Shown here piece by piece: positions 1-64,000 of a stretch of DNA of 64,000 bases; the first letter of the stretch is position 1; each line of letters starts with the position of its first letter. This stretch comes from Mobula hypostoma (Eukaryota): contig NC_086108.1 in the NCBI RefSeq assembly GCF_963921235.1, forward strand, positions 31,126,001 through 31,190,000, given 5' to 3'. Under the pieces are notes generated by a model. The model was not told the DNA's origin. It saw nothing but the letters and a program-made list of their open reading frames with translations, and searched no databases. The position numbers and the translations under genes are program-made.

Positions 1-3000
1 TTATCCCCCATCCCCCTCACCCGGTCTCATAAATCACCTCCCAGTTTCTCACCTTATCCCCCATCCCCCTCACCTCGTCTCATATATCACTTCCCAGTTT
101 CTCAAGTTATCCACCGTCCCCCTCACCTGGTCTCATATATCACCTCCCAGTTTCTCACCTTATCCCCCATCCCCCTCACCTGCTCTCATGTATCACCTCC
201 CAGTTTCTCACCTTATCCCCCATCCCCCTCACCTCGTCTCATATATCACCTCCCAGTTTCTCACGTTATCCCCCGTCCCGCTCACCTGGTCTCATTTATC
301 ACCTCCCAGTTCCTCACGTTATCCCCCATCCCCCTCACCTCATCTCATATAGCACTTCACAGTTTCTCACCTTATCCCACATCCCCCTCACCCGGTCTCA
401 TATATCACCTCCCAGTTTCGCACCTTATCCCGCATCCCCCTCACCACGTCTCATATATCACTTACCAGTTGCTCACGTTATCCCCCATCCCACTCACCTG
501 GTCTCATATATCACGTCCCCTTTTCTCACGTTATCCCCCATCCCCCTCACCTGGTCTCATAGATCACTCCCAGTTTCTCACGTTATCCCCTATCCCCCTC
601 ACCCGGTCTCATATATCACCTCCCAGTTTCTCACCTTATCCCCATCCACTTCACCTCGTCTCATATATCACTTACCAGTTTCTCACGTTATCCACCATCC
701 CCCTCACCTGGTCTCATATATCACCTCCCAGTTTCTCACGTTATCCCCCATCTCCCTCACCTCATCTCATATATCACCTCCCAGTTTATCACGTTATCCC
801 CCATCCCACTCTCCTGGTCCAATAGATCACCGCCCAGTTTCTCACGTTATCCCCCATCCCCCTGACCTTGTCTCATATATCACTTCCTAGTTTCTCACGT
901 TATCCCCCATCCCCCTCACCTTATCTCATATATCACCTCCCAGTTTCTCACGTTATCCCCCATCTCCCTCACCTGGTCTCATTTATCACCTCCCAATTTC
1001 TCACCTTACCCCCATCCCCTTCACCTGGTCTCATATATCACTTCCCTGTTTCTCACGATATCCCCCATCCCCCTCACCTGGTCTCATTTATCACCTCCCC
1101 GTTTCTGATTTTATCCCCCATCCCCCTCACCTCATCTCATATATCACCTCCCAGTTTCTCCCGTTATCCCCCATCCCCCTCACCTGGTCTCATATATCAC
1201 CTCCCGGTTTCTCACCTTATCCCCCATCCCCCTCACCTCGTCTCATATATCACCACCCAGTTTCTCACGTTATCCCCCGTCCCGCTCACCTGGTCTCATT
1301 TATCACCTCCCAGTTCCTCACGTTATCCCCCATCCCCCTCACCTTGTCTCATATGTCACTTCCCGGTTTCTCACCTTATCCCCCATCCCCCTCACCTCAT
1401 CTCATATAGCACTTCACAGTTTCTCACCTTATCCCACATCCCCCTCACCCGGTCTCATATATCACCTCCCAGTTTCGCACCTTATCCCGCATCCCCCTCA
1501 CCTCGTCTCATCTATCACTTCCCAGTTTCACACGTTATCCCCCATCCCCCTCACCTGGTCTAATATATCACCTGCCAGTTTCTCCTTTTTACCCCCATCC
1601 CCCTCACCTTCTCTCAAATATCACCTCCCGGTTTCTCACGTTATCCCCCATCCCCCTCACCTTGTCTCATATATCACCTCCCAGTTTCTCAACTTATCCC
1701 CCATCCCCCTCACCTGGTCTCATATATCACCTCCCGGATTCTCACCTTATCCCCCATCCCCCTCACCCGGTCTCATAAATCACCTCCCAGTTTCTCACCT
1801 TATCCCCCATCCCCCTCACCTCGTCTCATATATCACTTCCCAGTTTCTCAAGTTATCCACCGTCCCCCTCATCTGGTCTCATATATCACCTCCCAGTTTC
1901 TCACCTTATCCCCCATCCCCCTCACCTGCTCTCATGTATCACCTCCCAGTTTCTCACCTTATCCCCCATCCCCCTCACCTCGTCTCATATATCACCTCCC
2001 AGTTTCTCACGTTATCCCCCGTCCCGCTCACCTGGTCTCATTTATCACCTCCCAGTTCCTCACGTTATCCCCCATCCCCCTCACCTCATCTCATATAGCA
2101 CTTCACAGTTTCTCACCTTATCCCACATCCCCCTCACCCGGTCTCATATATCACCTCCCAGTTTCGCACCTTATCCCGCATCCCCCTCACCACGTCTCAT
2201 CTATCACTTACCAGTTGCTCACGTTATTCCCCACCCCACTCACCTGGTCTCATATATCACCTCCCCTTTACTCACATTATCCCCCATCCCCCTCACCTGG
2301 TCTCATAGATCACCTCCCAGTTTCTCACGTTATCCCCTATCCCCCTCACCCGGTCTAATATATCACCTCCCGGTTTCTCACCTTATCCCCATCCCCTTCA
2401 CGTCGTCTCATATATCACTTCCCAGTTTCTCACGTCATCCACCATCCCCCTCACCTGGTCTCATATATCACCTTCCAGTTTCTCACGTTATCCCCCATCG
2501 CCCTCACCTCATCTCATATATTACCTCCCAGTTTCTCACGTTATCCCCATCCCCCTCACCTGGTCTCATTTATCACCTCCCAGTTTCGCACCTTACCCCC
2601 ATCCCCCTCACCTCGTCTCATATATCACTTCCCAGTTTCACACGTTATCCCCCATCCCCCTCACCTGGTCTCATATATCACCTGCCAGTTTCTCCTTTTT
2701 ACCCCCATCCCCCTCACCTCGTCTCATATATCACCTCCCGGTTTCTCACGTTATCCCCCATACCCCTCACCTTGTCTCATATATCAACTCCCAGTTTCTC
2801 AACTTATCCCCCATCCCCCTCACCTGGTCTCATATATCACCTCCCGGATTCTCACCTTATCCCCCATCCCCCTCACCCGGTCTCATAAATCACCTCCCAG
2901 TTTCTCACCTTATCCCCCATCCCCCTCACCTCGTCTCATATATCACTTCCCAGTTTCTCAAGTTATCCACCGTCCCCCTCACCTGGTCTCATATATCACC

Positions 3001-6000
3001 TCCCAGTTTCTCACCTTATCCCCCATCCCCCTCACCTGGTCTCATGTATCATCTCCCAGTTTCTCACCTTATCCCCCATCCCCCTCACCTCGTCTCATAT
3101 ATCACCTCCCAGTTTCTCACGTTATCCCCCGTCCCGCTCACCAGGTCTCATTTATCACCTCCCAGTTCCTCACGTTATCCCCCATCCCCCTCACCTCATC
3201 TCATATAGCACTTCACAGTTTCTCACCTTATCCCACATCCCCCTCACCTCGTCTCATATATCACTTCCTAGTTTCTCACGTTATCCCCCATCCCCCTCAC
3301 CTCATCTCATATATCACCTCCCAGTTTCTCACGTTATCCCCCATCCCCAACACCTGGTCTCATAGATCACCTCCCAGTTTCTCACGTTATCCCCCATCCC
3401 CGTCACCTGGTCTCATATATCACTTCCCAGTTTCTCACGTCATCCCCCATCGCCCTCACCTCATCTCATATATCACCTCACAGTTTCTCACGTTATCCCC
3501 CATCACCCTCACCTGGTCTCATTTATCACCTCCTAGTTTCTCACGTTATCCCCCATCCCCCTCACCTCGTCTCATATATCACTTCCCAGTTTCACACGTT
3601 ATCCCCCATCCCCCTCACCTGGTCTCATATATCACCTCCCAGTTTCTCATTTTATCCCCCATCCCCCTCACCTCATCTCATATATCACCTCCCAGTTTCT
3701 CACTATATCCCCCATCCCCCTCACTTGGTCTCATATATCACCTCCCAGTTTCTCAACTTATCCCCCATCCCCCTCACCTGGTCTCATATATCACCTCCCG
3801 GTTTCTCACCTTATCCCCCATCCCACTCACACGGTCTCATATATCACTTCACATTTTCTCACCTTATCCCCCATCCCCCTCACCCGGTCTCATGTATCAC
3901 CTCCCAGTTTCTCAAGTTATCCCCCATCCCCCTCCCCTGCTCTCATATATCACCTCCCAGTTTCTCACGTTATCCCCCATCCCCCTCACCTGGTCTCAAT
4001 GATCACCTCCCAGTTTCTCACCTTATCCCTCATCCCCCTCGCCCGGTCTCATATATTACCTCCCAGTTTCTCACCTTTCCCCCATCCCTTTCACCTCGTC
4101 TCATATATCACTTCCCAGATTCTCACGTTATCCCTTAACCCCCTCACCTGGTCTCATATATCACCTCCAAATTTCTCTCCTTATTCCCCCATCCCCCTCA
4201 CCTGGTCTCATATATCACCTCCCAGTTTCTCACGTTATCCCCCATTCCCCTCACCTGGTATCATATATCACCTCCCAGTTTCTCACCTTATCCCCCATCC
4301 CACTCTCCTGGTCTCATAGATAACCTCCCAGTTTCTCACCTTATCCCCCATCCCCTTCACCTGTTCTCATATATCACCTCCTAGTTTCTCAGGTTATCCC
4401 CAGACCCCTCACATTGTCTCATATATCACCTCCAAGTTTCTCACGTTATCCCCGGTCCCCCTCACCTGGTCTCATATATCACCTCCCAGTTTTTTACTTT
4501 ATTCCCGTATCCCCCTCACCTCGTCTCATATATCACCTCCCAGTTTCTCACGTTATCCCCCGTTCCCCTCAACTGGTCTCATATATCACCTCCCAGTTTC
4601 TCACGTTAACTCCCATCCCCCTCACCTGCTCTCATATATCACCTCCCCGTTTCTCACGTTATCCCCCATCCCCCTCACCTGGTCTCACAGAGCACCTCCC
4701 AGTTTCTCACCTTATCCCCCATCCCCCTCGCCCGGTCTCATATATCACATCCCAGTTTCTCACCTTTCCCCCATCCCCATCACCTCGTCTCATATATCAC
4801 TTCCCAGTTTCTCACGTTATTTCCCAACCCCCTCACCTGGTCTCATATATCACCTCCCAGTTTCTCACCTTATTCCCCCATCCCCCTCACCTGGTCTCAT
4901 ACATGACGTCCCAGATTCTCACGTTATCCCCCATCCCCGTCACCCGGTGTCATATATCACCTCCAAGTTTCTCACCTGATCCCCCATCCCCCTCACCTGG
5001 CATCATATATATCCTCCCAGTTTCTCACCTTATTCCCCATCCCCCTCACCTCATTTCATATATCACTTACCTGTTTCTCACGTTTCCCCCATCCCCCTCA
5101 CCTGGTCTCATATATCACTTCACAGTTTCTCACCCTATATCCCATCCTTCTCACCCGGTCTCATACATCACCTCCCAGTTCCTCACGTTATCCCCCATCC
5201 CCCTCACCTGGTCTCATATATCACCTCCCAGTTTCTCACCTTATCCCCCATCCCCCTCACCCGGTATCATATATCACCTCCCAGTTTCTCACCTTATGCC
5301 CCATCCCCCTCACCTCGTCTCATATATCACTTACCAGTTGCTCACGTCATCCCCTTCCCCGTCACCTGGTCTCATATATCACCTCCCCGTTTCTCACGTT
5401 ATCCCCCATCGCCCTGACCTGGTATCATAGATCACCTTCCAGTTGCTCAAGTTATCCCCTATCCCCCTCACCCGGTCTCATATATCACCTCCCAGTTTCT
5501 CACCTTATCCCCATCCCCTTCACCTCATCTCATGTATCACCTCCCAGTTTCTCACCTTATCCACCATCCCCCTCACCTGGTCTCATATATCACCTCCCAG
5601 TTTCTCACGTTATCCCCCATCCCCCTCACCTCAACTCATATATCACCTCCCAGTTTATCACGTTATCCCCCATCCCACTCTCCTGGTCTCATATATCACC
5701 GCCCCGTTTCTCACGTTATACCCCATCCCCCTCATCTGGTCTCATACATAACCTCCCAGTTTCTCACGTTATCCTCTATCCCCCTCACCCGGTCTCATAT
5801 ATCACCTCCCAGTTTCTCACTTTATCCCCCAGCCCCCTCACATGTTCTCATATATCACCTCCCCGTCTCTCACGTTATCCCCCATCCCCCTCAACTGGTC
5901 TCATATATCACCTCCCAGTTTCTCACCGTTCCCCCATCCCCTTCACCTCGTCTCATATATCACTTCCCAGTTTCTCACGTTATCCCCCAAAGCCCTCACC

Positions 6001-9000
6001 TGGTCTCATATATCACTTCCTAGTTTCTCACATTATCCCCCATACCCCTCACCTCATCTCATATATCACCTCCCAGTTTCTCACCTTATCCCCCATCCCC
6101 CTCACCTGGTCTCATAGATCACCTCCCAGTTTTTCACGTTATCCCCCATCCCCGTCACCTGGTCTCATATATCACTTCCCAGTTTCTCACGTTATCCCCC
6201 ATCGCCCTCACCTCATCTCATATATCACCTCCCAGTATCTCACGTTATCCCCCAACCCCCTCACCTGGTCTCATTTATTTCCTCCCAGTTTCTCACGTTA
6301 CCCCCATCCCCCTCACCTGGTCTCATATATCACTTCCCAGTTTCTCACGTTATCCCCCGTCCCACTCACCTGTTCTCATTCATCACCTCCCCGTTTCTGA
6401 TTTTATCCTCCATCCCCCTCACCTCATCTCATATATCACCTCCCAGTTTCTCCCGTTATCCCCCATCCCCCTCACCCTGTCTCATATATCACTTCCCGGT
6501 TTCTCACGTTATCCCCCATCCCTCTCACCTGTTCTCATTCATCACCTACCCGTTTCTGATTTTATCCCCCATCCCCCTCACCTCATCTCATATATCACCT
6601 CCCAGTTTCTCCCGTTATCCCCCATCCCCCTCACCTGGTCTCATATATCACTTCCCGGTTTCTCACCTTATCCCCCATCCCCCTCACCCTGTCTCATAAA
6701 TCACCTCCCAGTTTCTCACATTATCCCCCATCCCCCTCACCTTGTCTCATATATCACTTCCCAGTTTCTCACGTTATCCCCCATCCCCGTCACCTGGTCT
6801 CATATATCACCTCCAAGTTTCTCACCTTATCCCCCATCGCCCTCACCTGGTCTCATGTATCACCTCCCACTTTCTCACCTTATCCCCCATCCCCCTCACA
6901 TCGTCTCATATATCACCACCCAGTTTCTCACGTTATCCCCCGTCCCGCTCACCTGGTCTCATATATCACCTCCCAGTTCCTCACGTTATCCCCCATCCCC
7001 CTCACCTGGTCTCATAGATCACCTCCCAGTTTTTCACGTTATCCCCCATCCCCGTCACCTGGTCTCATATATCACTTCCCAGTTTCTCACGTTATCCCCC
7101 ATCGCCCTCACCTCATCTCATATATCACCTCCCAGTATCTCACGTTATCCCCCAACCCCCTCACCTGGTCTCATTTATTTCCTCCCAGTTTCTCACGTTA
7201 CCCCCATCCCCCTCACCTGGTCTCATATATCACTTCCCAGTTTCTCACGTTATCCCCCGTCCCACTCACCTGTTCTCATTCATCACCTCCCCGTTTCTGA
7301 TTTTATCCTCCATCCCCCTCACCTCATCTCATATATCACCTCCCAGTTTCTCCCGTTATCCCCCATCCCCCTCACCCTGTCTCATATATCACTTCCCGGT
7401 TTCTCACGTTATCCCCCATCCCTCTCACCTGTTCTCATTCATCACCTACCCGTTTCTGATTTTATCCCCCATCCCCCTCACCTCATCTCATATATCACCT
7501 CCCAGTTTCTCCCGTTATCCCCCATCCCCCTCACCCTGTCTCATATATCACCTCCCAGTTTCTCCCGTTATCCCCCATCCCCCTCACCTGGTCTCATATA
7601 TCACTTCCCGGTTTCTCACCTTATCCCCCATCCCCCTCACCCTGTCTCATAAATCACCTCTCAGTTTCTCACATTATCCCCCATCCCCCTCACCTTGTCT
7701 CATATATCACTTCCCAGTTTCTCACGTTATCCCCCATCCCCGTCACCTGGTCTCATATATCACCTCCAAGTTTCTCACCTTATCCCCCATCGCCCTCACC
7801 TGGTCTCATGTATCACCTCCCACTTTCTCACCTTATCCCCCATCCCCCTCACATCGTCTCATATATCACCACCCAGTTTCTCACGTTATCCCCCGTCCCG
7901 CTCACCTGGTCTCATATATCACCTCCCAGTTCCTCACGTTATCCCCCATCCCCCTCACCTGGTCTCATATATCACCTCCCAGTTTCTCACGTTATCCCCC
8001 ATCCCCCTCACCTGGTCTCATATATCACCTCCCAGTTTCTCACGTTATCCCCCATCCCCCTCAACTGGTCTCATATATCACCTCCCAGTTTCTCACCGTT
8101 CCCCCATCCCCTTCACCTCGTCTCATATATCACTTCCCAGTTTCTCACGTTATCCGTCAAAGCCCTCACCTGGTCTCATATATCACTTCCTAGTTTCTCA
8201 CATTATCCCCCATACCCCTCACCTCATCTCATATATCACCTCCCAGTTTCTCACCTTATCCCCCATCCCCCTCACCTGGTCTCATAGATCACCTCCCAGT
8301 TTTTCACATTATCCCCCATCCCCGTCACCTGGTCTCATATATCACTTCCCAGTTTCTCACGTTATCCCCCATCGCCCTCACCTCATCTCATATATCACCT
8401 CCCAGTATCTCACGTTATCCCCCAACCCCCTCACCTGGTCTCATTTATTTCCTCCCAGTTTCTCACGTTACCCCCATCCCCCTCACCTGGTCTCATATAT
8501 CACTTCCCAGTTTCTCACGTTATCCCCCGTCCCACTCACCTGTTCTCATTCATCACCTCCCCGTTTCTGATTTTATCCTCCATCCCCCTCACCTCATCTC
8601 ATATATCACCTCCCAGTTTCTCCCGTTATCCCCCATCCCCCTCACCCTGTCTCATATATCACTTCCCGGTTTCTCACGTTATCCCCCATCCCTCTCACCT
8701 GTTCTCATTCATCACCTACCCGTTTCTGATTTTATCCCCCATCCCCCTCACCTCATCTCATATATCACCTCCCAGTTTCTCCCGTTATCCCCCATCCCCC
8801 TCACCTGGTCTCATATATCACTTCCCGGTTTCTCACCTTATCCCCCATCCCCCTCACCCTGTCTCATAAATCACCTCCCAGTTTCTCACCTTATCCCCCA
8901 TCCCCCTCACCTTGTCTCATATATCACTTCCCAGTTTCTCACGTTATCCCCCATCCCCGTCACCTGGTCTCATATATCACCTCCAAGTTTCTCACCTTAT

Positions 9001-12000
9001 CCCCCATCGCCCTCACCTGGTCTCATGTATCACCTCCCACTTTCTCACCTTATCCCCCATCCCCCTCACATCGTCTCATATATCACCACCCAGTTTCTCA
9101 CGTTATCCCCCGTCCCGCTCACCTGGTCTCATATATCACCTCCCAGTTCCTCACGTTATCCCCCATCCCCCTCACCTGGTCTCATATATCACCTCCCAGT
9201 TTCTCACGTTATCCCCCATCCCCCTCACCTGGTCTCATATATCACCTCCCAGTTTCTCACCTTATCCCCCATCCCCCTCACCCGGTCTCATATTTCACAT
9301 CCAAGTTTCTCACCTTATCCCATATCCCCCTCACCTGGTCTCATGTATCACCTCCCAGTTTCTCACCTTATCCCCCATCCCCCTCACCTCGTCTCATATA
9401 TCACCTCCCAGTTTCTCACGTTATCCCCCGTCCCGCTCACCTGGTCTCTTTTATCACCTCCCAGTTCCTCACGTTATCCCCCATCCCCCTCACCTGGTCT
9501 CATATATCACCTCCCGGTTTCTCACCATATCCCCCATCCCCCTCACCTCATCTCATATAGCACTTCACAGTTTCTCACCTTATCCCAGTTCCCCCTCACC
9601 CGGTCTCATATATCACCTCCCAGTTTCGCACCTTATCCCTCATCCCCTTCACCTCGTCTCATATATCACTTACCAGTTCCTCACGTTATCCCCCATCCCA
9701 CTCACCTTGTCTCATATATCACCTCCCCTTTTCTCACATTATCCCCCATCCCCCTCTCCTGGTCTCATGGATCACCTCCCAGTTTCTCACGTTATCCCCC
9801 ATCCCCCTCACCTGGTCTCATATATCACCTCCCAGTTTCTCACCTTATCCCCATCTCCCTCACCTCATCTCATATATCACCTCCCAGTTTATCACGTTAT
9901 CCCCCATCCCTCTCTCCTGGTCTCATAGATCACCTCCCAGTTTCTCACGTTATCCCCCATCCCCCTCACCTGGTCTCATATATCACTTCCTAGTTTCTCA
10001 CGTTATCCCCCTTACCTCTCACCTCATCTCATATATCACCTCCCAGTTTCTCACCTTATCCCCCATCCCCCTCACCTAGTCTCATAGATCACCTCCCAGT
10101 TTTTCACGTTATCCCCCATCCCCGTCTCCTGGTCTCATATATCACTTCCCAGTATCTCACGTTATCCCCCATCGCCCTCACCTCATCTCATATATCACTT
10201 CCCAGTTTCTCACGTTATCCCCCATCCCTCTCACCTGTTCTCATTCATCACCTCCCCTTTTCTGATTTTATCCCCCATCCCCCTCACCTCATCTCATATA
10301 TCACCTCCCAGTTTCTCCCGTTATCCCCCATCCCCCTCACCTGGTCTCATATATCACTTCCCGGTTTCTCACCTTATCCCCCATCCCCCTCACCCTGTCT
10401 CATAAATCACCTCCCAGTTTCTCACCTTATCCCCCATTCCCCTCACCTCGTCTCATATATCACTTCCCAGTTTCTCACGTTATCCCCCATCCCCGTCACC
10501 CGGTCTCATATATCACCTCCAAGTTTCTCACCTTATCCCCCATCGCCCTCACCTGGTCTCATGTATCACCTCCCACTTTCTCACCTTATCCGCCATCCCC
10601 CTCACCTCGTCTCATATATCACAACCCAGTTTCTCACGTTATCCCCCGTCCCCCTCACCTGGTCTCATATATCACCTCCCAGTTTCTCACCTTATCCCCC
10701 ATCCCCCTCACCTGCTCTGATATATCACCTCCCGGTTTCTCATCTTATCCCCCATCCCCCTCACCTCAACTCATATATCACTTCACAGTTTCTCACCTTA
10801 TCTCGCATCCCCCTCACCCGGTCTCATATATCACCTCCCAGTTTCTCACCTTATCCCCATCCCCTTCACCTCATCTCATGTATCACCTCCCAGTTTCTCA
10901 CCTTATCCACCATCCCCCTCACCTGGTCTCATATATCACCTCCCAGTTTCTCACGTTATCCCCCATCCCCCTCACCTCATCTCATATATCACCTCCCAGT
11001 TTCTCACGTTATCCCCCATCCCCCTCACCTCATCTCATATATCACCTCCCAGTTTATCACGTTATCCCCCATCCCACTCTCCTGGTCTCATATATCACCT
11101 CCCCGTTTCTCACGTTATCCCCCATCCTCCTCACCTGGTCTCATACATAACCTCCCAGTTTCTCACGTTATCCTCTATCCCCCTCAGCCGGTCTCATATA
11201 TCACCTCCCAGTTTCTCACCTTATCCCCCATCCCACTCACACGGTCTCATATATCACTTCACATTTTCTCACCTTATCCCCCATCCCCCTCACCCGGTCT
11301 CATATATCACCTCCAAGTTTCGCACCTTATCCCCCATCCCCCTCACCCGGTCTCATATATCACCTCCCAGTTTCTCACCTTACGCCCAGCCCCCTCACTT
11401 CGTCTCATATATCACTTCCCAGTTTCTCACGTTATCCCCCATCCCCCTCACCTGGTCTCATATATCACCTCCCCGTCTCTCACGTTATCCCCCATCCCCC
11501 TCACCTGGTCTCATATATCACCTCCAAGTTTCTCACCTTATCCCCCATCGCCCTCACCTGGTCTCATATATCACTTCACATTTTCTCACCTTATCCCCCA
11601 TCCCCCTCACCTCGTCTCATATATCACCACCCAGTTTCTCACGTTATCCCCCGTCCCGCTCACCTGGTCTCATATATCACCTCCCAGTTCCTCACGTTAT
11701 CCCCCATCCCCCTCACCTGGTCTCATATATCACCTCCCAGTTTCTCACCTTACCCCCATCCCCCTCACCTGGTCTGAAATATCACCTCCCGGTTTCTCAC
11801 CTTATCTCCCATCCCCCTCACCTCAACTCATATATGACTTCACAGTTTCTCACCTTATCCCGCCTCCCCCTCACCCGGTCTCATATATCACCTCCCAGTA
11901 TCTCACCTTATCACCCATCCCCCTCACCTCGTCTCATATATCACTTACCAGATGCTCACGTTATCCCCTTCCCCGTCACCTGGTCTCATATATCACCGCC

Positions 12001-15000
12001 CCGTTTCTCACGTTATCCCCCATCCCCCACACCTGGTCTCATACATAACCTCCCAGTTTCTCACGTTATCCTCTATCCACCTCACCCGGTCTCATATATC
12101 ACCTCCCAGTTTCTCACGTTATCCCACATCCCCCTCACATGGTCTCATATATCACCACCCAGTTTCTCACTTTATCCCCCATCCCCCTCACATGTTCTCA
12201 TATATCACCTCCCAGTTTCTCACGTTATCCCCCATCCCCCTCACCTGGTCTCATATATCACCTCCCAGTTTCTCACCTTATCCCCCATCCCCCTCACACG
12301 GTCTCATATATCACTTCACATTTTCTCACCTTATCCCCCATCCCCCTCACCCGGTCTCATATATCACCTCCCAGTTTCTCCCGTTATCCCCCATCCCCCT
12401 CACCTGGTCTCATATATCACTTCCCGGTTTCTCACCTTATCCCCCATCCCCCTCACCCTGTCTCATAAATCACCTCCCAGTTTCTCACATTATCCCCCAT
12501 CCCCCTCACCTTGTCTCATATATCACTTCCCAGTTTCTCACGTTATCCCCCATCCCCGTCACCTGGTCTCATATATCACCTCCAAGTTTCTCACCTTATC
12601 CCCCATCGCCCTCACCTGGTCTCATGTATCACCTCCCACTTTCTCACCTTATCCCCCATCCCCCTCACATCGTCTCATATATCACCACCCAGTTTCTCAC
12701 GTTATCCCCCGTCCCGCTCACCTGGTCTCATATATCACCTCCCAGTTTCTCACGTTATCCCCCATCCCCCTCACCTGGTCTCATATATCACCTCCCAGTT
12801 TCTCACGTTATCCCCCATCCCCCTCACCTGGTCTCATATATCACCTCCCAGTTTCTCACGTTATCCCCCATCCCCCTCAACTGGTCTCATATATCACCTC
12901 CCAGTTTCTCACCGTTCCCCCATCCCCTTCACCTCGTCTCATATATCACTTCCCAGTTTCTCACGTTATCCGTCAAAGCCCTCACCTGGTCTCATATATC
13001 ACTTCCTAGTTTCTCACATTATCCCCCATACCCCTCACCTCATCTCATATATCACCTCCCAGTTTCTCACCTTATCCCCCATCCCCCTCACCTGGTCTCA
13101 TAGATCACCTCCCAGTTTTTCACGTTATCCCCCATCCCCGTCACCTGGTCTCATATATCACTTCCCAGTTTCTCACGTTATCCCCCATCGCCCTCACCTC
13201 ATCTCATATATCACCTCCCAGTATCTCACGTTATCCCCCAACCCCCTCACCTGGTCTCATTTATAACCTCCCAGTTTCTCACGTTACCCCCATCCCCCTC
13301 ACCTGGTCTCATATATCACTTCCCAGTTTCTCACGTTATCCCCCGTCCCACTCACCTGTTCTCATTCATCACCTCCCCGTTTCTGATTTTATCCTCCATC
13401 CCCCTCACCTCATCTCATATATCACCTCCCAGTTTCTCCCGTTATCCCCCATCCCCCTCACCTGGTCTCATATATCACTTCCCGGTTTCTCACCTTATCC
13501 CCCATCCCCCTCACCCTGTCTCATAAATCACCTCCCAGTTTCTCACCTTATCCCCCATCCCCCTCACCTTGTCTCATATATCACTTCCCAGTTTCTCACG
13601 TTATCCCCCATCCCCGTCACCTGGTCTCATATATCACCTCCAAGTTTCTCACCTTATCCCCCATCGCCCTCACCTGGTCTCAAGTATCACCTCCCACTTT
13701 CTCACCTTATCCCCCATCCCCCTCACATCGTCTCATATATCACCACCCAGTTTCTCACGTTATCCCCCGTCCCGCTCACCTGGTCTCATATATCACCTCC
13801 CAGTTCCTCACGTTATCCCCCATCCCCCTCACCTGGTCTCATATATCACCTCCCAGTTTCTCACGTTATCCCCCATCCCCCTCACCTGGTCTCATATATC
13901 ACCTCCCAGTTTCTCACCTTATCCCCCATCCCCCTCACACGGTCTCATATATCACTTCACATTTTCTCACCTTATCCCCCATCCCCCTCACCCGGTCTCA
14001 TATTTCACATCCAAGTTTCTCACCTTATCCCATATCCCCCTCACCTGGTCTCATGTATCACCTCCCAGTTTCTCAGCTTATCCCCCATCCCCCTCACCTC
14101 GTCTCATATATCACCTCCCAGTTTCTCACGTTATCCCCCGTCCCGCTCACCTGGTCTCATTTATCACCTCCCAGTTCCTCACGTTATCCCCCATCCCCCT
14201 CACCTGGTCTCATATATCACCTCCCGGTTTCTCACCATATCCCCCATCCCCCTCACCTCATCTCATATAGCACTTCACAGTTTCTCACCTTATCCCAGTT
14301 CCCCCTCACCCGGTCTCATATATCACCTCCCAGTTTCGCACCTTATCCCTCATCCCCTTCACCTCGTCTCATATATCACTTACCAGTTCCTCACGTTATC
14401 CCCCATCCCACTCACCTTGTCTCATATATCACCTCCCCTTTTCTCACATTAACCCCCATCCCCCTCTCCTGGTCTCATGGATCACCTCCCAGTTTCTCAC
14501 GTTATCCCCCATCCCCCTCACCTGGTCTCATATATCACCTCCCAGTTTCTCACCTTATCCCCATCTCCCTCACCTCATCTCATATATCACCTCCCAGTTT
14601 ATCACGTTATCCCCCATCCCTCTCTCCTGGTCTCATAGATCACCTCCCAGTTTCTCACGTTATCCCCCATCCCCCTCACCTGGTCTCATATATCACTTCC
14701 TAGTTTCTCACGTTATCCCCCTTACCTCTCACCTCATCTCATATATCACCTCCCAGTTTCTCACCTTATCCCCCATCCCCCTCACCTAGTCTCATAGATC
14801 ACCTCCCAGTTTTTCACGTTATCCCCCATCCCCGTCTCCTGGTCTCATATATCACTTCCCAGTATCTCACGTTATCCCCCATCGCCCTCACCTGATCTCA
14901 TATATCACTTCCCAGTTTCTCACGTTATCCCCCATCCCTCTCACCTGTTCTCATTCATCACCTCCCCTTTTCTGATTTTATCCCCCATCCCCCTCACCTC

Positions 15001-18000
15001 ATCTCATATATCACCTCCCAGTTTCTCCCGTTATCCCCCATCCCCCTCACCTGGTCTCATATATCACTTCCCGGTTTCTCACCTTATCCCCCATCCCCCT
15101 CACCCTGTCTCATAAATCACCTCCCAGTTTCTCACCTTATCCCCCATTCCCCTCACCTCGTCTCATATATCACTTCCCAGTTTCTCACGTTATCCCCCAT
15201 CCCCGTCACCCGGTCTCATATATCACCTCCAAGTTTCTCACCTTATCCCCCATCGCCCTCACCTGGTCTCATGTATCACCTCCCACTTTCTCACCTTATC
15301 TCGCATCCCCCTCACCCGGTCTCATATATCACCTCCCAGTTTCTCACCTTATCCCCATCCCCTTCACCTCATCTCATGTATCACCTCCCAGTTTCTCACC
15401 TTATCCACCATCCCCCTCACCTGGTCTCATATATCACCTCCAAGTTTCTCACCTTATCCCCCATCGCCCTCACCTGGTCTCATATATCACTTCACATTTT
15501 CTCACCTTATCCCCCATCCCCCTCACCTCGTCTCATATATCACCACCCAGTTTCTCACGTTATCCCCCGTCCCGCTCACCTGGTCTCATATATCACCTCC
15601 CAGTTCCTCACGTTATCCCCCATCCCCCTCACCTGGTCTCATATATCACCTCCCAGTTTCTCACCTTACCCCCATCCCCCTCACCTGGTCTGAAATATCA
15701 CCTCCCGGTTTCTCACCTTATCTCCCATCCCCCTCACCTCAACTCATATATGACTTCACAGTTTCTCACCTTATCCCGCCTCCCCCTCACCCGGTCTCAT
15801 ATATCACCTCCCAGTATCTCACCTTATCACCCATCCCCCTCACCTCGTCTCATATATCACTTACCAGATGCTCACGTTATCCCCTTCCCCGTCACCTGGT
15901 CTCATATATCACCGCCCCGTTTCTCACGTTATCCCCCATCCCCCACACCTGGTCTCATACATAACCTCCCAGTTTCTCACGTTATCCTCTATCCACCTCA
16001 CCCGGTCTCATATATCACCTCCCAGTTTCTCACGTTATCCCACATCCCCCTCACATGGTCTCATATATCACCACCCAGTTTCTCACTTTATCCCCCATCC
16101 CCCTCACATGTTCTCATATATCACCTCCCAGTTTCTCACGTTATCCCCCATCCCCCTCACCTGGTCTCATATATCACCTCCCAGTTTCTCACCTTATCCC
16201 CCATCCCCCTCACACGGTCTCATATATCACTTCACATTTTCTCACCTTATCCCCCATCCCCCTCACCCGGTCTCATATATCACCTCCCAGTTTCTCACCT
16301 TACACCCATCCCTCTCACTTCGTCTCATATATCACTTCCCAGTTTCTCACGTTATCCCCCATCTCCCTCATCTGGTCTCATATATCACCTCCCAGTTTCT
16401 CACCTTACGCCCATCCCTCTCACTTCGTCTCATATATCACCTCCATGTTTCTCACCTTATCCCCCATCCCCCTCTCCTGGTCTCATATATCACCTCCCAG
16501 TTTCTCATGTTATCCCCCATCCCCCTCACCCGGTCTCATATATCACCTCCCAGTTTCTCACGTTATCCCACATCCCCCTCACCTGGTCTCATATATCACC
16601 TCCCCGTCTCTCACGTTATCCCCCATCCCCCTCACCTGGTCTCATAGATCACCTCCCAGTTTCTCACCTTATCCCCCATCCCCTTCACCTCGTCTCATAT
16701 ATCACTTCCCAGTTTCTCACGTTATCCCCCAAAGCCCTCACCTGGTCTCATATATCACCTCCAAATTTCTCACCTTATTCCCCCATCCCCCTCACCCGGT
16801 CTCATGTATCACCTCCCAGTTTCTCAAGTTATCCCCCATCCCCCTCCCCTGCTCTCATATATCACCTCCCAGTTTCTCACGTTATCCCCCGTCCCCCTCA
16901 CCTGGTCTCAAAGATCACCTCCCAGTTTCTCACCTTATCCCCCATCCCCCTCGCCCGGTCTCATATATCACATCCCAGTTTCTCACCTTTCCCCCATTCC
17001 CTTCACCTCGTCTCATATATCACTTCCCAGTTTCTCACGTTATTTCCCAACCCTCTCACCTGGTCTCATATATCACCTCCCAGTTTCACACCTTATTCCC
17101 CCATCCCCCTCACCTGGTCTCATACATCACGTCCCAGTTTCTCACGTTATCCCCCATCCCCGTCACCCGGTGTCATATATCACCTCCAAGTTTCTCACCT
17201 GATCCCCCATCCCCCTCACCTGGCCTCATATATATCCTCCCAGTTTCTCACCTTATCCCCCATCCCCCTCACCTCATTTCATATATCACCTACCTGTTTC
17301 TCACGTTATCCCCCGTCCCCCTCACCTGGTCTCATATGTCACCTCCCAGTTTCTCACCTTATCCCCCATTCCACTCACCTCGTCTCATATATCACCTCCC
17401 AGTTTCTCACGTTATCCCCCATCCCCCTCACCTGGTCTCATATATCACTTCACAGTTTCTCACCCTATCTCCCATCCTTCTCACCCGGTCTCATATATCA
17501 CCTCCCAGTTTCTCACGTTATCCCCCGTCCCGCTCAGCTGGTCTCATATATCACCTCCCAGTTTCTCACCTTATACCCCATCCCCCTCACCTTGTCTCAT
17601 ATATCACCTCCCGGTTTGTCACGTTATCCCCGATCCCCCTCTCCTGGTCTCATATATCACCTCCCAGTTTGTCACGTTATCCTCCATCCCACTCACCGGG
17701 TCTCAAATATCACCTCCCAGTTTCTCACGTTATCCCCCATCCCCTTCACCTGGTCTCATATATCACCTCCCAGATCCTCATGTTATGTCCCATCCCCCTC
17801 ACCTGGTCTCATATATCACCTCCCAGTTTCTCACCTTATCCCCCATCCCCCTCACCTGGTCTCATATATCACCTCCCAGTTTCTCACGTTATCCCCCATT
17901 CCGCTCACCTGGTATCATATATCACCTCCCAGTTTCTCACCTTATCCCCCATCCCACTCTCCTGGTCTCATATATCACCTCCTAGTTTCTCAGGTTATCC

Positions 18001-21000
18001 CCGGACCCCTCACATTCTCTCATATATCACCTCCAAGTTTCTCACGTTATCCCCCGGTCCCCCTCACCTGGTCTCATATATCACCTCCCAGTTTCTCACC
18101 TTATCCCCCATCCCCCTCACCTGGTCTCATATATCACCTCCCAGTTTCTCACGTTATCCCCCATTCCCCTCACCTGGTATCATATATCACCTCCCAGTTT
18201 CTCACCTTATCCCCCATCCCACTCTCCTGGTCTCATATATCACCTCCTAGTTTCTCAGGTTATCCCCGGACCCCTCACATTCTCTCATATATCACCTCCA
18301 AGTTTCTCACGTTATCCCCCGGTCCCCCTCACCTGGTCTCATATATCACCTCCCAGTTTCTCACCTTATTCCCGCATCCCCCTCACCTCGTCTCATATAT
18401 CACCTCCCAGTTTCTCACGTTATCCCCCGTCCCCCTCACCTGGTCTCAAAGATCACCTCCCAGTTTCTCACCTTATCCCCCATCCCCCTCGCCCGGTCTC
18501 ATATATCACATCCCAGTTTCTCACCTTTCCCCCATTCCCTTCACCTCGTCTCATATATCACTTCCCAGTTTCTCACGTTATTTCCCAACCCTCTCACCTG
18601 GTCTCATATATCACCTCCCAGTTTCACACCTTATTCCCCCATCCCCCTCACCTGGTCTCATACATCACGTCCCAGTTTCTCACGTTATCCCCCATCCCCG
18701 TCACCCGGTGTCATATATCACCTCCAAGTTTCTCACCTGATCCCCCATCCCCCTCACCTGGCCTCATATATATCCTCCCAGTTTCTCACCTTATCCCCCA
18801 TCCCCCTCACCTCATTTCATATATCACCTACCTGTTTCTCACGTTATCCCCCGTCCCCCTCACCTGGTCTCATATGTCACCTCCCAGTTTCTCACCTTAT
18901 CCCCCATTCCACTCACCTCGTCTCATATATCACCTCCCAGTTTCTCACGTTATCCCCCATCCCCCTCACCTGGTCTCATATATCACTTCACAGTTTCTCA
19001 CCCTATCTCCCATCCTTCTCACCCGGTCTCATATATCACCTCCCAGTTTCTCACGTTATCCCCCGTCCCGCTCAGCTGGTCTCATATATCACCTCCCAGT
19101 TTCTCACCTTATACCCCATCCCCCTCACCTTGTCTCATATATCACCTCCCGGTTTGTCACGTTATCCCCGATCCCCCTCTCCTGGTCTCATATATCACCT
19201 CCCAGTTTGTCACGTTATCCTCCATCCCACTCACCGGGTCTCAAATATCACCTCCCAGTTTCTCACGTTATCCCCCATCCCCTTCACCTGGTCTCATATA
19301 TCACCTCCCAGATCCTCATGTTATGTCCCATCCCCCTCACCTGGTCTCATATATCACCTCCCAGTTTCTCACCTTATCCCCCATCCACCTCACCTGGTCT
19401 CATAAATCACCTCCCGGTTTCTCACCTTATCCCCCATCCCCCTCACCTGCTCTCATCTATTACCTCCCGGTTTCTCACGTTATACCCCGTCCCCCTCACT
19501 CGGTCTCATATATCACCTCCCAGTTTCTCAAGTTATCCCCCATCCCCCTCACTCGGTATCATATATCACCTACCAGTTTCTCACCTTATCTCCCATCCCC
19601 CTCACCTCATCTCATATATCACTTCACAGTTTCTCATCTTATCCCCCATACACCTCACCCGGTCTCATATATCACCTCCCAGTTTCTCATGTTATCCCCC
19701 ATCCCCATCACCTGGTCTCAATTATCACTTCGCAGTTTCTCACCTTATCCACCATCCCCCTCACCCGGTCTCATATGTCACCGCCCTGTTTCTCACCTTA
19801 TCCCCCATCCCACTGACCTCGTTTCATATATCACTTCACAGTTTCTCACCTTATCCCTCATCCTCCTAACCCGGTCTCAACATCACCTCCCAGTTTCGCA
19901 CGTTATCCCCCGTCCCCCTCACCTGGTCTCATATATCACCTCCCAGTTTCTAACATTATCCCCCATCCCCCTCACCTGTTCTCATATATCACCTCCCAGT
20001 TTCTCACGTTATCCCCCGTCCCCCTCACCTGGTCTCATATATCACCTCTCACTTTCTCACGTTATCCCCCGTCCCCCTCACCTGGTCTCAAAGATCACCG
20101 CCCAGTTTCTCACCTTATCTCCCGTCCCCCTCGCCGGTCTCATATATTACCTCCCAGTTTCTCAGCTTTCCCCCATCCCCTTCACCTCGTCTCATATATC
20201 ACTCCCAGTTTCTCACGTTATCCCTTAACCCCCTCACCTGGTCTCATATATCACCTCCAAATTTCTCTCCTTATTCCCCCATCCCCCTCACCTGGTCTCA
20301 TATATCACCTCCCAGTTTCTCACGTTATCCCTCATCCCTCTCACCTGGTCTCATTTATCACCTCCCCGTTTCTGATTTTATCCCCCATCCCCCTCACCTC
20401 ATCTCATATATCACCTCCCAGTTTCTCCCGTTATCCCCCATCCCCCTCACCTGGTCTCATATATCACTTCCCGGTTTCTCACCTTATCCCCCATCCCCCT
20501 CACCCGGTCTCATAAATCACCTCCCAGTTTCTCACCTTATCCCCCATCCACCTCACATCGTCTCATATATCACTTCCCAGTTTCTCACGTTATCCCCCAT
20601 CCCCGTCACCCGGTATCATATATCACCTCCAAGTTTCTCACCTTATCCCCCATCGCCCTCACCTGGTCTCATGTATCACCTCCCACTTTCTCACCTTATC
20701 CCCCATCCCCCTCACCTCGTCTCATATATCACCACCCAGTTTCTCACGTTATCCCCCGTCCCGCTCACCTGGTCTCATATATCACCTCCCAGTTCCTCAC
20801 GTTATCCCCCATCCCCTTCACCTGGTCTCATATATCACCTCCCAGTTTCTCACCTTATCCCCCATCCCCCTCACCTGGTCTCATATATCACCTCCCGGTT
20901 TCTCACCTTATCCCCCATCCCCCTCACATCATCTCATATATCACTTCACATTTTCTCACCTTATCCCGCATCCCCCTCACCCGGTCTCATATATCACCTC

Positions 21001-23039
21001 CCAGTTTCTCACCTTATCCCCCATCCCCCTCACCTCGTCTCATATATCACTTACCAGTTGCTCACGTAAACCCCTTCCCCGTCACCTGGTCTCATATATC
21101 ACCCCCCGTTTCTCACGTTATCCCCCATCGCCCTGACCCGGTATCATAGATCACCTCCCAGTTGCTCAAGTTATCCCCTATCCTCCTCACCTGGTCTCAT
21201 ATATCACCTCCCAGTTTCTCACCTTATCCCCATCCCCTTCACCTCATCTCATGTATCACCTCCCAGTTTCTCAGCTTATCCACCATCCCCCTCACCTGGT
21301 CTCATATATCACCTCCCAGTTTCTCACGTTATCCCCCATCCCCCTCACCCCATCTCATATATCACCTCCCAGTTTATCACGTTATCCCTCATCCCACTCT
21401 CCTGGTCTCATATATCACCTCCCCGTTTCTCAGGTTTTCCCCCATCCCCCTCACCTGGTCTCATACATAACCTCCCAGTTTCTCACGTTATCCCCTATCC
21501 CCCTCACTCGGTCTCATATATCACCTACCTGTTTCTCACCTTATCTCCCATCCCCCTCACCTCATCTCATATATCACTTCACAGTTTCTCATCTTATCCC
21601 CCATACCCCTCACCCGGTCTCATATATCACCTCCCAGTTTCTCACGTTATCCCCCATCCCCATCACCTGGTCTCAATTATCACTTCGCTGTTTCTCACCT
21701 TATCCCCCATCCCCCTCACCCGGTCTCATATATCACCGCCCTGTTTCTCACCTTATCCCCCATCCCACTGACCTCGTTTCATATATCACTTCACAGTTTC
21801 TCACCTTATCCCTCATCCCCCTAACCCGGTCACATACATCACCTCCCAGTTTCTCACGTTATCCCCCGTCCCCCTCACCTGGTCTCATATATCACCTCCC
21901 AGTTTCTCACGTTATCCGCCGTCCCCCTCACCTGGTCTCATATATCACCTCTCACTTTCTCACGTTATCCCCCGTCCCCCTCACCTGGTCTCAAAGATCA
22001 CCTCCCAGTTTCTCACCTTATCTCCCGTCCCCCTCGCCCGGTCTCATATATTACCTCCCAATTTCTCACCTTTCCCCCATCCCCTTCACCTCGTCTCATA
22101 TATCACTTCCAGGTTTCTCACGTTATCCCTTAACCCCCTCACCTGGTCTCATATATCACCTCCAAATTTCTCTCCTTATTCTCCTATCCCCCTCACCTGG
22201 TCTCATATATCACCTCCCAGTTTCTCACGTTATCCCCCATTCCCCTCACCTGGTATCATATATCACCTCCCAGTTTCTCACCTTATCCCCCATCCCACTC
22301 TCCTGGTCTCATATATCACCTCCTAGTTTCTCAGGTTATCCCCGGACCCCTCACATTCTCTCATATATCACCTCCAAGTTTCTCACGTTATCCCCCGGTC
22401 CCCCTCACCTGGTCTCATATATCACCTCCCAGTTTCTCACCTTATTCCCGCATCCCCCTCACCTCGTCTCATATATCACCTCCCAGTTTCTCACGTTATC
22501 CCCCGTTCCCCTCACCTGGTCTCATATATCACCTCCCCGTTTCTCACGTTATCCCCCATCCCCCTCACCTGGTCTCACAGAGCACCTCCCAGTTTCAACC
22601 TTATCCACCATCCCCCTCGCCCGGTCTCATATATCACATCCCAGTTTCTCACCTTTCCCCCATCCCCTTCACCTCGTCTCATATATCACTTCCCAGTTTC
22701 TCACGTTATTTCCCAACCCCCTCACCTGGTCTCATATATCACCTCCCAGTTTCTCACCTTATTCCCCCATGCCCCTCACCTGGTCTCATACATCACGTCC
22801 CAGTTTCTCACGTTATCCCCCATCCCCGTCACCCGGTGTCATATATCACCTCCAAGTTTCTCACCTGATCCCCCATCCCCCTCACCTGGCCTCATATATA
22901 TCCTCCCAGTTTCTCACCTTATCCCCCATCCCCCTCACCTCATTTCATATATCACCTACCTGTTTCTCACTTTATCCCCCGTCCCCCTCACCTGGTCGCA
23001 TATGTCACCTCCCAGTTTCTCACCTTATCCCCCATTCCA
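1..23039 (+). repeat. 53-bp tandem satellite array, segment 1 (runs off the window start)
   Basis: TTATCCCCCATCCCCCTCACC..GTCTCATA.ATCACCTCCCAGTTTCTCAC recurs at positions 1, 54 and onward with a 53-bp period. Monomers carry a few substitutions each and occasional 1-bp indels, all head-to-tail in one orientation. Confidence 0.98.
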
Positions 23040-23040
23040 G

Positions 23041-23689
23041 CCGATTAGGAAAAGGGGAGGTGCAACGAGACCTGGGTGTTATTATACACCAGTCATTGAA
23101 AGTGGGCATGCAGGTACAGCAGGCGGTGAAAAAGGCGAACGGTATGCTGGCATTTATAGCGAGAGGATTCGAGTACAGGAGCAGGGAGGTACTACTGCAG
23201 TTGTACAAGGCCTTGGTGAGACCACACCTGGAGTATTGTGTGCAGTTTTGGTCCCCTAATCTGAGGAAAGACATCTTTGCCATAGAGGGAGTACAAAGAA
23301 GGTTCACCAGATTGATTCCTGGAATGGCAGGTCTTTCATATGAAGAAAGACTGGATGAACTGGGCTTGTACTCGTTGGAATTTAGAAGATTGAGGGGGGA
23401 TCTGATTGAAACGTATAAGATCCTAAAGGGATTGGACAGGCTAGATGTGGGAAGATTGTTCCCGATGTTGGGGAGGTCCAGAACGAGGGGTCACAGTTTG
23501 AGGATAGAGGGGAAGCCTTTTAGGACCGAGATTAGGAAAAACTTCTTCACACACAGGGTGGTGAATCTGTGGAATTCTCTGCCACAGGAAACTGTTGAGG
23601 CCAGTTCACTGGATATGTTTAAGAGGGAGTTAGATATGGCCCTTGTGGCTACAGGGGTCAGGGGGTATGGAGGGAAGGCTGGGTTCTGA
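23041..23689 (+). pseudogene. C-terminal fragment of CR1 ORF2 (region downstream of the RT core)
   Basis: Translates as RLGKGEVQRDLGVII...LYKALVRPHLEYCVQFWSP...VRGYGGKAGF*, nearly identical to the end of ORF 30987-33305. No endonuclease or FADD core. Confidence 0.9.
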
Positions 23690-23722
23690 GTTGGATGATC
23701 AGCCATGATCATAATAAATGGC

Positions 23723-23787
23723 GGTGCAGGCTCGAAGGGCCGAATGGCCTACTCCTGCACCTATTTTCTATGTTTCTATGTTTCTAT
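23723..23787 (+). other. CR1 3' terminal stem-loop and octamer microsatellite tail (truncated copy)
   Basis: GGTGCAGG (23723-23730) pairs with CCTGCACC (23754-23761), with an inner GGCC-GAAT-GGCC hairpin, followed by (TTTCTATG)2 TTTCTAT. A 3' hairpin plus short tandem tail is typical of CR1. Confidence 0.85.
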
Positions 23788-26700
23788 ATATCACCTCCCA
23801 GTTTCTCATGTAATCCCCCAACCTCCTCACCTGGTCTCATATATCACTTCACAGTTTCTTACCCCATCTCCCATCCTTCTCACCCGGTCTCATATATCAC
23901 CTCCCAGTTTCTCATCTTATCCTCCATCCCCCTCACCTGGTCTCATATATCACCTCCAAATTTCTCTCCTTATTCCCCCATCCCCCTCACCTGGTCTCAT
24001 ATATCACCTCCCAGTTTCTCACCTTATCCCCCATCCCCCTCACCTGTTCTCATATATCACCTCCTAGTTTCTCAGGTTATCCCCGGTCCCCCTCACATTC
24101 TCTCATATATCACCTCCAAGTTTCTCACGTTATCCCCGGTCCCCCTCACCTAGTCTCATATATCACCTCCCAGTTTCTCACCTTATTCCCGCATCCCCCT
24201 CACTTCGTCTCATATATCACCTCCCAGTTTCTCACGTTATCCCCCGTTCCCCTCACCTGGTCTCCTATATCACCTCCCAGTTTCTCACGTTAACTCCCAT
24301 CCCCCTCACCTGCTCTCATATATCACCTCCCCGTTTCTCACGTTATCCCCCATCCCCCTCACCCGGTCTCATATATCACATCCCAGTTTCTCACCTTTCC
24401 CCCATCCCCTTCACCTCGTCTCATATATCACTTCCCAGTTTCTCACGTTATTTCCCAACCCCCTCACCTGGTCTCATATATCACCTCCCAGTTTCTCACC
24501 TTATTCCCCCATGCCCCTCACCTGGTCTCATACATCACGTCCCAGTTTCTCACGTTATCCCCCATCCCCGTCACCCGGTGTCATATATCACCTCCAAGTT
24601 TCTCACCTGATCCCCCATCCCCCTCACCTGGCCTCATATATATCTTCCCAGTTTCTCACCTTATCCCCCATCCCCCTCACCTCATTTCATATATCACCTA
24701 CCTCTTTCTCACGTTATCCCCCGTCCCCCTCACCTGGTCTCATATGTCACCTCCCAGTTTCTCACCTTATCCCCCATTCCACTCACATCGTCTCATATAT
24801 CACCTCCCAGTTTCTCACGTTATCCCCCATCCCCCTCACCTGGTCTCATATATCACTTCACAGTTTCTCACCTTATCTCCCATCCTTCTCATCCGGTCTC
24901 ATATATCACCTCCCAGTTTCTCATCTTATCCTCCATCCCCCTCACCTGGTCTCATATATCACCTCCCAGTTTCTCAACTTATACCCCATCCCCCTCACCT
25001 CGTCTCATATGTCACCTCCCAGTTTCTCACGTTATCTCCCATCCCCCTGACCTGGTCTCATATATCACCTCCCAGTTTGTCACGTTATCCTCCATCCCAC
25101 TCACCGGGTCTCAAATATCTCCTCCCAATTTCTCACCTTATCCCCCATCCCCCTCACCTGGTCTCATATATCACCTCCCAGATCCTCATGTTATCTCCCA
25201 TCCCCCTCACCTGGTCTCATATATCACCTCCCAGTTTCTCACCTTATCCCCCATCCACCTCACCTGGTCTCATATATCACCTCCCGGTTTCTCACTTTAT
25301 CCCCCATCCCCCTCACCTGCTCTCATATATCACCTCCCGGTTTCTCACGTTATCCCCCATCCCCCTCACCTGGTCTCACAGAGCACCTCCCAGTTTCTCA
25401 CCTTATCCCCCATCCCCCTCGCCCGTTCTCATATATCACATCCCAGTTTCTCACCTTTCCCCCATCCCCTTCACCTCGTCTCATATATCACTTCACAGTT
25501 TCTCACGTTATCCCCCATCCCCCTCACTCGGTCTCATATATCACCTCCCAGTTTCTCACGTTATCCCCCATCCCCCTCACTCGGTCTCATATATCACCTA
25601 CCAGTTTCTCACTTATCTCCCATCCCCCTCACCTCATCTCATATATCACTTCACAGTTTCTCATCTTATCCCCCATACCCCTCACCCGGTCTCATATATC
25701 ACCTCCCAGTTTCTCACGTTATCCCCCATCCCCATCACCTGGTCTCAATTATCACTTCGCCGTTTCTCACCTTATCCCCCATCCCCCTCACCCGGTCTCA
25801 TATATCACCGCCCTGTTTCTCACCTTATCCCCCATCCCACTGACCTCGTTTCATATATCACTTCACAGTTTCTCACCTTATCCCTCATCCCCCTAACCCG
25901 GTCTCATACATCACCTCCCAGTTTCTCACGTTATCCGCCGTCCCCCTCACCTGGTCTCATATATCACCTCTCACTTTCTCACGTTATCCCCCGTCCCCCT
26001 CACCTGGTCTCAAAGATCACCTCCCAGTTTCTCACCTTATCTCCCGTCCCCCTCACCTGGTCTCATATATTACCTCCCAATTTCTCACCTTTCCCCCATC
26101 CCCTTCACCTCGTCTCATATATCACTTCCAGGTTTCTCACGTTATCCCTTATCCCCCTCACCTGGTCTCATATATCACCTCCAAATTTCTCTCCTTATTC
26201 TCCCATCCCCCTCACCTAGTCTCATATATCACCTCCCAGTTTCTCACGTTATCCCCCATTCCCCTCACCTGGTATCATATATCACCTCCCAGTTTCTCAC
26301 CTTATCCCCCATCCCACTCTCCTGGTCTCATAGATCACCTCCCAGTTTCTCACCTTATCCCCCATCTCCCTCACCTGTTCTCATATATCACCTCCTAGTT
26401 TCTCAGGTTATCCCCGGTCCCCCTCACATTCTCTCATATATCACCTCCCAGTTTCTCACGTTATCCCCCGTTCCCCTCATCTGGTCTCATATATCACCTC
26501 CCCGTTTCTCACGTTATCCCCCATCCCCCTCACCTGGTCTCACAGAGCACCTCCCAGTTTCTCACCTTATCCCCCATCCCCCTCGCCCGGTCTCATATAT
26601 CACATCCCAGTTTCTCACCTTTCCCCCATCCCCTTCACCTCGTCTCATATATCACTTCCCAGTTTCTCACGTTATTTCCCAACCCCCTCACCTGGTCTCA

Positions 26701-28663
26701 TATATCACCTCCCAGTTTCTCACGTTAACTCCCATCCCCCTCACCTGCTCTCATATATCACCTCCCCGTTTCTCACGTTATCCCCCATCCCCCTCACCTG
26801 GTCTCACAGAGCACCTCCCAGTTTCTCACCTTATCCCCCATCCCCCTCGCCCGGTCTCATATATCACATCCCAGTTTCTCACCTTTCCCCCATCCCCTTC
26901 ACCTCGTCTCATATATCTCTTCCCAGTTTCTCACGTTATTTCCCAACCCCCTCACCTGGTCTCATATATCACCTCCCAGTTTCTCACCTTATTCCCCCAT
27001 GCCATTCACCTGGTCTCATACATCACGTCCCAGTTTCTCACGTTATCCCCCATCCCCATCACCCGGTGTCATATATCACCTCCAAGTTTCTCACCTGATC
27101 CCCCATCCCCCTCACCTGGCCTCATATATATCCTCCCAGTTTCTCACCTTATCCCCCATCCCCCTCACCTCATTTCATATATCACCTACCTGTTTCTCAC
27201 GTTATCCCCCGTCCCCCTCACCTGTTCTCATATGTCACCTCCCAGTTTCTCACCTTATCCCCCATTCCACTCACCTCATCTCATATATCACCTCCCAGTT
27301 TCTCACGTTATCCCCCATCCCCCTCACCTGGTCTCATATATCACTTCACAGTTTCTCACCCTATCTCCCATCCTTCTCACCCGGTCTCATATATCACCTC
27401 CCAGTTTCTCATCTTATCCTCCATCCCCCTCACCTGGTCTCATATATCACCTCCCAGTTTCTCACCTTATACCCCATCCCCCTCACCTCGTCTCCTATAT
27501 CACCTCCCAGTTTCTCACGTTATCTCCCATCCCCCTGACCTGGTCTCATATATCACCTCCCAATTTCTCACCTTATCCCCCATCCTCCTCACCTGGTCTC
27601 ATATATCACCTCCCAGATCCTCATGTTATCTCCCATCCCCCTCACCTGGTCTCATATATCACCTCCCAGTTTCTCACCTTATCCCCCATCCACCTCACCT
27701 GGTCTCATATATCACCTCCCGGTTTCTCACTTTATCCCCCATCCCCCTCACCTGCTCTCATATATCACCTCCCGGTTTCTCACGTTATACCCCGTCCCCC
27801 TCACTCGGTCTCATATATCACCTCCCAGTTTTTCACGTTATCCCCCATCCCCCTCACTCGGTCTCATATATCACCTACCAGTTTCTCACCTTATCTCCCA
27901 TCCCCCTCACCTCATCTCATATATCACTTCACAGTTTCTCATCTTATCCCCCATACCCCTCACCCGGTCTCATATATCACCGCCCTGTTTCTCACCTTAT
28001 CCCCCATCCCACTGACCTCGTTTCATATATCACTTCACAGTTTCTCACCTTATCCCTCATCCCCCTAACCCGGTCTCATACATCACCTCCCAGTTTCTCA
28101 CGTTATCCCCCGTCCCCCTCACCTGGTCTCATATATCACCTCCCAGTTTCTAACATTATCCCCCATCCCCCTCACCTGTTCTCATATATCACCTCCCAGT
28201 TTCTCACGTTATCCCCCGTCCCCCTCACCTGGTCTCAAAGATCACCTCCCAGTTTCTCACCTTATCTCCCGTCCCCCTCGCCCGGTCTCATATATTACCT
28301 CCCAGTTTCTCACCTTTCCCCCATCCCCTTCACCTCGTCTCATATATCACTTCCAGGTTTCTCACGTTATCCCTTAACCCCCTCACCTGGTCTCATATAT
28401 CACCTCCAAATTTCTCTCCTTATTCTCCCATCCCCCTCACCTGGTCTCATATATCACCTCCCAGTTTCTCACGTTATCCCCCAGTCCCCTCACCTGGTAT
28501 CATATATCACCTCCCAGTTTCTCACCTTATCCCCCATCCCACTCTCCTGGTCTCATAGATCACCTCCCAGTTTCTCACCTTATTCCCGCATCCCCCTCAC
28601 CTCGTCTCATATATCACCTCCCAGTTTCTCACGTTATCCCTCGTTCCCCTCACCTGGTCTCAT
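23788..28663 (+). repeat. 53-bp tandem satellite array, segment 2 (between the two LINEs)
   Basis: Same monomer and orientation. Resumes at ATATCACCTCCC and ends at ...CACCTGGTCTCAT. Confidence 0.98.
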
Positions 28664-28676
28664 ATTTAAAAGGCAG

Positions 28677-29192
28677 ATTTAAATGGGCAGACATCCTGCT
28701 TCGGATTTGATTCGAAGAAGGAGTCTGAGAGTCTGAGTGGGAGTGCCGAGAAAGAGATTTTTGAAATTTTCGTTATTTTTTTTTTCTCCAACGGCTTTCT
28801 GAGAGGCGGGACTGCGCAGGCGTGTGACGTCGGGCAGTGCAGCGCGGCAGATTTAAAAGGGCAGACATCCTGCTTCGGATTTGATTCGCAGAAGGAGTCT
28901 GAGAGTCTGAGTGGGAGTGCCGAGAAAGAGATTTTTGAAATTTTCGTTATTTTTTTTTCTCCAACGGCTTTCTGAGAGGCGGGACTGCGCAGGCGTGTGA
29001 CGTCGGGCAGTGCAGCGCGGCAGATTTAAAAGGGCAGACATCCTGCTTCGGATTTGATTCGGAGTCTGAGAGTCTGAGTGGGAGTGCCAAGAAAGAGATT
29101 CTTGAAATTTTCGTTATTTTTTTTTTTCTCCAACGGCTTTCTGAGAGGCGGGACTGCGCAGGCGTGTGACGTCGGGCACTGCAGCGCGGCAG
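28677..29192 (+). repeat. Three tandem ~170-bp monomers in the LINE 5' UTR (28677-28850, 28851-29023, 29024-29192)
   Basis: Each starts ATTTAAA[A/T]GGGCAGACATCCTGCTTCGG and ends ...GCAGCGCGGCAG. Lengths are 174/173/169 bp, differing by T-tract length (10/9/11) and a 6-bp deletion in unit 3. A fourth ATTTAAAAGG begins at 29193 and then diverges. Confidence 0.95.
28803..28858 (+). promoter_or_regulatory. Putative Pol II promoter module (GC box, NRF1-like, CRE-like, TATA-like), repeated at ~28976-29031 and ~29145-29200
   Basis: GAGGCGGGAC (28803-28812), TGCGCAGGCGTG (28813-28824), TGACGTCG (28825-28832) and ATTTAAAA (28851-28858), in canonical upstream-to-TATA order and CpG-rich. Motif resemblance only. 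Confidence 0.55.
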
Positions 29193-29364
29193 ATTTAAAA
29201 GGAACAGAGCCTCATAGAGCGGGCAGCGTAGTTTGCGGGCTGCGGAGTGAGCCGGGAGCAGAGTGAAGACTTAAGGGCTTTGGCTCAACGGGCTTAGGCG
29301 GAAGCGGGCGAGGCGAGGAAGGTTTGACATTCATTTTCTGTTGCTATTTGAGGAGAGGGGCATT

Positions 29365-30300
29365 ATGACTGTGAGGGCAGTTTGCTGTTCTCGGTGTCGG
29401 ATGTGGGAGGCCCAGGAGTCTCCAAGCCTCCCGGACGTCTACATCTGCGCCAAGTGCATCGAGATGCAGCTCCTAAGGGACCGCGTTACGGAACTGGAGC
29501 TGCAGCTCGATGACCTTCATCTGGTCAGGGAGAGCGAGGAGGTGATAGAGAGGAGTGGAAGGCAGGTGGTCACGCCGGGGCCACGGGAGGCAGACAAGTG
29601 GGTCACGGTTAGGAGGGGGAAGGGGAAAAGGCAGGTGATGGGGAGTACCCTGGTGGCTGTGCCCCTTAACAACAGGTACTCCTGTTTGAGTACTGTTGGA
29701 GGGGACAGCTTACCCGGGGGAAGCGACAGTGGCCCTGCCTCCGGCACAGAGTCTGGCCCTGTAGCTCAGAAGGGTAGGGCAAGGAAGAGGAGGGCAGTTG
29801 TGATAGGGGACTCGATAGTAAGGGGGTCAGATAGGCGATTCTGTGGACGCAGTCCAGAGACTCGGATGGTAGTTTTTCTCCCTGGTGCCAGGGTCCGGGA
29901 TATTTCTGATCGTGTCCAAGATATCCTGAAGTGGGAGGGTGAAGAGCCAGAGGTCCTGGTACATATAGGTACCAATGACATAGGTAGGAAAAGGGATGAG
30001 GTCCTGAAAGAAGAATATAGGGAGCTAGGAAGGGAGTTGAGAAAAAGGACCGCAAAGGTAGTAATCTCGGGATTACTGCCTGTGCCACGCGACAGTGAGA
30101 GTAGGAATGCGATGAGGTGGAGGATAAATGCGTGGCTGAGGGATTGGAGCAGGGGGCAGGGATTCAAGTTTTTGGATCATTGGGACCTCTATTGGTGCAG
30201 GCGTGACCTGTACAAAAAGGACGGGTTACACTTAAATCCTAGGGGGACCAATATCCTGGCAGGGAGATTAGCGGGGGCTACTGTGGTGACTTTAAACTAG
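29365..30300 (+). CDS. CR1 ORF1 protein, 311 aa: N-terminal Cx2C-x16-Cx2C zinc finger and leucine zipper, C-terminal SGNH/GDSL esterase domain
   Basis: First ATG is at 29365 (the track starts at an upstream TTG). CSRC...CAKC, heptad LRDRVTELELQLDDL, and SGNH blocks IGDS, PGA, HIGTND and DGLH are all intact. This architecture is established for vertebrate CR1 ORF1. Confidence 0.9.
   Translation: MTVRAVCCSRCRMWEAQESPSLPDVYICAKCIEMQLLRDRVTELELQLDDLHLVRESEEVIERSGRQVVTPGPREADKWVTVRRGKGKRQVMGSTLVAVPLNNRYSCLSTVGGDSLPGGSDSGPASGTESGPVAQKGRARKRRAVVIGDSIVRGSDRRFCGRSPETRMVVFLPGARVRDISDRVQDILKWEGEEPEVLVHIGTNDIGRKRDEVLKEEYRELGRELRKRTAKVVISGLLPVPRDSESRNAMRWRINAWLRDWSRGQGFKFLDHWDLYWCRRDLYKKDGLHLNPRGTNILAGRLAGATVVTLN
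30291..30297 (+). other. Candidate -1 programmed ribosomal frameshift slippery site (T_TTA_AAC)
   Basis: ORF1 ends ACT TTA AAC TAG, so the heptamer is in X_XXY_YYZ phase. The -1 frame (TTT AAA CTA GAA TGG TTG...) is the ORF2 frame, open from 30243. Confidence 0.65.
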
Positions 30301-33300
30301 AATGGTTGGGGGGTGGGAATCAAATTAAAGAGGCTAGGTGTGAGGAGGTTAGTTCACAACAGAGGGATGGGGACCAGTGCAGAGAGACAGAGGGGTGTAA
30401 AGTGAGCGTAGAAGCAAAAAGTACAAAGGGGAAAAGTAAAAGTGGCAGGCCGACAAATCCAGGGCAAGCATTAAAAAGGGCTAAGAGAGTTGTAAAAGAG
30501 CGCCTGAAGGCTTTATGTGTCAATGCAAGGAGCATTCGTAATAAGGTGGATGAATTGAAAGTGCAGATTGTTATTAATGATTATGATATAGTTGGGATCA
30601 CAGAGACATGGCTCCAGGGTGACCAGGGATGGGAGCTCAACGTTCAGGGATATTCAATATTCAGGAGGGATAGACATGAAGGAAGGGGAGGTGGGGTGGC
30701 GTTGCTGGTTTAAAAAGAGATTAACGCAATAGAAAGGAAGGACATAAGCCGGGAAGATGTGGAATCGATATGGGTAGAGCTGCGTAACACTAAGGGGCAG
30801 AAGACGCTGGTGGGAGTTGTGTACAGGCCACCTAATAGTAGTAGTGAGGTCGGAGATGGTATTAAACAGGAAATTAGAAATGTGTGCAATAAAGGAACAG
30901 CAGTTATAATGGGTGACTTCAATCTACATGTAGATTGGGTGAACCAAATTGGTAAAGGTGCTGAGGAAGAGGATTTCTTGTAATGTATGCGGGATGGTTT
31001 TTTGAACCAACATGTCGAGGAACCGACTAGAGAGCAGGCTATTCTGGACTGGGTTTTGAGCAATGAGGAAGGGTTAATTAGCGATCTTGTTGTGAGAGGC
31101 CCCTTGGGTAAGAGTGACCATAATATGGTGGAATTCTTCATTAACATGGAGAGTGACATAGTTAATTCAGAAACAAAGGTTCTGAACTTAAAGAGGGGTA
31201 ACTTTGAAGGTATGAGTCGTGAATTAGCTAAGATAGACTGGCAAATGACACTTAAAGGATTGACGGTGGATATGCAATGGCAGGCATTTAAAGGTTGCAT
31301 GGATGAACTACAACAATTGTTCATCCCAGTTTGGCAAAAGAATAAATCAAGGAAGGTAGTGCACCCGTGGCTGACAAGAGAAATTAGGGATAGTATCAAT
31401 TCCAAAGAAGTAGCATACAAATTAGCCAGAGAAAGTGGCTCACCTGAGGACTGGGAGAAATTCAGAGTTCAGCAGAGGAGGACAAAGGGCTTAATTAGGA
31501 AGGGGAAAAAAGATTATGAGAGAAAACTGGCAGAGAACATAAAAACGGACTGTAAAAGCTTTTATAGATATGTAAAAAGGAAAAGACTGATAAAGACAAA
31601 TGTAGGTCCCCTGCAGACAGAAACAGGTGAATTGATTATGGGGAGCAAGGACATGGCAGACCAATTGAATAATTATTTTGGTTCTGTCTTCACTAAGGAG
31701 GACATAAATAATCTTCCAGAAATAGTAAGGGACAGAGGGTCCAGTGAGATGGAGGAACTGAGTGAAATACATGTTAGTAGGGAAGTGGTGTTAGGTAAAT
31801 TGAAGGGATTGAAGGCAGATAAATCCCCAGGGCCAGATGGTCTGCATCCCAGAGTGCTTAAGGAAGTAGCCCAAGAAATAGTGGATGCATTAGTGATAAT
31901 TTTTCAAAACTCGTTAGATTCTGGACTAGTTCCTGAGGATTGGAGGGTGGCTAATGTAACCCCACTTTTTAAAAAAGGAGGGAGAGAGAAACCGGGGAAT
32001 TATAGGCCCGTCAGCCTAACGTCGGTGGTGGGGAAACTGCTGGAGTCAGTTATCAAGGATGTGATAACAGCACATTTGGAAAGCGGTGAAATGATCGGAC
32101 AAAGTCAGCATGGATTTGTGAAAGGAAAATCATGTCTGACGAATCTCATAGAATTTTTTGAGGATGTAACTAGTAGAGTGGATAGGGGAGAACCAGTGGA
32201 TGTGGTATATTTGGATTTTCAAAAGGCTTTTGACAAGGTCCCACACAGGAGATTAGTGTGCAAACTTAAAGCACACGGTATTGGGGGTAAGGTATTGGTG
32301 TGGGTGGAGAATTGGTTAGCAGACAGGAAGCAAAGAGTGGGAATAAACGGGACCTTTTCAGAATGGCAGGCGGTGACTAGTGGGGTACCGCAAGGCTCAG
32401 TGCTGGGACCCCAGTTGTTTACAATATATATTAATGACTTGGATGAGGGAATTAAATGCAGCATCTCCAAGTTTGCGGATGACACGAAGCTGGGTGGCAG
32501 TGTTAGCAGTGAGGAGGATGCTAAGAGGATGCAGGGTGACTTGGATAGGTTGGGTGAGTGGGCAAACTCATGGCAGATGCAATTTAATGTGGATAAATGT
32601 GAAGTTATCCACTTTGGTGGCAAAAATAGGAAAACAGATTATTATCTGAATGGTGGCCGATTAGGAAAAGGGGAGGTGCAACGAGACCTGGGTGTCATTA
32701 TACACCAGTCATTGAAAGTGGGCATGCAGGTACAGCAGGCGGTGAAAAAGGCGAACGGTATGCTGGCATTTATAGCGAGAGGATTCGAGTACAGGAGCAG
32801 GGGGGTACTACTGCAGTTGTACAAGGCCTTGGTGAGACCGCACCTGGAGTATTGTGTGCAGTTTTGGTCCCCTAATCTGAGGAAAGACATCTTTGCCATA
32901 GAGGGAGTACAAAGAAGGTTCACCAGATTGATTCCTGGGATGGCAGGTCTTTCATATGAAGAAAGACTGGATGAACTGGGCTTGCACTCGTTGGAATTTA
33001 GAAGATTGAGGGGGGATCTGATTGAAACGTATAAGATCCTAAAGGGATTGGACAGGCTAGATGCGGGAAGATTGTTCCCGATGTTGGGGAGGTCCAGAAC
33101 GAGGGGTCACAGTTTGAGGATAGAGGGGAAGCCTTTTAGGACCGAGATTAGGAAAAACTTCTTCACACAGAGAGTGGTGAGTCTGTGGAATTCTCTGCCA
33201 CAGCAAACTGTTGAGGCCAGTTCATTAGCTATGTTTAAAAGGAAGTTAGATATGGCCCTTGTGGCTACAGGGGTCAGGGGGTATGGAGGGAAGGCTGGGT

Positions 33301-33305
33301 TCTGA
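30291..33305 (+). pseudogene. CR1 ORF2 (APE endonuclease + reverse transcriptase), ~1000 codons, interrupted by two in-frame TAA stops (30711-30713, 30981-30983)
   Basis: Track ORFs 30306-30713, 30759-30983 and 30987-33305 share one frame. EN motifs: VNARS, ITETW, YRPP, GDFN, ILD, SDH. RT motifs: YRPVSLTS, QHGF, YLDFQKAFDKV, GVPQGSVLGP, KFADD. No frameshifting indels. Confidence 0.93.
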
Positions 33306-33338
33306 GTTGGATGATCAGCCATGATCATAATAAATGGT

Positions 33339-33403
33339 GGTGCAGGCTCGAAGGGCCGAATAGCCTACTCCTGCACCTATTTTCTATGTTTCTATGTTTC
33401 TAT
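33339..33403 (+). other. CR1 3' terminal stem-loop and octamer microsatellite tail (full-length copy)
   Basis: GGTGCAGG (33339-33346) pairs with CCTGCACC (33370-33377). Tail is TTTCTATG 33381-33388, TTTCTATG 33389-33396, TTTCTAT 33397-33403. Confidence 0.85.
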
Positions 33404-36400
33404 ATATCACCTCCCCGTTTCTCACGTTATCCCCCATCCCCCTCACCTGGTCTCAAAGATCACCTCCCAGTTTCTCACCTTATCTCCCGTCCCCCTCGCC
33501 CGGTCTCATATATTACCTCCCAGTTTCTCACCTTTCCCCCATCCCCTTCACCTCGTCTCATATATCACTTCCAGGTTTCTCACGTTATCCCTTAACCCCC
33601 TCACCTGGTCTCATATATCACCTCCAAATTTCTCTCCTTATTCTCCCAACCCCCTCACCTGGTCTCATATATCACCTCCCAGTTTCTCAAGTTATCCCCC
33701 ATTCCCCTCACCTGGTATCATATATCACCTCCCAGTTTCTCACCTTATCCCCCATCCCCCTCACCTGTTCTCATATATCACCTCCTAGTTTCTCAGGTTA
33801 TCCCCGGTCCCCCTCACATTGTCTCATATATCACCTCCCAGTTTCTCACCTTATTCCCGCATCCCCCTCACCTCGTCTCATATATCACCTCCCAGTTTCT
33901 CACGTTATCCCCCGTTCCCCTCACCTGGTCTCATATATCACCTCCCAGTTTCTCACGTTAACTCCCATCCCCCTCACCTGCTCTCATATATCACCTCCCC
34001 GTTTCTCTCGTTATCCCCCATCCCCCTCACCTGGTCTCACAGAGCACCTCCCAGTTTCTCACCTTATCCCCCATCCCCCTCGCCCGGTCTCATATATCAC
34101 ATCCCAGTTTCTCACCTTTCCCCCATCCCCTTCACCTCGTCTCATATATCACTTCCCAGTTTCTCACGTTATTTGCCAACCCCCTCAACTGGTCTCATAT
34201 ATCACCTCCCAGTTTCTCACCTTATTCCCCCATGCCCCTCACCTGGTCTCATACATCACGTCCCAGTTTCTCACGTTATCCCCCATCCCCCTCACCTGGC
34301 CTCATATATATCCTCCCAGTTTCTCACCTTACCCCCATCCCCCTCACCTCATTTCATATATCACCTACCTGTTTCTCACGTTATCCCCCGTCCCCCTCAC
34401 CTGGTCTCATATGTCACCTCCCAGTTTCTCACCTTATCCCCCATTCCACTCACCTCGTCTCATATATCACCTCCCAGTTTCTCACGTTATCCCCCAACCT
34501 CCTCACCTGGTCTCATATATCACTTCACAGTTTCTCACCCTATCTCCCATCCTTCTCACCCGGTCTCATATATCACCTCCCAGTTTCTCATCTTATCCTC
34601 CATGCCCCTCACCTGGTCTCATATATCACCTCCCAGTTTCTCACCTTATACCCCATCCCCCTCACCTCGTCTCATATATCACCTCCCAGTTTCTCACGTT
34701 ATCTCCCATCCCCCTCACCTGGTCTCATATATCACCTCCCGGTTTGTCACGTTATCCTCCATCACCCTCACCTGGTCTCATATATCACCTCCCGGTTTCT
34801 CACCTTATCCCCCATCCCCCTCACCTGCTCTCATATATCACCTCCCGGTTTCTCACGTTATACCCCGTCCCTCTCACTCGGTCTCATATATCCCCTCCCA
34901 GTTTCTCACGTTATCCCCCATCCCCCTCACTCGGTCTCATATATCACCTACCAGTTTCTCACCTTATCTCCCATCCCCCTCACCTCATCTCATATATCAC
35001 TTCACAGTTTCTCACCCTATCTCCCATCCTTCTCACCCGGTCTCATATATCACCTCCCAGTTTCTCATCTTATCCTCCATGCCCCTCACCTGGTCTCATA
35101 TATCACCTCCCAGTTTCTCACCTTATACCCCATCCCCCTCACCTCGTCTCATATATCACCTCCCAGTTTCTCACGTTATCTCCCATCCCCCTCACCTGGT
35201 CTCATATATCACCTCCCGGTTTGTCACGTTATCCTCCATCACCCTCACCTGGTCTCATATAACACCTCCCGGTTTCTCACCTTATCCCCCATCCCCCTCA
35301 CCTGCTCTCATATATCACCTCCCGGTTTCTCACGTTATACCCCGTCCCTCTCACTCGGTCTCATATATCCCCTCCCAGTTTCTCACGTTATCCCCCATCC
35401 CCCTCACTCGGTCTCATATATCACCTACCAGTTTCTCACCTTATCTCCCATCCCCCTCACCTCATCTCATATATCACTTCACAGTTTCTCATCTTAGCCC
35501 CCATACCCCTCACCCAGTCTCATATATCACCTCCCAGTTTCTCACGTTATCCCCCATCCCCATCACCTGGTCTGAATTATTACTTTGCAGTTTCTCACCT
35601 TATCCCCCATCCCCCTCACCCGATCTCATATATCACCGCCCTGTTTCTCACCTTATCCCCCATCCCACTGACCTCGTTTCATATATCACTTCACAGTTTC
35701 TCACCTTATCCCTCATCCCCCTAACCCGGTCTCATACATCACCTCCCAGTTTCTCACGTTATCCCCCGTCCCCCTCACCTGGTCTCATATATCACCTCCC
35801 AGTTTCTAACATTATCCCCCATCCCCCTCACCTGTTCTCATATATCACCTCCCAGTTTCAAACGTTATCCCCCGTCCCCCTCACCTGGTCTTATATATCA
35901 CCTCTCACTTTCTCACGTTATCTCCCGTCCCCCTCCCCTGGTCTCATATATCACCTCCCGGTTTCTCACCTTATCCCCCATCCCCATCACCCCGTCTCAT
36001 ATATCACTTCACAGTTTCTCACCTTATCCCCCATCCCCCTCACCCGGTCTCTAATATCACCTCCCAGTTTCTCACCTTATCCTCCATCCCCCTCACCTCG
36101 TCTCATAAAACACTTCCCAGTTTCTCAAGTTATCCCCCATCCCCGTCACCCGGTCTCATATATCACCTCCAAGTTTCTCACCTTATCCCCCATCGCCCTC
36201 ACCTGGTCTCATGTATCACCTCCCAGTTTCTCACCTTATCCCCCATCCCCCTCACCTCGTCTCATATATCACCACCCAGTTTCTTATGTTATCCCCCGTC
36301 CCGCTCACCTGGTCTCATTTATCACCTCCCAGTTCCTCACATTATCCCCCATCCCCCTCACCTGGTCTCATATATCACCTCCCTGTTTCTCACCTTATCC

Positions 36401-39400
36401 CCCATCCCCCTCACCCGGTCTCCTATATCACCGCCCTGTTTCTCAACTTATCCCCCATCCCACTGACCTCGTTTCATATATCACTTCACAGTTTCTCACC
36501 TTATCCCTCATCCCCCTAACCCGGTCTCATACATCACCTCCCAGTTTCTCACGTTATCCCCCATCCCCCTCACTCGGTCTCATATATCACCTACCAGTTT
36601 CTCACCTTATCCCCCATCCCCCTCACCTCATCTCATATATCACTTCACAGTTTCTCATCTTATCCCCCATACCCCTCACCCGGTCTCATATATCACCTCC
36701 CAGTTTCTCACGTTATCCCCCATCCCCATCACCTGGTCTCAATTATCACTTCACAGTTTCTCACCTTATCCCTCATCCCCCTAACCCGGTCTCATACATC
36801 ACCTCCCAGTTTCTCACGTTATCCCCCGTCCCCCTCGCCTGGTCTCATATATCACCTCCCAGTTTCTCACGTTATCCCCCATCCCCTTCACCTGGTCTCA
36901 ATTATCACTTCACAGTTTCTCACCTTATCCCCCATCACCCTCACCTAGTCTCAAAGATCACCTCCCAGTTTCTCACCTTATCTCCCGTCCCCCTCGCCCG
37001 GTCTCATATATTACCTCCCAGTTTCTCACCTTTCCCCCATCCCCTTCACCTCGTCTCATATATCGCTTCCAGGTTCCTCACGTTATCCCTTAACCCCCTC
37101 ACCTGGTCTCATATATCACCTCCAAATTTCTCTCCTTATTCTCCCATTCCCCTCACCTGGTCTCATATATCACCTCCCAGTTTCTCAAGTTATCCCCCAT
37201 TCCCCTCACCTGGTATCATATATCACCTCCCAGATTCTCACCTTATCCCCCATCCCACTGTCCTGGTCTCATAGATTACCTCCCAGTTTCTCACCTTATC
37301 CCCCATCCCCCTCACCTGTTCTCATATATCACCTCCTAGTTTCTCAGGTTATCCCCGGTCCCCCTCACATTGTCTCATATATCACCTCCAAGTTTCTCAC
37401 GTTATCCCCGGTCCCCCTCACCTGGTCTCATATATCACCTCCCAGTTTCTCACCTTATTCCCTCATCCCCCTCACCTCGTCTCATATATCACCTCCCAGA
37501 TTCTCACGTTATCCCCCGTTCCCCTCTCCTGGTCTCATATATCACCTCCCCGTTTCTCACGTTATCCCCCATCCCCTCACCTGGTCTCACAGAGCACCTC
37601 CCAGTTTCTCACCTTATCCCCCATCCCCCTCGCCCGGTCTCATATATCACATCCCAGTTTCTCACCTTTCCCCCATCCCCTTCACCTCGTCTCATATATC
37701 ACTTCCCAGTTTCTCACGTTATTTCACAACACCCTCAACTGGTCTCATATATCACCTCCCAGTTTCTCACCTTATTCCCCCATGCCCCTCACCTGGTCTC
37801 ATACATCACGTCCCAGTTTCTCACGTTATCCCCCATCCCCGTCACCCGGTGTCATATATCACCTCCAAGTTTCTCACCTGATCCCCCATCCCCCTCACCT
37901 GGCCTCATATATATCCTCCCAGTTTCTCACCTTATCCCCCATCCCCCTCACCTCATTTCATATATCACCTACCTGTTTCTCACGTTATCCCCCATCCCCC
38001 TCACCTGGTCTCATATGTCACCTCCCAGTTTCTCACCTTATCCCCCATTCCACTCACCTCGTCTCATATATCACCTCCCAGTTTCTCACGTTATCCTCCA
38101 ACCTCCTCACCTGGTCTCATATATCACTTCACAGTTTCTCACCCTATCTCCCATCCTTCTCACCCGGTCTCATATATCACCTCCCAGTTTCTCATCTTAT
38201 CTTCCATCCCCCTCACCTGGTCTCATATATCACCTCCCAGTTTCTCACCTTATACCCCATCCCCCTCACCTCGTCTCATATATCACCTCCCAGTTTCTCA
38301 CGTTATCTCCCATCCCCCTCACCTGGTCTCATATATCACCTCCCAGTTTGTCACGTTATCCTCCATCCCACTCACCGGGTCTCATATATCACCTCCCAAT
38401 TTCTCACCTTATCCCCCATCCCCCTCACCTGGTCTCATATATCACCTCCCAGATCCTCATGTTATATCGCATCCCCCTCACCTGGTCTCATATATCACCT
38501 CCCAGTTTCTCACCATATCCCCCATCCACCTCACCTGGTCTCATATATCACCTCCCGGTTTCTCACCTTATCCCCCATCCCCCTCACCTACTCTCATATA
38601 TCACCTCCCGGTTTCTCACGTTATACCCCGTCCCTCTCACTCGGTCTCATATATCACCTCCCAGTTTCTCACGTTATCCACCATCCCCCTCACTCGGTCT
38701 CATATATCACCTACCAGTTTCTCACCTTATCTCCCATCCCCCTCACCTCATCTCATATATCACTTCACAGTTTCTCATATTATCCCCCATACCCCTCACC
38801 CGGTCTCATATATCACCTCCCAGTTTCTCATGTTATCCCCCATCCCCATCACCTGGTCTGAATTATTACTTTGCAGTTTCTCACCTTATCCCCCATTCCC
38901 CTCACCCGATCTCATATATCACCGCCCTGTTTCTCACCTTATCCCCTATCCCACTGACCTCGTTTCATATATCACTTCACAGTTTCTCACCTTCTCCCTC
39001 ATCCCCCTAACCCGGTCTCATACATCACCTCCCAGTTTCTCACGTTATCCCCCGTCCCCCTCACCTGGTCTCATATATCACCTCCCAGTTTCTAACATTA
39101 TCCCCCATCCCCCTCACCTGTTCTCATATATCACCTCCCAGTTTCAAACGTTATCCCCCATCCCCCTCACCTGGTCTCATATATCACCTCTCACTTTCTC
39201 ACGTTATCTCCCGTCCCCCTCCCCTGGTCTCATATATCACCTCCCGGTTTCTCACCTTATCCCCCATCCCCATCACCCCGTCTCATATATCACTTCACAG
39301 TTTCTCACCTTATCCCCCATCCCCCTCACCCGGTCTCTAATATCACCTCCCAGTTTCTCAACTTATCCTCCATCCCCCTCACCTCGTCTCATAAAACACT

Positions 39401-42225
39401 TCCCAGTTTCTCAAGTTATCCCCCATCCCCGTCACCCGGTCTCATATATCACCTCCAAGTTTCTCACTTTATCCCCCATCGCCCTCACCTGGTCTCATGT
39501 ATCACCTCTCAGTTTCTCACCTTATCCCCCATCCCCCTCACCTCGTCTCATATATCACCACCCAGTTTCTTACGTTATCCCCCGTCCCGCTCACCTGGTC
39601 TCATTTATCACCTCCCAGTTCCTCACGTTATCCCCCAGCCCCCTCACCTGGTCTCATATATCACCTCCCTGTTTCTCACCTTATCCCCCATCCCCCTCAC
39701 CTGGTCTCATATATCACCTACCAGTTTCTCACGTTATCCCCAATCCCCATCACCTGGTCTCAGTTATCACTTCGCAGTTTCTCACCTTATCCCCCATCCC
39801 CCTCACCCGGTCTCATATATCACCGCCCTGTTTCTCACCTTATTCCCCATCCCACTGACCTCGTTTCATATATCACTTCACAGTTTCTCACCTTATCCCT
39901 CATCCCCCTAACCCGGTCTCATACATCACCTCCCAGTTTCTCACGTTATCCCCCATCCCCCTCACTCGGTCTCATATATCACCTACCAGTTTCTCACCTT
40001 ATCCCCCATCCCCATCACCTGGTCTCAATTATCACTTCACAGTTTCTCACCTTATCCCTCATCCCCCTAACCCGGTCTCATACATCACCTCCCAGTTTCT
40101 CATGTTATCCCCCGTCCCCCTCACCTGGTCTCATATATCACCTCCCAGTTTCTCACGTTATCCCCCATCCCCATCACCTGGTCTCAATTATCACTTCACA
40201 GTTTCTCACCTTATACCCCATCCCCCTCACCTGGTCTCAAAGATCACCTCCCAGTTTCGAACCTTATCTCCCGTCCCCCTCGCCCGGTCTCATATATTAC
40301 CTCCCAGTTTCTCACCTTTCCCCCATCCCCTTCACCTCGTCTCATATATCACTTCCAGGTTTCTCACGTTATCCCTTAACCCCCTCACCTGGTCTCATAT
40401 ATCACCTCCAAATTTCTCTCCTTATTCTCCCATCCCCCTCACCTGGTCTCATATATCACCTCCCAGTTTCTCAAGTTATCCCCCATTCCCCTCACCTGGT
40501 ATCATATATCACCTCCCAGTTTCTCACCTTATCCCCCATCCCACTCTCCTGGTCTCATAGATCACCTCCCAGTTTCTCACGTTATCTCCCATCCCCCTCA
40601 CCTGTTCTCATATATCACCTCCTAGTTTCTCAGGTTATCCCCGGTCCCCCTCACCTTGTCTCATATATCACCTCCAAGTTTCTCACGTTATCCCCGGTCC
40701 CCCTCACCTGGTCTCATATATCACCTCCCAGTTTCTCACCTTATTCCCGCATCCCCCTCACCTCGTCTCATATATCACCTCCCAGATTCTCACGTTATCC
40801 CCCGTTCCCCTCACCTGGTCTCATATATCACCTCCCAGTTTCTCACGTTAACTCCCATCCCCCTCACCTGCTCTCATATATCACCTCCCCGTTTCTCACG
40901 TTATCCCCCATCCCCCTCACCTGGTCTCACAGAGCACCTCCCAGTTTCTCACCTTATCCGCCATCCCCCTCGCCCGGTCTCATATATCACATCCCAGTTT
41001 CTCACCTTTCCCCCATCCCCTTCACCTCGTCTCATATATCACCTCCCAGTTTCTCACCTTATTCCCCCATGCCCCTCACCTGGTCTCATACATTACGTCC
41101 CAGTTTCTCACGTTATCCCCCATCCCCGTCACCCGGTGTCATATATCACCTCCAAGTTTCTCACCTGATCCCCCATCCCCCTCACCTGGCCTCATATATA
41201 TCCTCCCAGTTTCTCACCTTATCCCCCATCCCCCTCACCTCATTTCATATATCACCTACCTGTTTTTCACGTTATCCCCCGTCCCCCTCACCTGGTCTCA
41301 TATGTCACCTCCCAGTTTCTCACCTTATCCCCCATTCCACTCACCTCGTCTCATATATCCCCTCCCAGTTTCTCACGTTATCCCCCAACCTCCTCACCTG
41401 GTCTCATATATCACTTCACAGTTTCTCACCCTATCTCCCATCCTTCTCACCCGGTCTCATATATCACCTCCCAGTTTCTCATCTTATCCTCCATCCCCCT
41501 CACCTGGTCTCATATATCACCTCCCAGTTTCTCACCTTATACCCCATCCCCCTCACCTCGTCTCATTTATCACCTCCCAGTTTCTCACGTTATCTCCCAT
41601 CCCCCTCACCTGGTCTCATATATCACCTCCCAGTTTCTCACCTTATCCCCCATCCGACTCTCCTGGTCTCATATATCACCTCCCGGTTTCTCACCTTATC
41701 CCCCATCCCCCTCACCTGCTCTCATATATCACCTCCCGGTTTCTCACGTTATACCCCGTCCCTCTCACTCGGTCTCATATATCACCTCCCAGTTTCTCAC
41801 GTTATCCCCCATCCCCCTCACTCGGTCTCATATATCACCTACCAGTTTCTCACCTTATCTCCCATCCCACTCACCTCATCTCTTATATCACTTCACAGTT
41901 TCTCATCTTATCCCCCATACCGCTCACCCGGTCTCATATATCACCTCCCAGTTTCTCACGTTATCCCCCATCCCCATCACCTGGTCTGAATTATTACTTT
42001 GCAGTTTCTCACCTTATCCCCCATCCCCCTCACCCGATCTCATATATCACCGCCCTGTTTCTCACCATATCCCCCATCCCACTGACCTCGTTTCATATAT
42101 CACTTCACAGTTTCTCACCTTCTCCCTCATCTCCCTAACCCGGTCTCATACATCACCTCCCAGTTTCTCACGTTATCCCCCGTCCCCCTCACCTGGTCTC
42201 ATATATCACCTCCCAGTTTCTAACA

Positions 42226-45200
42226 TTATCCCCCATCCCCCTCTCCTGTTCTCATATATCACCTCCCAGTTTCAAACGTTATCCCCCGTCCCCCTCACAT
42301 GGTCTCATATATCACCTCTCACTTTCTCACGTTATCTCCCGTCCCCCTCCCCTGGTCTCATATATTAACGCCCGGTTTCTCACCTTATCCCCCATCCCCA
42401 TCACCCCGTCTCATATATCACTTCACAGTTTCTCACCTTATCCCCCATCCCCCTCACCCGGTCTCTAATATCACCTCCCAGTTTGTCACCTTATCCTTCA
42501 TCCCCCTCACCTCGTCTCATAAAACACTTCCAAGTTTCTCAAGTTATCCCCCATCCCCGTCACCCGGTCTCATATATCACATCCAAGTTTCTCACCTTAT
42601 CCCCCATCGCCCTCACCTGGTCTCATGTATCACCTCCCAGTTTCTCACCTTATCCCCTATCCCCCTCACCTGGTCTCATATATCACCTCCCAGTTTCTCA
42701 CGTTATCCCCCATCCACTTCACCTCGTCTCATATATCACCACCTAGCTTCTTACGTAATCCCCCGTCCCGCTCACCTGGTCTCATTTATCACCTCCCAGT
42801 TCCTCACGTTATCCCCCATCCCCCTCACCTGGTCTCATATATCACCTCCCTGTTTCTCACCTTATCCCCCATCCCCCTCACCTGGTCTCATATATCACCT
42901 CCCAGTTTCTCACGTTATCCCCCATCCCCCTCGGTCTCATATATCACCAACCAGTTTCTCACCTTATCCCCCATCCCCCTCACCTCATCTCATATATCAC
43001 TTCACAGTTTCTCATCTTATCCCGCATACCCCTCACCCGGTCTCATTTATCACCTCCCAGTTTCTCACCTTATCCCCCATCCCCCTCACCCGGTCTCATA
43101 TATCACCGCCCTGTTTCTCACCTTATCCCCCATCCCACTGACCTCGTTTCATATATCACTTCACAGTTTCTCACCTTATCCCTCATCCCCCTAACCCGGT
43201 CTCATACATCACCTCCCAGTTTCTCACGTTATCCCCCGTCCCCCTCACCTGGTCTCATATATCACCTCCCAGTTTCTCACGTTATCCCCCATCCCCCTCA
43301 CTCGGTCTCATATATCACCTACCAGTTTCTCACCTTATCCCCCATCCCCCTCACCTCATCTCATATATCACTTCACAGTTTCTCATCTTATCCCCCATAC
43401 CCCTCACCCGGTCTCATATATCACCTCCCAGTTTCTCACGTTATCCCCCATCCCCATCACCCCGTCTCATATATCACTTCACAGTTTCTCAACTTATCCC
43501 CCATCCCCCTCACCCGGTCTCTAATATCACCTCCCAGTTTCTCAACTCATCCTCCATCACCCTCACCTCGTCTCATAAAAGACTTCCCAGTTTCTCACGT
43601 TATCCCCCATCCCCGTCACCCGGTCACATATATCACCTCCAAGTTTCTCACCTTATCACCCATCGCCCTCACCTGGTCTCATGTATCACCTCCCAGTTTC
43701 TCACCTTATCCCCCATCATCCTCACATCGTCTCATATATCACCACCCAGTTTCTCACGTTATCCCCCGTCCCGCTCACCTGGTCTCATTCATCACCTCCC
43801 AGTTCCTCACGTTATCCCCCATCCCCCTCACCTGGTCTCATATATCACCTCCCGGTTTCTCACCTTATCCCCCATCCCCCTCACCTCATCTCATATAGCA
43901 CTTCACAGTTTCTCACCTTATCCCACATCCCACTCACCCGGTCTCATATATCACCTCCCAGTTTCGCACCTTATCCCGCATCCCCCTCACCTCGTCTCAT
44001 CTATCACTTACCAGTTGCTCACGTTATCCCCCATCCCACTCACCTGGTCTCATATATCACCTCCCCTTTACTCACGTTATCCCCCATCCCCCTCACCTGG
44101 TCTCATAGATCACCTCCCAGTTTCTCACGTTATCCCCTATCCCCCTCACCCGGTCTCATATATCACCTCCCAGTTTCTCACCTTATCCCCATCCCCTTCA
44201 CCTCGTCTCATATATCACTTCCCAGTTTCTCACGTTATCCACCATCCCCCTCACCTGGTCTCATATATCACCTCCCAGTTTATCACGTTATCCCCCATCG
44301 CCCTCACCTCATCTCATATATCACCTCCCAGTTTCTCACGTTATCCCCCATCCCCCTCACCTGGTCTCATATATTACCTCCCAGTTTCTCATTTTATCCC
44401 CCATCCCCCTCACCTCATCTCATATATCACCTCCCGGTTTCTCACGTTATCCCCCATCCCCCTCACCTGGTCTCATATATCACCTCCCAGTTTCTCAACT
44501 TATCCCCCATCCCCCTCACCTGGTCTCATATATCACCTCCCGGATTCTCACCTTATCCCCCATTCCCCTCACCCGGTCTCATAAATCACCTCCCAGTTTC
44601 TCACCTTATCCCCCATCCCCCTCACCTCGTCTCATATATCACTTCCCAGTTTCTCACGTTATCCCCCATCCCCCTCACCTGGTCTCATAGATCATCTCCC
44701 AGTTTCTCACGTTATCCCCCATCCCCCTCACCTGGTCTCATATATCACCTCCCAGTTTCTCACGTTATCCCCCATCCCCCTCAGCTCGTCTCATACATCA
44801 CCTCCCAGTTTCTCACGTTATCCCCCGTCCCGCTCACCTGGTCTCATTTATCACCTCCCAGTTCCTCACGTTATCCCCCATCCCCCTCACCTGGTCTCAT
44901 ATATCACCTCCCGGTTTCTCACCTTATCCCCCATCCCCCTCACCTCATCTCATATAGCACTTCACAATTTCTCACCTTATTCCACATCCCCCTCACCCGG
45001 TCTCATATATCACCTCCCAGTTTCGCACCTTATCCCGCATCCCCCTCACCTCGACTCATATATCACTTACCAGTTGCTCACGTTATCCCCCATCCCACTC
45101 ACCTGGTCTCATATATCACCTCCCCTTTTCTCACGTTATCCCCCATCCCCCTCACCTCGTCTCATACATCACGTCCCAGTTTCTCACGTTATCCACCCTC

Positions 45201-48200
45201 CCCCTCACGTGGTCTCATATATCACCTCCGAGTTTCTCACGTTATCCCCCATCCACCTCACCTCGTCTCATACATCACGTCCCAGTTTCTCACATTATCC
45301 ACCCTCCCCCTCACGTGGTCTCATATATCACCTCCGAGTTTCTCACGTTATCCCCCATCTCCCTCACCTCATCTCATATATCACCTCCCAGTTTATCACG
45401 TTATCCCCCATCCCACTCTCCTGGTCTCATAGATCACCTCCCAGTTTCTCACGTTATCCCCCATCCCCCTCACCTGGTCTCATATATCACTTCCTAGTTT
45501 CTCACGTTATCCCACATACACCTCACCTCATCTCATATATCACCTCCCAGTTTCTCACATTATCCCCCATCGCCCTCACTTCATCTCATATATCACCTCC
45601 CAGTTTCTCACGTTATCCCCCATCCCCCTCACCTGGTCTCATTTATCACCTCCCAGTTTCTCACGTTACCCCCATCCCCCTCACCTCGTCGCATATATCA
45701 CGTCCCAGTTTCTCACGTTATCCCCCATCCCCCTCACCTGGTCTCATTTATCATCTCCCCGTTTCTGATTTTATCCCCCATCCCCCTCACCTCATCTCAT
45801 ATATCACCTCCCAGTTTCTCCCGTTATCCCCCATCCCCTTCACCTGGTCTCATATATCACTTCCCGGTTTCTCACCTTATCCCCCATCCCCCTCACCCGG
45901 TCTCATAAATCACCTCCAAGTTTCTAACATTATCCCCCATCGCCCTCACCTGGTCTCTTGTATCACCTCCCACATTCTCACCTTATCCCCCATCCCCCTC
46001 ACCTCGTCTCATATATCACCACCCAGTTTCTCACGTTATCCCCCGTCCCGCTCACCTGGTCTCATATATCACCTCCCAGTTCCTCACGTTATCCCCCACC
46101 CCCTCACCTGGTCTCATATATCACCTCCCAGTTTCTCACCTTATCCCCCATCCCCCTCTCCTGTTCTCATATATCACCTCCCAGTTTCAAACGTTATCCC
46201 CCGTCCCCCTCACATGGTCTCATATATCACCTCTCACTTTCTCACGTTATCTCCCGTCCCCCTCCCCTGGTCTCATATATTAACGCCCGGTTTCTCACCT
46301 TATCCCCCATCCCCATCACCCCGTCTCATATATCACTTCACAGTTTCTCACCTTATCCCCCATCCCCCTCACCCGGTCTCTAATATCACCTCCCAGTTTG
46401 TCACCTTATCCTTCATCCCCCTCACCTCGTCTCATAAAACACTTCCAAGTTTCTCAAGTTATCCCCCATCCCCGTCACCCGGTCTCATATATCACATCCA
46501 AGTTTCTCACCTTATCCCCCATCGCCCTCACCTGGTCTCATGTATCACCTCCCAGTTTCTCACCTTATCCCCTATCCCCCTCACCTGGTCTCATATATCA
46601 CCTCCCAGTTTCTCACGTTATCCCCCATCCACTTCACCTCGTCTCATATATCACCACCTAGCTTCTTACGTAATCCCCCGTCCCGCTCACCTGGTCTCAT
46701 TTATCACCTCCCAGTTCCTCACGTTATCCCCCATCCCCCTCACCTGGTCTCATATATCACCTCCCTGTTTCTCACCTTATCCCCCATCCCCCTCACCTGG
46801 TCTCATATATCACCTCCCAGTTTCTCACGTTATCCCCCATCCCCCTCGGTCTCATATATCACCAACCAGTTTCTCACCTTATCCCCCATCCCCCTCACCT
46901 CATCTCATATATCACTTCACAGTTTCTCATCTTATCCCGCATACCCCTCACCCGGTCTCATTTATCACCTCCCAGTTTCTCACCTTATCCCCCATCCCCC
47001 TCACCCGGTCTCATATATCACCGCCCTGTTTCTCACCTTATCCCCCATCCCACTGACCTCGTTTCATATATCACTTCACAGTTTCTCACCTTATCCCTCA
47101 TCCCCCTAACCCGGTCTCATACATCACCTCCCAGTTTCTCACGTTATCCCCCGTCCCCCTCACCTGGTCTCATATATCACCTCCCAGTTTCTCACGTTAT
47201 CCCCCATCCCCCTCACTCGGTCTCATATATCACCTACCAGTTTCTCACCTTATCCCCCATCCCCCTCACCTCATCTCATATATCACTTCACAGTTTCTCA
47301 TCTTATCCCCCATACCCCTCACCCGGTCTCATATATCACCTCCCAGTTTCTCACGTTATCCCCCATCCCCATCACCCCGTCTCATATATCACTTCACAGT
47401 TTCTCAACTTATCCCCCATCCCCCTCACCCGGTCTCTAATATCACCTCCCAGTTTCTCAACTCATCCTCCATCACCCTCACCTCGTCTCATAAAAGACTT
47501 CCCAGTTTCTCACGTTATCCCCCATCCCCGTCACCCGGTCACATATATCACCTCCAAGTTTCTCACCTTATCACCCATCGCCCTCACCTGGTCTCATGTA
47601 TCACCTCCCAGTTTCTCACCTTATCCCCCATCATCCTCACATCGTCTCATATATCACCACCCAGTTTCTCACGTTATCCCCCGTCCCGCTCACCTGGTCT
47701 CATTCATCACCTCCCAGTTCCTCACGTTATCCCCCATCCCCCTCACCTGGTCTCATATATCACCTCCCGGTTTCTCACCTTATCCCCCATCCCCCTCACC
47801 TCATCTCATATAGCACTTCACAGTTTCTCACCTTATCCCACATCCCACTCACCCGGTCTCATATATCACCTCCCAGTTTCGCACCTTATCCCGCATCCCC
47901 CTCACCTCGTCTCATCTATCACTTACCAGTTGCTCACGTTATCCCCCATCCCACTCACCTGGTCTCATATATCACCTCCCCTTTACTCACGTTATCCCCC
48001 ATCCCCCTCACCTGGTCTCATAGATCACCTCCCAGTTTCTCACGTTATCCCCTATCCCCCTCACCCGGTCTCATATATCACCTCCCAGTTTCTCACCTTA
48101 TCCCCATCCCCTTCACCTCGTCTCATATATCACTTCCCAGTTTCTCACGTTATCCACCATCCCCCTCACCTGGTCTCATATATCACCTCCCAGTTTATCA

Positions 48201-50072
48201 CGTTATCCCCCATCGCCCTCACCTCATCTCATATATCACCTCCCAGTTTCTCACGTTATCCCCCATCCCCCTCACCTGGTCTCATATATTACCTCCCAGT
48301 TTCTCATTTTATCCCCCATCCCCCTCACCTCATCTCATATATCACCTCCCGGTTTCTCACGTTATCCCCCATCCCCCTCACCTGGTCTCATATATCACCT
48401 CCCAGTTTCTCAACTTATCCCCCATCCCCCTCACCTGGTCTCATATATCACCTCCCGGATTCTCACCTTATCCCCCATTCCCCTCACCCGGTCTCATAAA
48501 TCACCTCCCAGTTTCTCACCTTATCCCCCATCCCCCTCACCTCGTCTCATATATCACTTCCCAGTTTCTCACGTTATCCCCCATCCCCCTCACCTGGTCT
48601 CATAGATCATCTCCCAGTTTCTCACGTTATCCCCCATCCCCCTCACCTGGTCTCATATATCACCTCCCAGTTTCTCACGTTATCCCCCATCCCCCTCAGC
48701 TCGTCTCATACATCACCTCCCAGTTTCTCACGTTATCCCCCGTCCCGCTCACCTGGTCTCATTTATCACCTCCCAGTTCCTCACGTTATCCCCCATCCCC
48801 CTCACCTGGTCTCATATATCACCTCCCGGTTTCTCACCTTATCCCCCATCCCCCTCACCTCATCTCATATAGCACTTCACAATTTCTCACCTTATTCCAC
48901 ATCCCCCTCACCCGGTCTCATATATCACCTCCCAGTTTCGCACCTTATCCCGCATCCCCCTCACCTCGACTCATATATCACTTACCAGTTGCTCACGTTA
49001 TCCCCCATCCCACTCACCTGGTCTCATATATCACCTCCCCTTTTCTCACGTTATCCCCCATCCCCCTCACCTCGTCTCATACATCACGTCCCAGTTTCTC
49101 ACGTTATCCACCCTCCCCCTCACGTGGTCTCATATATCACCTCCGAGTTTCTCACGTTATCCCCCATCCACCTCACCTCGTCTCATACATCACGTCCCAG
49201 TTTCTCACATTATCCACCCTCCCCCTCACGTGGTCTCATATATCACCTCCGAGTTTCTCACGTTATCCCCCATCTCCCTCACCTCATCTCATATATCACC
49301 TCCCAGTTTATCACGTTATCCCCCATCCCACTCTCCTGGTCTCATAGATCACCTCCCAGTTTCTCACGTTATCCCCCATCCCCCTCACCTGGTCTCATAT
49401 ATCACTTCCTAGTTTCTCACGTTATCCCACATACACCTCACCTCATCTCATATATCACCTCCCAGTTTCTCACATTATCCCCCATCGCCCTCACTTCATC
49501 TCATATATCACCTCCCAGTTTCTCACGTTATCCCCCATCCCCCTCACCTGGTCTCATTTATCACCTCCCAGTTTCTCACGTTACCCCCATCCCCCTCACC
49601 TCGTCGCATATATCACGTCCCAGTTTCTCACGTTATCCCCCATCCCCCTCACCTGGTCTCATTTATCATCTCCCCGTTTCTGATTTTATCCCCCATCCCC
49701 CTCACCTCATCTCATATATCACCTCCCAGTTTCTCCCGTTATCCCCCATCCCCTTCACCTGGTCTCATATATCACTTCCCGGTTTCTCACCTTATCCCCC
49801 ATCCCCCTCACCCGGTCTCATAAATCACCTCCAAGTTTCTAACCTTATCCCCCATCGCCCTCACCTGGTCTCTTGTATCACCTCCCACATTCTCACCTTA
49901 TCCCCCATCCCCCTCACCTCGTCTCATATATCACCACCCAGTTTCTCACGTTATCCCCCGTCCCGCTCACCTGGTCTCATATATCACCTCCCAGTTCCTC
50001 ACGTTATCCCCCACCCCCTCACCTGGTCTCATATATCACCTCCCAGTTTCTCACCTTATCCCCCATCCCCCT
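42226..50072 (+). repeat. Near-identical 3915-bp tandem duplication (~74 monomers); third copy starts ~52385
   Basis: Identical spurious ORFs at 42483/46398, 42625/46540, 43681/47596 and 44015/47930 (offset 3915). Rare variant CTCTCCTGTT...TTCAAACG occurs at 42241, 46156 and 52400. Confidence 0.9.
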
Positions 50073-53000
50073 CACCTGGTCTGATATATCACCTCCCAGT
50101 TTCTCACCTTATCCCCCATCCCCCTCACCTCAACTCATATATCACTTCACAGTTTCTCACCTTATCCCGCATCCCCCTCACCCGGTCTCATATATCACCT
50201 CCCAGTTTCTCACCTTATCCCCCATCCCCCTCACCTCGTCTCATATATCACTTAGCAGTTGCTCACGTTATCCCCCATCCCCGTCACCTGGTCTTATATA
50301 TCACCTCCCCATTTCTCATGTTATCCCCCATCGCCCTGACCTGGTATCATATATCACCTCCCAGTTGCTCAAGTTATCCCCTATCCCCCTCACCCCGTCT
50401 CATATATCACCTCCCAGTTTCTCACCTTATCCCCATCCCCTTCACCTCGTCTCATATATCACTTCCCAGTTTCTCACGTTATCCACCATCCCCCTCACCT
50501 GGTCTCATATATCACCTCCCAGTTTATCACGTTATCCCCCATCGCCCTCACCTCATCTCATATATCACCTCCCAGTTTCTCACGTTATCCCCCATCCCCC
50601 TCACCTGGTCTCATATATTACCTCCCAGTTTCTCATTTTATCCCCCATCCCCCTCACCTCATCTCATATATCACCTCCCGGTTTCTCACGTTATCCCCCA
50701 TCCCCCTCACCTGGTCTCATATATCACCTCCCAGTTTCTCAACTTATCCCCCATCCCCCTCACCTGGTCTCATATATCACCTCCCGGATTCTCACCTTAT
50801 CCCCCATTCCCCTCACCCGGTCTCATAAATCACCTCCCAGTTTCTCACCTTATCCCCCATCCCCCTCACCTCGTCTCATATATCACTTCCCAGTTTCTCA
50901 CGTTATCCCCCATCCCCCTCACCTGGTCTCATAGATCATCTCCCAGTTTCTCACGTTATCCCCCATCCCCCTCACCTGGTCTCATATATCACCTCCCAGT
51001 TTCTCACGTTATCCCCCATCCCCCTCAGCTCGTCTCATACATCACCTCCCAGTTTCTCACGTTATCCCCCGTCCCGCTCACCTGGTCTCATTTATCACCT
51101 CCCAGTTCCTCACGTTATCCCCCATCCCCCTCACCTGGTCTCATATATCACCTCCCGGTTTCTCACCTTATCCCCCATCCCCCTCACCTCATCTCATATA
51201 GCACTTCACAATTTCTCACCTTATTCCACATCCCCCTCACCCGGTCTCATATATCACCTCCCAGTTTCGCACCTTATCCCGCATCCCCCTCACCTCGACT
51301 CATATATCACTTACCAGTTGCTCACGTTATCCCCCATCCCACTCACCTGGTCTCATATATCACCTCCCCTTTTCTCACGTTATCCCCCATCCCCCTCACC
51401 TCGTCTCATACATCACGTCCCAGTTTCTCACGTTATCCACCCTCCCCCTCACGTGGTCTCATATATCACCTCCGAGTTTCTCACGTTATCCCCCATCCAC
51501 CTCACCTCGTCTCATACATCACGTCCCAGTTTCTCACATTATCCACCCTCCCCCTCACGTGGTCTCATATATCACCTCCGAGTTTCTCACGTTATCCCCC
51601 ATCTCCCTCACCTCATCTCATATATCACCTCCCAGTTTATCACGTTATCCCCCATCCCACTCTCCTGGTCTCATAGATCACCTCCCAGTTTCTCACGTTA
51701 TCCCCCATCCCCCTCACCTGGTCTCATATATCACTTCCTAGTTTCTCACGTTATCCCACATACACCTCACCTCATCTCATATATCACCTCCCAGTTTCTC
51801 ACATTATCCCCCATCGCCCTCACTTCATCTCATATATCACCTCCCAGTTTCTCACGTTATCCCCCATCCCCCTCACCTGGTCTCATTTATCACCTCCCAG
51901 TTTCTCACGTTACCCCCATCCCCCTCACCTCGTCGCATATATCACGTCCCAGTTTCTCACGTTATCCCCCATCCCCCTCACCTGGTCTCATTTATCATCT
52001 CCCCGTTTCTGATTTTATCCCCCATCCCCCTCACCTCATCTCATATATCACCTCCCAGTTTCTCCCGTTATCCCCCATCCCCTTCACCTGGTCTCATATA
52101 TCACTTCCCGGTTTCTCACCTTATCCCCCATCCCCCTCACCCGGTCTCATAAATCACCTCCAAGTTTCTAACATTATCCCCCATCGCCCTCACCTGGTCT
52201 CTTGTATCACCTCCCACATTCTCACCTTATCCCCCATCCCCCTCACCTCGTCTCATATATCACCACCCAGTTTCTCACGTTATCCCCCGTCCCGCTCACC
52301 TGGTCTCATATATCACCTCCCAGTTCCTCACGTTATCCCCCACCCCCTCACCTGGTCTCATATATCACCTCCCAGTTTCTCACCTTATCCCCCATCCCCC
52401 TCTCCTGTTCTCATATATCACCTCCCAGTTTCAAACGTTATCCCCCGTCCCCCTCACATGGTCTCATATATCACCTCTCACTTTCTCACGTTATCTCCCG
52501 TCCCCCTCCCCTGGTCTCATATATTAACGCCCGGTTTCTCACCTTATCCCCCATCCCCATCACCCCGTCTCATATATCACTTCACAGTTTCTCACCTTAT
52601 CCCCCATCCCCCTCACCCGGTCTCTAATATCACCTCCCAGTTTGTCACCTTATCCTTCATCCCCCTCACCTCGTCTCATAAAACACTTCCAAGTTTCTCA
52701 AGTTATCCCCCATCCCCGTCACCCGGTCTCATATATCACATCCAAGTTTCTCACCTTATCCCCCATCGCCCTCACCTGGTCTCATGTATCACCTCCCAGT
52801 TTCTCACCTTATCCCCTATCCCCCTCACCTGGTCTCATATATCACCTCCCAGTTTCTCACGTTATCCCCCATCCACTTCACCTCGTCTCATATATCACCA
52901 CCTAGCTTCTTACGTAATCCCCCGTCCCGCTCACCTGGTCTCATTTATCACCTCCCAGTTCCTCACGTTATCCCCCATCCCCCTCACCTGGTCTCATATA

Positions 53001-56000
53001 TCACCTCCCTGTTTCTCACCTTATCCCCCATCCCCCTCACCTGGTCTCATATATCACCTCCCAGTTTCTCACGTTATCCCCCATCCCCCTCGGTCTCATA
53101 TATCACCAACCAGTTTCTCACCTTATCCCCCATCCCCCTCACCTCATCTCATATATCACTTCACAGTTTCTCATCTTATCCCGCATACCCCTCACCCGGT
53201 CTCATTTATCACCTCCCAGTTTCTCACCTTATCCCCCATCCCCCTCACCCGGTCTCATATATCACCGCCCTGTTTCTCACCTTATCCCCCATCCCACTGA
53301 CCTCGTTTCATATATCACTTCACAGTTTCTCACCTTATCCCTCATCCCCCTAACCCGGTCTCATACATCACCTCCCAGTTTCTCACGTTATCCCCCGTCC
53401 CCCTCACCTGGTCTCATATATCACCTCCCAGTTTCTCACGTTATCCCCCATCCCCCTCACTCGGTCTCATATATCACCTACCAGTTTCTCACCTTATCCC
53501 CCATCCCCCTCACCTCATCTCATATATCACTTCACAGTTTCTCATCTTATCCCCCATACCCCTCACCCGGTCTCATATATCACCTCCCAGTTTCTCACGT
53601 TATCCCCCATCCCCATCACCCCGTCTCATATATCACTTCACAGTTTCTCAACTTATCCCCCATCCCCCTCACCCGGTCTCTAATATCACCTCCCAGTTTC
53701 TCAACTCATCCTCCATCACCCTCACCTCGTCTCATAAAAGACTTCCCAGTTTCTCACGTTATCCCCCATCCCCGTCACCCGGTCACATATATCACCTCCA
53801 AGTTTCTCACCTTATCACCCATCGCCCTCACCTGGTCTCATGTATCACCTCCCAGTTTCTCACCTTATCCCCCATCATCCTCACATCGTCTCATATATCA
53901 CCACCCAGTTTCTCACGTTATCCCCCGTCCCGCTCACCTGGTCTCATTCATCACCTCCCAGTTCCTCACGTTATCCCCCATCCCCCTCACCTGGTCTCAT
54001 ATATCACCTCCCGGTTTCTCACCTTATCCCCCATCCCCCTCACCTCATCTCATATAGCACTTCACAGTTTCTCACCTTATCCCACATCCCACTCACCCGG
54101 TCTCATATATCACCTCCCAGTTTCGCACCTTATCCCGCATCCCCCTCACCTCGTCTCATCTATCACTTACCAGTTGCTCACGTTATCCCCCATCCCACTC
54201 ACCTGGTCTCATATATCACCTCCCCTTTACTCACGTTATCCCCCATCCCCCTCACCTGGTCTCATAGATCACCTCCCAGTTTCTCACGTTATCCCCTATC
54301 CCCCTCACCCGGTCTCATATATCACCTCCCAGTTTCTCACCTTATCCCCATCCCCTTCACCTCGTCTCATATATCACTTCCCAGTTTCTCACGTTATCCA
54401 CCATCCCCCTCACCTGGTCTCATATATCACCTCCCAGTTTATCACGTTATCCCCCATCGCCCTCACCTCATCTCATATATCACCTCCCAGTTTCTCACGT
54501 TATCCCCCATCCCCCTCACCTGGTCTCATATATTACCTCCCAGTTTCTCATTTTATCCCCCATCCCCCTCACCTCATCTCATATATCACCTCCCGGTTTC
54601 TCACGTTATCCCCCATCCCCCTCACCTGGTCTCATATATCACCTCCCAGTTTCTCAACTTATCCCCCATCCCCCTCACCTGGTCTCATATATCACCTCCC
54701 GGATTCTCACCTTATCCCCCATTCCCCTCACCCGGTCTCATAAATCACCTCCCAGTTTCTCACATTATCCCCCATCCCCCTCACCTCGTCTCATATATCA
54801 CTTCCCAGTTTCTCACGTTATCCCCCATCCCCCTCACCTGGTCTCATAGATCACCTCCCAGTTTCTCACGTTATCCCCCATCCCCCTCACCTGGTCTCAT
54901 ATATCACCTCCCAGTTTCTCACGTTATCCCCCATCCCCCTCAGCTCGTCTCATACATCACCTCCCAGTTTCTCACGTTATCCCCCGTCCCGCTCACCTGG
55001 TCTCATTTATCACCTCCCAGTTCCTCACGTTATCCCCCATCCCCCTCACCTGGTCTCATATATCACCTCCCGGTTTCTCACCTTATCCCCCATCCCCCTC
55101 ACCTCATCTCATATAGCACTTCACAATTTCTCACCTTATTCCACATCCCCCTCACCCGGTCTCATATATCACCTCCCAGTTTCGCACCTTATCCCGCATC
55201 CCCCTCACCTCGACTCATATATCACTTACCAGTTGCTCACGTTATCCCCCATCCCACTCACCTGGTCTCATATATCACCTCCCCTTTTCTCACGTTATCC
55301 CCCATCCCCCTCACCTCGTCTCATACATCACGTCCCAGTTTCTCACGTTATCCACCCTCCCCCTCACGTGGTCTCATATATCACCTCCGAGTTTCTCACG
55401 TTATCCCCCATCCACCTCACCTCGTCTCATACATCACGTCCCAGTTTCTCACATTATCCACCCTCCCCCTCACGTGGTCTCATATATCACCTCCGAGTTT
55501 CTCACGTTATCCCCCATCTCCCTCACCTCATCTCATATATCACCTCCCAGTTTATCACGTTATCCCCCATCCCACTCTCCTGGTCTCATAGATCACCTCC
55601 CAGTTTCTCACGTTATCCCCCATCCCCCTCACCTGGTCTCATATATCACTTCCTAGTTTCTCACGTTATCCCACATACACCTCACCTCATCTCATATATC
55701 ACCTCCCAGTTTCTCACATTATCCCCCATCGCCCTCACTTCATCTCATATATCACCTCCCAGTTTCTCACGTTATCCCCCATCCCCCTCACCTGGTCTCA
55801 TTTATCACCTCCCAGTTTCTCACGTTACCCCCATCCCCCTCACCTCGTCGCATATATCACGTCCCAGTTTCTCACGTTATCCCCCATCCCCCTCACCTGG
55901 TCTCATTTATCATCTCCCCGTTTCTGATTTTATCCCCCATCCCCCTCACCTCATCTCATATATCACCTCCCAGTTTCTCCCGTTATCCCCCATCCCCTTC

Positions 56001-56670
56001 ACCTGGTCTCATATATCACTTCCCGGTTTCTCACCTTATCCCCCATCCCCCTCACCCGGTCTCATAAATCACCTCCAAGTTTCTAACCTTATCCCCCATC
56101 GCCCTCACCTGGTCTCTTGTATCACCTCCCACATTCTCACCTTATCCCCCATCCCCCTCACCTCGTCTCATATATCACCACCCAGTTTCTCACGTTATCC
56201 CCCGTCCCGCTCACCTGGTCTCATATATCACCTCCCAGTTCCTCACGTTATCCCCCACCCCCTCACCTGGTCTCATATATCACCTCCCAGTTTCTCACCT
56301 TATCCCCCATCCCCCTCACCTGGTCTGATATATCACCTCCCAGTTTCTCACCTTATCCCCCATCCCCCTCACCTCAACTCATATATCACTTCACAGTTTC
56401 TCACCTTATCCCGCATCCCCCTCACCCGATCTCATATATCACCTCCCAGTTTCTCACCTTATCCCCCATCCCCCTCACCTCGTCTCATATATCACTTAGC
56501 AGTTGCTCACGTTATCCCCCATCCCCGTCACCTGGTCTTATATATCACCTCCCCATTTCTCATGTTATCCCCCATCGCCCTGACCTGGTATCATATATCA
56601 CCTCCCAGTTGCTCAAGTTATCCCCTATCCCCCTCACCCCGTCTCATATATCACCTCCCAGTTTCTCACC
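44160..56670 (+). repeat. Near-identical 6244-bp tandem duplication (~118 monomers)
   Basis: Matching spurious ORFs at 45074/51318, 45958/52202, 46540/52784, 47596/53840, 48989/55233 and 49873/56117 (offset 6244). Boundaries are approximate. Confidence 0.88.
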
Positions 56671-59600
56671 TTATCACCATCCCCTTCACCTCATCTCATG
56701 TATCACCTCCCAGTTTCTCACGTTATCCACAATCCCCTTCACCTGGTCTCATATATCACCTCCCCGTTTCTCTCGTTATCCCCCATCCCCCTCACCTGGT
56801 CTCATACATCACCTTCCAGTTTCTCACGTTATCCCCCATCCCCCTCACATGTTCTCATATATCACCTCCCAGTTTCTCACGTTATCCCCCATCACCCTCA
56901 CCTCATCTCATATATCACCTCCCAGTTTCTCACGTTATCCCCCATCCCCCTCACCTGGTCTCATATATCACCTCCCAGTTTCTCATTTTATCCCCCATCC
57001 CCCTCACCTCATCTCATATATCACCTCCCGGTTTCTCACGTTATCCCCCATCCCCCTCACCTGGTCTCATATATCACCTCCCAGTTTCTCAACTTATTGC
57101 CCATCCCCCTCACATGGTCTCATATATCACCTCCCGGATTCTAACCTTATCCCCCATTCCCCTCACCCGGTCTCATAAATCACCTCCCAGTTTCTCACAT
57201 TATCCCCCATCCCCCTCACCTCGTCTCATATATCACTTCCCAGTTTCTCACGTTATCCCCCATCCCCCTCACCTGGTCTCATAGATCATCTCCCAGTTTC
57301 TCACCTTATCCCCCATCCCCCTCACCTGGTCTCATATATCACCTCCCAGTTTCTCACGTTATCCCCCATCCCCCTCAGCTCGTCTCATACATCACCTCCC
57401 AGTTTCTCACGTTATCCCCCGTCCCGCTCACCTGGTCTCATTTATCACCTCCCAGTTCCTCACGTTATCCCCCATCCCCCTCACCTGGTCTCATATATCA
57501 CCTCCCGGTTTCTCACCTTATCCCCCATCCCCCTCACCTCATCTCATATAGCACTTCACAATTTCTCACCTTATTCCACATCCCCCTCACCCGGTCTCAT
57601 ATATCACCTCCCAGTTTCGCACCTTATCCCGCATCCCCCTCACCTCGACTCATATATCACTTACCAGTTGCTCACGTTATCCCCCATCCCACTCACCTGG
57701 TCTCATATATCACCTCCCCTTTTCTCACGTTATCCCCCATCCCCCTCACCTCGTCTCATACATCACGTCCCAGATTCTCACGTTATCCACCCTCCCCCTC
57801 ACGTGGTCTCATATATCACCTCCGAGTTTCTCACGTTATCCCCCATCCACCTCACCTCGTCTCATACATCACGTCCCAGTTTCTCACGTTATCCACCCTC
57901 CCCCTCACGTGGTCTCATATATCACCTCCGAGTTTCTCACGTTATCCCCCATCTCCCTCACCTCATCTCATATATCACCTCCCAGTTTATCACGTTATTC
58001 CCCATCCCTCTCTCCTGGTCTCATAGATCACCTCCCAGTTTCTCACGTTATCCTCCATCCCCCTCACCTGGTCTCATATATCACTTCCCAGTTTCTCACG
58101 TTATCCCACATACACCTCACCTCATCGCATATATCACCTCCCAGTTTCTCACATTATCCCCCATCGCCCTCACCTCATCTCATATATCACCTCCCAGTTT
58201 CTCACGTTATCCCCCATCCCCCTCACCTGGTCTCATTTATCACCTCCCAGTTTCTCACGTTACCCCCGTCCCCCTCACCTCGTCGCATATATCACGTCCC
58301 AGTTTCTCACGTTATCCCCCATCCCCCTCACCTGGTCTCATTTATCATCTCCCCGTTTCTGATTTTATCCCCCATCCCCCTCACCTCATCTCATATATCA
58401 CCTCCCAGTTTCTCCCGTTATCCCCCATCCCCTTCACCTGGTCTCATATATCACTTCCCGGTTTCTCACCTTATCCCCCATCCCCCTCACCCGGTCTCAT
58501 AAATCACCTCCAAGTTTCTAACCTTATCCCCCATCGCCCTCACCTGGTCTCTTGTATCACCTCCCACACTCTCACCTTATCCCCCATCCCCCTCACCTCG
58601 TCTCATATATCACCACCCAGTTTCTCACGTTATCCCCCGTCCCGCTCACCTGGTCTCATATATCACCTCCCAGTTCCTCACGTTATCCCCCATCCCCCTC
58701 ACCTGGTCTCATATATCACCTCCCAGTTTCTCACCTTATCCCCCATCCCCCGCACCTGGTCTGATATATCACCTCCCGGTTTCTCACCTTATCCCCCATC
58801 CCCCTCACCTCAACTCATATATCACTTCACAGTTTCTCACCTTATCCCGCATCCCCCTCACCCGATCTCATATATCACCTCCCAGTTTCTCACCTTATCC
58901 CCCATCCCCCTCACCTCGTCTCATATATCACTTAGCAGTTGCTCACGTTATCCCCCATCCCCGTCACCTGGTCTTATATATCACCTCCCCGTTTCTCATG
59001 TTATCCCCCATCGCCCTGACCTGGTATCATATATCACCTCCCAGTTGCTCAAGTTATCCCCTATCCCCCTCACCCCGTCTCATATATCACCTCCCAGTTT
59101 CTCACCTTATCACCATCCCCTTCACCTCATCTCATGTATCACCTCCCAGTTTCTCACGTTATCCCCCGTCCCCCTCACCTGGTCTCAAAGATCACCTCCC
59201 AGTTTCTCACCTTATCCCCCATCCCCCTCGCCCGGTCTCATACATCACCTCCCAGTTTCTCACCTTTCCCCCATCCCCTTCACCTGGTCTCATATATCAC
59301 CTCCCAGTTTCTCACGTTATCCCTTAACCCCCTCACCTGGTCTCATATATCACCTCCAAATTTCCCTCCTTATTCCCCCATTCCCCTCACCTGGTCTCAT
59401 ATATCACCTCCCAGTTGCTCACGTTATCCCCCATTCCCCTCACCTGGTATCATATATCACCTCCCAGTTTCTCACCTTATGCCCCATCCCACTCTCCTGG
59501 TCTCATAGATCACCTCCCAGTTTCTGACCTTATCCCCCATCCCCCTCACCTGTTCTCATATATTACCTCCTAGTTTCTCAGGTTATCCCCGGTCCCCCTC

Positions 59601-62600
59601 ACATTGTCTCATATATCACCTCCAAGTTTCTCACGTTATCCCCTGTCCCCCTCACCTGGTCTCATATATAACCTCCCAGTTTCTCACCTTATTCCCGCAT
59701 CCCCCTCGCCTCGTCTCATATATCACCTCCCAGTTTCTCACGTTATCCCCCGTTCCCCACACCTGGTCTCATACATCACCTCCCAGTTTCTCACGTTATC
59801 TCCCATGCCCCTCGCCTGCACTCATATATCACCTCCCCGTTTCTCACGTTATCCCCCATACCCCTCACCTGGTCTCACAGAGCACCTCCCAGTTTCTCAC
59901 CTTATCCCCCATCCCCCTCGCCCGGTCTCATATATCACATCCCAGTTTCTCACCTTTCCCCCATCCCCTTCACCTCGTCTCATATATCACTTCCCAGTTT
60001 CTCACGTTATTTCCCAACCCCCTCACCTTGTCTCATATATCACCTCCCAGTTTCTCACCTTATTCCCCCATCCCCCTCACCTGGTCTCATACATCACGTC
60101 CCAGTTTCTCACGTTATCCCCCATCCCCGTCACCCGGTGTCATATATCACCTCCAAGTTTCTCACCTGATCCCCCATCCCCCTCACCTGGTCTCATATAT
60201 ATCCTCCCAGTTTCTCACCTTATCCCCCATCCCCCTCACCTCATTTCATATATCACCTCCCTGTTTCTCACGTTATCTCCCGTCCCCCTCACCTGGTCTC
60301 ATATGTCACCTCCCAGTTTCTCACCTTATCCCCCATTCCACTCACCTCGTCTCATATATCACCTCCCAGTTTCTCACGTTATCCCCCATCCCCCTCAACT
60401 GGTCTCATATATCACTTCACAGTTTCTCACCCTATCTCCCATCCTTCTCACCCGGTCTCATATATCACCTCCCAGTTTCTCATCTTATCCTCCATCCCCC
60501 TCACCTGGTCTCATATATCGCCTCCCAGTTTCTCACCTTATACCCCATCCCCCTCACCTCGTCTCATATATCACCTCCCAGTTTCTCACGTTATCTCCCA
60601 TCCCACTCACCTAGTCTCATATATCACCTCCCAGTTTGTCACGTTATCCTCCATCCCAGTCACAGGGTCTCAAATATCACCTCCCAATTTCTCACCTTAT
60701 CCCCCATCCCCCTCACATGGTCTCATATATCACCTCCCAGATCCTCATGTTATCTCCCATCCCCCTCACCTGGTCTCATATATCAGCTCCCAGTTTCTCA
60801 CCTTATCCCCCATCCACCTCACCTGGTCTCATATATCACCTCCCGGTATCACACCTTATCCCCCATCCCCCTCACCTGCTCTCATATATCACCTCCCAGT
60901 TTCTCACGTTATCCCCCATCCCCCTCACTCGGTCTCATATATCACCTACCAGTTTCTCACCTTATCCCCCATCCCCCTCACCTCATCTCATATATCACTT
61001 CACAGTTTCTCATCTTATCCCCCATACCCCTCACCCGGTCGCATATATCACCTCCCAGTTTCTCACGTTATCCCCCATCCCCATCACCTGGTCTCAATTA
61101 TCACTTCGCAGTTTCTCACCTTATCCCCCATCCCCCTCACCCGGTCTCATATATCACAGCCCTGTTTCTCACCTTATCCCCCATCCCACTGACCTCGTTT
61201 CATATATCAATTCACAGTTTCTCACCTTATCCCTCATCCCCCTAACCCGGTCTCATACATCACCTCCCAGTTTCTCAGGTTATCCCCCATCCCCCTCACC
61301 TGGTCTCATATATCACCTCCCAGTTTCTAACATTATCCCCCATCCCCCTCACCTGTTCTCATATATCACCTCCCAGTTTCTCACGTTATCCCCCGTCCCC
61401 CTCACCTGGTCTCATATATCACCTCTCGCTTTCTCATGTTATCTCCCGTCCCCCTCACCTGGTCTCATATATCACCTCCCGGTTTCTCACCTTATCCCCT
61501 ATCCCCATCACCCCGTCTCATATATCACTTCACAGTTTCTCACCTTATCCCCCATCCCCCTCACCCGGTCTCTAATATCACCTCCCAGTTTCTCACCTTA
61601 TCCTCCATCCCCCTCACCTCGTCTCATAAAACACTTCCCAGTTTCTCACGTTATCCCCAATCCCCGTCACCCGGTCTCATATATCACCTCCCAGTTTCTC
61701 ACCTTATCCCCCATCCCCCTCACCTCGTCTCATATATCACCTCCCAGTTTCTCACCTTACCCCCATCCCCTTCACCTGGTCGTATATATCACTTCACAGT
61801 TTCTCACCTTATCCCCCATCTCCCTCACCCGGATTCATATGTCACATCCCAGTTTCTCAACTTATCCCCCATCCCCCTAACCCAGTCTCATATATCACCT
61901 ACCAGTTTCTCACGTTTTCCCCCGTCCCCCTCACCTGGTCACATATATCACCTCCCAGTTTCTCACCTTATCACCCGTCCCCCTCACCTGTTCTCATATA
62001 TCACCTCCCAGTTTCTCACGTTATCCCCCGTCCCTCTCACCTTGTCTCATATATCACCTCCAAGTTTCTCACGTTATCCCCGGTCCCCCTCACCTGCTCT
62101 CATATATCACCTCCCAGTTTCTCACCTTATTCCCGCATCCCCCTCACCTCGTCTCATATATCACCTCCCAGTGTCTCACGTTATCCCCCGTCCCCCTCAC
62201 CTGGTCTCATATATCACCTCCCATTTTCTCACGTTATCTCCCATCCCCCTCACCTGATCTCATATATCACCTCCCAGTTTCTCACCTTATCCCCCGTCCC
62301 CCTCACCTGTTCTCATATATCACCTCCCAGTTTCTCACGTTATCCCCCGTCCCTCTCACCTTGTCTCATATATCACCTCCAAGTTTCTCACGTTATCCCC
62401 GGTCCCCCTCACCTGCTCTCATATATCACCTCCCAGTTTCTCACCTTATTCCCCGTCCCCCTCACCTGGTCTCATATATCACCTCCCATTTTCTCACGTT
62501 ATCTCCCATCCCCCTCACCTGGTCTCATATATCACCTCCCCGTTTCTCAAGTTATCCCCCATTCCCCTCGCCCGGTCTCATATATCACCTCCCAGTTTCT

Positions 62601-64000
62601 CACATTTCCCCCATCCCCTTCACCTCGTCTCATATATCACTTCCCAGTTTCTCACGTTATCCCCCAACCCCCTCACCTGGTCAAATATATCACCTCCCAA
62701 TTTCTCACCTTATTCCCCCATCCCCCTCTCCTGGTCTCATATATCACCTCCCAGTTTCTCACGTTATCCACCATCCCCCTCACCTGGTCTCATATATCAC
62801 CTCCCAGTTTCTCACCTTATCCCCCATCCCCCTCACCTGGTCTCATATATCACTTCCGGTTTCTCACCTTATCCCCCATCTCCGTCACGTGGTCTCATAT
62901 ATAACCTCCCAGTTTCTCACGTTATCCCCCATCCCCCTCACCCGGTCTCATAAATCACCTCCCGGTTTCTCACCTTATCCCCCATCCCCGTCACGTGGTC
63001 TCATATATCACCTCCCAGTTTCTCACGTTATCCCCCATCCCCCTCACCTGGTCTCATATATCACCTCCCAGTTTCTCAGGTTATCCCGCATCTCCCTCAC
63101 CTGGTCTCATATATCACTTCCTAGTTTCTCACGTTATCCACCAACCCCCTCACCTCATCTCATATATCACCTCCCAGTTTCTCACTTTATCCCCCATCCC
63201 CCTCACCTGTTCTCATATATCACCACCCAGTTTCTCACGTTATCCCGCATCCCCCTCACCTGGTCTTATATATCACATCCCAGTTTCTCACCTTATCCCC
63301 CATCCCCCTCACCTCGTCTCATATATCACTTCCCAGTTTCTCACGTTATCCCCCATCCCCCTCACCTGGTCTCATATATCACCTCCCAGTTTCTCATGTT
63401 ATCGCCCATCCCCATCACCTCATCTCATATATCACCTCCCCGTTTCTCACGTTATCCCCCATCCACCTCACCTGGTCTCATATATCACCTCCCGGTTTCT
63501 CACCTTATCCCCCATCCCCCTCACCTGCTCTCATACATCACCTCCCAGTTTCTCACGTTATACCCCATCCCCCTCACCTGGTCTCATATATCACCTCCCA
63601 GTTTCTCACGTTATCCCCCATCCCCCTCACTCGGTCTCATGTATCACCTCCCAGTTTCTCACGTTATCCCCCATCCCCCTCACTCGGTCTCATATATCAC
63701 CTACCAGTTTCTCACCTTATCCCCCAACCCCCTCACCTCATCTCATATATCACTTCACAGTTTCTCATCTTATCCCCCATACCCCTCACGCGGTCTCATA
63801 TATCACCTCCCAGTTTCTCACGTAATCCCCCATCCCCATCACCTGGTCTCATATATCACCTACCAGTTTCTCACCTTATCCCCCATCCCCCTCACCTCAT
63901 CTCATATATCACTTCACAGTTTCTCATCTTATCCCCCATCCCCCTCACCCGGTCTCATATATCACCTCCCAGTTTCTCACCTTATCCCCCATCCCCCTCA

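Follow-up and report, generated by a model that had tools for sequence, protein, structure and literature searches.

Two separate CR1 insertions share one position of a 53-bp satellite monomer in Mobula hypostoma

Two CR1 copies inside a satellite array of Mobula hypostoma were found to be separate insertion events that share one 3' junction, one strand and one tail length. Each is probably an ordinary target-primed insertion, made independently of the other by a dispersed batoid CR1 family of high copy number with a weak local bias, and the shared spot most likely reflects an A/T patch together with a mild site taste, not targeting of the satellite. The sequence analysed, referred to as the window, was the forward strand of NC_086108.1:31,126,001-31,190,000 from assembly GCF_963921235.1 (64,000 nt). 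It consisted of a 53-bp C-rich satellite array (1..64000, + strand, 1105 monomers). The monomers showed a mean divergence of 7.5% from the consensus, and the higher-order structure was shuffled in this 64-kb window, with roughly one register switch for every 12 monomers (33 clusters among 384). Each monomer contained one ATATAT patch, spanning positions 50-53 and 1-2, which was the sole pure A/T 6-mer of the repeat. The only non-satellite blocks were the two CR1 copies, leaving 58.5 kb of array; the block search returned three segments, two of which were parts of the long copy. Both satellite insertions in the window (2/2, n=2) occupied the same monomer position.

The long copy (28666..33403, + strand, 4.7 kb) was full-length and inactive. 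Its 5' UTR (28672..29202, +) was built of 3.1 tandem 173-bp units with 96% matches. ORF1 (29365..30300, +) encoded a GDSL/SGNH esterase domain (PF13472, E 2.7e-16), with two CxxC pairs close to the N-terminus and no gag CCHC knuckle. The ORF2 frame (30291..33305, +), at -1 to ORF1, encoded an APE endonuclease and a reverse transcriptase (PF00078, E 7.2e-34) and was interrupted by two in-frame stops. The endonuclease was recognized weakly, on broken pieces, by Pfam PF03372/PF14529, and its profile matched L1-EN structures (5e-08) in a match that left out the hairpin; the endonuclease piece alone, without the profile, matched no solved structure. By motif count and by-eye alignment, this hairpin appeared about 6 residues shorter than that of L1. 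The short copy (23040..23787, + strand) was a 748-bp, 5'-truncated element comprising the end of ORF2, the 3' UTR and the tail.

By its anatomy the element is of CR1 type and not of the site-specific R1/Tx1 type. ORF2 carried an APE endonuclease followed by a reverse transcriptase, ORF1 carried an esterase domain without gag knuckles, and the tail contained two units of 8 bp plus 7 letters with no poly(A). An esterase-type ORF1 is a mark of CR1/L2-type elements, and R1 and Tx1 characteristically carry CCHC knuckles, both in ORF1 and at the ORF2 C-terminus; among the three protein sequences examined, no such knuckle was found in either place. Among the LINEs of sharks, rays, reptiles and birds, CR1 predominates. 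The best protein matches were batoid (75-91%; Mobula, Leucoraja and Hypanus), followed by bird and turtle (45-55%), and none of them carried a CR1 label. The 3' end motif of the element had 0 matches in viral contigs and 0 in metagenome contigs, and its protein had no relative among viral contigs. The 3' ends of CR1 elements have been described as 2-4 units of 8 bp (PMC2817409).

The shared junction reported in the initial annotation was reproduced to the base: both copies lay on the + strand and ended in CTATTTTCTATGTTTCTATGTTTCTAT followed directly by ATATCACCTCCC (junctions 23787/23788 and 33403/33404). The tails (23765..23787 and 33381..33403, both +), described there as equal in length, were identical, each made of two full 8-bp units and 7 letters, (TTTCTATG)x2 + TTTCTAT, and the unit occurred nowhere else in the window on either strand. 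The position of the junction is ambiguous because the tail's final AT belongs to the target as well, and a nick before monomer position 50, 51 or 52 yields the same string. In the long copy, this 2-bp 3' microhomology lay at 33402-33403. Pairing of the tail end TTTCTAT with the target GTCTCAT had also been proposed, but the letters agree at only 3 of 7 positions and the true overlap is 2 bp (AT). In target-primed reverse transcription, pairing is possible only with sequence downstream of the nick. The longest tail match in the monomer was GTTTCT (6 bp, positions 12-17), which neither insertion used; tail pairing as the sole cause was rejected because it would predict insertion at GTTTCT.

The left ends of the two copies were not alike. 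The left flank of the short copy (23004..23039, +) was a monomer cut at position 36; 13-15 bp of target were lost and 5' microhomology was absent. The long copy was bounded by ATAT at 28662..28665 (+; its last AT may be element sequence) and at 33402..33405 (+; satellite contigs begin matching at 33402). These form a candidate 4-bp target duplication, whose length is 0-4 bp with the final AT being possibly element-derived. At 4 bp it agrees with the peak of 3-5 bp reported for target duplications of L2 and CR1 (PMC4245944), a report in conflict with the statement in PMC2817409 that CR1 makes no target duplication.

The two copies are separate insertion events, as had been suggested from their flanks and their divergence. 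Their sequences differed at 17 of 748 aligned bases, matching the earlier estimate of about 2.3%, and the flanks lay in different higher-order contexts. The differences were clustered, with 9 of the 17 falling within 74 bp (23554..23627, +, equal to 33170-33243 in the long copy; P=0.0005), and in this cluster the states of both copies recurred in other CR1 proteins. Synonymous differences numbered 7 of 15 against 4.8 expected, an excess that was not significant (P=0.16). Of the empty-site equivalents named earlier, that of the short copy was well supported (34413..34571, +; further equivalents at 38017 and 41304), while that of the long copy (22421..22560, +) fitted only partially, namely the left flank and the start of the first right-hand monomer. 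This first monomer (33406..33458, +) was a hybrid: its start fitted the left-flank context, and midway it switched to the context of 28188 onward, so that its end and the next monomers repeated the context of 28188-28452. Its type was found once among the 11 monomers with that tail-end signature. Identical CR1 junctions inside a repeat need not imply common descent.

Most copies of the CR1 family cannot lie in the satellite. Reads came from 4 of 24 sequencing runs (X1, X4, X5 and X21); X21, from a distant species, gave 14 reads, all less than 90% alike, and nothing usable. Loose ends at 33403, a class that includes longer tails and cannot contain flanks starting with A, amounted to at least 118, at least 123 and at least 90 contigs, with consensus agreement of 0.33, 0.33 and 0.35 among those listed. 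As a reference, 118 random flanks gave 0.31-0.33; the loose-end agreement was thus at the random level, and most copies were not flanked by one target sequence. The summed depth of the first satellite bin was 4.4% (X1), 3.1% (X4) and 0.05% (X5) of that of the last tail bin. The depth of the 3' UTR was 16-22 times that of the satellite in organism A and 215 times in organism B (summed depths, not copy numbers), and by these ratios, which are not per-Mb enrichments, the family was not strongly enriched in the satellite. The ideas of a landing pad and of a sequence-specific CR1 found no support: the 3' ends ran mostly into unrelated flanks, and at most about 3-4% of the tail depth continued in phase into satellite, much of it in pure satellite contigs. 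An extra tail-to-satellite joint, 33398 to 33441, appeared in runs X1 and X4 with a different tail end and maybe another phase. This joint was weighed neither for nor against any reading: it could be a variant of the short copy, the flank of which likewise starts matching at 33441, or a third insertion, either at position 36 or with intervening letters that went unseen.

Alignment-based scans for relatives returned distant ones only, with 80 of 194 metagenome loci and 80 of 97 genome loci kept. A distant CR1-like family served as proxy; it came from a single genome, which supplied 38 of the 80 kept genome loci and 45 more besides, and the metagenome loci were unused. Its 91 candidate 3' ends were reduced to 73 by removing duplicates, to 55 by removing palindrome artefacts and to 49 for flank counts. 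This family was only about 45% identical in protein to the window element and had a different tail. Its tails were stereotyped, 12% of pairs sharing a tail length and 25% a register (55 junctions), and its flanks started weakly with A-W-T (A at +1 in 29/49, A/T at +2 in 37/49). An A followed a terminal T in 22 of 37 cases against 14.4 expected (P=0.009). No logo could be derived from the target duplications, which in the 29 copies having a 5' end were too short and too noisy. Among coelacanth CR1 duplications, 45 of 64 letters were A/T and 10 of 13 contained TA or AT, with no obvious specificity described there (PMC4255032). The distant family and the literature suggest a similar bias in the window family, and the attraction to ATATAT proposed in the initial annotation agrees with the standing of this patch in the monomer.

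In the preferred reading, two ordinary insertions with a weak bias, the ATATAT patch would be nicked on the G-rich strand by the APE endonuclease, in the simplest case at TCTC^ATAT as read on the top strand; we infer the exact nick and the order of the steps. The freed 3' end would pair by two bases with the AU of the RNA tail end and prime reverse transcription; a 3' overlap of one to several bp has been described for CR1, L2 and RTE (PMC6007223). The ATAT duplication of the long copy would stem from another nick, about 4 bp farther downstream. In the short copy, synthesis would halt after 748 bases, and the left end would lose 13 bp before blunt joining; short truncations made up 6 of 30 ZfL2-1 inserts in HeLa (PMC4245944). 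The family bias would be weak and local, consisting of an A/T start, a TpA step and 1-3 bp of pairing to an almost invariant RNA end. Since the C-rich monomer has few such sites, most of them in the ATATAT patch, it would then be fairly likely for one phase to be hit more than once.

The chance of 1/106 given earlier for the same phase and strand was about right under a uniform model (1 in 92 with the junction ambiguity), but uniform is the wrong null. Capped weak models gave a shared-phase chance of 1 in 25 to 1 in 79, and 1 in 6 to 1 in 10 was obtained if the tail end was stereotyped, a setting that presupposes what both window copies show. All 18 models favoured some other phase: the observed one ranked between 5 and 17, with a probability of 0.01-0.08, and was outscored by the opposite strand and by adjoining phases within the patch. 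Plain coincidence, in which two unbiased random hits with the same phase, strand and common tail length were noticed after scanning many windows, is unlikely. With n=2 and a uniform chance of about 1 in 92, it gains from the random look of the flanks at 33403 among the contigs listed and from the 33398-33441 joint in X1 and X4, which has another tail end and perhaps another phase. However, that joint is ambiguous, the monomer has no pure A/T 6-mer besides the shared site, and the related family has a bias towards T before and A after the junction.

It is also quite unlikely that the short copy acquired its 3' junction by copying, whether through a conversion tract that overwrote the original junction or through repair of an array break by one-sided invasion beside another in-array CR1, with 748 bases copied and blunt joining. 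Such copying would account for the same phase, strand and tail and for the 13-15 bp loss. It is favoured by the lack of a duplication beside that loss, by the 53 bp across the junction that are identical in both copies, and by the frequent register switches of the array. However, a tract between the two copies could span at most 53 bp, since the long copy is marked on both sides of the junction, by a private A (family G) 41 bp upstream and by its own context base 12 bp downstream. By arithmetic, a divergence of 2.3% would leave 53 bases identical in about 3 of 10 cases, and the clustered differences speak against the long copy as body donor; a donor elsewhere in the array is conceivable. A sharp hotspot, in which nicking by the family or by one of its young subfamilies is confined to a single base and strand of the satellite, appears improbable as well. 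It could arise from endonuclease read-out of the pyrimidine-flanked ATATAT, from rotational phasing (53 bp being five helical turns) or from the nicks of another element. Both copies used the same base though adjacent phases pair equally or longer. Against this stand the small in-phase share of tail depth (at most 3-4%, much of it pure satellite contigs), the 58.5 kb of array with no other non-satellite block, and an endonuclease hairpin apparently about 6 residues shorter than that of L1. In addition, R1 and Tx1 are the only APE clades named with site-specific members in the available text of PMC6007223. The broader proposal that the satellite serves as a thousand-fold replicated natural nicking assay, revealing a CR1 single-base, single-strand hotspot at TCTC^ATAT that the shape of the DNA or the phasing of nucleosomes on the 53-bp unit would determine, is doubtful. 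If true, the hotspot would define where a CR1 endonuclease prefers to cut and would be a CR1 counterpart of L1 satellite hotspots.

In alphoid DNA, L1 reportedly inserted repeatedly at the same base of the repeated target (Laurent et al. 1997). In the literature searched, which covered few subscription journals, no report of phased CR1 insertions in a satellite was found. The target bias of CR1 has so far been loosely described; a tandem array offers many identical targets, and a full insertion table would measure this bias directly. The window supplies two data points compatible with ordinary LINE behaviour. A similar case is L1-CS in the CUS-TR24 satellite of Cuscuta europaea, where independent LINE insertions recur at preferred monomer positions with an endonuclease-like site; there, however, 91% of 97,860 elements adjoin the satellite with duplications of 13-16 bp (PMC8091179), whereas here the share is a few percent at most and n=2. 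In human repeated targets, elements without strict specificity also strike the same base repeatedly, and 654 of 799 insertion types depart from the expected spread. Those hotspots involve L1/Alu, LTR and DNA elements, and for CR1 as the inserting element the available text of PMC2836564 contained no comparable table. Site-specific LINEs of the R1/Tx1 clades (Waldo, Mino, Kibi, Koshi) enter a repeated target at a constant base and on a constant strand (PMC3812793, PMC6007223), whereas the window element is dispersed, has CR1 anatomy and lacks CCHC knuckles. The vertebrate CR1 elements of chicken and coelacanth and its batoid relatives resemble it in the esterase ORF1, the APE-RT ORF2, the 8-bp tail units, the 5' truncation, the short or absent target duplication, the short 3' overlap and the dispersed distribution (PMC2817409, PMC4255032, PMC4245944). 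It differs from them in having two copies at one phase of a tandem target and in its tail unit, which is TTTCTATG instead of ATTCTRTG.

The window was occupied by a single 53-bp satellite array of 1105 monomers, which was interrupted by two blocks, both of them CR1-type LINEs. The long copy (28666-33403, + strand) was a full-length LINE. Its 5' UTR (28672-29202) contained 3.1 tandem 173-bp units (96% match), which resembled the monomer-based promoters of certain other LINEs, and its 5' end (28664-28690) opened with a near-duplication of about 14 bases of part of this unit, perhaps from a template slip at the 5' junction. ORF1 carried a GDSL esterase domain, and the ORF2 frame, with two in-frame stops, contained the endonuclease and reverse transcriptase. 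ORF1 ended with T TTA AAC TAG (30291-30300), in which T TTA AAC, presumably a slippery heptamer, stood in phase just before the stop, and the -1 frame was open into the endonuclease without a methionine; these two features suggest that a -1 frameshift may join ORF1 and ORF2. The short copy (23040-23787, + strand) belonged to the same family, of which it retained the final 748 bp. The best named protein matches were from rays and skates, with identity up to 91%, which makes a batoid the most probable host. The placement of the element in CR1 was made by its anatomy.

Both copies lay on the + strand and passed from the tail into ATATCACCTCCC, and each 3' end consisted of two 8-bp units and seven letters, which confirmed the common junction, orientation and tail length reported in the initial annotation. 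The final AT of the tail doubled as target sequence, and satellite contigs aligned at the junction started to match at 33402, two bases within the tail. Because AT was common to tail and target, the nick could be placed only to within monomer positions 50-52. With a nick at position 50 assumed, the long copy was flanked by a candidate 4-bp ATAT duplication, in agreement with the peak at 3-5 bp stated for L2 and CR1 in an excerpt of PMC4245944, unlike the corresponding excerpt of PMC2817409, in which CR1 has no target duplication. At the short copy, 13 bp of target were gone (15 with AT taken as tail), and the joint had no microhomology.

The two insertions were independent, as had been proposed, since monomer typing placed the copies in different higher-order contexts and their differences were clustered. 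The reported divergence of about 2.3% corresponded to 17 of 748 bases, nine of which fell within 74 bp, a clustering improbable under an even spread (P=0.0005). In this cluster, residues S and K in the long copy and D in the short copy recurred in other CR1 proteins, and the clustering together with the recurring residues points to two putative source elements; the synonymous excess alone (7/15, P=0.16) was not significant. Empty sites had been described for both copies. Those of the short copy were found (34413, 38017 and 41304 were close), whereas none was complete in the window for the long copy, because its right flank began as the left flank predicts and then switched register inside the first monomer. 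Copying of one 3' junction by gene conversion, which was named at the outset as a competing case, would also give a common phase, but any tract between these two copies was limited to at most 53 bp, and this minor rival is quite improbable.

As a proxy for junction bias, a CR1-like family of about 45% protein identity in genome G001 was used (69 motif matches). Among 55 junctions, tail length was equal in 12% of pairs and register in 25%; of 49 clean junctions, the flank began with A in 29 and had A/T as the second letter in 37, and A followed a terminal T in 22/37 (expected 14.4, P=0.009). Several proxy copies lay within microsatellites, either (AT)n or of other kinds (L108, L137, L161, L105). 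G001 is filed as bacterial, and the at least 69 3' ends of this animal-type LINE on many contigs (L088 and others, L161-L205) are heavy host contamination. In coelacanth CR1 duplications, 45 of 64 letters were A/T, with no obvious specificity according to an extract of PMC4255032.

All 106 sites of the monomer were scored under 18 models. Under the uniform model, two insertions would share a phase with a probability of 1 in 92, near the 1/106 originally estimated, which did not survive in the biased models (up to 1 in 6). When flank bias was the sole bias, the probability was 1 in 61. Capped pairing, whether or not flank bias was added, gave 1 in 25 to 1 in 79, and a tail end stereotyped as in both copies gave 1 in 6 to 1 in 10, with more than half of the weight then falling within the ATATAT patch; uncapped pairing gave 1 in 6 to 1 in 7 but predicted GTTTCT. 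The shared junction is a real, tidy coincidence, and its best explanation is probably an ordinary, weak bias that met a monomer containing one A/T patch. Counting against this explanation, the phase used by both copies came 5th to 17th in all the models, and thus the exact base was predicted by none of the 18; of the preference claimed for the ATATAT patch, a weak bias toward the patch is rather likely. Chance alone, to which the uniform value applies, is an unlikely explanation. Elements that lack strict specificity commonly show single-position hotspots in repeated targets, as a portion of PMC2836564 states. A sharp hotspot here is distinctly unlikely.

The proposed pairing of the tail TTTCTAT with the target GTCTCAT was not upheld, as only 3/7 letters matched and the RNA cannot pair with target letters on the upstream side of the nick. 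Tail and target actually overlapped by 2 bp, which lies in the range of one to several bp given for CR1, L2 and RTE in part of PMC6007223. Longer tail matches were left unused (6-bp at monomer positions 12-17 and 3-bp at adjacent phases), so the nick site seems to be set more by the endonuclease than by pairing. In L1, a hairpin loop senses the flexibility of the DNA, on which the choice of target depends (PMC1950540, in extract). In an alignment made by eye alone, the loop here looked about 6 residues shorter than that of L1, which would fit low selectivity. Both insertions require a nick in the - strand of the monomer, which was rich in G and contained two five-G runs. The 53-bp length corresponds to about five helical turns, and either feature could bias strand or phase.

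Contigs of 4 sequencing runs (24 listed) were aligned on 33230-33510, including 22,127 and 21,233 contigs of the best-matching organism. Among the matches listed, and without flanks starting with A, 118 (X1) and 123 (X4) contigs of organism A and 90 (X5) of organism B left at the exact tail end. Their flank consensus agreement was 0.33-0.35, against 0.31-0.33 among 118 random flanks, and their A/T-rich plurality consensus was also expected by chance. This random-level agreement shows the dispersal of the family and says nothing on local bias. The depth of the first satellite bin relative to the last tail bin was at most 4.4% (X1), 3.1% (X4) and 0.05% (X5), pure satellite contigs included. The idea of the satellite as a landing pad was not supported: in Cuscuta, 91% of a family with a true satellite landing pad lies beside the satellite (PMC8091179, in extract), whereas the flanks here were dispersed. 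Site-specific APE LINEs comprise R1 and Tx1 only, as far as the relevant part of PMC6007223 states, and the window contained no satellite-targeting Tx1 element. The literature searched gave no account of CR1 insertions that share a phase within a satellite. One contig each in X1 and X4 joined the tail at 33398 to the satellite at 33441, the only tail-to-satellite joint among the matches listed, which would fit either a third insertion whose tail end differs or a variant form of the short copy. At 33430-33480, organism B (X5) matched part of the 53-bp monomer only, so this second species carries a diverged satellite relative, and the CR1 family is common to both.

Register switches formed 33 clusters among the 384 monomers between 16 and 42 kb, roughly one for every 12 monomers, by a criterion that did not flag the switch next to the long copy. 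Directly 3' of that copy (33406-33670), the array switched and repeated the monomers of 28188-28452, which places the long copy within what looks like a local duplication spanning about nine monomers. Near-identical multi-kb blocks recurred at 42000-59500, with ORF and repeat patterns spaced about 3.9 and 2.3 kb apart, which would reflect either a recent amplification inside the array or an effect of the assembly.
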